DNA of 63,998 nucleotides, filler included, from an uncultured bacterium (GTDB lineage Bacteria > DAOPZR01), in NCBI GenBank assembly GCA_964637655.1. It is 8 parts of 8 records of this genome, joined end to end, with 100 filler letters (N's around TTAATTAATTAA, not from the genome) between each part and the next. Parts side by side here need not be neighbours in the genome. Positions count along the whole stretch, not along the records: positions 51,748 to 60,135 come from CAZWUZ010000178.1; 7 more parts are not named here. One strand, given 5' to 3'. Positions 1 through 63,998 of this stretch are shown in pieces. The notes beneath the pieces were generated by a model. It saw nothing but the letters and a program-made list of their open reading frames with translations, was not told the DNA's origin and ran no database searches. The number at the start of each line of letters is the position of its first letter. The stretch's first letter is position 1. The position numbers and the translations under genes are program-made.

Positions 1-3000
1 AGCAGCGTCACCGGCTCGCCCGTCGCCTTGGTCACGGCCGCATCGAGCTGCTTGCTGTCAATCCCCTTGCGGTACCCCTGCTGTTCGAGCGCGCGCTTGA
101 TGGCAACCGCATCGACGCCCTTGCCCGGGCCGCGGGGCGGCTTGACCGTCAGCTGCAATTCGTTGCCGCTGACCGCGACGGTGAACGAGCCGGCGCAGGC
201 GGCGAGCAGCTGCTGCAGGGCGGCACGTGGCGCGGCGACCACCGGGGCGCCGCCCGCCGCGCGCGGTTTGGCGCTCACCATGATGCGCCACGGACGCGCG
301 CCGACCCCGAGCATCCCCGCCTTGCCCTCTTCGAGCACGCGCTGCTGGACCTCGTCGGGCGAGAGGCGCAGCGCGGCCGCGCCGCGCGCGAGCCCCGTTT
401 CGACACTCTCGCAGATGACCTCGACTTCCTGCTTTTTGGGCGGCGGGAAGAACCAGTCGCGCAGGGTGTCGACCGTGTCGTCTCCGGTCAGCTGCGCCAC
501 CCAGAACTCCGTGTCGGCGCTTTCCCCCTTCGCCGGCTTCTTTGCCGCCTTGCCCTCTTCGGCCGGCGGGGTGAAGGCGGCGAGCTCCTTCGCCGGCAGC
601 CCGAGCAGCACGGCCGCGTTCTTCACTGCCACCGTCGCTGCCGTGGCCGACGTACGCAACAGGCGGCGCAGGTTGCCCAGCTGGGTCAGCAGCAGGAACG
701 GGTCGGGCGGCAACGCCAGCGCGGCGGCAGTCAGCGCCACGGGACGCACGCGCCGCCGCCGGACATGCAACGGTTCCTTGTACGATTCCGAACTGAGTTT
801 CTGCTTGCGGTCGACCAGCGAGCAGCGGCGGGTTTCCTTGCTGAGTTCCTGCGGCGGTGCCGTACCGACCACCACGGTGGTGCCCGGCCAGAGCGTCCCC
901 GCTACCGCCAGCAGTCCGCTGCGGTTATCCTTGACCCGCGCCTCGATTTCGCGCAATTCGTACTCGCGTTCGCGCACCAGCGCGGCAGTCCGTTTTTTTT
1001 CTTCGGCCACTTGCTGCAGGCGTTCCGGGGCGGCCGTCGCCAGTTCCTTATCCAGTGCCGCCAGCGCGGTCCGGTGATCGTCGAGCTGCTTGCGCACGCT
1101 GCCGACCCGCTGCCGGTCCGTCGCCGCCGCCCCGACCGCCACGCGCGTTTTTTCGCCCGAGGGCAGGCCGAGGTCGGCGGTATTGATTTCCTCGCCCGCG
1201 CGCAGTTCACCGCCACCGAGCAGCGCCTTGGGTCCGAGCCCGAGAATGCGCACGCCGGCACTGGCGGTGCAGTGCAGCAGTCCATCCTCGACGAGGATGC
1301 TCCCCCCCGCTTCGAGGTTCGCCCGCTCGGCATACGGCGTGTAGATGTCGCCCCCGGCATCGAGCACGGCCTTGTCTGCGCCCGCCACCCCACCGCGCAC
1401 GATAAGGTCGCCGCCCGCCACCAGGGTCGCCGCTCCGCACGGACCCTCGATAAGCAGCGAGCCGGTGGCCGTCACCGTGGCCCCGTCCGCCACCGCGCCG
1501 CGCACCACGATGTTGCCGTCGTAGGCGAGGGGTTCACCCGCGGCCACACTGTCCACCGCGCGCAGCGGCGCCATCCAGACCGTGGCATCGCACCAGTGAA
1601 CGATACCGTCATACATCGCAAACAGCCGCTGCCCGTCATCGAGCGAAAGCACGTTCAGTTCGCCGGTGAACACCGGGGTGGTGTCGGGCGCCCCCGGCAG
1701 ACGCGCCGCCAGCAGCTGCCCGGCACGCACACTGATATCGCTGAAATCGTATGCGGCATAGAAGGCGCGCGCTGCCGCCGCGGTCATCTCCGTCGCTTCG
1801 CGCCCGCAGGCGTAGACCGCCAGGGCCGGGTCGACCGCCTCCGCTTTATCCGCCGCCGCCTTTTTTTCCTTGTCCGGGAGCAGGTCGATGCGCACCGGCA
1901 CGCTTTTGCCTTCCTTGATCGCGCGGGCGAGAATCTCCGCATCCACCGGCTTGTCGATCTTCTGTTCCGCGAGGTACTGCTGCACCTCGTCGAGGGTGAC
2001 GGGCACACCGCTCCCCGACGGCGGCACCACGGTGACATGCAGGCCCTGCGGCAGATTTTCAACGCGGAAGGAACCGTTGCGCGACACCGGGGCGGCGGGC
2101 TTCTTCGCCGGAGACGCCTTGGGCGGCTCTTTCTTTGCCGGCTCGACCAGCAGCAGGTAGGGCTTCGCCCCGAACCCGAGCACCCCGTCGCTCTTCTCCT
2201 GCAGTACGCGGTGCTGTACCGTGTCGGGGGTCAGGCCGAGCGCGTCCGCCCCGCGCTGCAGTCCCTCGGCAATGCTCTGACACTGCACCTTGACCGATGA
2301 CAGTTTCTTCTGCGGGAGGAAGAGCGCCTCGACGTCGCGGCGCGTCTCCCCGGGCATGGCCTGAATGACGACATACTCGCCCGGCACCGTTTTGCCGCCC
2401 GCCTCCTTCTTCGCCGCGGTGCGCGTCATCACCACCAGCGCTTCGCCGGATACGTCGAGCAGCGGTGCCGCCTGCGCCTGCGCCTGTCCCTCGCTCTCTG
2501 CGACCACCGCCACACAACGCCGCAACTGCTCGGGCATCGCCACCACCGGGTCGGCCGTGAGCGCCAGGGGCGCCGGCAGCAGCCAGGGCAGCGGCTGTTC
2601 CTTGAAGTTTTCCCCGAGATAGGTGCCGTTCTTGTCGATGAAGGTGACTTTTTTCTGTTCCTTGGCCAGCTGCGTGCCGGACGCAGTGCCGACCCCGATT
2701 TTGACCCCGGCGAACACCGTTTCGAGGATGTTGATCTGGCCGGCATGGGTCGTCTGCAGGCGCACCTCGAGCGCGGCCAGTTCCGCCGCGTACCAGCGCC
2801 CGCGCCGCGCGGCCATCGCGTCCCCCTTCTGCTCTTCCGCTTTCGCCTGCTCCGCGGCCTGGCGGACGCGGTCACAGCGGTGCCGGTCGGCATGCGCACT
2901 TCCGGCCAGCGCCACGGTCGCCGTGCTGCCGCCGGTGCCAAGCGTGCGGCAGGTGATGCCCAGCGCCGCGCGCACCTCGCCGCCGAAGATCACCGCCTTC

Positions 3001-3743
3001 GGCCCCATGGCGACAACCTGCCCGCCGGCCCAGGCGAGGCATTCCTGCATGCCGTCCTCGGCAACGAGGTGCACACCAGCCGCCACCGAGCATTTTTCCA
3101 GTTTCTGCGCGATGATGGTGCCGCCCGCGAGCAGCGACCCGGTACCATTGCCGCGCACGGTGCCGCGCACCACGAGGTTGCCCCCCGCCGCCACCGTCGC
3201 CGCGCCGATGTCGCCGGTCACGACGAGGTTCCCCCCCACCGCGAGCAGCACGCCGTCGGCAATGCTGCCGTCGATGCGCACGTCACCGGGGATGTCGCGC
3301 GCCCCGTCCGCCGCCGTCAGGTCGCGGCTGATGGTCTGCTGCGGCACGATACTGACCGTGTCACCCTGCCAGTGCACCGCCCCTGACCCGGCGGCAAAGA
3401 GGTGCTTCCCTTCATCCAGCGCGAGCACATTGAGCCCCGCCGCCACGCTCCCCCCGCTGCGGTTGTCCGCCAGCAGCTGCCCCGCGAGCACACGCCGCAC
3501 CGGGATGCTCCCCGCGGCCAGCACCTGCCGCCACCAGGCCAGCGTGTCGCTGACCGCATCCGGGCGGCCGAAGGTGTACGGACCGGACAATGCCGCCGGC
3601 GTTTCCGCCGCGGCATGCAGCACCGCGGCCGGCGTCCCGTGCAGTGCCGACAGGCCGTGCTCGAGCGAGGCGAGCCGGCTCTCGATTTTTTCGAGTTCGG
3701 ATAGGCTGATGCCGCCGTCAACCGGCGGCTGCGTTTCGCTCAT
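1..3743 (-). CDS. Large tandem FapA (DUF342)-family protein with Jag_N-like domains, 3'-truncated at window edge
   Basis: Hand translation from ATG at 3743 (MSETQPPVDGG...) stays open to base 1. It shows two DUF342-like cores (GDVRIDGSIADG..GGNLVVTGDIGAATVAAGGNLVVRG and GNIVVRGAVADG..GGDLIVRGGV), each followed by a coiled coil and a Jag_N-like segment (VQCQSIAEGLQRGADALGLTPDTVQHRVLQEKSDGVLGFGAKP and VICESVETGLARGAAALRLSPDEVQQRVLEEGKAGMLGVGARP). It is absent from the ORF track, presumably because no stop codon is in the window. Confidence 0.8.
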   Translation of the reverse strand, partial: MSETQPPVDGGISLSELEKIESRLASLEHGLSALHGTPAAVLHAAAETPAALSGPYTFGRPDAVSDTLAWWRQVLAAGSIPVRRVLAGQLLADNRSGGSVAAGLNVLALDEGKHLFAAGSGAVHWQGDTVSIVPQQTISRDLTAADGARDIPGDVRIDGSIADGVLLAVGGNLVVTGDIGAATVAAGGNLVVRGTVRGNGTGSLLAGGTIIAQKLEKCSVAAGVHLVAEDGMQECLAWAGGQVVAMGPKAVIFGGEVRAALGITCRTLGTGGSTATVALAGSAHADRHRCDRVRQAAEQAKAEEQKGDAMAARRGRWYAAELAALEVRLQTTHAGQINILETVFAGVKIGVGTASGTQLAKEQKKVTFIDKNGTYLGENFKEQPLPWLLPAPLALTADPVVAMPEQLRRCVAVVAESEGQAQAQAAPLLDVSGEALVVMTRTAAKKEAGGKTVPGEYVVIQAMPGETRRDVEALFLPQKKLSSVKVQCQSIAEGLQRGADALGLTPDTVQHRVLQEKSDGVLGFGAKPYLLLVEPAKKEPPKASPAKKPAAPVSRNGSFRVENLPQGLHVTVVPPSGSGVPVTLDEVQQYLAEQKIDKPVDAEILARAIKEGKSVPVRIDLLPDKEKKAAADKAEAVDPALAVYACGREATEMTAAAARAFYAAYDFSDISVRAGQLLAARLPGAPDTTPVFTGELNVLSLDDGQRLFAMYDGIVHWCDATVWMAPLRAVDSVAAGEPLAYDGNIVVRGAVADGATVTATGSLLIEGPCGAATLVAGGDLIVRGGVAGADKAVLDAGGDIYTPYAERANLEAGGSILVEDGLLHCTASAGVRILGLGPKALLGGGELRAGEEINTADLGLPSGEKTRVAVGAAATDRQRVGSVRKQLDDHRTALAALDKELATAAPERLQQVAEEKKRTAALVREREYELREIEARVKDNRSGLLAVAGTLWPGTTVVVGTAPPQELSKETRRCSLVDRKQKLSSESYKEPLHVRRRRVRPVALTAAALALPPDPFLLLTQLGNLRRLLRTSATAATVAVKNAAVLLGLPAKELAAFTPPAEEGKAAKKPAKGESADTEFWVAQLTGDDTVDTLRDWFFPPPKKQEVEVICESVETGLARGAAALRLSPDEVQQRVLEEGKAGMLGVGARPWRIMVSAKPRAAGGAPVVAAPRAALQQLLAACAGSFTVAVSGNELQLTVKPPRGPGKGVDAVAIKRALEQQGYRKGIDSKQLDAAVTKATGEPVTL

Positions 3744-3885
3744 TCCCGTCCTTTCGGGCAGAATGACACCATGCCCATTTTCGCGGGCAGTGTAGCATAC
3801 CACCGACGGGAATGCCACCATGCTGCGGTTGCGTTTTTCCCGCTGATGGAGTATGCTGCCGGCAGCAACGAACGGGAGGCCGGTC

Positions 3886-4776
3886 ATGCGCTATGGCATC
3901 GTGCTCTGTATTCTGCTGTTGGCGGGTTGTGTCACGCCCCGCGCCGGGCGGAGCGGACCCGATCTCGAAATTCAGGCGGGCGAGCTGCTCGTGCATCCCG
4001 TGCCGCTCACCGCGGGCCAGGGGGTGACACTCGAAGCGAAGGTGCGCAACAGCGGCAGTGCCACCGCCGGCGAATTCAAGATCGGCTTTTATGCCGACGG
4101 GCAGCTGCTCGGCACGCCGCTGACCGCAGTCAATCTCGATCCGCAGGAGTTCATCGTGGCGGAAGGCACCTGGGTGCCGGAGCGCGCCGGGCAGGTGCGC
4201 CTCGAAGCCCGCGCTGACATCCTTGACCAGGTGAGCGAAAGCCGCGAGTACAACAATACCCGCTTCATCTACCTGACCGTGCAGCCCGCCCCTGCCGCCG
4301 CGGTGCCGGTCACTCCGCCAGCCGGAACGGCACCGGTGACCCCGGTGGTCCCGGCGGTTCCGGTCACTCCGGTCCAGCCGGCGACGCCGGCGGTGGAATA
4401 CGTCACCGTCCCCGATACGCGCACCGCCGGTCCCGCCGGCACTCCCGACCTCGCGGTGGCGCTCGCCGACCTCAGTTATTCGCAGGCGCCGCAGGCGGGA
4501 GTGGAACTGACCCTGTCGCTGTCGGTACGCAACCTCGGCACCGCTGACGTGCCGCAGCCCGTCACCTTCCTCGTGCTGGTCAATGATGTTGAGCTGCCGG
4601 TGCGCGCACGCCTCAACCGCGTACCGCCGGGCGACGCGGTCATGGTCCACCTGCCGTGGACCCCCGCCGCCGAGGGGTGGGCGACGGTAAAAATCGTCGT
4701 CGATCCCGACGGCGCCATCAGCGAACTGGGCAAAGAGAACAACACCGTCAGCCGGCAGTTGTACGTCCGCCCGTAA
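3886..4776 (+). CDS. Lipoprotein with two CARDB (Ig-like) domains
   Basis: GGAGG RBS at 3875, signal peptide with lipobox LLLAGC, two PDL...VRNxG...VD...I/VSE..E.NN CARDB motifs separated by a Pro/Thr/Val linker. Confidence 0.8.
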   Translation: MRYGIVLCILLLAGCVTPRAGRSGPDLEIQAGELLVHPVPLTAGQGVTLEAKVRNSGSATAGEFKIGFYADGQLLGTPLTAVNLDPQEFIVAEGTWVPERAGQVRLEARADILDQVSESREYNNTRFIYLTVQPAPAAAVPVTPPAGTAPVTPVVPAVPVTPVQPATPAVEYVTVPDTRTAGPAGTPDLAVALADLSYSQAPQAGVELTLSLSVRNLGTADVPQPVTFLVLVNDVELPVRARLNRVPPGDAVMVHLPWTPAAEGWATVKIVVDPDGAISELGKENNTVSRQLYVRP

Positions 4777-4850
4777 GCGGCGACACCGTCTCCGGCATCA
4801 GGTACGTATCAACTCTCCGGCAAATGCACGGGAAGACGTGTCGGGTATGT

Positions 4851-6222
4851 TCAGCCGGAGGTGCCGGCCGCGGGTGCGGCCGTGCCTTCACGCGGGGTGC
4901 CGCCCCCCGTCACGGTCGAGGATGGCGACGGCGTCCCCTGCGGCACCACCTGCACGTCGATGACCGCGGGGCGCGCCGGCGGGGCAGCCGGGGCTTCGGG
5001 TTGTTCCGCGTCGTCACCGGAGGGTGCCGGTGCGGCCGGCTGCGGTCGTCCCCCCTGCACCACGGTCGGCGTTGCCACCGTGCGCGCCCCGGCCGAGGCG
5101 CGGCTGCTCAGGCCGATGGACGGGGCCGGGTCGATGACCCCCGCCGCGGTGCGGATTTCGAAGTGCAGGTGCGGGCCGGTGGCGATGCCGGTGGCCCCGA
5201 CCCGCCCGATGAGCTGGCCCTGCTCGACATCCTGCTGCGGCTGCGCGGGCGTCTTCGCCTCGCCCTGNNNNNNNNNNGACATACTGGCCGGTGCCGACGG
5301 TGCTGGTGCTCATGTGCGCGTAGTAGGTGGACATGCCGTTGCTGTGTTCGAGCACCACCGTGCGCCCGTAGCCCGAAATCCAGCCCGCGTACTGCACGCG
5401 CCCCTCCTTGCTGGCGACGATGCGCGTCCCGTGCGGGGCCGAGATATCGATGCCGTTGTGATGACGCCGCACCCCGAGCCGCGGGTGGATGCGCCAGCCG
5501 AAGGGCGAGGTGAAGGTGCCGCCCGGCAGCGGGTTGATGAACCCGGCGGTGCGGCGCGGCGGCCCTGCCGCCACTGCTGCAGCCGCCGTACCGTCTTCGC
5601 CCTGCGGGCGCAGGTTGCTGCCGGGGAGGAACAGCCGCTGGCCGGCGCGCACGCTGCCGCCGGCCAGCCGGTTGAAGGCAATAACCCGCTGCACCGGGAT
5701 GCGATAGCGGGTGGCGATGGCACTGACCGCCTCGCCGCGGCGCACGGTCACCATGATCCCGTCACTGTTGGGCACCTTGAGCAGCTGCCCGACGGTGAGC
5801 GCGCGCGTCGCCGCGCTGAGGTTGTTGGCGGTGATCAGCGCGGTGGCGCTGATGCCGTAGTTGCTGGCAATCGACCAGAGCGATTCCCCCTCGCGCACGC
5901 GGTGCTCGCTGAGGTGCAGGGTTTCGCTGCGCGCGGGCGCGGGCGCCGGCGCCGGGGCGGACGCGGTCATGCGCCGCACCACGTCCCCGAGGTTCTCGGT
6001 CTCATAGTCGAGCAGTTCGAGTTCCTTGCCGAGTTCGGAATCCTTGAGCGCGCGGTAGTTGCTGATCAGCAGCAGGTCGCGATCGACGCTGGTCGGCGCG
6101 CCGACCAGGTTGTAGTTCTGCACGCGCGCGTACGAATGCTTGAGGTAGAGCACCCCCATGAAGAACAGGAGCAGGACGATCATCGCGGCGTAGGCCGTCT
6201 TGTCGATCCCGCCGTGCTTCAT
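4851..6222 (-). CDS. LysM-domain M23 family metallopeptidase (NlpD/MepM-like), interrupted by a 10-N scaffold gap at 5268-5277
   Basis: N-terminal TM segment, two LysM repeats (HRVREGESLWSIA and TVRRGEAVSAIA), HNGIDI and YYAHMS, and after the gap GATGIATGPHLHFEIR. Confidence 0.9.
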
Positions 6223-6250
6223 CCCGGTCCTCCCGCGCGCATGACGCCGC

Positions 6251-7642
6251 TCAGCTCTTGGTGTTCATCGACTTGAGAAATTCCTCGTTGCTCTTCGTGC
6301 CGCGCATGTTGTCGAGGATGAACTCCATCCCCTCGACCGTGCCCAGCGGGGTGAGCACCTTGCGCAGCAGCCAGAGCTTCTGCAGCTCCTCCGGCTTGAG
6401 CAGCATCTCCTCCTTGCGCGTCCCCGACTTCTGCAGGTCGATGGCGGGGAAGATGCGGCGGTCGACCAGGCGGCGGTCGAGAATCACCTCGTTGTTGCCC
6501 GTCCCCTTGAACTCCTCGAAGATGACCTCGTCCATGCGCGAGCCGGTGTCGACCAGCGCGGTGGCGATGATGGTCAGCGAGCCGCCCTCCTCGATGTTGC
6601 GCGCGGCGCCGAAGAAACGCTTCGGCTTGTGCAGGGCGTTGGAGTCGACGCCGCCGGACAGCACCTTGCCGCTGGTCGGCACCGTCTGGTTGTAGGCGCG
6701 GGCGAGGCGGGTGATGCTGTCGAGCAGGATGACCACGTCCTTGCGGTACTCGACCAGGCGCTTGGCCTTCTCGATGACCATTTCCGCCACCTGCGTGTGG
6801 CGCGCCGCCGTCTCGTCGAAGGTCGAGCTGATGACCTCCGCCTTGACGTTGCGCTGCATGTCCGTCACCTCCTCGGGACGCTCATCGACAAGGAGGATGA
6901 GCAGCACCACCTCGGGGTGGTTGCGGCTGATGGCGTTGGCAATCTTCTGCATGAGGATGGTCTTGCCCGTGCGCGGCGGCGCAACGATGAGCGCGCGCTG
7001 TCCCTTGCCCAGCGGGGTGAAGAGGTTGATGACGCGCGTGCTGAAGTCGCGGGCGTCGAACTCGAGGTTGAGTTTGTCCTGCGGGTAGAGCGGGGTCAGG
7101 TTCTCGAACAGCGCGCGGTCGAGCGCGCGGTCGGGCGTCTCGTAGTTGACGCTGTCGACCTTGAGCAGGGCGAAGAACCGCTCCCCCTCCTTGGGGCAGC
7201 GCACCTGGCCCTGCACCACGTCCCCCTTGCGCAGGCCGAAACGCTTGATCTGCGACGGCGAAACGTAGATGTCCGCCTTGCTCTGCAGGTAGTTGTAGCG
7301 CGACGAGCGCAGGAAGCCGTAGCCGTCGGGCATGGTCTCGAGCACGCCCTCCGACGACATGATCCCGGTCTGCGCCGCCTGCGCCTCGAGAATCTTGAAG
7401 ATCAGTTCCTGCTTCTTGAGGTTGCTGAACTCGGCAATCTTCATTTCGCGCGCCAGCGTCGAGAGGTCACCCATCGTCTTCGCCTCGAGCGAAGCGATGT
7501 CGAAGAGGTTGGTGCGCTCGCCCGGCCCGCGCGGGACATCACCCGCCTCCGTTGCGGCGTCCGCGGCGGCCAATGCCGCGGCATCCGCCGCAGGCCGGGT
7601 CGCGGCCGCGGGGTGATGCTGCTTCCTGCGTCCACCTGCCAT
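6251..7642 (-). CDS. rho: Transcription termination factor Rho
   Basis: [61 protein letters not shown]. Confidence 0.99.
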
Positions 7643-7644
7643 GA

Positions 7645-8496
7645 TTATGCTCCTTGTCCGTCCGTCAGTGGTTGCGCCGCCGCATCCCGTGCCGGGAGCG
7701 GGGGCGTCAGCATCGCGTCAAGGCGTTCCGCGTCTGCGGGAAACGCCAGGACCTGCAGTTCCGCCGCGTCCGCCGCGAGCCCGAAACGGGCGCGCAGCGC
7801 GCGGTCCAGCTGCCGCGCCGCATCCGGCGCGGTCTGATACGAGAAGACGAACAGGCGTCCGCCTTCCAGGATGCCGAAGACATCACCCAGCACGGTGTCG
7901 CTGGCCACCATGCGCAACACACGGTCGAACCCTGCTGCCAGCGTCGCCCCGACGATAGCGAGGGCAAACGGCTGCCCGTAGCGGCGGCTGCGCGCGACCT
8001 CGTAGGCGAGGTAGGCGCGCAGTTCCCCGTCGCCGATGGGCTCCGCGTGCGCCTGCGGCGGCACCGCCTGCGCCGCCAGGTGCGCCGCGTAGCCGCGCAG
8101 GAACCCCGCCGGCGCCACCAGCGCCGCCCCCGTCCCGTCACCCAGCCAGCGCGTGCCGCCCGCCGCGAAATCGTCCACGAGACCGGCCGGCGGCGGCGCG
8201 GCATCCAGCGGGGGAAACGTCATGCTGACCGACTCGTGCGCCGCCAGCAGGTCGTGGGCCCGGTCAGTAACCACCTGGGCCCCCGCCGCGTCGGTGCACG
8301 GCAGAATGGCCGCGACGAGCAGCGGCGCGGGGGCGAACACGGCATCGACGACGCGCAACTGCGCGCGCAGCGCCGCCAGCGCCCCGGTGGTGGCCGGTGC
8401 GGCCAGCAGCACCACCGACAGGTTCGTGCCGTCCGCCTGCCGGCGCAACAGTTCCTGGCGCAGGCGCGCGGCAAAGGCGTCAGCGAGCAGCGTCAC
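7645..8496 (-). CDS. Protein with two degenerate GGDEF-like domains
   Basis: [21 protein letters not shown]...LRVVDAV...[18 protein letters not shown] and [18 protein letters not shown]...[14 protein letters not shown] follow the GGDEF fold pattern but lack GG(D/E)EF. The GTG start overlaps the upstream TGA. Confidence 0.6.
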
Positions 8497-8675
8497 CGGC
8501 CGTGTTTCCGCAGTTTGTACAGCAGCGTCTGCCGCGGCAGCCCGAGCAGCGTTGCCGCCGCCGCCCGGTCGCGGCAGCCGGCCAGCACTTCCTGCAGCAG
8601 TTCGCGTTCACAGAGATCCATCAGTTCTCCGAGCGGGAGCTTCTGCTCCTGCAGATATTCCATGAGTTCCTCGAC
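8493..8675 (-). CDS. C-terminal Fis-type HTH of a probable sigma54-dependent (NtrC-like) regulator, 5' partial
   Basis: Hand translation ...[39 protein letters not shown]. Confidence 0.75.
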   Translation of the reverse strand, partial: VEELMEYLQEQKLPLGELMDLCERELLQEVLAGCRDRAAAATLLGLPRQTLLYKLRKHGR

Positions 8676-8775
8676 NNNNNNNNNNNNNNNNNNNNNNNNN
8701 NNNNNNNNNNNNNNNNNNNTTAATTAATTAANNNNNNNNNNNNNNNNNNNNNNNNNNNNNNNNNNNNNNNNNNNN

Positions 8776-9776
8776 TGACGACAGCCCTGCTTGCCCTGCT
8801 GCTGATGTTTGCGAGCAAACTGAACGCGGTGTTTGCCGGTGCGGGCTTTATCCTGTGGGCGGCGGCGGCCGGTGACCGGAAACGGGCGGGCGTGATTGCC
8901 GCGCTGGTGGTGGCGGCCGGCCTGGCCTACCTGCTTATCGAGCCGCAATTCTGGTTCAACCGCGGCGACGCGATGCGCACGGTGTTTGCCTATCATCTGC
9001 AGCATCGCAGCTACCCGATGCTGTTCATGGGCGTGCAGCACGCAGACGGCCGGCATGTCGTGCTGTACCCGCTGCTGCAGGTACTGAGTTCGCTCCCGCT
9101 GCCGCACCTGCTGGCGCTGGGTGCCGGCTGCCTGTGGCTGCGGCGGGAGAAGCGTGCCGGTGGCAGGCTGCTCCTGCAACAGGCAGCCTGGCTTGCCATG
9201 GTACTGCTCGGCGTGGCGATGTTCCCGGGGACGCCCAAGTATGCCGGTATCCGCCTCCTGCTCTGCCTCTATCCGTTCCTGGCCATCATCGCGGCTTTCG
9301 GGGTGCACCGGTTGTGCTGTTGTCTGCGGCACCCCCGCCTGCCGGCGGTGTGCCTGCTCGCCGTGCTGGCCTGGCCGGCGACCTCGCTGCTGCAGTTGCA
9401 TCCGCATCACGCGGTCTATGCCAATGCCCTGGTCGGCGGTGCGCGCGGCTGGGCAGCGCTGGGCAATGAAACGTTTGCGGAACTGATGCATCTCACGCCG
9501 GGGATTCTGGCGGCTGCCGAACAGCACCGTCGTGGCAACGAGCGATTGCTGATGACCCCGTACAGTCCGTACGTGGCATACCCCTACCGGCACCTGCAAC
9601 TGGGAACACTCGATACCATTGAGGAGGGCGAACCGTCGCTGCAGCAGGGCGACCTGCTGCTCATCTACGCATCGCATATGCCCGACCGGGCAGCACGTGA
9701 CGGTTCCCTGAAGCGGCGACCGCTGGCGCATTTTGCCGTTTCCGGCATACCGCTGATGACCTTGTACCGCTGGTAG
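8776..9776 (+). CDS. Membrane glycosyltransferase (ArnT/PMT, GT-C-like), 5' partial
   Basis: Multiple TM helices, FASK motif, GIRLLLCLYPFLAIIAAFG and HPHHAVYANALVGG typical of GT-C C-terminal halves. Confidence 0.55.
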
Positions 9777-9883
9777 AACGGTGCTGATCAGCGGATATAC
9801 CTGCAGTAATGACGAAAATATAATGCATGGCGTGATGGCTTGACAGGAAATTCCGGAAACGAAAAATAATCGCGCAGCAGTTG

Positions 9884-9912
9884 TTGACAGGCGGATGATC
9901 CGATGCTACTAT
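9884..9912 (+). promoter_or_regulatory. Sigma70-type promoter
   Basis: TTGACA-17 bp-TACTAT with a TGn extended -10, upstream of the TPR-ino1 operon. Confidence 0.7.
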
Positions 9913-9964
9913 GGCCCTGTCGCTAACGACATAATCTATCTTACATACAGGCGTGGTAACTTAC

Positions 9965-10744
9965 ATGGCAACGGGCAACGGACTCTGGCAGGAGTGCGCA
10001 AGCGCTTTTGCCGCGGGCGAACTATCCGCCGCATGGGAACTCGTGCGCGGGTATATCCGGCAGCAGCCGCGTGATACGGCGGCGCACCGGCTGGCGGGCG
10101 ATATCGCGGCGGCGCGGCGGCAGTGGCGGCAGGCGCTGATTGCCTATCGCAAGGCGCTGCATATCACCCCGGACGACGCGGCGGTTATCCTGCCGCTGGC
10201 GGCGGCGGAACTGGAGGTGGGGATGGCAGGTTCGGCGTACCGGCGGCTGCTCGATTGCCGCCCGCAACCCGGCACGACAGTACGGTTCGGCACGGAGGAG
10301 CATGACGCTCCGGCGTGGTGCGAGGAGTTGCTGGCCGCGGCCCGTGCGCGCCTGCAGGGCGAGCGGCGGCTGCTCGACCGCGTGCTGTGGCATGCCGACC
10401 AGTACCGCGCGGTGCACCGCTTCGACCGCTCCATCCGCTGCTACGAGGCCTACCTGCAGTTCTGTCCCGAATCATATCCCGCGCATTACGGGCTGGGCGA
10501 GGCGCTGAGCGCCTGCCACCGCGACCGCGAGGCGCTCACCTGCTACGCGCAGGCGGCGGCGTGCGCCCCGGCGGACGAAGTCGCGCCGCGCAAGCAACTC
10601 GGGTTTGCCTATATCCGGCTGGGTGACCGCGAGCGCGCGGCTGAGGTCTGGCAGGGTCTCATCGCGCAGCATCCGGCGGAGCGTTTCGTCGCGCATTACC
10701 TTGCGGCGCTGCAGGCGCCGCGTCCCGCGGACGGTCCGCAGTGA
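9965..10744 (+). CDS. Tetratricopeptide repeat protein
   Basis: TPR patterns ALIAYRKALHITPDDA, AHYGLGEAL..EALTCYAQA and LGFAYIRLGDRERAAEVWQ. The start could be GTG 9953. Confidence 0.85.
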   Translation: MATGNGLWQECASAFAAGELSAAWELVRGYIRQQPRDTAAHRLAGDIAAARRQWRQALIAYRKALHITPDDAAVILPLAAAELEVGMAGSAYRRLLDCRPQPGTTVRFGTEEHDAPAWCEELLAAARARLQGERRLLDRVLWHADQYRAVHRFDRSIRCYEAYLQFCPESYPAHYGLGEALSACHRDREALTCYAQAAACAPADEVAPRKQLGFAYIRLGDRERAAEVWQGLIAQHPAERFVAHYLAALQAPRPADGPQ

Positions 10745-11874
10745 AGCCCATCCGCGTCGCCATCGCCGGGGTCGGCAATTGCGCCTCCGCCCTCGTGCAG
10801 GGGATCGAGTACTACCGCAAGCACCCGCAGGCGGACGGGCTCGATTTTCCCGTGCTGGCCGGCTACCGGGTCACCGACATCAAATTCGTCGCGGCCTTCG
10901 ACATCGACAAGCGCAAGGTGACGAAGGACCTGGCGCAGGCGATTTTCGCGCCTCCCAACTGCGCGCGGCGCCTCGTCGAGCGCGTCCCCTTCCAGCAGGT
11001 GCGCGTCGAGCGCGGGTTCCTGCTCGACGGCGTGGCGCGGCACATGCTCAACTACCCGCCGGCGAAGACCTTCGTCGTCGACGAGTTTCTCGACGATTTC
11101 TGCTCGGACGAGGAGCGGGATGCCGCGCACGCGCGCATCGTCGCCTCGCTCAAGCGGGCGAAGGCGGAAGTGCTGCTCAACTATTTGCCGGTGGGGAGCC
11201 AGCAGGCGACGGAGTTTTACGCGGAGTGCGCGCTCGCTGCGGGCTGCGCGTTGATCAACTGCATGCCGGTGTTTATCGCTTCCGACCCGCAGTGGGAGAA
11301 GCGGTTCGCGGCGCACGGTCTGCCGTGTGTCGGTGACGACATCAAGTCGCAGTTCGGCGCCACCGTGCTGCATCGCACGCTGGCGCGCCTCTGCACGCGG
11401 CGCGGCATCAGGGTCAAACACACCTACCAGCTCAACACCGGCGGCAACACCGACTTTCTCAACATGCTCAACCGCGACCGTCTGGCGAGCAAGCGCATCT
11501 CCAAGACGGAGGCGGTGCAGGCGGAACTGCCGGAGCGCCTCGCGGAAGACGACATCCACATCGGCCCGAGCGACTGGGTGCCGTGGCAGCAGGACAACAA
11601 GGTCTGTTTCCTGCGCGTCGAAGGCGAAGGGTTTGCCGGCGCCCCGATCGAGCTGGAGGCGCGCCTCTCGGTGCAGGATTCGCCCAACAGCGCGGGGATG
11701 GTCATCGACGCCATCAGGTGCTGCAAGGCGGCGCTGCAGCGCAAGGAGAAGGGGGCGCTGCGCGCCATCTCGGCGCTGACCATGAAGCACCCCCCCGAGC
11801 AGCTGGACGAGGCAGTCGCACTGGCCGCGGTGGCGAAACTCGCCCCGGTGGCGCGGAAGGGGCGGCGGCGGTGA
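10741..11874 (+). CDS. ino1: Myo-inositol-1-phosphate synthase
   Basis: IRVAIAGVGNCASALVQG, NYLPVGS, GDDIKSQFGAT, YQLNTGGNTDFLNM, DSPNSAG. Confidence 0.97.
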   Translation: MKPIRVAIAGVGNCASALVQGIEYYRKHPQADGLDFPVLAGYRVTDIKFVAAFDIDKRKVTKDLAQAIFAPPNCARRLVERVPFQQVRVERGFLLDGVARHMLNYPPAKTFVVDEFLDDFCSDEERDAAHARIVASLKRAKAEVLLNYLPVGSQQATEFYAECALAAGCALINCMPVFIASDPQWEKRFAAHGLPCVGDDIKSQFGATVLHRTLARLCTRRGIRVKHTYQLNTGGNTDFLNMLNRDRLASKRISKTEAVQAELPERLAEDDIHIGPSDWVPWQQDNKVCFLRVEGEGFAGAPIELEARLSVQDSPNSAGMVIDAIRCCKAALQRKEKGALRAISALTMKHPPEQLDEAVALAAVAKLAPVARKGRRR

Positions 11875-12275
11875 GCGAGACGAAGAAACTGGTCTTTATC
11901 GTCGATGACGAGGCGGATATCCGCGACCTGCTGGCGCGCGCTCTCGAGGCGGCGGGGTTCGAGGCGGTCTGCATCGCCAGCGGCCTGGACATGATGAAGC
12001 GGCTGCGCGAGCGCACCCCCGACCTCATCCTGCTCGACATCATGATGTCGTGGGTGAGCGGCATCGAACTCTGCCAGACGCTCAAAAGCGAGGCGACGTT
12101 CCGCCACATTCCCGTGGTCATCATCACCGCGCATCACCGCACGGAAATCGAAAGCAAGGTGGCCGAGTGCGGCGCCGACGGCTGCCTCTACAAGCCCTTC
12201 CGCATCGCCGACCTGATCACCACCGTGCAGCGGTTCACCGGGCAGGCGCCCGTGCAGTCGGCCCCGTCGGCCTGA
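11871..12275 (+). CDS. Single-domain response regulator (receiver)
   Basis: IVDDE...PDLILLDIMM...IPVVIITA...KPF. GTGA overlap with ino1. Confidence 0.93.
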   Translation: MSETKKLVFIVDDEADIRDLLARALEAAGFEAVCIASGLDMMKRLRERTPDLILLDIMMSWVSGIELCQTLKSEATFRHIPVVIITAHHRTEIESKVAECGADGCLYKPFRIADLITTVQRFTGQAPVQSAPSA

Positions 12276-14296
12276 TGACAGAACCGCGCCCGGCGTCGTC
12301 GCGCCGCATCTTTCCGCTCGCCGCCACCTACCTGCTCTGGCTGGTTACCGCCATCACCGCGGCCCTGCTGCTCTTCGGCATCTACCTGTTCGAGCAGGTG
12401 CACGCGCAGGAACTGGCCAAGCACGAGGAACTGGCGAAACTGCTCACGCAGAACACGGTGCAGGCGCTCGATCGCTGGATCGACGCGCAGGTGCGCCTCA
12501 GCCAGACCATCGCCGCGGACGAGCGCATTGCCGCGCTCTGCCGCGCCCCGCTCGACCCGCAGGTGCGCGCCCGGGCGCAGGCCTTTCTGACCGGCCTGCA
12601 CCGCCGCTACCCCTACTGCGAGAATATCCCCGTGGCCATCAACCTGCCGGACGGGCAACGGGTGTTCGTGCCGGCGGGGAGCGATACGCGCGACTGCGGC
12701 ACGGGCAACTTCATCATCGACACGGTGGAGGGGCGGACCATCGGCAAGTGCGGCCCGCAGTTCCGCTATATCCGCGAGGTGTTTGGCGGCGCCCCCTACT
12801 TTATCAGCGACGTCTACCCGAGCATCCTGCGCGGCAACCCGATCTTCGTTGTCGCCGCGCCGGTACTGGCGGACAGCGTGGTGCTCGGCGCGGTCATCGT
12901 CGCCCCGCGCATGGATTACTTCACCGACATGTTCCTGCACGACGCGCACTTCGGGCAGACCGGCTACCTGGCGATGTTCGACGACCGCGGCATGGCCATC
13001 TCGCATCCCGATGCGTCGCTCATCCTCAGGGAGGATGCCCGCGAGCGCTTCCAGCCGGTGATGGCACATGTGCGGCGCGGCGAGGATCACTTCCTCAGCG
13101 AGTTCGGCGGCGTGCGCAAGGTGTACACCACCGCGCGCTTCGGCAGCGACCGGTTCCGCCTGCAGTATGACTGGTACATCGTTGCCTGCCGCGAGTATGA
13201 CGACATCGTCGCCGCGGCGTGGGATCTGCTCAGCCGCGTCACCATCTGCATCGTGCTGCTCGGAATCTTTCTCGTGCTGCTCGTCGGGCTGCTGACGCAG
13301 CGGCTGATCAGCCGCCCGCTCGGCCGGCTCACCGCGGCGGCGGACCGCGTGGCCGCGGGCGACCTGACGGTCGCCATCCCCCCCTGCGCGCGCCGCGACG
13401 AAATCGGGGTGCTGACCCGCGCGCTGGCGCGCATGACCGGCTCGTTGCGCGCACAGACGCAGGGGATCAGCGGGTCGCTCACCCTGCTCGAGCGGACGGC
13501 GGCGGGCATCGCGCAGGCGAATGCGCAGCAGGAGACGCTGGTGCAGGGGCAGCAGGCGGCGACCGCGGATGTGGCCGCGTCGGCGGCGCAGATCGCCGCC
13601 ACCGCCACCGAACTGGCAACCACCATGCGCCAGGTGCAGGCGACAACCGATGACACCGTGCGCTGCGCCGACGCGGGGCGGGCCGGGCTCGACACGCTCG
13701 GGCAGACGATGGCGGCGCTCGGTGCCGCCACCGGCACCCTCACCGCGCGGCTCGACGCCATCCGCGCGCAGGCGGGTGCGATCAGCGGGATCGTCACCAC
13801 CATCGGCACGGTGGCGGACCGTACCAACCTCCTGTCGCTCAATGCCGCCATCGAGGCGGAAAAAGCGGGCGAATACGGGCGCGGCTTCGCGGTGGTGGCG
13901 CAGGAGATCCGCCGGCTGGCCGACCAGACCGCGGTGGCGACACTCGATATCGAGGGGATCGTTACCGGCATGCAGCAGGCGGTGGCCGATGGCGTCACCG
14001 ACATCGCCCGCTACGCCGACGATGTGCGCGCGGGTATCGCCACCGCCGGTGAGGCGGAGACGCAGATCAGCCGCGTCATCGCGCAGGTGCACGCGCTGGC
14101 CCCGCAGTTCGCCGGGGTGAACACGGGGATGGGCGCGCAGTCGCAGGGGGCGGCGGAGATCAGCCGCGCCATGCAGCAGCTGCGCGCGGGGACGGAACAG
14201 ACGGCGGCGGCGCTCGACACCTTCCGCGCCGCCACCGCGCAACTGCACAATGCCGCGGCGCAACTGACCGCGCAAGTCGAGCAGTTCCGCGTATGA
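12275..14296 (+). CDS. Methyl-accepting chemotaxis protein (dCache, HAMP and signalling domain)
   Basis: Two TM segments around a dCache-like periplasmic domain, HAMP (RPLGRL..RDEIGVL), [33 protein letters not shown]. Confidence 0.95.
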   Translation: MTEPRPASSRRIFPLAATYLLWLVTAITAALLLFGIYLFEQVHAQELAKHEELAKLLTQNTVQALDRWIDAQVRLSQTIAADERIAALCRAPLDPQVRARAQAFLTGLHRRYPYCENIPVAINLPDGQRVFVPAGSDTRDCGTGNFIIDTVEGRTIGKCGPQFRYIREVFGGAPYFISDVYPSILRGNPIFVVAAPVLADSVVLGAVIVAPRMDYFTDMFLHDAHFGQTGYLAMFDDRGMAISHPDASLILREDARERFQPVMAHVRRGEDHFLSEFGGVRKVYTTARFGSDRFRLQYDWYIVACREYDDIVAAAWDLLSRVTICIVLLGIFLVLLVGLLTQRLISRPLGRLTAAADRVAAGDLTVAIPPCARRDEIGVLTRALARMTGSLRAQTQGISGSLTLLERTAAGIAQANAQQETLVQGQQAATADVAASAAQIAATATELATTMRQVQATTDDTVRCADAGRAGLDTLGQTMAALGAATGTLTARLDAIRAQAGAISGIVTTIGTVADRTNLLSLNAAIEAEKAGEYGRGFAVVAQEIRRLADQTAVATLDIEGIVTGMQQAVADGVTDIARYADDVRAGIATAGEAETQISRVIAQVHALAPQFAGVNTGMGAQSQGAAEISRAMQQLRAGTEQTAAALDTFRAATAQLHNAAAQLTAQVEQFRV

Positions 14297-15597
14297 GCGC
14301 CGCGACCGAACGCTACGCCGCGCTGCTCCAGACCCCGGCAGCGGCGGCAGCACAGCTGCGCAGCGGCATGACCGTGGTTGTCGGGGCCACGGTCGGTGAG
14401 CCCCCGGCGCTGCTGGCCGCGCTCGCCGCGCGCATCCGCGAGGCCGGGCTCGACGGCCTGCAGGTCTGGACCTTCAACCCGCAGCAGTACCTCGCGGAAA
14501 CACTGCTGGCGCCCGACCTGTGCGACTGCGTGCAGACCAATGCCTGGTTCGTCAGCGGTCCCATCCGCGGCCTGGTCAAGGTCGGCCTCGTGCATTACGT
14601 GCCGTCCTACTTCCATCAGGTGCCGCGGCTCATTCGCGAACATGTCAAACCCGACCTCGTCGTGGCGACGGTGTCGCCGATGGATGCGGGCGGGTACTTC
14701 AGCTTCGGCTCGGGCAGCTACATCATCGATGCGGCCCGCTGCGGCGCGCAGGTCGTCGTCGAGGTCAACCGCCACCTGCCGCGCGTATTCGGGGATGCGC
14801 TCATCCATGTCGACGAGGTCAACGGCATTGTCGAGCATGACCAGCCGCTGCCGGACGCGCGCCTCCCCGAACCGCGCGCGGAGGATGCGGCCATCGGCGC
14901 CCGCGTGGCGGAACTTGTTCCCGACGGCGCGGTGCTGCAGCTTGGCATCGGCGGCCTGCCCAACGCGCTCTGCGGGTCGCTGACGGGGCATCGCGACCTC
15001 GGCATCCACAGCGAACTGTTCGGGCCGGGGATGGCCGACCTGGTCCGCGGCGGGGTGATCAACGGGCGGCGCAAGAACCTGCACCCGCGCAAGCATGTCT
15101 TCTGCATCCCCTACGGGACGGCTGACACCTTCGCGTTTCTCCATGACCACCCGGCGATGGAGGCCTATTCCTCGGCCTACATTATGGATCCCGCAGTTAT
15201 CGCCCGCAACGACCGCATGATCGCGGTCAACTCGATTATCGAAGTCGATTTGACGGGGCAGTGCAACGCGGAGAGCATCGACGGGTCGCAGTTCAGCGGT
15301 ACGGGCGGGCAGCTCGATTTCGTGCGCGGGGCCTACGCGGCGCGCGACGGCAAGGCCATTCTCGCCTTCTACGCCACGGCCAAGGGGGGAACGGTGTCGC
15401 GCGTGGTGCCGTGCCTGGCCGCGGGCGCGGCCGTCACCACCCCCCGCATGGATGTGCACTGGCTGGCGACGGAGCATGGCGCGGTCGACCTGAAGGGAAA
15501 ATCGTCGGCGGCGCGGGCCGCGGCCATCATTTCGCTCGCCGAACCGCGTTTCCGCGACGACCTGTCACGCGCCGCGGAGGAACTCGGCCTGTGCTGA
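14293..15597 (+). CDS. Acetyl-CoA hydrolase/transferase family (4-hydroxybutyrate CoA-transferase-like)
   Basis: DGAVLQLGIGGLPNA, DLGIHSE, SGTGGQLDFVRGA, TEHGAVDLKGKS. Confidence 0.93.
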   Translation: MSAATERYAALLQTPAAAAAQLRSGMTVVVGATVGEPPALLAALAARIREAGLDGLQVWTFNPQQYLAETLLAPDLCDCVQTNAWFVSGPIRGLVKVGLVHYVPSYFHQVPRLIREHVKPDLVVATVSPMDAGGYFSFGSGSYIIDAARCGAQVVVEVNRHLPRVFGDALIHVDEVNGIVEHDQPLPDARLPEPRAEDAAIGARVAELVPDGAVLQLGIGGLPNALCGSLTGHRDLGIHSELFGPGMADLVRGGVINGRRKNLHPRKHVFCIPYGTADTFAFLHDHPAMEAYSSAYIMDPAVIARNDRMIAVNSIIEVDLTGQCNAESIDGSQFSGTGGQLDFVRGAYAARDGKAILAFYATAKGGTVSRVVPCLAAGAAVTTPRMDVHWLATEHGAVDLKGKSSAARAAAIISLAEPRFRDDLSRAAEELGLC

Positions 15598-15618
15598 ACC
15601 ACAGAGGGGGCGCCTGAC

Positions 15619-17250
15619 ATGCGGGTGGGACACAAACTCATGCTGCTGGTGGCGCTGGCGCTGCTGGCGGTGGCGGCGGCGGGTGCGGCCGGACTGCTGA
15701 CGCTGCGCAGCACGCTGCGCGCGGACAAGGAAGACCAGATGCGTGCGGTGGTCGATGTCGCGTGGAGCATCGTCGCGCAGCAGCATGCGGCGGCTGAGGC
15801 GGGTCGACTGACCGACAGCGCGGCGCAGGCGCAGGCGCTGCAGCTCATCAGCGGGTTGCGCTACCGCGGCGACGAGTATTTCTGGGTCAACGACATGCAG
15901 CCGTACATGCTGCTGCATCCCTCGCCCGTGCTGCAGGGGCATGATGTCGGCTACCTCACCGATCCGGACGGTGTGAAAATCATGGACGAGATGGTGCAGC
16001 GCGTGCGCGAAAGCGGGGCGGGCTATGTCGCCTACCGCTGGCCGCGCCCGCAGAGCAGTGACACGGTGCCGAAACTGGCCTACGTGCGCGGCTTCGCGCC
16101 CTGGGGCTGGGTGGTCGGCTCCGGGGTCTACATCGACGATATCGACGCGCGCTTCCATGCGCAGGCGCGTACGCTGCTGGGACTGCTGGCCGTGGCGGCG
16201 CTGCTGCTGCTCGGCGTCTCGGCGGCCATCGTGCGCGGTATTACCCGCCCGCTGGCGGCGGCGCAGGCGCGGCTCGGGGCGATGGCTGAGGGGGATTTCC
16301 GCCCGACCCCGGACGCGGTGCTTGACGCGGCGGCGGCGCAGGCGGACGAGCTCGGGCGCATGGCGCAGGCGCTGCTGACCATGCGTGAGCATGCGCGGCG
16401 GCTGCTCGGGCAGGTGCAGGCGACGGTGGCGCAGGTCAACGCCTCGGTGACGCAGCTGGCGGCTTCGGCGCGGCAGATCGAGGCGTCGGCGGCGGAACAG
16501 GCGGCGGCGACGCAGACGACCGCGGGCACGGCACAGGCGATCGCCGCCGGCGCGCGGCAGACGGCGGTGTCGATGGAAACGCTGAACCGCGGGGCGCAGC
16601 AGGCGGGCGCGGCGGCGGATGCGGGCACGGCATCGCTGAGCAGCGTGCAGCAGGCGCTGCGGCAGATGGACGATGCCGTGGCGGCGGTGGCGGGGCGCCT
16701 CGCGGAGATCAACGATCGCGCCGGCGCGGTGGCACAGGCGATCACGCTGGTGACGAAAGTCGCCGAGCAGACCAATCTCCTGTCGCTCAATGCTTCGATC
16801 GAGGCGGAGAAGGCGGGCGAGGCGGGACGCGGGTTCGCGGTGGTGGCGCGGGAAATCCGCCGGCTGGCGGACCGCAGCGCAGTGGCGGCAGTCGACATCA
16901 CGCGGCTGGCCGGCGAGATGAAGACCGCGGTGGCCGCCGGGGTCATGGGGATGGACCAGTTCACCGCGCAGATGCGCGCCGGCAGCGAGGAGATCGGGCG
17001 CCTTACCGGCCATCTCGGCGGGGTGATGGGCGAAGTGAACGGCATCCTCGGGCAACTGGGTGACGCCAACCAGGGAGCGCAGACCCAGGCGCAGCGCGCG
17101 GCGGAGATCGCGCGGGCGATGCACGAACTGACCGAGGCGGCGGAACAGACGATGGCGGCGCTGCGCGAATCGGCGGCGGCGGTGACGGGACTCAACGGGA
17201 CGGTGCAGGCGCTGCAGCAGGAAGTGGCGACCTTCAGGATGCAGGACTGA
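15619..17250 (+). CDS. Methyl-accepting chemotaxis protein with sCache_2 sensor
   Basis: [21 protein letters not shown]...[34 protein letters not shown] plus the MCP signature. Confidence 0.95.
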
Positions 17251-17262
17251 CGGGGGCGGCGG

Positions 17263-17439
17263 ATGGCACGGGGCAGGAAACTTTTCGGCAAACTGATGGT
17301 CGCGGCGCTGCTCACGCTGCTGCCGGTGTCGCTGCTGTGGATCGCCTGCGGTTCCTACTATGTGCGCCAGCTGCAGGGGGCGCATACGCTGCTGCTGCAG
17401 GCCGCGGAGGTGCGCCGCCTCGTGCTCGAGGTGCGGCGC
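17263..17439 (+). CDS. N-terminus of a probable membrane sensor protein, 3' partial
   Basis: Basic N-terminus plus a TM helix, runs into the contig end. Confidence 0.5.
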
Positions 17440-17539
17440 NNNNNNNNNNNNNNNNNNNNNNNNNNNNNNNNNNNNNNNNNNNNTTAATTAATTAANNNNN
17501 NNNNNNNNNNNNNNNNNNNNNNNNNNNNNNNNNNNNNNN

Positions 17540-20500
17540 CTTGAGCAACTCCAGCGATTCGAATTCATCGTACGGTCTGCTGGTGCAAAATGACAGCCAC
17601 AGCCAGTTCTCCAGCAACACGTTGGTGAACAACGGCAACTATGCCCTCGGTATCACCGGCACAACCAATAGTGACACCTTCGCGAAGAACATCATCCAGC
17701 CACCAGCCGCGCGGCCTGACTCGGGGGTATTGAACTCGACCGTCAGCCAATTCGACTTCGCCCGCAACTGGTGGGTGCGCGGTGGCGTCGGAACAACGGA
17801 TTCCGCCGTCATCCGCGGCATGGTCCAGGGTATTGGCCGCGACCTCATCGCGTATACCCCGTTCCGGCTGGGTATGGTGGATACCGCAGTGAACGCCGAC
17901 ACCATCGCGCCGCGCGCGCCGGATACTGTGGCTGCGACCGGCGGAGCGAATATTACCCTGACCTGGACGGCGGCCAACACCAACGAAGAAGTGGGCGGCG
18001 CCCTGACCGACCTCGCCGGCTACCGCGTCTATCGCAGCACGACGTCCGGCACCTCGTACTGGGCGCCCATCGGCGGGGCGGCCGGCACCAGCTATACCGA
18101 CTCCACCGCCACGGCCGGAATGACCTACTACTACCGGGTCACCGCTTACGACAACCACAGCCCGTGGGAGAACGAATCGTTCTACAGCGATAGCATTGCC
18201 TCGGGCACGGCCATCGACACCACCGGCCCGAACAACTGGTACGTGAATATAACGACCGGCGATACCGCCAACGACGGGCTCTCGGCCGGATTTGCGAAAA
18301 AATATATCAGCAATATCACGCTCGGGACAATGCGCCAGACCGGCAGCTCGCTGCTGACCCCTGGCGACACGGTGAACATAGCGGCCGGCACCTACGGCGA
18401 AACGGTGGTTGTTGACACTGATTACGTTGCTGTCATGGGCGCCGATTCCGCCACTACGATTATTAACCCGCCGGGCGATTCGACGGTTGCAACATTGAGC
18501 GGCATATATGCGGCGGCGGTGCAAGGGCTGCGGATTGCCGATCTGCGGGTGACGGACTGCTACTACGGGATCTGGTTCAATAATGCCGACTCGTCGGTGG
18601 TTGTAGATGTGACGGCCGCATCTTGCGGCGGGACCGCAGGTGCCGGTGTGTATTTCTCTAACGGCTCGGATATGAACAGCATAGTCAATTGCCAGGCGGT
18701 TAATGGCTATTACGGCTACAACCTGAATACGTCTTCGGGTAATGCCCTTACCAGCAGCATTGCCGAGTACAACGAGCGTTACGGGATCCAGTTGGATGCC
18801 GGCAGTGATTCCAATAACCTGACCGGAGCGGTGGTCCGGAACACCAGCTTGTACGGCATCCATTTACAGGCCTCGTCGAACAATACCCTGCAGAACTGTG
18901 TTTCCGAGTACAATTCGCGGGGCTTTAACCTGAATGGCGCCAGCAACTCAGTCCTCAGCGGCAACATCGCCAGGTACAACCCCGGCCGCGGGTTCTACCT
19001 GTATGGTTCGAGTAATTACAACGTTCTTGTAAATAACGTCAGCTTCGGCAATACCGGTTCGACCGGCCAGGGCTTCGACATCCAGACCTGCACCGGGAAC
19101 TACCTTGCCATGAACACCAGTGATTCTAATGACCAGTACGCCTACAAGCTGAGCTCGAATTCAACCACAGATACGGTCGTTAAGAACAATATTTTTGCCT
19201 TTGGCCTGAACTCGGACTCGGGTTTTCTTAATGCGACCGCGAATTCGTTTGACGCCACGCGCAACTGGTGGGGTACGACGGACACGACCGTGCTGGCCGG
19301 ACGGATAGTGAATACGGGTGGCGGCAGCGTGGTGTGGACGCCATTCCGGCTCGGGCCGGTCGATACGACGGTGAACGCCGACACCATTGCGCCCAAGGCA
19401 CCAGACACGGTGGTGGCGACCGGCGGGGCGAATGTCACCCTGACCTGGACCGCCGCCAATACCAACGAGGAAATCGGCGGCGCGCTGACCGACCTCGCCA
19501 GCTACCGCGTCTATCGCAGCACGACGAGCGGGACCTCGTATTGGGCGCCAATCGGCGAGACGACGAACATCGTGTACTTCGACTCCACCGCGGCCACCGG
19601 TACAACCTACTACTATCGCGTTACCGCGTACGACAATCATGCGCCGTGGGAGAATGAGTCGTTCTACAGCGACAGCATTGCCTCGGCCATGACGATTGAC
19701 ACCACCGGACCGAATACCTGGTATGTCAATGACGGCGACACGGCCGGCGACGTGTACTGTTCCGCCATCGGCGACACCGCCAATAACGGCCTGACCCCGG
19801 CAACCCCGAAATTCTATCTCAACCAGATCGAGGATTTGTTGACCACCGGCGACACGATCCTCATTGACGCGGGGCACTACTATGAACCGGACTCATTCGT
19901 TATCAAGGCCGACTCGGTCGTCATCATCGGCGCCGATTCGACTTCGACCATAATCGATTTCAGCGATTCATCGGCCGGCCCGGACTTGTCGCTCCGGGCG
20001 GTGAACCGCAGTGGCCTTCGCCTGACGGACCTCTGCATCCAGAACGCGCGGACCGGCATCTGGTTCGATAACGTCGATTATTCGCTTTGCGAGCGGGTTA
20101 CTTTGCGCTATAACTATTATGGCACCGTTCTGACCAATTATGCCGATACGAACGTATTCCGCAACAGCCACCTGCACCACAATACCAGCGAGGCCTTCAA
20201 CCTCTGGAATCCAAGCAACAACTTTACGGTCGACACCTGTCTGGTAACGGACAACGGGAACGGAATATGGTTCCGGCAGGGGACGACCATCCGGATAACG
20301 GGTACCAGTTTCCTGCGTAACGCCTCGGTTGGGGTTAAGATTTCAGATGCCGGCGATATCGGGGTGGACAACTGCGTGATCCGCGGCACCAACGGCCACG
20401 GCCTTGCGCTTTCGAATGCCACGAACGGCGTTTACGCGCACAATGACATCTCGGACAATTCCGGCAACGGCTTGTACATGGATTGGAATGCGGCCGGGAA

Positions 20501-23500
20501 TGTATTCCGCCAAAACCGGTTCGACTCGAACGCCTCTTACCAGATCAACGCCGGTTGGTCGAACAACAACCTCTTTGTCAGGAATCTGATCCTGCCGCCG
20601 TCCGCCCAACCCGATTCCGGGGTGCTGAACGACAGCATCCCGGCGGCAGCCTTCTCGTTCGCGCGCACCTGGTGGGGGACCACTGATTCGAGTGCCATAC
20701 GGCAGATGATCAATGGCGTTGGCCGTGACTCTGTTGCATATACCCCGTGGCGGCTTGGCGTTTGCGATACGACCCCGGGCGCTGACACCTACGCCCCGGC
20801 GGCGCCCGACACCGTGGTCGCCACGGGCGGAACGAATATCGCGCTGGCGTGGAGCACGGTGGGAACAAACGAAGAAGGGGCGGTGTGGACCGGAGACCTC
20901 GCCAGCTACCGCGTCTATCGCAGCACGACCAGCGGCACCTCGTACTGGGCGCCCATCGGCGAAACCACGGGCATCACCTACTTCGACACCACCGCGTCGG
21001 TCGGCACGACGTACTATTATCGCGTCACTGCGTACGACAACCACAGTCCGTGGCCGAATGAGTCGTTCTACAGCGACAGCGTCGCCAGCGCCATGTACAG
21101 CAGCGACAGCGCCATCGTGCTGTCACAACTCGTTCCCTATGCCATGGTCGCCGACACGAACTACACAGTGACCATCACGTTGCAGAATACCGGCAGCGAG
21201 ACGTGGACCGATACCGCCGGCTATATGCTCGGGGCGCAATGCCCCGCCGACACCGTCCTCTGGGGAGACAGCCGCTTCGTTCTGCCGGATACTGCCGTCG
21301 TGGCGCCGGGCGACACCATCGCGCTTTCCTTTGCCATCCATACACCGGGGACCGGCATCTGGGACTTCCGCTGGCAATTATTCCGCAACGGATCCGGATG
21401 GGTGGGCGATTCGACGCCGCTGTGCCAGGTTCCGGTCTTCGTCGTCGGTTCCCCGGTGACCACCATCAACGTGCTCGACTATTTCCTCTCCAAGCACCCC
21501 GGCAACGCCTTCGTCTACCCGCATGCGCTGAGTGAAACCCATGCCGGGCGGCAGGTGACGTACACCAAGTGGGACACCTCCGCCATCGAAACCTTCTACT
21601 GGGACCGCGAATACCTCTGGGAGCGCGAGGACCACACCATGGGCGGCACCATCCCCCCCTACCTGTTCGAACCGGGGCGCTGGATGAAGGTGAACATGGA
21701 TGTCGGGGAAGTTGTCGATGTGCCGGACGGAAAGTCGTACTGGTACGAAAACCCGGAGAAGTGCACGCTGAGCGGCCAGTATGCCCCGTCGAACCAACCC
21801 TATCGTAATACGCTCGAAGCGCATCTCGCGTCGCTCGATATCGGCAACGGGCTCGGGCCGCAGGAAGTCATCATCCTGCAATATTACTACGGATACAATT
21901 ATGAAAAATTCTACTACAGCAGGGAGTGGGGCTGGATTGCCTGGGAACACTATTCGACGGCCAACCTGCTGCGGCAGCAGGCGGGATTCAGCGATACGAG
22001 TGGCACACCGCTGACACCCATGGCAGATTATACCGCACACGCAGTCGATGTCTTCACCCCCGCTGATTCGAAAGTACTGAGCGTCAACAGCTACTTCGGG
22101 ACGCATACCCTCGCCCTGCCCGCCGGCTGCTTCGCTGATTCAGTGACGCTGGCCGCCTACGTCCCCCCCACGCCGTACCTCGCTGACCCGGCCTTCCCGG
22201 GCAGCAATGTCGAGTATACCGACCTCGGGTTGAAGGTGAACGTCGACACGACGGTGCACCCGTCGCAGCCGGTAACCGTCACCCTGACCTACCGCGCGCA
22301 GGATGCCGTCGGCTATGACGAGAACAAGTTCATCATCGGCTGCTACAGCGACACGCTCAGTTGCTGGACACAACTGCCCACGACCCGCGACACGGCCGCC
22401 AACACACTGACGGCAACGGTGCCGTACCTGACCCGCCTCCAGATCTTCCAGCTCAACCACACCACCACCGACTCGACCTGGTACGTGAGCCCGTCGGGCT
22501 ACGACACCGGTGCGGGTACCGCGGCAGCGCCTTTCCGGACCATCGGCAAGGCGCTGAGCGTGGCGAGTGCGGGGGAGACCGTCTGGCTGGCCCCCGGCAC
22601 CTACAGCGAGACCGTCACCATCACGCAGAACAACCTGCTGCTTGCCGGCGGTGACTCGACGACGACGGTGATCGATGCCGGCGACAGCACCGCCGGCGGG
22701 GCGCGCCGCGGGATCAGTGCCACGAATGTTGCGGGCATCGTCCTGCGTTCGCTGCGTGTGACGAACGCCTGGCAGGGCATCGAATGGAACAATGTCGACA
22801 GCGCGACCATCACTGATGTCGCGGTCGACAGCTGCGGCTACCGCGGTATCCACCTGCTCAACGGTGCTGACAGCGTGCTGATCAGCGGCTGCGCGGTTGC
22901 CGGCAACGGCGACCACGGCATTGCGGTCGAGTCGTCGGCGGGCGCGGTGCTGACGGGGAACGCGAACACGGGCAATACCGGCAGCGGTATGGCCGTCTGG
23001 GGGAGCGGCAACGCGCGCCTGTCAGCGAACCGGGTGCTGAACAGCACCTATGGTGGCATCTATGTCGGCAGCGGGGCGGATGGCACCCTGCTCAGCGGCA
23101 ACAGCATGACCGGCAATTCCCCCGCCGGCATCTGGCTCATCGGCGTGAGCGGCTGCACCGTGCAGCTGAACACGGTGACCGGTAACGTGCGCGGCATCAT
23201 GCTGAACAACGGCGCGACCGGCAACCGGCTCGACACCAACGCCGTCACGGGGAACACCGACAACGGCGTTCTCCTCGATACCGGTTCGCACGGCACGCTG
23301 CTCTACGGCAACAGCAGCAGCGGCAACACGTGGAGCGGTTTCGTGCTCAATGATGCCGACAACTGTCTGCACAGCGGCAACACCGCGGCGGGCAACGGCG
23401 CGCACGGGTTCTACCTGCTGGCCGGGAGCGGCGGTGCCATGCTCAGCGGCAACGCTGCGCGCAACAATCTCGGCAGCGGTATCCGCCTCGAAAACGCGGC

Positions 23501-26015
23501 GGGCAATCGCGTGGAGCAGAACGATGTTGATTCCAACGCCAACTATGCGGTCTGGCTGGCGGGCAGCGCTGTCGCGGACACCTTCACGCGCAATAACTTC
23601 TCGCCGTCCCCTGCCTGGCCTGATTCAGGTGTTTTTGCCGGCGCGGCGTGGAACTGGTCATTTACCCGCACCTGGTGGTCGACGACCGATTCGTCGGCCA
23701 TCCGCGCGCTGGTGAGCGGCCCGTATGCGGATTCGCTCACCTACAGCCCGTTCCGGCTGCGGGTGTGCGATACGCGGGCACTGCAGGACACGGTGGCGCC
23801 ATCAGCACCCGACACGGTTGTGGCTGCCGCCATCAATACCACGACGATCCGCGTCACCTGGCAGAAGGTGACGACGGATGAAGAATCGAGCCTCTATGCG
23901 CCGGCAGTCATCGGCTATGTCATCTACCGCTCCGCCACCCCCGACACGCCGTACTGGCAGCCGCGGCACGACCTCTACACCTTCGGCGGGGATACCTGCA
24001 CCTTCGATGATACCGGGCTGGCACCGGGGTCGACCTGGTATTACCGCGTCACCGCGTATGACAACCATCCGCCCTATCCCAACGAAAGTTTCTATGCGGA
24101 CTCCATCGCGATGGCAACAACCGCTGTCACGGATTCATACATTCATCCTCCCTCCGGGTGCGATACGCACGCGACGCTTTTCCTCGCGGAGGTGGTGGGG
24201 ACCGACACGGTGCTCATCGCGGCACAGGATGACGCGGACACGCTCACCATCATCGGCTATGCCCCGGGTGGTACTGATACCTGGACACTGACCGTCGACT
24301 TTCTTGACACCGGCCATTACGTGGAGATGCGGCGCGTGGCGGCAGGCGTGCTGAACGGGAGCGATACGTCACGCATCCGCGCCTTCGGCTACGGGGCGGG
24401 GCGCGCGCTGCAGATTACGCTCTTCGATTCCGCGTGGAACGATATCGGCGCCGCCCTGGCGGGCAGGGTGGCTGACTCACCGGCGCTCACCTTTGACCTG
24501 CGCGGCTGCGCCCTCAACCCGAACCGCAGCGCCATCTTCTGGCTGAACACCGCGGATTCCCGCTGGTATGACGTCACTGCTGCCGACAGCGGCATCACCA
24601 CTGACAGCTACAGCCGCAGCGGTGATTCGGTAAGCATCCGCGTCGGGCACTTCTCGCATTTCTACCCGGGCGAGGGGTGGATCGACACGCTCACGGTGGT
24701 CAAGCGGGGCGAGGTGCCGCCGCAGACGGTGGCGACAGGATCGAACAACCACGTGGTGATGACCCTGCACATCCTCGGCGACACCGCCGCGGGCGGCGAC
24801 ACGCTGACCTACGTGCGGATCAGCAATATGGGGGCGCTGAGCGGCGACAGCGCCACGCTGCGGCTGCTGGAAGACAACGGCAGCGACAGCATCTACGACG
24901 GCGGGGACACGCTCATCGCGGGCCTCGTCTGGACCGGCAGCTTCTGGGAGGATACGGCACTGCTCTACCCGCTCGGTCCGGACGGCATCGACGTGCTGGT
25001 GGTGGCGAACATTTCTGTGGGGGCACCGGACGGTGCGACGCTCGTCCCCCGCATCAATGCGGGAACCTTTGCCAGTGCGGATGAAGATTCCGGGCCGGTG
25101 TCAGCACTGCAGGCGGCCTATGCGCTGACGGTCATGGATACCGGCGGTCCCACTATCTGGTACGTCAATGACACGTCAACGGCGGGCGATTCGTGGTGCG
25201 GTGCTGTTGGCGACACGGCGAACAGCGGGCTCGACCCGCTGCACCCGAAACGGTTCCTGAACGATATCGAGAACCTGCTCACCCCGGGCGACACGGTCTA
25301 TATCGATGCCGGCACCTATCCGGAGCCGGACACCATTACCCTCACCTGCAGTTCGGTATGGATTATCGGCGTCGATTCGATGGTGACGGTGATCGATTTC
25401 GCCGATGCGTCAATCGGTGCGAATCGCCAGTTCCGCATCAGCGGGGCGAACGATGTCAGCATGCGTGACCTCGGCATCCGGCGCGGCTATTACGGTGTCT
25501 ATGCCGTAGGAAGCGATACGCTGACGCTCGAACGGTTGCGTTTGACGGAATGCGGGAACAGCGGCATCAACTTCCTCAGCAGTGCCGACTGGTCGCTCAT
25601 CACCGGCTGCGAGGCGTCAGGCAACGGCAACGGCTTCACGTTCTCCGTCTCCACGGCGCAGACGCTGCTGAACAATCTCGCCCGGAACAACAGCGCGACC
25701 GGATTTATGCTCAATTCAAACAGCAACAGCGTGCTGCGCGGCAACGTCGCGCGCGGCAACGGCAGCCACGGCTTCAACCTGTCGACGGCGAGCAACAACG
25801 AACTTACCGGCAACACGGCGTACGGCAACGGCGGCAGCGGGTTCAACCTCGTCTCGTCCTCCAACAACCGCTGCGAACAGAATACCAGCGACTCCAACAC
25901 TGCCTGGGCAGTCGCTCTCTCGGGCGGCTCCGCGGCGGACACGTTTGTCAAGAATATTTTGCGCGGCACCCCGACCGCCCCGGCGCAATTAATAGATTCA
26001 ACTGGTCTGTCATGA
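17540..26015 (+). CDS. Giant (>2800 aa) surface protein with repeated right-handed beta-helix (NosD/PbH1-like) and FN3 modules, 5' partial
   Basis: One open frame across the whole contig, N/G-rich beta-helix ladders, four FN3 modules (YRVYRS...TYYYRVTAYDNH), an NBR1-Ig-like domain and DUF1565-like starts (WYVSPSG..PFRTIGKAL). Confidence 0.9.
17885..21090 (+). repeat. Three high-similarity intragenic nucleotide repeats encoding the FN3 module (~17885-18230, ~19365-19710, ~20780-21090)
   Basis: Shared DNA, e.g. gacctcgcc(g/a)gctaccgcgtctatcgcagcacgac...acctcgta(c/t)tgggcgcc, in all three. A more diverged fourth copy lies at ~23785-24125. Confidence 0.85.
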
Positions 26016-26141
26016 CCCGATGCTTGGAAAGTTGTCAAAGCNNNNNNNNNNNNNNNNNNNNNNNNNNNNNNNNNNNNNNNNNNNNTTAATTAATTAANNN
26101 NNNNNNNNNNNNNNNNNNNNNNNNNNNNNNNNNNNNNNNNN

Positions 26142-26492
26142 CCCGCCGGCGCGGTAGCGCTGCGGCCCGTAGTAGCGGCGGAAGAAATCTTCGCCGAAGA
26201 AGTCGCGGAACGGCCCCTCCATGAACGGGTCGCGCCCGCGGCTGACCACCACCTCGCGCTCGGTGGCGATGTTGACCACCGCGGGACGCACCGCCGCCGC
26301 CGCCCCCTCGAACGCCTGCGACAGCAGGTTGGCCGCGCGCAGCGCCTCCGGCGACGTGGTCACGTTGAGCGCCGCCGTGTCGTCCGCCTGCCCGCTCCCC
26401 ACGTACCGGAAGAACGCCGCCAGCCCCACTCCGGTCAGCAGCGAACAGAGCGCCACGCTGATCAGCAGCATCCTGGTTTTGCGATTCACCAT
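26142..26492 (-). CDS. DegP/HtrA (Do-family) serine protease, N-terminal part, 3' partial
   Basis: GGAGG RBS, signal/TM segment, LSQAFEGAAAAVRPAVVNIAT...DPF..PFRDFFGEDFFRRY. Confidence 0.85.
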
Positions 26493-26595
26493 TTCTCCAC
26501 CTCCATCACCGGAGTAATTTTCGCCGGGCACCGTCGCCTGCTGACGCCGCTTCCGCCCGTATCCGTCTCTCTCCGTGAACTCCGTGGTGCAACGT

Positions 26596-27651
26596 TCAGT
26601 ATCGCAGACCCGCCCGACGGGCGAATTCCGCCAGCGCCTGCCGCTGCTCATCCGTCAGGTGTTCCGGCACCGTCACGCGAATGGAAACATACTGGTCGCC
26701 GCGCGTGCCGTTGCGCCGTTTGATGCCGCGCCCGCGCAGGCGCAATTTTGCCCCTCCCTGCGTGCCGGGCGGCAGCGTCAGTTTGACAAACCCGTCAAGC
26801 GTGCGCACCCGCAGTTTGCTTCCCAGCGCCGCCTGCGCGAAATTCACCGGCACGGTGCAGTGCACGTCGTAGCCGTCCGCGCGGAAAAAGCGGTCAGGCG
26901 AAACGTGCACCTGCACGTAGAGGTCGCCACCCCGCTTGCGGCCGCGTCCGCGACCGCCGACCGGGATGCGCAGCTTTGTCCCATCGACCGTGCCCGCGGG
27001 AATAGTGACGCTGACCGTCTCGTCATTAACCAGTACGCCATCGCCATGGCAGGTGCCGCACGGCCGGTCGATGATAGTGCCTCGCCCGCAGCAGCGCGGG
27101 CAGGGGCGGTTGAAGGCGAAGCCGCCGGCAGGCGACGCGCGCAGGCCGCTGCCATTGCACTGCGGACAGGTATGCACGGCAACCCCTGCCGCCGCCCCGG
27201 TGCCGTGACAGGCGGGACACTGCTGCTCGCGCGCGAAACGCACCGGCACCGTGCCGCCCTGCGCGGCCACCGCAAACGGGATCTCGATGGTTTCGAGCCG
27301 GTCATCGCTGCCGCCGGTAGCGCGGCTGAACCAGTCGCTGAAATCACCGCCGGCAAACCCGTCGACGATATCGCTGAAATCGAAGCCGAATCCGGTTTCA
27401 CCGCCGCCCGCCGCCGCCTGCGCGCCCGGATGGCAGCCGTATTTCCGCATCGCGTCATACTGTTTCCGCTTCTTCGCGTCACTCAGGACGGCAAACGCCT
27501 CGCCGATCTCCTTGAAGCGCTCCTCCGCCTGGCGGTCACCCTTGTTCTTGTCGGGGTGGAATTTCCGCGCCAGGGTGCGATAGGCGGACTTGACCTGTGC
27601 GTCAGTCGCGTTCTCCGCGATGCCCAATGCCCGGTAGTAGTCCCTGTTCAT
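26596..27651 (-). CDS. dnaJ: Chaperone DnaJ
   Basis: J-domain with HPD, four CxxCxGxG repeats, C-terminal domain. Confidence 0.93.
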   Translation of the reverse strand: MNRDYYRALGIAENATDAQVKSAYRTLARKFHPDKNKGDRQAEERFKEIGEAFAVLSDAKKRKQYDAMRKYGCHPGAQAAAGGGETGFGFDFSDIVDGFAGGDFSDWFSRATGGSDDRLETIEIPFAVAAQGGTVPVRFAREQQCPACHGTGAAAGVAVHTCPQCNGSGLRASPAGGFAFNRPCPRCCGRGTIIDRPCGTCHGDGVLVNDETVSVTIPAGTVDGTKLRIPVGGRGRGRKRGGDLYVQVHVSPDRFFRADGYDVHCTVPVNFAQAALGSKLRVRTLDGFVKLTLPPGTQGGAKLRLRGRGIKRRNGTRGDQYVSIRVTVPEHLTDEQRQALAEFARRAGLRY

Positions 27652-27673
27652 CGCGCCTCACCGCCTTGCTACC

Positions 27674-28165
27674 TCATGCCCCGCTCTCCGCCGCCGGGCC
27701 TGACGACACCACCACCTGCGCCGCACGCAGCACGCGGTCACCCATGCGCCAGCCGGCACGCCGCACGGCCAGGATGGTTCCCGCCGCCGCCGCGTCGGCC
27801 TTCGTTTCCAGCGCCTCGTGCCAGCGCGGGTCGAACACCGTGCCCGTCCCCGTCACCTCGCTGACCCCCTCGTCCGCGAGCAGGTCAAGAAACTGCTTGC
27901 GGATCATTTCGAGGCCGACCTTGACGTCGTCCGTCAGTGCCGGGATCATCAGCGCGTAGCCGAAATTGTCCAGCACGGGGAGCAGTTTCTCGATGACGCT
28001 CCCGCGCGCCTGCGCGTTCCACACCTGTTTCTCCTTCGCCACCCGCTTGCGGTAGTTGTCGAATTCCGCCTGCAGGCGCTGCAGGTGCCCCTTGAAGAAT
28101 TCCGCCGTCTCCGCCGCGGCGGGCGCGCTCTCCGCGCCCGCCGTCACCAGTTCTTCCGTCATCAT
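27674..28165 (-). CDS. grpE: Nucleotide exchange factor GrpE
   Basis: RLQAEFDNYRKR, LLPVLDNF, FDPRWHEA, GWRMGDRVLRAAQVVVS. Confidence 0.95.
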   Translation of the reverse strand: MMTEELVTAGAESAPAAAETAEFFKGHLQRLQAEFDNYRKRVAKEKQVWNAQARGSVIEKLLPVLDNFGYALMIPALTDDVKVGLEMIRKQFLDLLADEGVSEVTGTGTVFDPRWHEALETKADAAAAGTILAVRRAGWRMGDRVLRAAQVVVSSGPAAESGA

Positions 28166-28175
28166 CCGCCTCCGC

Positions 28176-30107
<1,932 letters not shown>

Positions 30108-30152
30108 GTCCTGCCTCCTGTATGGTCGGGAACGTTTTGTCCCTGTCAGTAT

Positions 30153-30175
30153 GCCGCCGCCTTACGGGCGGCGGC
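30153..30175. other. Perfect 9-bp GC hairpin between the receiver gene stop and dnaK
   Basis: gccgccgcc-ttacg-ggcggcggc, with no U-tract, so not a clear intrinsic terminator. Confidence 0.45.
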
Positions 30176-30623
30176 GCTCTATGGTTACGCCGCCGGGGAG
30201 CGCCTTGCGTCCCGCCCGTGCGACATGTTCTTCCCAGATCTCCGCCTGCGTCTGCTGCAACGCCACCAGGTGCCGGTCGATAAGCGCGCGCAGTTCGTCC
30301 ACGGGGAACGGCTTGCGGAACACGTACGTCACCCCGCATGACCGCGCCTGCTCTTCCAGCGCCGCATTCATCAAACCCGACATCAGCACTGCCGGGATAC
30401 AGCACTGCCGCCGCGCCATCTCGCGCAGCACTTCGATGCCGTCCATTTCCGGCAGATTGTTGTCAAAGATGGCAAACGCGATATCCTGCAGACGATCAAT
30501 GAGCGCCAACGCATCAGCGCCGCTCGCCACCCCGACGACTTCATACGTGCCGCCCAGCGCCTCGATAAGCAGGCGGCGCGTATCCTCGTCATCTTCCGCA
30601 ATCAATACATAGCGTCGTGCCAT
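30162..30623 (-). CDS. Response regulator receiver protein
   Basis: VLIAEDDE...FDNNLPEMDGIE...VLMSG...KPF. Confidence 0.9.
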   Translation of the reverse strand: MARRYVLIAEDDEDTRRLLIEALGGTYEVVGVASGADALALIDRLQDIAFAIFDNNLPEMDGIEVLREMARRQCCIPAVLMSGLMNAALEEQARSCGVTYVFRKPFPVDELRALIDRHLVALQQTQAEIWEEHVARAGRKALPGGVTIERRRP

Positions 30624-30839
30624 TGCCCTTTTTCCACTATGTCCTACTGCCGGAATAATGAAACCATCATGCCATGCCAGATAATCGCAAAACATCCCGA
30701 TATAAAAGGATAAGCACGATTACACCCAGATCATTTGGCAATCAAGATTGCGCCATTATGGCATACGTCAGCCATAGTGGTATGAGGAATTCAGCGGTTT
30801 TGCCGGTTAATCCCGTGTGCCAGCTACACGAAACACCCT

Positions 30840-31553
30840 TTACCCGTGCGTAGCAGGAGCATGAACATACGCTTCAACACAGGCATATTCGCCAATGTAC
30901 TTGAGCCGGGAGCGAATCGGCGCGAAGAATGGCTGGGCGAGCAATTCCGCGTACACGGAGGCAATACGCCCGGGGTAGACGTTCAGGTTGAAATGTATGC
31001 CGTTGTACAGAAAGCCGGTGGCAAGTTCAGGCAGTTCATGCAGCATGTAGGTGGCAAGCACTTCCACATCCTCCGGGGTGAACCGTGACGCCATGGGCCC
31101 GAGATTGGTGCGGGTCAGCTGCCCGAGGAAAGCACGAAACTCCGGGTCGGCGGCAAACGCAGCGTTGCACACACGGCTGTTATGCAGGAAGTAATCGCCG
31201 TCGATGATGTCACACCAGTCAAGGATATCGATCATGGCGCGCTGTTCCGGCGCAAGCGGGGCAAGCGCTTCGCTGCAAATCGCGTGCACTTCGTCCGCCC
31301 TGCGGAACGCCTTTTCCAGCGCGGCCAGCGGCTTGCTGCGCCCGATAATCTGATTATTGATGCGCTGCAATACATCGACCACGACGATAGCCACCCGTTC
31401 GTGCGCACAACGGGTGGCCCACTCAGCAAAGACCTGCACATATTCCGCGGTGAACACCTTGTTCTGAATGCTGATACCGAGATACGGGTTCCAGCGACGG
31501 GCGGTGATGTCGGCCGGGGCGGTGTTGTAGCAGTCGGCGAGAAACACGATCAC
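30840..31553 (-). CDS. tRNA-dependent cyclodipeptide synthase (CDPS), XYP-type
   Basis: Catalytic motifs GISIQN (GxSxxN), YMLHELP (YxxxExP) and VYP. About 235 aa, the typical CDPS size. The start is uncertain (GTG 31553 or 31547). Confidence 0.88.
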   Translation of the reverse strand: MIVFLADCYNTAPADITARRWNPYLGISIQNKVFTAEYVQVFAEWATRCAHERVAIVVVDVLQRINNQIIGRSKPLAALEKAFRRADEVHAICSEALAPLAPEQRAMIDILDWCDIIDGDYFLHNSRVCNAAFAADPEFRAFLGQLTRTNLGPMASRFTPEDVEVLATYMLHELPELATGFLYNGIHFNLNVYPGRIASVYAELLAQPFFAPIRSRLKYIGEYACVEAYVHAPATHG

Positions 31554-31666
31554 CTGACCTGTGGAAAAATGCCGGCAAGCGTTCCGGTTGGCTGCCTGTC
31601 CATGGCCTGATCGTAGCACCACTGCCACCAGCCGTCAATGTCGCGCATCACCAGTGGCATATCACG

Positions 31667-31696
31667 TTGACGCCCCCGATTGGTGCGTGTTAAAAT
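31667..31696 (+). promoter_or_regulatory. Putative sigma70 promoter pointing away from the CDPS
   Basis: TTGACG-18 bp-TAAAAT with TGn. Confidence 0.45.
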
Positions 31697-31762
31697 GCCC
31701 CCGTCCGGCGTTAACCGGCACGGGCAACACCTGACCGGTAGGCGAGAGCGCGGTCAAGAGTC

Positions 31763-31800
31763 AGTCCGTAGGACATTCAATAGTCCGTAGGACATTCAAT
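31763..31800. repeat. Perfect 19-bp tandem duplication
   Basis: agtccgtaggacattcaat twice (31763-31781 and 31782-31800). Confidence 0.95.
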
Positions 31801-31866
31801 CCCCGCCTCCGCGCCATTTTCCTGTTGCTGACTGCATCCTACCACCCTGCCTGCCCGCCGTCAACG
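31788..31866 (-). promoter_or_regulatory. Promoter + RBS + start cassette, copy 1 (79-bp direct repeat)
   Basis: Minus strand TTGACG-17-TAGGAT ... GGAGGCGGGGATTGAATG, highly similar to 34284-34362. Confidence 0.8.
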
Positions 31867-31949
31867 ACAGGATGTCGGCCGTGTCAGCGCCGCCAGGATG
31901 GCATAGGCGCTGACCAATGGTTTTCGCCCGGGAATCAGAGCGTCTCTCC

Positions 31950-32550
31950 CCCGCAGTTCCCTGTTCCCGCCGGCAGCGAAGTCCTTGACATCTGCTGCGG
32001 CGATTGCCGCATCTTCACGGCGTTCCTGCGCGCCAAAACCGTGCGCTATCGCGGGCTCGACGGCAATCCCCGGTTCGTGGCCGCGGCCCGCCGGCGCGGG
32101 TTGGCGGTTGCGCCTGCGGATCGTGGCCGGCCTGCCGACCGCGGACTATACCTTCATGCTGTTGTCGCTGTTCCATTTCCTCCCGGAAGTGGAACCGATA
32201 ATGGCCAAACTGCTGGCCAGTGCCCAGACCCGACTGCTTATCGCCGAGGCGGTGGTGACGTTTGGCTCCGCGCGGATCCTCGCGAATGCAAGGTCGCGCA
32301 GCAGCTGGGGGCCGAGTATATGTTTATCCTCGATGACGACTCCGCGATCGACGAGACAAATCTGCGCCGGATGTGCGCGTTGCTGATTGAAGAGCATGTG
32401 CTGATTCCGTGGGGAATCACGCTGGGGGCAGGGTCCATTCGGGATGACTCGACTTATGCTCTGCTGCGGGCAAGCAGATGCGTCAAGGTGAACATCTGCG
32501 TGGAATCGGCGAATCCGCGGATCGTGAAGGAGTACCGCAAGCCATACACG
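31950..32550 (+). pseudogene. Frameshifted class I SAM methyltransferase fragment joined to a radical SAM C-terminal fragment
   Basis: VLDICCGDC..YRGLDGNP in one frame, ADYTFMLLSLFHF in another, then FILDDD...VNICVESANPRIVKEYRK without the CxxxCxxC motif. Confidence 0.65.
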
Positions 32551-32566
32551 GGACAGTGGGGTATTG

Positions 32567-34291
32567 CTATACGTGCTTTCGCTTAAGCCGAAGGTGAATG
32601 ACCATCAGCAGTAAAGCCACCCCGGCCAGCACCACCGCGCCCAGCAGCATGGCGTGCACCGGAGTTTCCGGCGGGGGAACAGTATTCCCCCGTTCCCCGC
32701 TGACCGGCGGCGGGGCAACGCCCAGCGGGCTGAAGGGATTGCCGCGCCGGTACATGGCCAGCGCCAATTCGCCGAACAGGGTTTTGAACTGCGGGCTCCA
32801 TTCCTGCACCGGGGCGAGAAAACCAATCGTCACCACCCGGTTGATATGTCCGACCACCAGCGCACGATGTGCTGCCGCCGCGTCCGACCAGATGACGCCA
32901 GACGTCGGGGCAAGCTGCCCGCGCAGCAACCAGTAATCGTCGGGATTGCCGCTGCGCGCCACGGTCAGCGGCCGGGCACTAGGGGCGAGGAGTATCCCTT
33001 CAATCAGCGGACTAGAGTCAAACCATACCTCGCCCAACGTTATCCCCCTTTGCCGGGGCAGTTTCACCTCGGAAAACTGCCGACCGGCAAATTGCCCGGC
33101 TATCGCCTCCAGCAGGCGCGCGCCCCCCTCCCCGAATATGATGAAACTGTTCTCCTCAAGCTTAATCAGCACCGGAACGGGAATCTCCAGCGCGGCATAA
33201 TCGGCGGCGGTCAGGCAAACGATAACCGTTTCCACAATTGTGTCGGTTATCTGCGTCGGGACGGTCGTAGTCAGAACGTTGAGCGGGCCGAACTGACTGC
33301 GCAGCAGTTCCGGTATCTCGGTTTTCGCCCAGACAGTTCCGGATCCGTACCAAACCCCGAAATCAACCGCGGCAAACGGCTTGCGGGAAAAGCGCCGGTC
33401 AAACTGATACTCCTCGTTGCGGCGCGCTTCCATGATCGACCGGTTTTCAGCCAACCCCGCGGGAAAGGCGATGCGCCCGCGTTGCAGCGCATCCCTGGCC
33501 TCCGCTAAAAGTGCAGCTATTTTCGCATCATCACACGCGAACATATTGCCCGGATTGAGACGCTGCGAGAGTACCGCGCCGCGCCAGCCGAACAGTTCGG
33601 TTCCCTGCTGGAAAATAATGAGCGATTCCGCATAGGCATCGCCAATTAGTTCCTCCACTTCCGCCCGCGAAAGGGAAAACGCCGGGAATTCGCGATAGTC
33701 GGTTTGCCATTGTCCGAAGCGGGCACGGAGCAGCGGCGTTTCCGTGTCGCCCGGCACTTCGGCCAGCAGCAGCAGCGGATACCCAGTAAGCCGGAGTTGC
33801 GCGTACGTCTGCAATTCCTGCGGCGCACAAGGTTGGAGCCGCACCACGAATTCCTGGCCGCTGATCCGGTACAGGTCATCGACATTGACCTGCAATTCAC
33901 CAGGCCGGTACCCGTACGCGCAGACGGTGTACTCGCCACTGGCGCTGGCGCTGTAATGCCCGAGACCCGGCAGCCGGCTGATGGTTATTCTTCCGGGATT
34001 GACAGCATACATTGTCCCCCCGTCAGTCCACCGGTCATTGCCGCGATGCACTTTTTGCTCGATCCGGAACGGTATTGCCAAATCAACGCCGTTGTCGTCC
34101 TGAACCCTGACCGTGAACGTTGCGCTTTCGCTTCGGTGCGGCGTCTTGTGCGGGGCAGCGGGCCGCGCCATGGTCGGCAGCGCCGCGGCTTCGTCCAGCC
34201 GCCAGTTACTGCCAAACACTACACTGCTGATGACCGCAACCGCGATACAACCGGCACGGCCCATCCGGGAAATCATGAGTTCATAGAACAT
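32567..34291 (-). CDS. Hypothetical exported protein with C-terminal membrane anchor
   Basis: 574-aa ORF with signal-like N-terminus, Pro-rich linker, TM helix and basic tail (RLKRKHV). It has its own promoter and RBS. Confidence 0.75.
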   Translation of the reverse strand: MFYELMISRMGRAGCIAVAVISSVVFGSNWRLDEAAALPTMARPAAPHKTPHRSESATFTVRVQDDNGVDLAIPFRIEQKVHRGNDRWTDGGTMYAVNPGRITISRLPGLGHYSASASGEYTVCAYGYRPGELQVNVDDLYRISGQEFVVRLQPCAPQELQTYAQLRLTGYPLLLLAEVPGDTETPLLRARFGQWQTDYREFPAFSLSRAEVEELIGDAYAESLIIFQQGTELFGWRGAVLSQRLNPGNMFACDDAKIAALLAEARDALQRGRIAFPAGLAENRSIMEARRNEEYQFDRRFSRKPFAAVDFGVWYGSGTVWAKTEIPELLRSQFGPLNVLTTTVPTQITDTIVETVIVCLTAADYAALEIPVPVLIKLEENSFIIFGEGGARLLEAIAGQFAGRQFSEVKLPRQRGITLGEVWFDSSPLIEGILLAPSARPLTVARSGNPDDYWLLRGQLAPTSGVIWSDAAAAHRALVVGHINRVVTIGFLAPVQEWSPQFKTLFGELALAMYRRGNPFSPLGVAPPPVSGERGNTVPPPETPVHAMLLGAVVLAGVALLLMVIHLRLKRKHV

Positions 34292-34362
34292 TCAATCCCC
34301 TCCTCCGTGCCACTTTCCCGCTGCTGACTGCATCCTATCACCCTGCCTGACCATCGTCAACG
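34284..34362 (-). promoter_or_regulatory. Promoter + RBS + start cassette, copy 2
   Basis: Minus strand TTGACG-17-TAGGAT ... GGAGGAGGGGATTGAATG, containing the ATG of the 574-aa gene. Confidence 0.8.
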
Positions 34363-34477
34363 GAGTTTTCCCGGAAGATGAGCGGAAGGTGGCGCGGACC
34401 TCCTCCGGTGGCAGTCGCGCATGCTGCCGCCATCTGCCGTTGGTGATTTTCGCTTTTGACCGTTTTCCCGCCGGTGG

Positions 34478-34638
34478 TCAGGGCGGGCCGTTTGCCTGCT
34501 GGAGCGGGAGTGAACGCACCGCGCTGCTGTCGCGCCAGAAGAGCAGCACCGGGCGCAGGAGTGCGAACTTCGCCCGCGCCGCTGCGGGCCCGGTGAGGCC
34601 TTTCAGTTTCATCCCGCTGCCGCAGACCGGGCAGAGCA
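34478..34638 (-). mobile_element. C-terminal tail of a probable IS91-family transposase at the contig end
   Basis: Hand translation LCPVCGSGMKLKG...QQANGPP*, matching the CPxCGxxM...GPP ending typical of IS91-like transposases. Confidence 0.5.
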
Positions 34639-34764
34639 NNNNNNNNNNNNNNNNNNNNNNNNNNNNNNNNNNNNNNNNNNNNTTAATTAATTAANNNNNN
34701 NNNNNNNNNNNNNNNNNNNNNNNNNNNNNNNNNNNNNNACTGCCGTTGTGGGTTATGGTCAGCC

Positions 34765-36714
34765 ATGACCATCGCACGACTGCTTGACGACAGTGCCTAC
34801 CGTTCCATCATTGGGACTTCGCGGGATGGGTTCCTGCTGATCGAAAACTCAGGGAAAATTGTCGATGCCAACGCCGCCTGCTGTGCGTTATTCGGGAGCA
34901 GGCGCGAGGAGATGTTGTGCCAGTCGGTGACAGACCTTGGCCTGCCGGCGCTGCTCGATCGCATGCGGCTGGGCGGCGACGAGGGTTTTGACCTGGCCGT
35001 TTCCGGCTGTGCCAACGACGGGACAGCGCTCGACTTGGAAATCAGTGCGAGGGCGCTGCCAGGCAATGGTCAGTGTTGGGCCTGCTTTATCCGGAACGTC
35101 ACCGATCTCAGGCGTCATGAACGTGAGACGCGCAGGCTGCGCGACGAACTGTCCGCTGTCGCGGAGAGGCACATCCACCTGCTGGAAGTGAGCAATGACC
35201 TGATATGGGAAATCGATACGCACGGGGTGTATACCTATGTTGGGCCCCAGAGCCGTGAGGTTATTGGTTATGAGCCGGCGGAAATCATCGGCCGGAGTGC
35301 ATTTGAACTGATGCCGCCTGACGAGGCATGCCGGGTTCGCCAGATATTCGAAGTAATTGTCAGGGAACGGAAGCCGGTTCGGATGTTGGAAAACACCATG
35401 GTGCACAAGGATGGGCACCATGTAATCATGGAGACCAATGGCGTGCCGCTGCTCGCGGAGGACGGGACACTGCTGGGGTATCGGGGAATGGACCGCGACA
35501 TCACCTCGCGCAAGATGCTGGAAGAGCAATTGATCGCGTCGGCGCGTCAGGCGGCGGTGGGGAAACTGGCGGCCGGGATAGCCCATGAATTCAACAATGT
35601 GCTCGCGTCAATCGGGGTGAACGCCCAGATTATCGAGATGCAGGAAGAAGAGCTGGCTGAACGCATCCGGCCGCACCTCGACCCGATTCTGCATGGGGTG
35701 AAGCGCGGCAAGAAAATCGTTTCAGACATGATGGGCTTCGCCCGGCCCAAGCGACCGGTCAAGGAACGGTTCCTTATCCGTGATGTCATACGGGCTGTGC
35801 TGGCCATGCAGGGGCAGTTCCTGAAGGTTGAGAATATCACCGTCAGCGAGCAATACGCCGGGGTCGCTGAAGTAGTTGCCGACCGCGGCCAGTTGGAACA
35901 GGTGTTCCTGAACCTTGTAATCAACGCCCGGCACGCAATAAAGCCCAAGGGCGGTGGCACTATCACTGTGAGCATTGCTACCGCCCGTTATGACGACAAG
36001 GAAATGCTCAAGGTTGAGGTTGCGGATGACGGGATCGGTATGCATGCCGAGGTGCAAGAGCAGATCTTTACACCGTTTTATACCACCAAAGGCGGGTATT
36101 CGTCGTCGTCAACGACACTCAAGGGGAGCGGATTGGGGCTTGCCGTGACCAACGAAATCGTCAGGATGCATGGCGGCACCATCAGCGTCACCAGCGAAGT
36201 GGGCACCGGCACAACGTTCATGCTGTTGCTTCCGCTGGGCGATGCGGCCGTGATTTCCGATACCATTCCGGCGCCGCCGACACGGACGAAGGAACAGCAT
36301 GATGTAGCCGGGATGCGTGTCCTGGTGGCAGATGATGAGGAAAGCATCCGCGACTCAATGCGGGCGTTGCTGAGCGCGCGCGGCTGTCTGGTGACCGTTG
36401 CGCACGATGGGGCTGCTGCCCTGTCGGCATTTCGTGATGCCGGGGGCGAGTTCGACGCGATTGTCGTCGACCATATGATGCCGAAACTTTCAGGTGATCA
36501 GGTTATTCGTGGCATACGGGAGATGCGAGTGCCGGTGCCGATCATCATGGCTACCGGCAGGATAGATGAGCAGACCGACGAGTCGATCTGTCGGGAAGTG
36601 CACAAAGTGCTGCAGAAGCCGTTCGACGTGACAGAAATGATTGCCACGCTTGCTGACATAAAACGCTATAATCTGGAAAAGGCGAACAGCGACAAAAACC
36701 AGCCAAATAATTGA
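34765..36714 (+). CDS. Hybrid sensor histidine kinase (PAS-PAS-HisKA-HATPase-REC)
   Basis: GIAHEFNN H-box, QVFLNLVINA, DDGIGM, PFYTTK, GLGL, C-terminal VADDE receiver. Confidence 0.95.
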   Translation: MTIARLLDDSAYRSIIGTSRDGFLLIENSGKIVDANAACCALFGSRREEMLCQSVTDLGLPALLDRMRLGGDEGFDLAVSGCANDGTALDLEISARALPGNGQCWACFIRNVTDLRRHERETRRLRDELSAVAERHIHLLEVSNDLIWEIDTHGVYTYVGPQSREVIGYEPAEIIGRSAFELMPPDEACRVRQIFEVIVRERKPVRMLENTMVHKDGHHVIMETNGVPLLAEDGTLLGYRGMDRDITSRKMLEEQLIASARQAAVGKLAAGIAHEFNNVLASIGVNAQIIEMQEEELAERIRPHLDPILHGVKRGKKIVSDMMGFARPKRPVKERFLIRDVIRAVLAMQGQFLKVENITVSEQYAGVAEVVADRGQLEQVFLNLVINARHAIKPKGGGTITVSIATARYDDKEMLKVEVADDGIGMHAEVQEQIFTPFYTTKGGYSSSSTTLKGSGLGLAVTNEIVRMHGGTISVTSEVGTGTTFMLLLPLGDAAVISDTIPAPPTRTKEQHDVAGMRVLVADDEESIRDSMRALLSARGCLVTVAHDGAAALSAFRDAGGEFDAIVVDHMMPKLSGDQVIRGIREMRVPVPIIMATGRIDEQTDESICREVHKVLQKPFDVTEMIATLADIKRYNLEKANSDKNQPNN

Positions 36715-36739
36715 CCATCGCGCCTGATCATAGTAGTAT
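36711..36739 (+). promoter_or_regulatory. Sigma70-type promoter of the HTH gene
   Basis: TTGACC-17 bp-TAGTAT. Confidence 0.55.
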
Positions 36740-36775
36740 GGCCCCAGTGAATCTCGGCACTTGGAGGCCATCATC

Positions 36776-37225
36776 ATGGGAAATATCGAACAGACAATAC
36801 GCATGGAAATCGTCCGCCTGGCGAAGCGCGAGGCGCGCAAACTGACGGAGCCGCTGCGGGGTGAGGTCAAGCGCCTCAAGAAGCGCACGGTAGAGCAGAA
36901 GGCGCAGCTCAGCGCGCTTGAGCGGAAACTTGATGGGATGCAGGCCGGTGCCCGCCTGAAGGAAAAGACTGCACAGGCCGCGTCCGGCGAGGTCAAGGGT
37001 CGGCTATCTCCCCGGCTGATCAAGGCGCTGCGCAAGCGCCTGAAACTGTCCCAGCAGCAGTTTGCCGGGCTACTCGGGGTGAGTGCCATCACCATCGGCA
37101 ACTGGGAAAAGGGGAAAAGCGCCCCGCGGCCGGAACTCAAGGCCAAGGTGCTCTCCCTGCGGGGCATGGGGCGGCGCGAGGCGAAACTGCTCGTGGCGGG
37201 TCCCGGGGGCAAGGCCTTGAAATAG
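36776..37225 (+). CDS. XRE-family HTH protein with N-terminal coiled coil
   Basis: IKALRKRLKLSQQQFAGLLGVSAITIGNWEKGKSAP, with GGAGG RBS. Confidence 0.9.
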   Translation: MGNIEQTIRMEIVRLAKREARKLTEPLRGEVKRLKKRTVEQKAQLSALERKLDGMQAGARLKEKTAQAASGEVKGRLSPRLIKALRKRLKLSQQQFAGLLGVSAITIGNWEKGKSAPRPELKAKVLSLRGMGRREAKLLVAGPGGKALK

Positions 37226-37358
37226 CTGAGATTTTGCAACGCGGCCGGAAAAACGAGTGTATATTCTCCTGCAGGGGATGCGGTGTGTTCGTGACGGCAA
37301 CGAGCACAGTGATGCAGTAGCGTTAGGCTATGTTTGAGATTGATAGAGGGAGGTTATT

Positions 37359-37847
37359 ATGGACATAGGAAGTATTACTGCTGCAGCTAATAGTATGAAG
37401 GCAATCGCCGATATTGCCGCAGGGTTGATAAATCTCAAAACGATGGCTGAAGTTCAAGCGAAGGCTATAGAACTGAATCAAATGATTATTGCCGCACAAC
37501 AGGATCTTTTTACAGCGTATGCTGCTCAATCGATGCTTTCCCAGAAAGTGAACGAACTTGAAGCGCAAATAGCTAAGATGAAAACATGGGAGGAACAGAA
37601 AAAGTGCTACAAGCTTACTAATCCCTGGGAAGGTAGTCCAGCCATGGTCTATTCTTTGAGAGAAACGTGCAAAGGATCAGAAGCTGCTCACTGGATATGC
37701 ACAAAGTGCTACGACGATGGCCGGCGTTCAATCCTGCAGCCACAAGAAGATCAGAGGGGCTTGATAATTCTCGTCTGCCCGGCTTGTAAAGCTGAAATGC
37801 ATACAGGTTATCGTGGTATAGCAGCAGCTGAATATGCGTCTGACTGA
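37359..37847 (+). CDS. Hypothetical coiled-coil protein with C-terminal CxxC...CxxC zinc ribbon
   Basis: GGAGG RBS, AT-richer than the host, HWICTKC...CPAC. Confidence 0.75.
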   Translation: MDIGSITAAANSMKAIADIAAGLINLKTMAEVQAKAIELNQMIIAAQQDLFTAYAAQSMLSQKVNELEAQIAKMKTWEEQKKCYKLTNPWEGSPAMVYSLRETCKGSEAAHWICTKCYDDGRRSILQPQEDQRGLIILVCPACKAEMHTGYRGIAAAEYASD

Positions 37848-37928
37848 TTCATATAATAAGCAGTGCACTGACGTTCGAGATTTGATGAGTATTTGTTTCT
37901 GATGTAGAGAGGAGCGTGGCGAACGAGT

Positions 37929-40010
37929 ATGTCCGCAGCGCAATTACAAAACCTGTCGCAGTTCGAATCGGGTCTCTGGGAGGCCGCCGACCAGCTGCGC
38001 GCCAACTCGAAGCTGACATCAAGCGAATACTGCATGCCGGTGCTGGGTATTATCTTCCTGCGGCACGCGACGAACCGGTATTCCGCGGTGATAGAACAGA
38101 TCAAGACCGAGCAGGCGGCGGGCAAGATGGCTAAGCGCGCGCCGGTGAAGGCGGACTTCCTCAAACGGCGGGCGCTGATGCTACCGAAGAGCGCGCGCTA
38201 CGACGAGCTGCTCAAGCTGCCGAAGGGCTCAAATCTGGGGGCCGCACTTGTCGAGGCGATGAACGCCATAGAGCGCGACTTCGAGCCACTGCTCAACCAG
38301 TTGCCCAAGGACTACGACAAGTTCGAGAATAACCTGCTGGAAGACATCCTGCGCATATTCGACAGCGAGGCGTTGCGCACCGCCAGTGGCGATATATTCG
38401 GGCGCATCTACGAATATTTCTTGATGAAGTTCGCAATGCAGGGCGCGCAGGACAACGGTGAGTTCTTTACCCCACCGTCCCTGGTGCAGACCATCGTAAA
38501 TGTCATCGAGCCGGACCACGGCGTCGTTTTCGACCCCGCGTGCGGCTCGGGCGGGATGTTCGTCCAGTCCAGCCACTTTATCGAGCGCCTGGGCCGGGAC
38601 ACCGCCCACCGCGTCACTTTCTTCGGCCAGGAGAAAACCGCCACCACCATTCGCTTGGCCAAGATGAACCTCGCGGTGCATGGCCTCGAAGGCGACATTC
38701 GCGAGGCCAATACCTTCTACGAGGACGTCCATACTCTGTTCGGGAAATGCGATTTCGTCATGGCGAATCCACCATTCAACGTTGATATGGTGGACGCGGA
38801 TAAGATCAAGGACGATCGCCGGCTGCCCTTCGGTCTACCGGGCGTAAACAAGACAAAGAAGGTCTCGAACGGTAATTACCTCTGGATTTCCTATTTCGAC
38901 AGCTACCTCGGGCCGAAGGGGCGTGCCGGGTTCGTGATGTCATCGCAGGCGTCGAGCGCCGGTCACGGCGAGGCCGAAGTGCGCCGCAAGCTGGTTGAGA
39001 CAGGCGATGTGGACGTGATGATCGCTATCCGCTCGAATTTCTTCTATACGCGGACGGTTCCATGTGAGTTGTGGCACCTCGACAAGGGCAAGCCCAAAGA
39101 GCGCAAAGACCAGGTGCTGATGATTGACGCGCGGAATATCTACCGCAAGGTCAACCGCAAGATATACGATTTCACGCCGGAACAGCAGCAGAACCTTACC
39201 GCTATCGTCTGGCTCTATCGCGGCCAAGCCGACCGGTTCACCGGGTTGGTGCAGAACTATATCGAACACACTCTGGCAGGAGCGGCGGCGATTGCTGGTG
39301 CCGCCGAGCCGTATTTCGCCGGATATGACGCACTCGTTGCTGCGGCAGCGCCGTTCTTGAAGACACTGGCCAAGGACTCACCGCTATGCGAGATGGTGAA
39401 GGAACGCGACGTGGCGACAAAGGCATGCCGGCAGTCAATGGACAAGCTGACCACGCGCATAGCCAAGGATTGGAAGAAACCATGCGCGGCAAAATGCGCT
39501 GCACAGAATAAGATGGTTACGGAGTTGGAAGAGCTAACCACGGCCTGTCGCGATTTGGTTAAGGATATTGACCTCGTGAGCAAACTTGCGCTGCGCGTGG
39601 TGGATAGCGCGGAGAAAGACACCGGGGCGCGCGGGAACACCGCTTGGGATAACCGTGCCATTGGTCGGCTGGTAAAAGAACTCGACGAACAACGCAAGGA
39701 AGTTGTTGAACAACTCAAACAGACCGCGTATTTTCAGCGGCAGGCGCATTGGCTGCTGTCCCGCTTCTCCGATGCGAAGTTCGCGCCCGTGCCAGGTCTG
39801 TGCCGTATCGTTACTCGCGCTGATATACAAGCCGCAGACTGGTCGCTTACGCCCGGTCGATATGTAGGGGTCGCACCGCCGGAAGTGGATGAGGATTTTG
39901 ATTTCGAGCAGACCCTGAGCGACATTCATGCCGAATTGGCCGATATGAACACCGAGGCCATCACCCTGGCGAAACGTATCCAGAAAAACTTCGAGGAATT
40001 GGGTATATGA
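37929..40010 (+). CDS. hsdM: Type I restriction-modification methyltransferase subunit
   Basis: LWEAADQLRANS, GEFFTP, FDPACGSGGMF, NPPF, SLTPGRYVG. Confidence 0.95.
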   Translation: MSAAQLQNLSQFESGLWEAADQLRANSKLTSSEYCMPVLGIIFLRHATNRYSAVIEQIKTEQAAGKMAKRAPVKADFLKRRALMLPKSARYDELLKLPKGSNLGAALVEAMNAIERDFEPLLNQLPKDYDKFENNLLEDILRIFDSEALRTASGDIFGRIYEYFLMKFAMQGAQDNGEFFTPPSLVQTIVNVIEPDHGVVFDPACGSGGMFVQSSHFIERLGRDTAHRVTFFGQEKTATTIRLAKMNLAVHGLEGDIREANTFYEDVHTLFGKCDFVMANPPFNVDMVDADKIKDDRRLPFGLPGVNKTKKVSNGNYLWISYFDSYLGPKGRAGFVMSSQASSAGHGEAEVRRKLVETGDVDVMIAIRSNFFYTRTVPCELWHLDKGKPKERKDQVLMIDARNIYRKVNRKIYDFTPEQQQNLTAIVWLYRGQADRFTGLVQNYIEHTLAGAAAIAGAAEPYFAGYDALVAAAAPFLKTLAKDSPLCEMVKERDVATKACRQSMDKLTTRIAKDWKKPCAAKCAAQNKMVTELEELTTACRDLVKDIDLVSKLALRVVDSAEKDTGARGNTAWDNRAIGRLVKELDEQRKEVVEQLKQTAYFQRQAHWLLSRFSDAKFAPVPGLCRIVTRADIQAADWSLTPGRYVGVAPPEVDEDFDFEQTLSDIHAELADMNTEAITLAKRIQKNFEELGI

Positions 40011-40064
40011 CGGATCTGTGCTGCTGTTTGAACCCCATAGCAACGCGATGCTCAGGATACTGAA

Positions 40065-41267
40065 TTGGGAATGATAACGAATACCACTACGCTCGACTCG
40101 GTATGCCAGTGTATTGTCGATTGTCTCCATGGCACGGCGCCGGTAACTGATGAGGGCTATCCTCTGATTAGAACACCCAATATCGGGAAAGGTCGATTCG
40201 ACTTCACAGATGTGTATCGTGTGACACAGGAAACCTACGATAGATGGACTTCTCGTGCTGTGCCGCAAGACGGAGATTTGATATTCGCGCGCGAGGCACC
40301 GGCTGGCAACGTCGCCATTGTAAAAAATGATGAAAAAGTATGCCTCGGGCAGCGAACAGTTCTGATACGACCTGATTCGACAAAGGTCGATCCTGATTTT
40401 CTTTGCTATTATTTACTTGCTCCTCGACAGCAAGCAGCACTATTAAGCACTGCCACTGGTGTTACTGCGCCACACGTCAATATGAAAGATATTCGCCAAC
40501 TAATTCTTACTGATTTGCCGGATATTAAAGTTCAACGACATATCGGAGCACTTCTCGCGACTTACGATGACCTACTGGAGAATAATCGGCGGCGGATGGT
40601 GCTGCTGGAAGATGCGGCGCGCCTGCTGTATCAGGAATGGTTCGTTCGCCTGCGATTTCCCGGCCACGAGCATGTCAAGATCGTCAAAGGTGTTCCCGAA
40701 GGTTGGATGAGAAAGGCGCTGGGCGATATTTGCGTAGAGATTCGTGAGTCCGTGCTGCCTAGTGAACTTGAACCGGATACGCCTTACATCGGACTTGAAC
40801 ATTTGCCACGACGCTCCATTTCGTTAACCGAGTGGGCAACGGCAGAAACAGTAACCAGCACCAAACATCGATATATTTCTGGTGACATATTGTTCGGAAA
40901 AATTCGACCATATTTTCACAAGGTTGGGATGGCGTTCACCGATGGAGTTGCTTCATCTGACGCAATTATTATCCGGCCAGACTCCAACGAATTTCGAGAA
41001 CTGGTTCTGATGACCGTATCAAGTGATCGTTTCGTAGCCGAAGCATCGCAAACCATGCGCGAGGGCTCAAAGATGCCTCGGGCCGATTGGAAACTGATGG
41101 TCAAATATCCCGTTGCAATTCCGCCCAAGGGACTTTTGACTGGATTTTCTGAGACGATTAGTGCGATAACTGACCAATTGAAAGTGCTGGGATTTCAGAA
41201 TCGAAAACTCAAAGCCGCACGCGACCTGCTGCTGCCGCGGCTGATGAGCGGCGAAATGGCCGTGTGA
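40065..41267 (+). CDS. hsdS: Type I restriction-modification specificity subunit
   Basis: Two TRDs separated by YDDLLENNRRRMVLLEDAARLLYQEWFVRLRFPG, ending ARDLLLPRLMSGE. Confidence 0.95.
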   Translation: MGMITNTTTLDSVCQCIVDCLHGTAPVTDEGYPLIRTPNIGKGRFDFTDVYRVTQETYDRWTSRAVPQDGDLIFAREAPAGNVAIVKNDEKVCLGQRTVLIRPDSTKVDPDFLCYYLLAPRQQAALLSTATGVTAPHVNMKDIRQLILTDLPDIKVQRHIGALLATYDDLLENNRRRMVLLEDAARLLYQEWFVRLRFPGHEHVKIVKGVPEGWMRKALGDICVEIRESVLPSELEPDTPYIGLEHLPRRSISLTEWATAETVTSTKHRYISGDILFGKIRPYFHKVGMAFTDGVASSDAIIIRPDSNEFRELVLMTVSSDRFVAEASQTMREGSKMPRADWKLMVKYPVAIPPKGLLTGFSETISAITDQLKVLGFQNRKLKAARDLLLPRLMSGEMAV

Positions 41268-41351
41268 CGAAGATTGATACCGTGAATGGCATGCCCGCGT
41301 ATGACGGTCGTGGTATAATGCGCAACAGGTGATCTAAGGAGCAATAGCTGG

Positions 41352-43034
41352 ATGGAATCAGAAGGGACCGACTTCGACAAAAAGTCATTGCGCGTGCTGA
41401 CGCGGGCAAAGCCGGACTGGGACGCGTTGGCGTGTGATTGTGTCTGCTTTGCCAACGGGCAGGGTGGCCGACTGCTTATTGGTATCGAGGATGATGTTGA
41501 TGTTCCAGCACCTAATCAGAAAGTGTCAAGCGGCCTGGTGGATATTGTAAGCAAGCGTATTCGTGAATTGACGATCAATGTGCAGGTGCTCCCGCGTATC
41601 GTCACCGCGGAAAACGGCGGCCAATTCCTCGAATTGGTTATTGCGCGCGCGCCGGGCGTGGCCTCGACCAGCGATGGCAGATATTTTCTGCGCGTCAGCG
41701 ACACCTGCCAGCCGATTCTCGGCGACGATGTGCTGCGGCTGGCGGATGAGCGACCGGGTTTTTCCTGGGAGTTGAGCACCTCATTGCGGGTATCGCCTGC
41801 GAAAGTCGAGGCGGCAAAACTCAAAGCGCTGGTGGCCGGGATCCGGACGTCTGACCGGGTCAAGGCTTCGGTGAAAGCAAAGACCAATGATGAACTCCTA
41901 CGGCATTACGGGCTCGTTATCGGCGACTATTTGACCAATCTTGGCATTCTCGTTGTTGGCAAGGCGTCAGACCGCGCCCGCTTGGGCACGGCGCCGGTAA
42001 TCCAATTCCTGAAATACGATGAGGTCGGCAATAAGGTCAATAAGATGCAGTGGGACGATTATGAACTCTCCCCGCTTGAAATGCTTGATGCGGTGTGGCG
42101 TGAGGTTCCGGATTTTCGCGAGAGTTACGAACTTCCGGCCGGCATGTTTCGGCGCAGCATGCCGGCTTTCGACGAGAAAGTCATTCGCGAACTGCTGGTG
42201 AATGCGCTGGTGCACCGCCCGTATACCCAGCGCGGCGATATTTTCTTCAACTTACATCCAGAACATCTCGAGGTGGTCAATCCCGGACGATTGCCGCTGG
42301 GAGTGACGCCGCGGAATATTCTGCGCGCCAGCCGGCGGCGCAATGATGGCTTGGCGCGTATATTCCACGATTTGCAACTTATGGAAAAAGAGGGCAGTGG
42401 TTTCGATCTGCTTTACGACCGGCTTTTGTCGTCCGGGCGGCCGGCACCGGTTTTATCGGAAGGCAGGGACCGGGTTTCGGTAACGATACAGCGGCGCATT
42501 ATCCGGCCCGATGTTATTGGTTTACTTGCGCAGGCGGACGGGGAATATCAACTGTCGCAACGGGAGAGAATCACGCTGGGCGTGCTCGCGATTGGCGATG
42601 GCTTGACAGCACGTGAACTGGCCCGGGAATTGGAGGCCGAATCGATAGAAGAAATGCGCTCCTGGATTGGACGCTTACCTGATTTCGGGCTGGTCGGGAC
42701 CAGCGGCAAAACCCGGGGATTGCGCTATTTTGTGGCACCGGAAGTATTGCGCAACACGGGAGTATTGCGACAGACAACGCTCCGGCGCATACCGCAGCAT
42801 CGCTTGCTGGCATTGCTGCATGAGGACCTTTCCCGTTACCCGAATTCTTCTTCATCGGAAATCAACCGCCGAATCGGTGCGGAGATTTCCGCCAAGACAG
42901 TGAAGCGCGCATTGGACGAACTGATAGGCGAAAAAAAGGTGATTTTTGCCGGCCAGAGACGCTGGCGGCGCTATCGGCTTGCCGACCAACCCCTATCGGA
43001 CAAAAAGCCCGATAAAGCCGGAAAAAAACAATGA
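41352..43034 (+). CDS. AlbA_2 (Schlafen-like) + RecG-C/HATPase_c_4 + HTH protein
   Basis: CVCFANGQGGRLLIGIEDD, IRELLVNALVHRPY, NPGRLP, MEKEGSG. An extended -10 TGGTATAAT lies at 41311-41319. Confidence 0.88.
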   Translation: MESEGTDFDKKSLRVLTRAKPDWDALACDCVCFANGQGGRLLIGIEDDVDVPAPNQKVSSGLVDIVSKRIRELTINVQVLPRIVTAENGGQFLELVIARAPGVASTSDGRYFLRVSDTCQPILGDDVLRLADERPGFSWELSTSLRVSPAKVEAAKLKALVAGIRTSDRVKASVKAKTNDELLRHYGLVIGDYLTNLGILVVGKASDRARLGTAPVIQFLKYDEVGNKVNKMQWDDYELSPLEMLDAVWREVPDFRESYELPAGMFRRSMPAFDEKVIRELLVNALVHRPYTQRGDIFFNLHPEHLEVVNPGRLPLGVTPRNILRASRRRNDGLARIFHDLQLMEKEGSGFDLLYDRLLSSGRPAPVLSEGRDRVSVTIQRRIIRPDVIGLLAQADGEYQLSQRERITLGVLAIGDGLTARELARELEAESIEEMRSWIGRLPDFGLVGTSGKTRGLRYFVAPEVLRNTGVLRQTTLRRIPQHRLLALLHEDLSRYPNSSSSEINRRIGAEISAKTVKRALDELIGEKKVIFAGQRRWRRYRLADQPLSDKKPDKAGKKQ

Positions 43035-43230
43035 CAAATGTCCTTTATGGTGTGTATTATACTGGAATAGCGGTAGATACATCTTCTCCCTTATCAGCCA
43101 ATGTCCTTTATACCGGGCTGAAATGTCCNNNNNNNNNNNNNNNNNNNNNNNNNNNNNNNNNNNNNNNNNNNNTTAATTAATTAANNNNNNNNNNNNNNNN
43201 NNNNNNNNNNNNNNNNNNNNNNNNNNNNAT

Positions 43231-45159
43231 CACAATATTACGCCGCCGGAATTCTTCTTCGGGGTCAATCCCGACCTGCAGGCGGCGAATGCCGCGGGGC
43301 GTGCGCACCTTGACGCGCTGTTGCCGCACGCGCGCGCGGTCTGGGCCGACTCGGCGTTCAACCTCGACGAACTGCGCGCCCGCGGAGTGACGCAGGGCAC
43401 GGTCATCCCCTACCTCTGCGACCCGGCGCTGCTCCCCGCCCCCGGAGCGGCAGCGGCGCCGCTGGTGCTGGCGGTCGGGCGCGTGGTCCCCAACAAGGGG
43501 CATGATTTCCTGCTCGCCGCCTTCGCGCAGCTGCGTGCGCTGCTGCCCGCCGCGCGGCTGGCCATCGTCGGCAATGCGCACGGCATGGGGGTGTGGGTCG
43601 CGCGGCTGCAGCGGCTGGCGGCGGAACTCGGGGTGACGGACGCGGTGACCTGGGCGGGGGAATGCAGCGACGATGAACTGCGCGCGCTCTACGCGCGCGC
43701 CCGCGTCCTTGCCGTCACCTCGCGCCATGAAGGGTTCTGCGTGCCGCTGCTCGAGGCGATGGCCGCGGAGGTACCGGTGGTGGCGCGGCGCCAGGGGGCG
43801 GTGGCCGAGACGCTGGGCAACAGCGGCATCATCGTCGAGGAGGACGACCCCGCGGTCTTTGCCGGGGCGCTGCGCGCGTCGCTCACCGACCTTTCGCTGC
43901 GCGAAGCGGTTGTCACGGCGCAGCGGCGGCGGCTGGCGGATTTTGCCCCGGCACGCATCGCTGCGCTGCTGCGGGAGGCGCTGGCTGACGCGCTGGATGC
44001 GACAACACCCTGCTGGGAACCGCCGCGCGCTCCTGTCCCGGCGCGTGTGCGCGCGTCGCGCACGCCGGCCGGCGCGTCCGTGCAGCGCCGCTACGAGCCG
44101 CTGCTGTCGCGCACCCGCACCCGCGCGTCCGGGGCCGCCCCGCCCGACCCGGCCCGCATCATGGTCGTCAACCTCGGCAATTTCGGCGATATAGTGCTTA
44201 CCTCCGCGCTGCTGCGGGCGCTGCGTGCCGACGGGCGCGTGCAGCGGCTTGGCCTGCTCTCCGCCTTCAGCGCGGCTGACCTGCAGCCGCTGCTGCCGCA
44301 GGTGGACGAGTTCCCCACCCTGCGTCTCGCCCCGCTGCAGCCGGGCGCGTCACGCTGGCCGTCGGGACTGCGCGCGGTGCGCGCGGGGAACTGGACCGCC
44401 GCCCTCTCGGCCCGGCCCGATTATGCGCATCATGCCGCCGCGTACCTGACGGGGGCGGCCGCGGTCATCGGCGAGACGGGAGGTCCGCAGGATGCGCTCC
44501 TCACGCATCCGCAGCCCGCGTTCCTCGCCGGGCCGGCGGTCCCCCTGTACGAAGGCGAACGCCTTGCCCGCCTCGCCCTGCCGCTCGGGCTTGCCCTGCC
44601 TGATGCCGCGCCGGTGCTGGCGGTGCCGCCGGCGGACGCGGCGGTGGCAGCGTTTGCGGCGGCCGGCCCGTACACGGTGGTGCATACCGGGGCGGCGACC
44701 GCGAACAAATGCTGGCCGGTAGTGCACTGGCGGGAACTGCTGACACGACTCGGCGCGGCGGGCGAGCGCATCGTCATCAGCGGCGGGCCCGCTGAACGTG
44801 AACTGGCGAAGACACTTGCCGACGGTCTGCCGGGCGTGCAGGCCGCTGCCGGCGAACTGACCTGGCCGCAGACCGCGCTACTCATTGCGGGCGCGGCACG
44901 GTTCATCGGCAGCGACAGCGGGCCGCTGCATCTGGCCGCCGCGTACCGCGTGCCGCTCGCCGCGCTCTTCGGGCCGGGTGACACGCGCCGCTTCGCCCCG
45001 CGCACGCCGGGTGCCCGCATCCTCTCACTGCAGTTGCCGTGCGCCCCCTGCCCGCAGGCGGGCGACCTGGCGGGTCCGCCCTGCCCGGAGAATATCTGCC
45101 TGACCCGGTTGACCCCTGACACGGTTCTGCAGGCGGTGGCTGCACTGCGGCCGGCCTGA
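43231..45159 (+). CDS. Fused GT4 + GT9 (heptosyltransferase-like) glycosyltransferase, 5' partial
   Basis: HNITP..VGRVVPNKG..SRHEGFCVPLLEAM (GT4), then GNFGDIVLTSALLRAL..NKCWP..FIGSDSGPLHLAAA..LFGP (GT9), in one frame. Confidence 0.88.
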   Translation, partial: HNITPPEFFFGVNPDLQAANAAGRAHLDALLPHARAVWADSAFNLDELRARGVTQGTVIPYLCDPALLPAPGAAAAPLVLAVGRVVPNKGHDFLLAAFAQLRALLPAARLAIVGNAHGMGVWVARLQRLAAELGVTDAVTWAGECSDDELRALYARARVLAVTSRHEGFCVPLLEAMAAEVPVVARRQGAVAETLGNSGIIVEEDDPAVFAGALRASLTDLSLREAVVTAQRRRLADFAPARIAALLREALADALDATTPCWEPPRAPVPARVRASRTPAGASVQRRYEPLLSRTRTRASGAAPPDPARIMVVNLGNFGDIVLTSALLRALRADGRVQRLGLLSAFSAADLQPLLPQVDEFPTLRLAPLQPGASRWPSGLRAVRAGNWTAALSARPDYAHHAAAYLTGAAAVIGETGGPQDALLTHPQPAFLAGPAVPLYEGERLARLALPLGLALPDAAPVLAVPPADAAVAAFAAAGPYTVVHTGAATANKCWPVVHWRELLTRLGAAGERIVISGGPAERELAKTLADGLPGVQAAAGELTWPQTALLIAGAARFIGSDSGPLHLAAAYRVPLAALFGPGDTRRFAPRTPGARILSLQLPCAPCPQAGDLAGPPCPENICLTRLTPDTVLQAVAALRPA

Positions 45160-45260
45160 GCGATGGCAGTGCAGTGCATCACCCGCCGGACGGCCGGCGT
45201 ATAACGGGCAGACGGTGCCGGCAGCGCAGCGATATGCTACAGTAGGGGTTACTGTTCTGC

Positions 45261-45344
45261 CACCCTCACCCTTCCCTCTCCCGCCGCCGGCAGGAGAGGG
45301 TGATTGCCTTCCCCCTCTCTGAGGGGGAAGGTTGGATGAGGGTG
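45261..45344. repeat. Nested palindromic REP-like element
   Basis: caccctca/tgagggtg enclosing ccctctcc/ggagaggg and ccttccccctc/gagggggaagg stems. 45319-45348 recurs exactly at 60236-60265. Confidence 0.8.
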
Positions 45345-45365
45345 AATACTTGCCAGTAGGGGCCT

Positions 45366-48895
<3,530 letters not shown>

Positions 48896-48899
<4 letters not shown>

Positions 48900-49270
48900 G
48901 ACGGGCAGCGGTCGCGATGCTGGCGCTCGTGCTGTTCGGCACGGGGTGTGTGGCGGCATTGCGGGTGCTGGCCCCCGATGCGCGACGCGCCGAGGTGCGC
49001 GCGGGCGAGCGCTTCCGCGTGACGCTTATTTCGCCCGGCATCGACTATGCCTGGCGCTACCTGCCGGAGAACGCAACTGCCGTGACGCTGCGCGCGTCGG
49101 GCTATGAACCGTACGGGCCGGCTGATGCCCCACACGGGGTCTGGGAATTTGAATTTACCGCGTCGCAGCCGGGCGACCTCCGGCTGCATTTCGCCTGCCG
49201 CACGACAGCGGAGGGGAGCACTGCTCCCCCGCTGTCGCATCACTACCTCTACCTGACCGTGCTCCCGTGA
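48896..49270 (+). CDS. Exported protease inhibitor I42 (chagasin)-like protein
   Basis: Signal peptide, VRAGERFRVTL..G.DYAW..WEFEFTASQPG. Confidence 0.5.
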
Positions 49271-50211
49271 AAACGAACGCGCTCGGACGTACCGGGATTG
49301 TCGTCACGGAACTCTGTGCCGGGACGCTCCCGCTCGGGCCGCTGCAGAAGAACTGCACGGTGGACGAGGGAGCAGCACTCATCGCCGCGCAGCTGCGTGG
49401 CGGGGTGAACTTCATCGATACCGCGCAACTCTACCTCACCTATCCGCATATCCGCCGGGCGCTGGAACTGACCGGCAGCCGTCCGGTCATTGCCACCAAG
49501 TCGGGAAAAGCGGAGTATGCGGGCATGGCGGCGGCGGTGGCGGAAGCGCGTGACGCGCTCGGCGTGGCTTGCCTCGATATCGTGCACCTGCATGCGGCGC
49601 GCATGGGACCCGACCTGTGCGAGGTGCGGGCCGGGGCGCTGCAGTGCCTGAAGGAATGCCGGAAGCGCGGTGAGGTGCGCGCCATCGGGGTAAGCACGCA
49701 CGACGTGCGCACCGTGCGCATGGCGGCGGAGCATCCCGACATCGACGTGGTCTTCCCGCTCTACAATGCCGCGGGGCTGGGCATGCTCAATGGCGATGCC
49801 GCAGCGATGCGCGACGCCATCGCGCTGGCGCTGGCCAACGGGAAGGGTGTCTACCTGATGAAGGTGGTCGGGGGCGGGCAGCTGCTCGGGCGCTACCGCG
49901 AGGTGGTCGAGGATGCGCGCGCGCTGGGGACGGCGTCGCTCGCGCTCGGGGCAGTGACCGAAGCGGAAGCGCTGTTCAACGTTGCGTATTTTGCCGGCAC
50001 GCTCCCGGCTGATGCGGTTTTCCCCAAAGCCAGCGACAAGACCTATCAGGCCATCGGTTTCCTCTGCAACAATTGCGGCACCTGCCGCACGACGTGCGGG
50101 TCCGCCGCTATCAGCGAACGCGACGGCAAGGCCTGTATCGACGCGGCGAAATGTGTGCGCTGCGGTTACTGCGTTCCCGCCTGCCCGCAATTCGCCATCC
50201 GCGTGACCTAG
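49267..50211 (+). CDS. Aldo/keto reductase with C-terminal 2x[4Fe-4S] ferredoxin domain
   Basis: LGRTGIVVTELCAG, GVNFIDTAQLY, IGVSTH, CNNCGTCRTTC and CVRCGYCVPACP. Confidence 0.92.
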   Translation: MKTNALGRTGIVVTELCAGTLPLGPLQKNCTVDEGAALIAAQLRGGVNFIDTAQLYLTYPHIRRALELTGSRPVIATKSGKAEYAGMAAAVAEARDALGVACLDIVHLHAARMGPDLCEVRAGALQCLKECRKRGEVRAIGVSTHDVRTVRMAAEHPDIDVVFPLYNAAGLGMLNGDAAAMRDAIALALANGKGVYLMKVVGGGQLLGRYREVVEDARALGTASLALGAVTEAEALFNVAYFAGTLPADAVFPKASDKTYQAIGFLCNNCGTCRTTCGSAAISERDGKACIDAAKCVRCGYCVPACPQFAIRVT

Positions 50212-50297
50212 CGGAAAAAAAGAAAGAAAGAAAGGTGCCACTCTTTCACATTTTCACATTTACGAGTAGCACATCTCATTGATATACAAACAGATAA

Positions 50298-51467
50298 CTA
50301 TAGTTTACGAAATATTTTCTGCGCCTTTTCATGTCCGGGACAGCGCTGCAGCAGTTCGGCAAGTGATTGTTTTGCCGCGGCGTGGTTGTTGAGCTGCAGG
50401 TAGCGCAGGGCGAGCGCATAGCGGTCGTCGGGATGGTCCTGCAGGGCAATCAGGCGGCGTAGCAGGTAGACGGTCTTTTCCGGGCGCTGCGCGGCGTCGT
50501 AGACGGCAACGCCGTGGCGCAGCGCGTCGGGATGGTCGCCGAGCAGCGGCAGCGCGCGTGCGAATGCCTCCGCAGCGGCGGACGTGTCACCCTGCAGCAG
50601 CAGGCACTTGCTGAGGTTCAGGTGCAGTTCGCCGCGGTCGCGCTCGCGCAGCGTGCTGTCGGGGAGTGCCGACTCGGCACGGCGCAGCCAGTGCAGCGCC
50701 TGCGGGATGTCGTGCAGGCGCGCGGCATGCAGGATGCCGAGGTTGAGCGCGACGGCGGCGGCGCGGGCGGGCGGCGCGGTGGCGAAAGAGGCGCGCAGCG
50801 CGGCACCTTCCTCCGCGTAGCGCCCCTGCTTTTCCATTTCCCCGGCGAGCACGTAGAGCAGGTGATTGTTGCCGGGATCGCGGTCGAGCATGCCGCGCAG
50901 CAGTTTTTCGTAACTGCGGCTTTTGGCGGCGTAGCCCTCGCCGCGCAGGAAGCCGTAATGCTGCAGGGTATACGGGGCGCGGGCAAGCGTGCCGCCGGCG
51001 GCGATAAGCGACGGCTCGACCGACTCGTGCACCTGGCGCTGAAAGCGGAGGTCGTCGCGGCGGCGGAAGAGACGGATAACCTCATCGTCCCAGGTGGTGA
51101 AATGTTCGCCCTGCTCGGCATGGTTGACCCGCGGGAAGACGGCACCGAGCACCGCGGCCGGCAGCCCGCGCACCCAGGCGCGGAAAGCGGCGGGATCGTC
51201 GACACTGAACATCTCGTCGGCATCGATGACCAGGCACCAGTCGCCCGTCGCGTGGCGCAGCGACTCGTTGCGCGCGGCGCTGAAATCGTTGACCCAGGTG
51301 AAGGGGACGACGCGGGCGCCCGCGTCGCGGGCGATGGCGGCGGTATCGTCAGTGGAGCCGGTATCGACCACGACGCAGTCGTCGGCCAGCGGCAGCGCCT
51401 GCTGCAGGCAGCGCGCGAGGCAGTGCGCCTCGTTTTTCACGATCAGGCAGAGCGTGATCAAGGCCAT
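50298..51467 (-). CDS. GT2 glycosyltransferase with TPR repeats
   Basis: LCLIVKNEA, VDTGSTD, DFSAARN, IDADE, VHE, HYG, C-terminal TPRs. Confidence 0.92.
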   Translation of the reverse strand: MALITLCLIVKNEAHCLARCLQQALPLADDCVVVDTGSTDDTAAIARDAGARVVPFTWVNDFSAARNESLRHATGDWCLVIDADEMFSVDDPAAFRAWVRGLPAAVLGAVFPRVNHAEQGEHFTTWDDEVIRLFRRRDDLRFQRQVHESVEPSLIAAGGTLARAPYTLQHYGFLRGEGYAAKSRSYEKLLRGMLDRDPGNNHLLYVLAGEMEKQGRYAEEGAALRASFATAPPARAAAVALNLGILHAARLHDIPQALHWLRRAESALPDSTLRERDRGELHLNLSKCLLLQGDTSAAAEAFARALPLLGDHPDALRHGVAVYDAAQRPEKTVYLLRRLIALQDHPDDRYALALRYLQLNNHAAAKQSLAELLQRCPGHEKAQKIFRKL

Positions 51468-51473
51468 GCGGGC

Positions 51474-51502
51474 ATTGTACCTGTCGACCGGCAACGGGTC
51501 AA
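51474..51502 (-). promoter_or_regulatory. Sigma70 promoter, probably giving a leaderless GT2 mRNA
   Basis: TTGACC-17-TACAAT, 6 nt before ATG 51467, no SD. Confidence 0.65.
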
Positions 51503-51574
51503 AAGTCAGGAGGGGTGTCGGATGGTGCGGTGGATTGCCGCGCGCGCTGGGGGACAGAGGGCTGCGGAAAATAG

Positions 51575-51600
51575 CGCAGGCTGAAGCCTGCGGCTACCAC
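51575..51600 (-). repeat. GTAG-type REP-like palindrome
   Basis: Exact reverse complement of 60288-60313 (gtggtagccgcaggcttcagcctgcg). Confidence 0.8.
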
Positions 51601-51747
51601 ACCACACCAGACAAGGCGCGCCCCGGATTAGTAACAAAAACAGGGACNNNNNNNNNNNNNNNNNNNNNNNNNNNNNNNNNNNNNNNNNNNNTTAATTAAT
51701 TAANNNNNNNNNNNNNNNNNNNNNNNNNNNNNNNNNNNNNNNNNNNN

Positions 51748-51983
51748 AGCGCGCCGCAGCGCTGCGGATGGCTCACAACGAACCGCAGGAACGGCAGGAT
51801 GACGCCTGCGGTTTTGCCTTTGCCCTTGCCACCCGATACCAAAGTGTTGAGATACAGGTCTTCCCCGACCAACGAGTACACCCGCCCGCCGCCCGCACCG
51901 CGCCCCACGGGAAACTCCATCGCAACATCAGGATGTCGGTCTCGGCCATAAGACATCGGGACGCGGCCGTCGCGCAGTGTCAT
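51748..51983 (-). CDS. VirD4/TraG-like coupling-protein ATPase, N-terminus, 3' partial
   Basis: EDLYLNTLVSGGKGKGKTAGVILPFL Walker A in a T4CP-like context, ATGA overlap with the sigma gene. Confidence 0.6.
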
Positions 51984-52795
51984 CGTGCCACCCCCTCACG
52001 AACGCGTGCCTGCCGCTCACGCCGCGCGTACAACTCGATAAAGCACTCCGGGCGTTCTGCCACGCCAACGAGGCCGACCTGACCCAGGCGCCGGCTGAGT
52101 TCCGCGCGCACCTGCGCCGCGGCTGCACGCGAGTGACTCCACACGCGTGAGTAGTGCAAGCCGACACGCTTCGCGGCGGCGCGTGAAGTGCGCCCATTGA
52201 TATACAGCTCGACAAAGCTCTTCTGCTGTCGCGCCGGCAGCTTGCTGACCGCCTCACGCAGTACATCGACGACAAGCGCCAGTTCGGCATCATCATGGGG
52301 ATCGTGTGCGTCCGGATTAGCGATTACAGACTCGATTGGCGACGCGGCCGGCGCCTCATCATCGCCCACGCCGAGTTCGCAGTCGAGAGATTCCCGGCTT
52401 GCTTTCAACCGCTCTCGGCGCAGCCAGTGCAGCAGGTAGCCGTTGCACAACGAGCCCACGTAAGTAGACACACTTGCGCCGTGCCGGCAGTCGTAACCAC
52501 CAGCAAGTAGCCGCTCCGCCGCGCGCGTCGCCACCTCGCGAGTCGCCTCGCGGATTCGTTCCGTGCGTTCACCGTGTTTGTCGCCCCCGTGGTAGATGCG
52601 CGCGCGAACCACCCACTCTGCGATCTGTTCGATTCGCTTCATCAATTCGGCCCCGGCGCGGACATCGCCGAGGTGCACCCATCTCACTTCAAGAGATTCG
52701 CTGTTGAACGATGGATAATCCGGGCAGGTATAGAGGTCGTCGGAGCCTGCAAGGGCGAATTCGGCATCCTCGAGCGATCCGGATCGATGACCCAT
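51980..52795 (-). CDS. Divergent sigma70-family alternative sigma factor (regions 2 and 4)
   Basis: YDCRHGASVSTYVGSLCNGYLLHWLRRE and LREAVSKLPARQQKSFVELYINGRTSRAAAKRVGLHYSRV, with AGGAGG RBS. Confidence 0.8.
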   Translation of the reverse strand: MGHRSGSLEDAEFALAGSDDLYTCPDYPSFNSESLEVRWVHLGDVRAGAELMKRIEQIAEWVVRARIYHGGDKHGERTERIREATREVATRAAERLLAGGYDCRHGASVSTYVGSLCNGYLLHWLRRERLKASRESLDCELGVGDDEAPAASPIESVIANPDAHDPHDDAELALVVDVLREAVSKLPARQQKSFVELYINGRTSRAAAKRVGLHYSRVWSHSRAAAAQVRAELSRRLGQVGLVGVAERPECFIELYARRERQARVREGVAR

Positions 52796-52949
52796 ATGAC
52801 CCTCCTTATGCGTGCGACTACACGCATAGCAGCTACATGATACGTATTAGTAAGTCGCTGCTGGTTGGGATCCTATCAGGTTTCGCCCATGATTCCGGAT
52901 ACCACCGACGGGGGTCGTCGCCGCCTGCGTAATTGGATTATACCACGGT

Positions 52950-53561
52950 TTATCGAGTTTGTCGCGGGGAATTTATGTGATTTTCGATACAGTCAGTCGA
53001 TTTCAGCGCTACCTCGATTTGGTCACCGTCGATGGTCACTGATGCATACTGCCCGCGTTCTCCCCAACCAGGGTTGATGCTGTGACATCCATCTATTACG
53101 AGATGCTCTAGACGATGGTTATGGCCGAACAGCACTGCACGGATCCCGCGCGCTGCCAGCAGACGTATTGCATCAGATTCAAGGGGTTTCGAGAGAGGCG
53201 CGGCGGCGATATAGCGCTTATCTACCATCAGGTAGTGCGATATACGGAACTGCACTTGCTCGATAGTGATAATCTGTTCGGGCTGAGCACACAGCCGTGC
53301 AAGCCATCCCATATTCTCTTCCGAGACAATATTAGGACCCATTTTCCGGTGATGACGTCGCGCCTGTTGCAGCACGATCCACTCGTGGTTGCCGGGCACG
53401 ACGACGTCGAACTGGCGGGCGGCGGCGATCGACTGTGCATAGAGTTCTCGCGACTGGACAAACGCATCAAGGAAATCGCCGACATGGATCGACAGATCGT
53501 AGCCTGCGGATGGCAGGACCGCGATACCGTGGGTATCCGAAGTCAGAAATAACTTCTTCAT
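52950..53561 (-). CDS. Calcineurin-like metallophosphoesterase
   Basis: SDTHG, HVGD, GNHE, SH, FGHNH, INPG. Confidence 0.9.
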   Translation of the reverse strand: MKKLFLTSDTHGIAVLPSAGYDLSIHVGDFLDAFVQSRELYAQSIAAARQFDVVVPGNHEWIVLQQARRHHRKMGPNIVSEENMGWLARLCAQPEQIITIEQVQFRISHYLMVDKRYIAAAPLSKPLESDAIRLLAARGIRAVLFGHNHRLEHLVIDGCHSINPGWGERGQYASVTIDGDQIEVALKSTDCIENHINSPRQTR

Positions 53562-53629
53562 GCCGGTCTCCTTTTCCGTACTATACCGTGCCGCGCCTTG
53601 CCTGTTGCATTCGGCTTCCTTGCATCCCC

Positions 53630-54274
53630 CTACAGCAACCCCTCGCCCGTTGTCTCCCCCGGCTCTGCCGCCCCGGCCCAGGCGCCGTCTTCCTCGCTCG
53701 GAACCGCGCGCCGGGCGCACAGGCAGTCATACTGAGCCCGGACCTCGCTGGCATAGCCCTCAGGCAAGGTGTCCGTCCCCACGCCGTTTATCAGGTGCTT
53801 GAGAAGCAGGCGCAGCGAGATGCTAACGCTCTTGTTGTCGCTCACCCTAAGGGTCTGCATATCCTCAGCAAGGGCAAGCAGGTCCTGTGCCAATCGGAAT
53901 CCCGGATCGGCGTCACGCCGCGCCACAACCTCGTCCCGGGTCATCCCTCGGGTGATCTCACGCAGCTGCTCCCGCGCGACGTCAAGCTGCTTGTCATGGA
54001 TCGCCGCCTGATGCCTAACCCGCCAGAGGTTGCGCTCGGCACGATCCCGCTGCCGGAACAACAGTTCGCGGGCCCGGACGCCCTGCCGATGATACCTTAC
54101 GTGCCGGCGGCGCTCGGCACCAAGCGAGATGCCAAGGATCGCGTCGACAAATGATGACAGATCGGGGCAAGTTTGGCGTCCGTGCGCGGCGTAGTCTTCC
54201 TGTAGTGCGGCTAGTGTCGCGGAGCGCAGGCTGAACTGCCGCTTGATGATGTCGTTCTTCTTTCTCCGTCCCAT
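53630..54274 (-). CDS. Hypothetical protein with putative N-terminal ribbon-helix-helix and coiled coil
   Basis: KRQFSL-SATLAALQEDY-LSSFVDAILG strand-helix-helix pattern, GGGGGA RBS. Confidence 0.55.
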   Translation of the reverse strand: MGRRKKNDIIKRQFSLRSATLAALQEDYAAHGRQTCPDLSSFVDAILGISLGAERRRHVRYHRQGVRARELLFRQRDRAERNLWRVRHQAAIHDKQLDVAREQLREITRGMTRDEVVARRDADPGFRLAQDLLALAEDMQTLRVSDNKSVSISLRLLLKHLINGVGTDTLPEGYASEVRAQYDCLCARRAVPSEEDGAWAGAAEPGETTGEGLL

Positions 54275-54558
54275 ATGTTCCCCCTTCAGCACGCCAAAAT
54301 GACCCGCTGCAGGTATATTCATTAACTGGATAATATATGCATACCGTCACGCCAATATTCGGTGCGAATCACGTCATCCGCGCGCCCCGACCATCACGCC
54401 ACTGACCCTGCCAGTCGCCCGCGCGACCGATCCCCACCACGTCCGATCCGCCAGTTCCCCCGCGCCGCCCCCACGCGCGGCGACCGCCGGGTGGGTGGCA
54501 GGCGGGCGGGTGGTGATCCTTGCTGGCCCCCGGCGGTCGGCCCTGTTGCGGGGCTCCA

Positions 54559-54764
54559 GCGGTCCTAGTTCCTTTCCCTCTCCGTTCAGAGGCCATTTGG
54601 GGGGGTGCGAAAGGTCCTCGTTCCGTTCACCCCGCCCTCGGGTTCCCCGCCTTCCGGCCACCGGGAGCGGTCCCAGTTCCACATCCCGCGTCTTCCGGCG
54701 CCCGATTGCGGTCCTCGTTCCGCTGCCTAGCTTGGTTAGCGAGGGCAATCGGAACAGGGACCGC
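54559..54764. repeat. Cluster of five 14-bp motifs GCGGTCCYNGTTCC (4 direct, 1 inverted)
   Basis: 54559 gcggtcctagttcc, 54611 aaggtcctcgttcc, 54667 gcggtcccagttcc, 54708 gcggtcctcgttcc, 54751 ggaacagggaccgc (reverse complement). Confidence 0.85.
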
Positions 54765-54776
54765 TTAGCTCACGTG

Positions 54777-55100
54777 TCAAACGGGAGGGGCCAACCGGAC
54801 CGGCACCATTCCTGGGAGGGTGAGCTGGCGCGGATTGTTATAGCGTTCGAACTCCTGCTGTGCTCGTTTCCTCCGACGTCGTTCCCTTTGGCGTTCTGCT
54901 GCACGTTCCCGTTTGAGTCGGAGCTTTTCGTTGACACACAGCATGTGCTCGTATAACTCATCGGCCCGACACCTCCCGGGCGACGGTCCTAGGAGTGCGC
55001 ACCGCGCGTCGGCCTCGGTGATGGGTGTGTCAGTAAGGATCATCGCGTCCCTATAAACCGGACAGATGCCATCGTGCGACGAGCAATAAAGCGTAGGCAT
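54777..55100 (-). CDS. Small hypothetical Cys-containing protein with basic helix
   Basis: 107-aa ORF with GGGGGA RBS, co-oriented in the Rep operon. Confidence 0.6.
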   Translation of the reverse strand: MPTLYCSSHDGICPVYRDAMILTDTPITEADARCALLGPSPGRCRADELYEHMLCVNEKLRLKRERAAERQRERRRRKRAQQEFERYNNPRQLTLPGMVPVRLAPPV

Positions 55101-55114
55101 GCTAGATTCCCCCC

Positions 55115-55321
55115 TTAGCTCCCGGCCCGCTCATCCGCCTCGCGGACCGCACGAACACCGTAGCACTTGTAGCAGCCACAGCGATAGACTATCCAGTCCG
55201 CGTCTTTCTTGTCGCAGCGTTCCATGATCCCACGCTTGATTCCCTCATTGGCGGAGTGGACGCCAATCTCATCCAGTTCCAACAGCTCCTCGTCAGTCAT
55301 CTGCTTCAGCGTCTTCTTCAT
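55115..55321 (-). CDS. Small hypothetical protein with CxCxxC
   Basis: AGGAGG RBS, MKKTLKQMTDEELL...RCGCYKC. Confidence 0.6.
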   Translation of the reverse strand: MKKTLKQMTDEELLELDEIGVHSANEGIKRGIMERCDKKDADWIVYRCGCYKCYGVRAVREADERAGS

Positions 55322-55399
55322 GTCCTTCCTCCTTCGCGCTTTTGCGCGCTTTGTCGACTGATGCAGTCGCATCAGTTCTTCTTGATTTCTTTACTCAAT

Positions 55400-56674
55400 C
55401 TACCGCGTCGCGATTCCTACGTACTTCAAACCGACAGGAATCTCCGATACCACCTGCCAGTTTCCGTCGACCTGCTGCTTGATTACGATCTTGCGCGACC
55501 TCCGGTCGCGGGCGACACTGTAATCCCCGGTTACCGTACAGCGGGTCAGCTCAACGGCGATCGCCGCGCGAAGCCGGGCGGGGTAGGCTTCGTGCCTGAA
55601 GTTCGATCCGCCACTGCGACGGATTTTCGAGTTCCGCGGCCGGTGCTTCGCGGCGCGGCGAAGGTCCTTGAGCATATATGTCCTGCGGGTAATGCCTGGC
55701 TCGACGCGCTCGCCGGACGTCGTATAGCCCACGCCGACTCCCTTGACGACGATGTCGCCGAGCGGCCAGAGCTGGTTGAGACGGGCTTCTGTAAGGACGG
55801 TCCCGTCGATGTCGAGTTTGTATGACTTTTTGCCTTCGGGTTTGGAGTGATTGGGCAGACTGCCGATTGGCGCGGCGATCAATATGTGGTAGTGGCGGGC
55901 GCAGACAAGCGCGGTGGTGGCCTCCGCGGGGGAGACTTTCCGCATCTTGACGAGCTTGTGCCAGGTGGATTTCCGGTGTTCCTGGATCGCGCGGACCCAG
56001 ACGTAGCACATCTTCACTCCCGCGCGGCGGAAAGCGCGGACCATGTTGCGGCAAAACGTGGTAAATGCCTTGTCGATGTCCTTGTCCTTCAACTTCGACG
56101 ACTTGATCGTGATGGTCATGAAACACTCGTGCAAATCGTGCTCATCGCGGGCGCGGGCCAACGCGTCAAGCTTGTTCTCGAGTCGGTATTCGGCTTTGAG
56201 GTGGGCGTCGAGTGGTATGAATATGTGGTTGCTAGTCTTCTCGTCCCGGAGTTGGAGGAAGAACAGTGCGTGAGGGTGCTTTTCGGCGATCTTCCGGGGC
56301 ACCCTGGCCATGGGAGTCCGTTTGGTCGGCTTATACCGGCTGGTGCGGGTCGTGGTCGCCTGGGTGAGGTCATCCGTGGGGGAGGGCGGGGGAGGGGTAT
56401 CGGGAGTTGTCCCGGGAGTGGGTGTCGGGGAGGAGGTCTCTGCCTGGCTCTCAGGGGTGAGTCCTGAAATATGAGAATTGGAGGACAGAGCGGGCGGAGA
56501 GGCGTCCTCAGCGGTGGCATAAATGCGGGTATGTTCATCAAATTGTCCCTGAGTGGTCCCCCCTGCAACCGAGTCAGGAATATGTGCTTCTCCCGGCCGA
56601 CACGCCGAGTCTTCATCGCGCGCATGGCTCTCGTTCGCTGCACCGTTTGTATTGTTGCTACGTTTATAGTTCAT
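55400..56674 (-). CDS. Rolling-circle HUH endonuclease (Rep or relaxase-like)
   Basis: Motif I FMTIT, YVWVRAIQ, motif II HYHILI, LWPLGDIVV, motif III YMLK. Long Pro/Thr-rich N-terminus and GGAAGGAG RBS. Confidence 0.8.
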   Translation of the reverse strand: MNYKRSNNTNGAANESHARDEDSACRPGEAHIPDSVAGGTTQGQFDEHTRIYATAEDASPPALSSNSHISGLTPESQAETSSPTPTPGTTPDTPPPPSPTDDLTQATTTRTSRYKPTKRTPMARVPRKIAEKHPHALFFLQLRDEKTSNHIFIPLDAHLKAEYRLENKLDALARARDEHDLHECFMTITIKSSKLKDKDIDKAFTTFCRNMVRAFRRAGVKMCYVWVRAIQEHRKSTWHKLVKMRKVSPAEATTALVCARHYHILIAAPIGSLPNHSKPEGKKSYKLDIDGTVLTEARLNQLWPLGDIVVKGVGVGYTTSGERVEPGITRRTYMLKDLRRAAKHRPRNSKIRRSGGSNFRHEAYPARLRAAIAVELTRCTVTGDYSVARDRRSRKIVIKQQVDGNWQVVSEIPVGLKYVGIATR

Positions 56675-57200
56675 TGCTTCGACTCCTTCCAAAAGACTGC
56701 CGCCCATATCACGGGCGGCAGTCAACTCCGATTTGCCGCTCCTACTTGCACTTGCAACCCCGTTTCAATCGGCGCGCCAATTTGCAGGCGCGATACTGTT
56801 GATTTTGCTGTTACAACGTGTTTCTTTCCTCATTCTCCACAGATAACAACTCGTAATGTTTCTGCTCGTTCAGCCAATCAGGTCCGAGCTGTTCCCCTGC
56901 AGCTATTCTCCATTTCAACTTGCAGCTTTGTGTTTCTGTACACGTTATACCCCTGAATCCATACTTGGTGTGAGTAATCAATTTTCAATATTTTCGTTTC
57001 TCAAGTTGTGCTTGTTAGAGCGCAATCAATGAAATTGAGGAATGTGGAGGAGAATTATGCCAGCATGTCATAGACAATTTTATCGCTTACAATACGCGAT
57101 CGACGTTGCTAGTTAGCCTCACAGGGGGGGCTCAACTCGGTAGAGTTATGCGGTGTGGGAACAGCTGCTTACACGAGACGAGCAAATGCCATACTTCCAG

Positions 57201-58139
57201 TTACTTTATGATCAAGTATCGATACCCCTTCTTCACGAGGTCGCATGCGGTCTTGTGGTTGATTCTAGCCAACGTCTCATTTTCCCTTATTATGTCACGT
57301 CGGTGGGCCTCACTGTTGTACGGCCTGTTCAATCGACTCGCATATACTTTTTCCACAATCTGCGAATATTTCATACCGCTCTGCCGCAGGTCGTATATCT
57401 GCAAGTACGTTTCGAGTTGTACTATATCCGCCCGTGAATATGCGTATCGTTGCTTCCGATACGTATGATATTGGCGTTGTTGCTCCTTGATAATATGTTT
57501 AAACTCTTCGTCGATCAGTTCGCTGCTTGCCTGCAGGTTTACGACGACTTCCATACATATCGGGACATCTGCCTTCGTCCCCTTTCCTAAATTGATTTTG
57601 CTTCCTATCTGGTTCAGGGTGTTGCGCAGCCTCGTACGTCCAGAGGTGAGTGAATCGGTCGAATCATATAAGTTTTCTGTCACTTCGGGGAACAATTCTG
57701 ATAGCGTCCCCTTTGCGATCCCCCAGTCTGCCGGTCCAGCGATGTAAACACCTTTGGGCAGACACACTTTGTCAGGATCCACGAACGCCGTAATGCCATA
57801 ATTGCGCCGCAAGACTACTTCCGCTGCCTTTCGCATCTGCCGCTGAACTTTTGGTGATGCCCGCAGATGTTCCGCAGCATATGCGTCGCGAATAAGTTCT
57901 TCATCCGCAGCGCTGAATGATGCTTTTTGGTCAATGATTGTCTGCGCCTTTTGCTGCAGCTTCTTTATCTTGTTAGACGTGCTCGTATACAACAATCTAT
58001 GGCATTCAGACCAGAATGACCGGTAATCGCGATTTCTTCGCAAATACTGCCATCGATAGTTCTGGCTATCGGCGTTCAGCCCCTGACCCTTCCTGATGCT
58101 TTTGATATTCCCGATGGATACGCACCCATGCTTCTTCAT
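57201..58139 (-). CDS. FseA-like transcriptional activator (DUF6499-like N-terminus, DUF2285-like C-terminus)
   Basis: RWQYLRRNRDY resembles the AWEFLRRNxxY motif. The C-terminal LQIYDLRQSGMKYSQIVEKVY...ACDLVKKGYRYL resembles the DUF2285 HTH and GYRxL ending. Confidence 0.65.
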   Translation of the reverse strand: MKKHGCVSIGNIKSIRKGQGLNADSQNYRWQYLRRNRDYRSFWSECHRLLYTSTSNKIKKLQQKAQTIIDQKASFSAADEELIRDAYAAEHLRASPKVQRQMRKAAEVVLRRNYGITAFVDPDKVCLPKGVYIAGPADWGIAKGTLSELFPEVTENLYDSTDSLTSGRTRLRNTLNQIGSKINLGKGTKADVPICMEVVVNLQASSELIDEEFKHIIKEQQRQYHTYRKQRYAYSRADIVQLETYLQIYDLRQSGMKYSQIVEKVYASRLNRPYNSEAHRRDIIRENETLARINHKTACDLVKKGYRYLIIK

Positions 58140-58148
58140 CCGTATCCC

Positions 58149-60135
58149 CTACTCAAGTCGCAGAAATACGCTGCCTGCGTCACGATAGCTCCCGCCTTTC
58201 AAATACGCCGCATCAACCCTGATCACGCACCCCGCCAGCTCCGCCGGCAGGCGCAGCACGCAGCGATACTCGCCCGATTCCATCGACGTCAGATCGTCAA
58301 ACCAGACAACCATATTGCCACGATCCTCGCCGTCGTCGTAGACCGCCACCACATCGCCACCCTGTGGCACCTCGGTTTCGACATTCACCCGCAGGGTAAG
58401 CGGCAGTACGGCGTTCTTCACCGTAATGCGCAGGGCAACAGAGCCGCCCGGCGCCGCAACCTCCTGTGCCGGAGCAGCCCAAACAATCGCGTTTCTCAAT
58501 ATGTCTGCCAATGCCGCCGCGTTTTTGCTGTATTCCGACACTGCGTACAGGACCTTACCCAGGCCCCAAGCGTTGGCAACCACGGCCGGATAGGCTGCTT
58601 GCCGGCCTCCTCCGTTGCCATTACCATGCCCGTTGCCGTTCCTGCTCTCATCAGTTTCCGTCAGTGTCAGTGTCACCATGCCCAGCACATCGCCGGACAG
58701 GACCTCCGTGATGCGTTTCGTCTTCCCCTCGATGGTCAAGGTCAGTGTGTCCTCTACCAGGTCGCCCTGATTGACTGTCAGGGTTGCGCCGCCATTCAGT
58801 ACGCCGGCAACCTTGACCCCGAAGATATTCTGCCAGCCCCGGTCGGTGCTCTCCGGGGTGTTGATGTCCTCATACCCCAGGCTCACCAGCGATTTGCCAA
58901 GTGCCACCTGATCCGCCAAACGGGAGTTGGCAATATCGTCCAGCGCCACCTGGTCGCCAATAATCAGGTAGGTATTGTAATCAGCCAACGCCGCCGTGAG
59001 ATCAGTCACGTTCTCGACTATGCGATAATCAAGTGCTGCACTATCCAGGGCCGCCTGCAGCGCCGCCAGTCCTGCTTCCTTGCTTGAGGGTTGCTCGTTC
59101 GCGGGTCCATTCCACCACGCCAGCACACGCGGCGTGTTCAACAGTCCTGCCGATACCTCAAGCGCTGGCTTTACCGTGATCGTCCGAATCTGCGTCGCTC
59201 CAACGTTTCCGGCATTATCAGTCGCGCGATAAGCGATGGTCGCTATGCCACTCGCAACGCCAGCCTGTTGCAGTTCGAACGGAGCAGAATATACCTGCCA
59301 ACTGCCGCCGTTGATTGCATACTCGATGCTCGCCACGCCACTGATAGCATCCGTGGCCGAGATCGACACCAGCGTTTCCGGCACCGCAATTGCTCCGGAA
59401 GCGTCCGTCGTGTCGAGCAACAGTTCGCATACCGGCGGAGCAACGTCGTACTGTTCGACTATCTCAACCTCGAATTCACCCTCGCTGGTATTCCCCACTC
59501 TGTCGGAGACCTGATAGCGCTCCATGTACACGCCCGGCGTCGAGAAGCTAACCGGACCGGCATACGGGCACAGTTCGCCACCTTCATGTGCCAGACTCAG
59601 TGTTTCCACGCCACTGCCGGAGCCATCTGTTGCGGTCAGCGTCAGGCGCTGCAGAGCATCGAGTCCCCATTCAACAGTCGGGGAGACGCTATCCCGTACA
59701 AACGGCACCTCAATAGTGCCTGTCCGATTCCCCAGGCCGTCCTGCGCGTAGTAGCGCAGTATATGCGCTCCGTCAGTCGTCGGCATCTGCACAGACACCT
59801 GGGTCGTTGCTGATCTCCACCAGTTGTCATCCACCTGATAGTGCACACTCGGCTGCCATGACGGGTTGTTGTCCGTCGCCTTCAGTACAAACTGCGTGCT
59901 CCCCGCAATATACCCGTCAACATGCGGACCGTTCTGTTCCAACCAAACCGTCGGCGGTTCCTGTTCCTGCAGCACGGTCACTGTCGCGTTGCCCGTCGTG
60001 CTGTTTCCGGCAAGATCAGACGCCTGGACATCCACTTTCCAGCTGCCATAGATAACTGAACCGTACGAACCGCCTATGCCATCCCACGTATACACGTGGG
60101 GACCATTATCGAGTAATGTGGCTGTCTGCAAGGTC
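58149..60135 (-). CDS. Large extracellular protein with tandem Ig-like repeats, 5' partial
   Basis: Repeated D..PP...ATD..SGV...Y...Y.A.D..GN motifs. Confidence 0.75.
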
Positions 60136-60235
60136 NNNNNNNNNNNNNNNNNNNNNNNNNNNNNNNNNNNNNNNNNNNNTTAATTAATTAANNNNNNNNN
60201 NNNNNNNNNNNNNNNNNNNNNNNNNNNNNNNNNNN

Positions 60236-60313
60236 CTGAGGGGGAAGGTTGGATGAGGGTGAATAGATACGCTTATTCGCATCTGCAGTGGTAGCCGCAG
60301 GCTTCAGCCTGCG
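60236..60313. repeat. Two REP-like elements at the contig start
   Basis: 60236-60265 equals 45319-45348, and 60288-60313 is the reverse complement of 51575-51600. Confidence 0.8.
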
Positions 60314-60350
60314 GTAGTCAGCATTCCGCAGTCGCTTGTGGGGGTGCCGG

Positions 60351-60764
60351 TTAGGCCAGCCGCCGCATATATTCCCTGATCGACTGCGCCGTTGTTGCGC
60401 TCAGCGGGGCCGGCAGTTCGTCCGGGGCGAACCACCCGAACGCCGCCGTCTTTTCCGGTTCCCTGATGCGCGGTTTCCCGCTGACGATGCGCGCGCAAAA
60501 GCCGACGCTCACCCAGTGCTGCCCTGCCTCCGGCAGAAACTGTTCCGTCCACCCGAGATTGTCGAGCAGTTCGATTTCCACCCCGAGTTCCTCACGCACC
60601 TCGCGCCGCACGGCGTCGGCAACGGTCTCGCCGAATTCCACTGCGCCCCCGGGACGCGCCCAGCAGCCCGCCTCGTTGCGGCTCGCCGGCCCCCGCTGCA
60701 GCAGCAGGATTTTCCCTGCCGCATCGATGAGCAGCGCCCCGCACCCCACCCCGACCTGCTTCAT
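60351..60764 (-). CDS. NUDIX hydrolase
   Basis: PGGAVEFGETVADAVRREVREELG Nudix box. Confidence 0.93.
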   Translation of the reverse strand: MKQVGVGCGALLIDAAGKILLLQRGPASRNEAGCWARPGGAVEFGETVADAVRREVREELGVEIELLDNLGWTEQFLPEAGQHWVSVGFCARIVSGKPRIREPEKTAAFGWFAPDELPAPLSATTAQSIREYMRRLA

Positions 60765-62080
60765 CGTCCGCCCCGGTACATGGATTTCGCTTTCGCCGCC
60801 TGCACGCGATGGTCGACCACCGGCTGCACGTACGGCAGCCGGTGCGTCAGCGGGTCATGCAGTTGCGCCGCCGGCAGGTGTTTAAGTTCCGGCAGCCACT
60901 GCCTGATATACGCCGCGTCCGCATCGAACCGCTGCGCCTGCAGCAGGGGGCTGAAGATGCGTACCGGCTTCGGGTCCGCCCCCACCGACGCCGACCACTG
61001 CCAGTTGCCGATATTGACCGCCGCATCGTAATCGAGCAGCCACCGCGCGAAGTGCCGCTCGCCGGGCCGCCAGTCGCAGAGCAGGTCCTTGCACAGGAAC
61101 GACGCGACCATCATCCGCACCCGCCCGTGCATCCACCCCTCCGTGTGCAGCTGCCGCAGCCCTGCGTCGACATACGGGTACCCCGTCTCCGCCCGCTCCC
61201 ACGCCCGCAGCAGTTTCCCGTCGTTCTCCCAGCGCAGGTGCCGGCGCTTCGCCTGGAATTCCCACACCAGCGCGTCGGGAAAATGCCGCGCGATATGATG
61301 CCAGAACTCGCGCCACGCCAGTTCGCTGATGAACGTCTCCGCGCCCCGCGCGCGCGCCGCGTGCAGCGCCTCGCGCGGTGAGATAAGCCCGAACCTGATA
61401 TACGGCGACAACCGCGAGGTGCCATCGAGGCCCGGCAGGTTGCGCGTCCGCTCATAGTCACCGTAGGCGAACGCGCGCAGCCGCTTTCTGCCCCACGCCG
61501 CGTCCCACGCGCTGCTGCCGCCCCGCACCCGCCGCAGCACCGTTTCCGTTTCCGGCACTGCCACGGTCATCCGCCACCGCCGCGGCAGCGGGAAGAGTGC
61601 CGGCGCCGCGTGCTGCCGCCAGAGCCGGTAGAACGCGGAGAACACCTTGCGCGGGGGGAGCAGGCCATGCGGCACGGTCAGCGCATCGTCGAACGTCTTT
61701 ACCGCCACGCCCTGCGCCGCGCACCGCTTCGCCACCTGCGCGTCGCGCTCCTGGCCCGCCGCGCTCAGCGCGGCGTTGTGGTAGAGCGCGTCCGCCTGCC
61801 ACTGCTGCAGCAGGCGCGGCAATTCGCGCTGCGGGTCGCCGTAAACCAGCGCCAGCCGTGTCCCCCGCGCACGCAGCTGCCCGTCGAGGTGGCGCACCGC
61901 TTCCTTCAGGAACCCGACCCGCGCATCGTCGCGCGGCAAGCCGTCAAGAATCGTGGTGTCAAACACGAACAGGGGAACCACTTCCGCGCCGTCGCGCGCC
62001 GCATGGTACAGCGCCGTATTATCGTGCAGGCGCAGGTCACGCCGCAGCCAGCAGACGATACGTTGGTACGGTTTTGCCAT
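60761..62080 (-). CDS. phrB: Deoxyribodipyrimidine photolyase (class I CPD photolyase/cryptochrome family)
   Basis: WLRRDLRLHDN, TSRLSPYIRFG, ELAWREF, TGYPYVDAGLRQL, GWMHGRVRM, NIGNWQW. Confidence 0.93.
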   Translation of the reverse strand: MAKPYQRIVCWLRRDLRLHDNTALYHAARDGAEVVPLFVFDTTILDGLPRDDARVGFLKEAVRHLDGQLRARGTRLALVYGDPQRELPRLLQQWQADALYHNAALSAAGQERDAQVAKRCAAQGVAVKTFDDALTVPHGLLPPRKVFSAFYRLWRQHAAPALFPLPRRWRMTVAVPETETVLRRVRGGSSAWDAAWGRKRLRAFAYGDYERTRNLPGLDGTSRLSPYIRFGLISPREALHAARARGAETFISELAWREFWHHIARHFPDALVWEFQAKRRHLRWENDGKLLRAWERAETGYPYVDAGLRQLHTEGWMHGRVRMMVASFLCKDLLCDWRPGERHFARWLLDYDAAVNIGNWQWSASVGADPKPVRIFSPLLQAQRFDADAAYIRQWLPELKHLPAAQLHDPLTHRLPYVQPVVDHRVQAAKAKSMYRGGR

Positions 62081-62108
62081 TGTGCCGCTCCCGCTCACCT
62101 GCTATACT
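62080..62108 (+). promoter_or_regulatory. Sigma70 promoter, probably giving a leaderless mRNA for the DUF2238 gene
   Basis: TTGTGC-17-TATACT with TGn, 7 nt before ATG 62116. Confidence 0.55.
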
Positions 62109-62115
62109 GCCGCGC

Positions 62116-62748
62116 ATGCAGACGGATGCGCGATTCGACCTGAGCGCCCTGACCCCCGCGCCGCCGCGCACCGCGCGGCTGCTGCTCGCGCTCTACCTCG
62201 TCTACTTTACCATACTCGGTATCGCCCCGTACGACCGCACGGTCTGGTGGGCGGAGAACCTCCCCATCCTGCTCATCGTCGGCACCCTCACCGCCACCTA
62301 CCGCCGCTTCGCCTTCTCCACTACCGCCTACGCGCTCATGGGCTTTCTCGTCTTCCTGCACACGCTCGGCGGGCATTTCACCTTCGCGCTGGTGCCGTTC
62401 GACTGGGTGACGGACTGGTTCGGTTTTTCGCGCAACCATTACGACCGTATCGCGCATTTCACCGTCGGCTTCTACGCCTGGCCGCTCGCCGAGTTTCTGC
62501 TCCGCCGCAACCTCACCCGCGCGCGCGGCGTCCTCTGCTTGTTTCCCGTCAGCGCCATTCTCGCCGTCGCGGCGCTCTACGAGATCTTCGAATGGCAGTA
62601 TGCGGTGCTGGGCGACCCGGCAGCGGGGCTCGCCGTGCTCGGTTCGCAGGGCGACATCTGGGACGCGCAGAAGGACATGCTGGCTGACGGGCTCGGCGCG
62701 GTCACCGCGACGCTCTTCTTCCTCTGGCGTACCCGCCCGCGCCGCTGA
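62116..62748 (+). CDS. DUF2238 (YjdF-like) inner membrane protein
   Basis: PYDRTVWWAEN, RNHYDRIAHF, YEIFEW, LGSQGDIWDAQKDM. Confidence 0.9.
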   Translation: MQTDARFDLSALTPAPPRTARLLLALYLVYFTILGIAPYDRTVWWAENLPILLIVGTLTATYRRFAFSTTAYALMGFLVFLHTLGGHFTFALVPFDWVTDWFGFSRNHYDRIAHFTVGFYAWPLAEFLLRRNLTRARGVLCLFPVSAILAVAALYEIFEWQYAVLGDPAAGLAVLGSQGDIWDAQKDMLADGLGAVTATLFFLWRTRPRR

Positions 62749-62752
62749 CCGC

Positions 62753-63998
62753 TCACCCCGCCGCCGTACGCATCACCCGCCGCAGTTCTCCCGCCAGCAC
62801 CCCGAGCACCACCAGCGCCGCCGCGCCGCGCAGCAGCAGGTCGACCGGCAGCGGCAGGTGCCACAGCTGGAACTGGCCCCAGATGGCCAGCAGCAGCAGC
62901 AGCCAGGGCAGCAGTCCGCGCCATGCCGCCCGGTGACTCACATCGCTCACCTGCGCCCGCCGCCGCAGCCACGCCAGCGCCAGCAGCAGCACGCCATAGG
63001 CGAGCACCGTCGCCAAGGCCGCGCCCGCCAGCGGCATGACCGGGATCAGCAGCAGGTCGAGCACCACATTCACCAGCAGCGCCAGCAGCGCCGCCGCAAG
63101 GATGTAGCCCGGCTTCTTCGCGCGGTGGTAGCCGACCGAGAAAAACGAGTAGAGCCCGTACAGCACATAGCCGAGCGCGATGAGCGCGATGAGTCCGGGC
63201 TCTGCCGCGTACGCATGCACCGGGGTGAGCAGGAACAGGTAGGGCGCAAACATGACCAGCAGCAGCGCCCCCGCGGTCAGCGCCATGACAAACAGCCGGT
63301 AGGTGGCAAGGTCCGTCCCCCCGCCGCGCGTATAGATGTATTCCGGCCAGAGCATCTGCAGCGGGGTAATGAGCAGCAGCAGCAACGCGGCGATTTTGTA
63401 GTTGAAATCGTAGATGCCCACCAGCGTCGCGTCACCCGTCAGCCACTGCAGCAGCAGGCGGTCGAGCAGTTCGAGACCGCAGAAAACCAGTCCCGTCGCC
63501 GCCAGCGGCAGTCCGAACGCCGCGTAGCGCCGCAGCCGCTGCCGCAGTTCCCCCGCGGGGAGCGCGACGGCCAGCACCGCGCGCAGCCGCACGATGAGCA
63601 GCAGTGCCACCAGCGCGTTGGCCAGCAGCATCCCCCAGAATGCGCCCGTCACCCCGAGCCCCGCCAGCAGCACCGCCCCGTAGACCAGCACCAGCCGCAG
63701 GCCGTTCAGCAGCAGGTTCGCCTGCAGGAACTGCCGTGCCTCCCCGGCGATGCGGAAGCGGATGAGCAGGGCGTAGACCAGCGCGTTGCACAGCACGTAG
63801 AGCAGGATCACCGGGTAGAACGCCGCATCCGTATCCGCCGTGAGGAAGGCGTTCCGGTACCACCCGTGCAGCGGCAGCGCCACCAGCACCAGCAGCAGCG
63901 TTACGGCCGCAATCCCGCGCAGGAAGGTGGCGAACTGTTCATCCCGTGTTCCCGCCGCTGCCTCGTTGTAATGCCGCATGAAGCCCGTCCCCAGCCCG
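62753..63998 (-). CDS. Polysaccharide flippase (Wzx/MATE-like), 5' partial
   Basis: Many TM helices, YAAFGLPL, DRLLL..VGIY, NVVLDLLLIP..GAALAT. Confidence 0.85.
   Translation of the reverse strand, partial: GLGTGFMRHYNEAAAGTRDEQFATFLRGIAAVTLLLVLVALPLHGWYRNAFLTADTDAAFYPVILLYVLCNALVYALLIRFRIAGEARQFLQANLLLNGLRLVLVYGAVLLAGLGVTGAFWGMLLANALVALLLIVRLRAVLAVALPAGELRQRLRRYAAFGLPLAATGLVFCGLELLDRLLLQWLTGDATLVGIYDFNYKIAALLLLLITPLQMLWPEYIYTRGGGTDLATYRLFVMALTAGALLLVMFAPYLFLLTPVHAYAAEPGLIALIALGYVLYGLYSFFSVGYHRAKKPGYILAAALLALLVNVVLDLLLIPVMPLAGAALATVLAYGVLLLALAWLRRRAQVSDVSHRAAWRGLLPWLLLLLAIWGQFQLWHLPLPVDLLLRGAAALVVLGVLAGELRRVMRTAAG

Follow-up and report, generated by a model that had tools for sequence, protein, structure and literature searches.

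The window analysed here, a 63,998-nt stretch made of several contigs strung together with N-linkers, comes from the genome (G000) of an uncultured bacterium whose assembly comprises 485 contigs and is 90.55% complete. On contig C178 (window 51748-60135, 8388 bp) the original prediction had described eight co-oriented minus-strand genes; all eight are present in the order given, and each has a purine-rich RBS-like stretch at its likely start (n=8), the 68-aa and 214-aa ORFs being read from an internal Met. The features of C178 and of its predicted continuation on contig C7 are:

58149..60135, minus: large Ig-like/OmpL47-barrel surface protein, 3′ part, 661 aa; cargo (NF047446, 135.5 bits, cut-off 40)
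57201..58139, minus: FseA/RovC-like transcription activator, 312 aa, with DUF6499-like N-terminus and DUF2285-like C-terminus
55400..56674, minus: HUH rolling-circle initiator (Rep) and putative relaxase, 424 aa, single-Tyr, PF23343-like (from motifs, family and model)
55115..55321, minus: 68-aa ORF with four Cys, no family
54777..55100, minus: 107-aa ORF with five Cys, no family (ORF call)
54559..54764, no strand assigned: candidate origin (dso/oriT), with 14-bp direct repeats at 54559, 54611, 54667 and 54708 and an inverted copy at 54751-54764
53630..54274, minus: RHH-like DNA-binding protein with coiled coil, ~214 aa (pattern read by eye)
52950..53561, minus: metallophosphoesterase, 203 aa (PF00149, 27.2 bits, cut-off 21.5)
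51980..52795, minus: sigma-70-family factor-like protein, 271 aa, regions 2 and 4 (TIGR02937, PF08281)
51748..51983, minus: start (78 aa, with Walker A) of an anchor-less VirD4-like ATPase with a ClpX-like fusion
C7:33849-35609: predicted remaining 586 aa of the ATPase (homologue alignment across the contig break), followed on C7 by a 172-aa gene, clpP, cargo, an xis-like gene, the integrase and an att copy
C7:18422-19840: tyrosine integrase (PF00589, 35.5 bits, cut-off 27.1)
C7:18320-18369: att copy, 50 bp, the 5′ half of tRNA-Leu(CAA), identical at 49/50 nt to the tRNA 5′ end on contig C17 and in the right orientation

With six full-length homologues as reference, the C178 ATPase stub extends to residue 86 and the piece on C7 begins at 95 (82/91 and 80/89 against two shorter homologues), and a check of both ends of all 485 contigs recovered ATPase pieces at contig ends on C178 and C7 only. 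From this alignment we infer that the ATPase of C178 continues on C7, with about 8 residues missing. C178 itself carries no integrase or att site, as first reported; C7 supplies an integrase with its R, K, YxLRH, H and Y residues all in place and an HTH_17-like (excisionase-like) gene upstream of it. The att copy on C7 is the sole copy of the tRNA-Leu(CAA) sequence outside tRNA genes, and the intact tRNA-Leu(CAA) lies on C17; the two att copies are thus on separate contigs. The surface-protein ORF of C178 runs open off the contig end, a 3367-aa ORF on C17 is also open at its contig end, and the 661-aa part is likely the end of the latter. The two contig ends share no sequence overlap and a split internal-repeat test of C17 versus C178 gave weak scores; we join them because of the att pair, the open surface-protein frames at both ends and the composition rank of the pairing (3 of 968 contig ends). 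C7, C178 and C17 would then form one element, and the att copy on C7 together with the intact tRNA on C17 would delimit a mobile island of ~44 kb within the tRNA-Leu(CAA) gene, its middle probably being formed by the eight genes. GC content inside the element is 51/58/55%, versus 67% on either flank.

The original reading of a mobile element is supported: none of the three outcomes that it named as refuting was observed. The integrase that it looked for and a 50-bp att duplication were found on C7 and C17. In the available text of PMC5357655, an integrative mobilizable element (IME) has its own integrase, att repeats, a classical or RCR-related relaxase and no T4SS of its own, relying on a helper in trans; an integrase and att direct repeats in a defined target are both present here, linked to the window via the inferred C7-C178 join. 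As in the Islander tRNA islands with a displaced 5′ fragment, the upstream end has the fragment and integration restores the whole tRNA at the opposite end, an uncommon arrangement (159/3919 islands of that database) going by the accessible part of that source (PMC4383910). In G001, the only relative, which belongs to the same family, neither flanking gene has its orthologue adjoining tRNA-Leu, and neither the ATPase nor the Rep profile finds a match.

The predicted extension past 51748 gives the rest of the ATPase and the integrase; no VirB4 (PF19044, PF03135) or VirB10 (PF03743) was found in the 90.55% complete assembly, nor any VirB4/mating-pore gene among 17 off-window element proteins scanned. 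The core could be what is left of a conjugative element (ICE), its mating-pore genes having been lost or falling into an unassembled gap. We consider this quite unlikely, even though the nearest outside ATPase homologues sit in full T4SS operons (distant homologues lie within VirB4/VirB6/VirB10/VirB11 operons at 3/4 loci scanned), the fragmented assembly leaves two gaps within the element, and a frameshifted second clpP 3′ end at C7:24065-24200 indicates a past rearrangement: the same pore-less order is repeated on contig C5, where 20 kb downstream are assembled (examined by eye and partly scanned), and in metagenome locus L014, both gaps interrupt open reading frames, and the core genes are intact.

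The HUH protein with motifs I-II-III claimed for the 424-aa ORF was recovered, with FMTITI at 185, HYH at 261 and YMLK at 333. Across its alignment the second His and the Tyr are invariant (24/24 rows), and 21/24 rows match PF23343. The model (pLDDT 85) has as its best fold match among 48,161 chains SIRV1 ORF119 (2x3g; rmsd 3.6, 115 aligned, with a Z of 7.5 that is below the level called distinctive by the fold tool), a HUH endonuclease (PMC11253617); Foldseek against the PDB returned nothing at E 0.001, and a word-based homologue search only the self-match. Motifs I-III in Rep order and the modelled fold point to a protein of the HUH type, which by homology would count among the RCR-initiator-related relaxases. 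In a tree with long branches it groups with P0002/P0003/P0005 (support 100/99; 93/90 without P0002 and P0003), and over 172 aa the P0003 tail shares 49% identity with an ORF of the paralogous locus on C5. In its closest Reps, P0002 and P0003, the first His is Pro and the motif III Lys is missing, which raises doubt about nicking mattering in every member.

The named viral fold matches of the Rep are microvirus Reps, and the Atlas clusters that it matches are mostly viral. Taken with its PF23343 family, this speaks for a phage satellite or an ssDNA prophage, filamentous or otherwise, in which the Rep would replicate and the ATPase package the DNA; an Inoviridae prophage would be expected to encode a Zot/pI morphogenesis ATPase and small coat proteins. 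Such an origin is nevertheless very unlikely in our estimation: the ATPase has a coupling-protein fold, no Zot or capsid Pfam was found among the element proteins scanned, 50,697 phage records yielded 0 matches and two viral-contig scans none, and 44 kb is an ill-fitting size.

The intergenic region singled out as repeat-rich upstream of the RHH-like gene is the candidate origin. Five iteron-like copies of GCGGTCCYHGTTCC lie inside 206 bp of this spacer, C178 as a whole has 6 matches against 0.42 expected, and 0/200 shuffles reach 6; of seven genome-wide matches to the 12-bp repeat core, five are inside the candidate origin. The inverted copy closes a hairpin (54700-54772, z −3.5 for a stretch chosen by eye); the spacer as a whole folds no better than shuffles (z −0.45).

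The three regulatory labels fared less evenly. The FseA-like activator has both expected domains in the right order (PF20109 at residues 30-53, E 0.0011; PF10074 at residues 230-309, E 0.001), although both scores are below cut-off. Its motif RWQYLRRN at 29 resembles AWEFLRRN, given in the available text of PMC10359603 as the DUF6499 motif of FseA/RovC activators. FseA of ICEMlSym and RovC, as portrayed there, share with it the N-terminal DUF6499-like motif, the C-terminal DUF2285-like domain and the mobile-element setting; unlike FseA, it is a single unbroken ORF for which no frameshift is needed. No activator homologues were found among 1038 candidates, and a word-based search returned only the protein itself; nine intergenic regions share no common activator box at the 11-mer level, and promoter and terminator counts are not above those of shuffles. 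The sigma-factor label is backed by TIGR02937 over residues 78-230, covering regions 2 and 4 (E 1.1e-10), but at 41.4 bits the match falls short of the cut-off of 42.9; for the counterparts on C5 and L014, matches are limited to region 4 or HTH models. The RHH-like label is the weakest: it has no Pfam match, and in the Atlas NikA-like clusters were hit at lead level (0.81). An RHH-like ORF occupies the equivalent slot on C5, and judging from its sequence the protein is possibly a relaxosome accessory factor.

The Walker-A ATPase overlapping the sigma stop was confirmed, with an overlap of 4 nt and GGKGKGKT in the C178 stub. Its C5 paralogue matches PF02534 with a score at the cut-off; the C7 piece by itself gave no T4CP Pfam match at E 0.01. 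In a genome-wide PF12696 search the sole match was on C168, the site of another element, which has a MOBF relaxase and whose coupling protein is membrane-anchored. Fold comparison with a model of the C5 paralogue (mean pLDDT 60; residues 1-73 and 334-458 poor) matched residues 31-371 to Cag-beta and DotL (both Z 14.9), TrwB (Z 13.6) and likewise DndH (Z 12.7). All 13 plasmid matches of the ATPase are annotated T4SS coupling proteins. Of the two halves of the protein, the coupling domain is the more conserved (median identity 54%), with Walker A and DEYQ present in every copy. The family is accordingly best described as having a predicted coupling-protein (VirD4/TrwB) fold with Walker A and B present. 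HerA and Zot were tried as labels and rejected as best labels on Pfam, where neither matched, and on fold ranks, in which neither is listed; kinship with them may exist all the same.

By hydropathy, none of the five full-length family members checked has a membrane anchor: the stub peaks at 0.74 and the five at no more than 1.39, compared with 2.62 for the C168 control protein, and the single 1.72 peak of the C7 piece lies within the all-alpha region. The N-terminal anchor that is the criterion of the VirD4-type subfamily is hence absent from the ATPase, and hydropathy peaked at 1.1 at most in the six core ORFs of C178/C7, small or regulatory, that were considered as membrane partners. The part of PMC7434980 available to us describes a membrane domain as essential for VirD4-type proteins, and also anchor-less coupling proteins that support transfer and often require a small membrane partner. 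One of these TMD-less proteins, TraJ of pIP501, lacks an anchor like our ATPase and has an acidic tail in the same source; our ATPase instead has a ClpX-like AAA fold as its C-terminal domain, and no small membrane partner of it was found in the core.

This ClpX-like domain and the clpP gene were out of sight of the original prediction. The 15 top-ranked of 17 PDB sequence matches of the domain are ClpX (best E 5.5e-4), and the fold of the C5 paralogue model aligns across ClpX residues 63-315 (Z 13.7); with the single C7 sequence as query, p97/Cdc48 (E 0.001) ranks just above ClpX (E 0.0015). Below E 0.01 the domain matches no further ORF of the genome except the host ClpX. Hallmarks of ClpX are the Walker B Glu, the GYVG pore loop, the IGF loop and the small AAA domain. 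The match stops near ClpX residue 317, without the small AAA domain; among the seven copies (32-99% identical, median 42%), Asp replaces the Walker B Glu in 7/7, Walker A is intact in 2/7 (the C7 copy and L014), and neither a GYVG pore loop nor an IGF-type [LIVM]GF loop occurs in any, whereas the host ClpX has both loops and the Glu. The domain thus has the large AAA domain fold of ClpX and is fused to a coupling protein, but lacks the catalytic Glu and the loops that form the pore and dock ClpP. From these motifs it is likely inactive.

As in ClpXP, a clpP gene stands alongside. The C7 ClpP (PF00574, 192.6 bits) keeps the Ser and His of the triad and, unlike the ClpP of ClpXP, has Asn in place of the catalytic Asp, which is kept on C5 and L014; Listeria ClpP1 is a natural precedent for Asp-to-Asn. 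The element ClpPs are 53-57% identical mutually, versus 37-39% with host ClpP. The synteny check asked for by the original prediction recovered the order sigma-like HTH, ATPase, small gene and clpP, conserved on C5 and L014, the latter being the one full-length ATPase locus among 80 listed of 181 metagenome loci. Among 80 listed of 144 genome loci with an ATPase homologue none extends into the ClpX-like part, and locus scans with the paralogous ATPase alone as query gave no match. When the ClpX-like domain was modelled together with two ClpP chains and the conserved terminal part of the 172-aa protein, the predicted complex scored 0.00, which carries no weight either way.

We lean, by a little more than even confidence, towards the C178 genes being the core of a ~44-kb IME in tRNA-Leu(CAA) that uses integrase excision, Rep nicking, the coupling ATPase and a borrowed mating channel. 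The element would be excised by its own tyrosine integrase; the FseA-like activator would turn on excision and transfer genes, with the sigma factor amplifying or staging the response. The HUH Rep would nick the repeat-and-hairpin spacer, copy the excised circle by rolling circle and act as relaxase, with the RHH-like protein sitting on the repeats. The coupling domain, its Walker A/B intact, would serve to dock the complex of Rep and DNA onto the type IV system of a helper, and the anchor-less ATPase would thereby hand the element to a channel borrowed from another element. The broken ClpX motifs argue for docking or control rather than force: as a non-catalytic docking module and not an unfoldase, the ClpX-derived domain probably links the coupling protein to proteolysis by the element ClpP or host ClpXP and may set the lifetime of Rep, sigma factor or activator. 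This is the weakest step of the proposed mechanism.

The same features also suit an integrative rolling-circle island whose ATPase-ClpP module is a non-mobilizing decoy, jamming rival conjugation or remodelling host ClpXP and so protecting the element regulators. The missing anchor, the degraded ClpX motifs, the Asn of the C7 ClpP and the anchored coupling protein of the C168 element in the same genome all speak for it, and we hold it possible if rather improbable, given that the coupling domain is the half that retains its motifs, the ClpPs of C5 and L014 keep the Asp, and anchor-less coupling proteins do support transfer in the available text of PMC7434980. It is unlikely, in our view, that the coupling protein with a captured ClpX motor and the dedicated ClpP form one machine in a new family of integrative elements, a machine which would unfold, strip or trim Rep-DNA before export via borrowed channels and so render elements with phage-type Reps mobilizable. 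On this reading the domain may still bind or use ATP in the C7 copy and L014, where its Walker A is intact; were this true, it would offer a natural handle on the unfolding of conjugative substrates. The enzyme that unfolds them is called unclear in the accessible part of PMC5826034, a question to which a coupling protein naturally fused to an unfoldase-derived domain is relevant.

Taking the IME as the preferred reading, the nearest known systems are the streptococcal IMEs with RCR-initiator-type relaxases (Rel_PHA00330, Rel_PF01719, Rel_PF02407, MobT), with which, as covered in the available text of Coluzzi et al., 2017 (PMC5357655) and PMC5704250, the element shares a tyrosine integrase, a tRNA target, its own coupling protein, an RCR-initiator-related relaxase (a candidate here) and no T4SS (none found here). 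In the same part of PMC5357655, RCR-type relaxases are paired with the FtsK-like TcpA or have no coupling protein, VirD4 occurs only with MobC, and genes form a compact cp-relaxase-xis-int block. The C178 element has neither trait: its Rep is ~19 kb away from the integrase, and it carries clpP, sigma and activator genes and a protein of VirD4 fold that has no anchor and ends in a ClpX-like tail. A VirD4-fold partner would be an addition to the IMEs that use rolling-circle-type relaxases; none of the 144 streptococcal IMEs, as that text presents them, has this pairing. Searches of the open literature, which leaves out most subscription papers, returned no description of a coupling-protein/ClpX-like fusion; this unusual protein and its dedicated clpP are now placed on a delimited element with integrase, att and candidate origin, and the system is therefore clonable and testable whole.

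Among the remaining genes, the two small Cys proteins are present as described, without a credible family match in profile searches. The metallophosphoesterase call was upheld by its Pfam score, and the protein shows the motifs DTH, GDF, GNHE and GHNH; it is likely cargo. Paralogues of it occur on contigs C9 and C478.

The eight-gene set lies on contig C178 (window 51748-60135) of a genome of 485 contigs and 65% GC, for which the comparison sample of 60 drawn genomes included one same-family relative. All eight of the minus-strand ORFs originally predicted were found on this contig, and we regard the locus as a real observation. In family scans, the gene labeled a metallophosphoesterase earned that label with a match above the cut-off, the sigma-70-like protein fell just below the cut-off, and the 424-aa HUH protein (hereinafter Rep) matched PF23343 below it (E 2.4e-5); the two small ORFs and the RHH-like ORF had no family match. 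The 312-aa protein had been called an FseA-like activator: its DUF6499-type and DUF2285-type matches, both weak, occur in the order seen in FseA. FseA-type activators are described from proteobacterial elements (PMC10359603). The predicted repeat-rich spacer preceding the RHH-like gene is likewise present, with five copies of a 14-bp word (six on the contig versus 0.42 expected), the last two of which are inverted relative to each other and close a hairpin (z -3.5 for this hand-picked stretch). The adjoining contigs of the window (45366-51494 and 60236-63998) carry ordinary genes unrelated to the locus, read by eye as dnaE, aldo-keto reductase, glycosyltransferases, Nudix, photolyase, and flippase.

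On C178 the ATPase is a 78-aa stub with a Walker A motif; it shares 64% identity with the N-terminus of a 645-aa protein from a paralogous locus on contig C5. A genome search with the C5 protein matched its residues 95-644 to the extreme end of contig C7 at 45% identity. Because the stub and the C7 piece are collinear against six full-length homologues (about eight residues being missing between them), and no other contig end of the genome carries an ATPase piece, we infer that C7 continues the C178 ATPase. The genes following the ATPase on C7 are, in order:

172-aa gene
clpP
low-GC cargo
HTH/HD gene
two further phosphoesterases
excisionase-like HTH gene
tyrosine integrase

Just past the integrase, a 50-bp stretch repeats the 5′ end of tRNA-Leu(CAA) at 49/50 nt, and the complete tRNA gene is on contig C17; elsewhere in the genome, no further copy of this 5′ end was found outside tRNA genes. 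At the C7 att copy and at the C17 tRNA site alike, GC declines from 67% to some 51-55%. Displaced 5′ tRNA fragments typify a rarer class of islands, accounting for 159 of 3919 in Islander (PMC4383910). As C17 and C178 both end in open ORFs of the same surface-protein kind (3367 aa and a 661-aa piece, respectively), C7-C178-C17 would form a single element of 43.8 kb plus gaps. The C178-C17 join, which ranks third of 968 contig ends by composition and has no sequence overlap between the two ends, appears less sure than the C7-C178 join. An integrative mobilizable element (IME) is the most likely reading of this arrangement; neither VirB4 nor VirB10 was found in the genome assembly, and that the element is instead an ICE remnant we consider improbable.

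The cargo on C17 includes a restriction locus with a C5 methylase and a HATPase, interrupted by an IS3-like piece (10680-14151), and the 3367-aa surface protein (17940-28042), in which amidase, Ig-like, and lamin-tail domains occur. On C7, the 3′ end of clpP is present a second time in frameshifted form (24065-24277; 82% over 63 nt), beside a 71-nt stretch that resembles C17:10520-10589 at 79%; this may be a relic of internal rearrangement or mark a second recombination site.

Seven full-length or nearly full-length members of the ATPase family were found (the C5 and C7/C178 copies, P0029-P0032, and one from the metagenome locus L014). The C5 paralogue matches PF02534 at the cut-off. Modeled from a six-sequence alignment (mean pLDDT 60), it divides into two parts: residues 31-371 match the folds of Cag-beta (Z 14.9), DotL (14.9), TrwB (13.6), and DndH (12.7), and residues 463-636 match the ClpX large domain (Z 13.7). 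ClpX supplies the top 15 of 17 PDB sequence matches of the family profile (with the single C7 sequence as query, p97 ranks marginally above it), and a single further ORF in the genome, host ClpX, is matched below E 0.01. The coupling domain retains Walker A and DEYQ, and the protein has no membrane anchor. The ClpX-like part lacks the Walker B glutamate, pore loop, and IGF loop in all seven copies, and keeps its Walker A in two, including the C7/C178 copy. Distant homologues (24-34% identity) lack the ClpX-like tail and occur amid T4SS genes in three of the four loci scanned. A further pairing of a coupling protein with an AAA protein occurs in a T4SS operon (L096:8733-11401), where a MoxR-type AAA gene lies immediately upstream of the coupling-protein gene; L097, L100, and L110 have ORFs of sizes similar to this pair.

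The order sigma-like HTH, ATPase, small gene, clpP recurs on C5 and in L014. Homology links the small gene of C7 to that of L014 (E 8e-9), and the three ClpPs are nearer one another than to host ClpP; the catalytic aspartate is retained in the C5 and L014 copies and is an asparagine in that of C7. Such an ATPase-ClpP module might instead act as a decoy, jamming rival conjugative systems or remodeling host ClpXP without mobilizing the element, a reading that we judge rather unlikely beside an IME. The remaining core genes found no match in 162 outside loci other than clpP in L014. Upstream of its module, C5 carries an RHH-like ORF together with a short HUH-like ORF (by eye) that differs from Rep and has no Pfam match. 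The paralogous C5 core (20703-28272) also holds DEDDh exonuclease and sigma-r4 genes and lies next to a type I restriction locus; that contig yielded no integrase match.

A full-library search recovered 26 relatives of Rep (E 5e-10 to 5e-4), of which 23 were aligned, P0019, P0025, and P0026 being left out for their multi-stretch matches; 21 of the 24 alignment rows match PF23343. The Rep model (pLDDT 85) had no Foldseek PDB match at E 0.001; by fold it ranked SIRV1 ORF119 first (Z 7.5), an HUH endonuclease (PMC11253617), followed by the Helitron transposase (Z 6.6). Its named viral matches are microvirus replication initiators. That the element is a phage or phage satellite we consider very unlikely. 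In a tree subject to long-branch effects, Rep clusters with three long-tailed relatives, one having a tail in common with the C5 locus, and this Rep type therefore probably belongs to the element family; Rep modules appear exchangeable. The HUH motifs are broken in two of these three relatives.

All of these observations concern anatomy. As an IME, the element would work as follows: the activator and sigma factor would switch on the core genes; the integrase and Xis-like protein would excise a circle, restoring the host tRNA; Rep would nick at the repeat-hairpin spacer, a candidate site; and the anchor-less coupling protein would hand Rep-DNA to a borrowed channel, its ClpX-like tail docking partners and tying the system to proteolysis. 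IMEs that pair a rolling-circle-type relaxase with a coupling protein of their own are known (PMC5357655, PMC5704250), as are anchor-less coupling proteins (PMC7434980). In those IMEs the partner is TcpA, whereas here it is a VirD4/TrwB-fold ATPase; nowhere in the literature searched was a fusion of coupling protein and ClpX-like domain, accompanied by a dedicated clpP, described.

Elsewhere in the genome, contig C168 bears a separate element (L182:1221-7262) that encodes a membrane-anchored coupling protein and a 1343-aa MOBF-like relaxase/helicase in which a GGDEF-like stretch was read by eye; integrase 3′ ends recur where C168, C446, and C215 terminate. Past tRNA-Arg(CCG) on C9 (1197-16914) are an HTH/HD gene, a DUF2958-like stretch, a paralogue of the window phosphoesterase, and a CBASS-like set of patatin, nucleotidyltransferase, E1/E2, and JAB genes (by eye).
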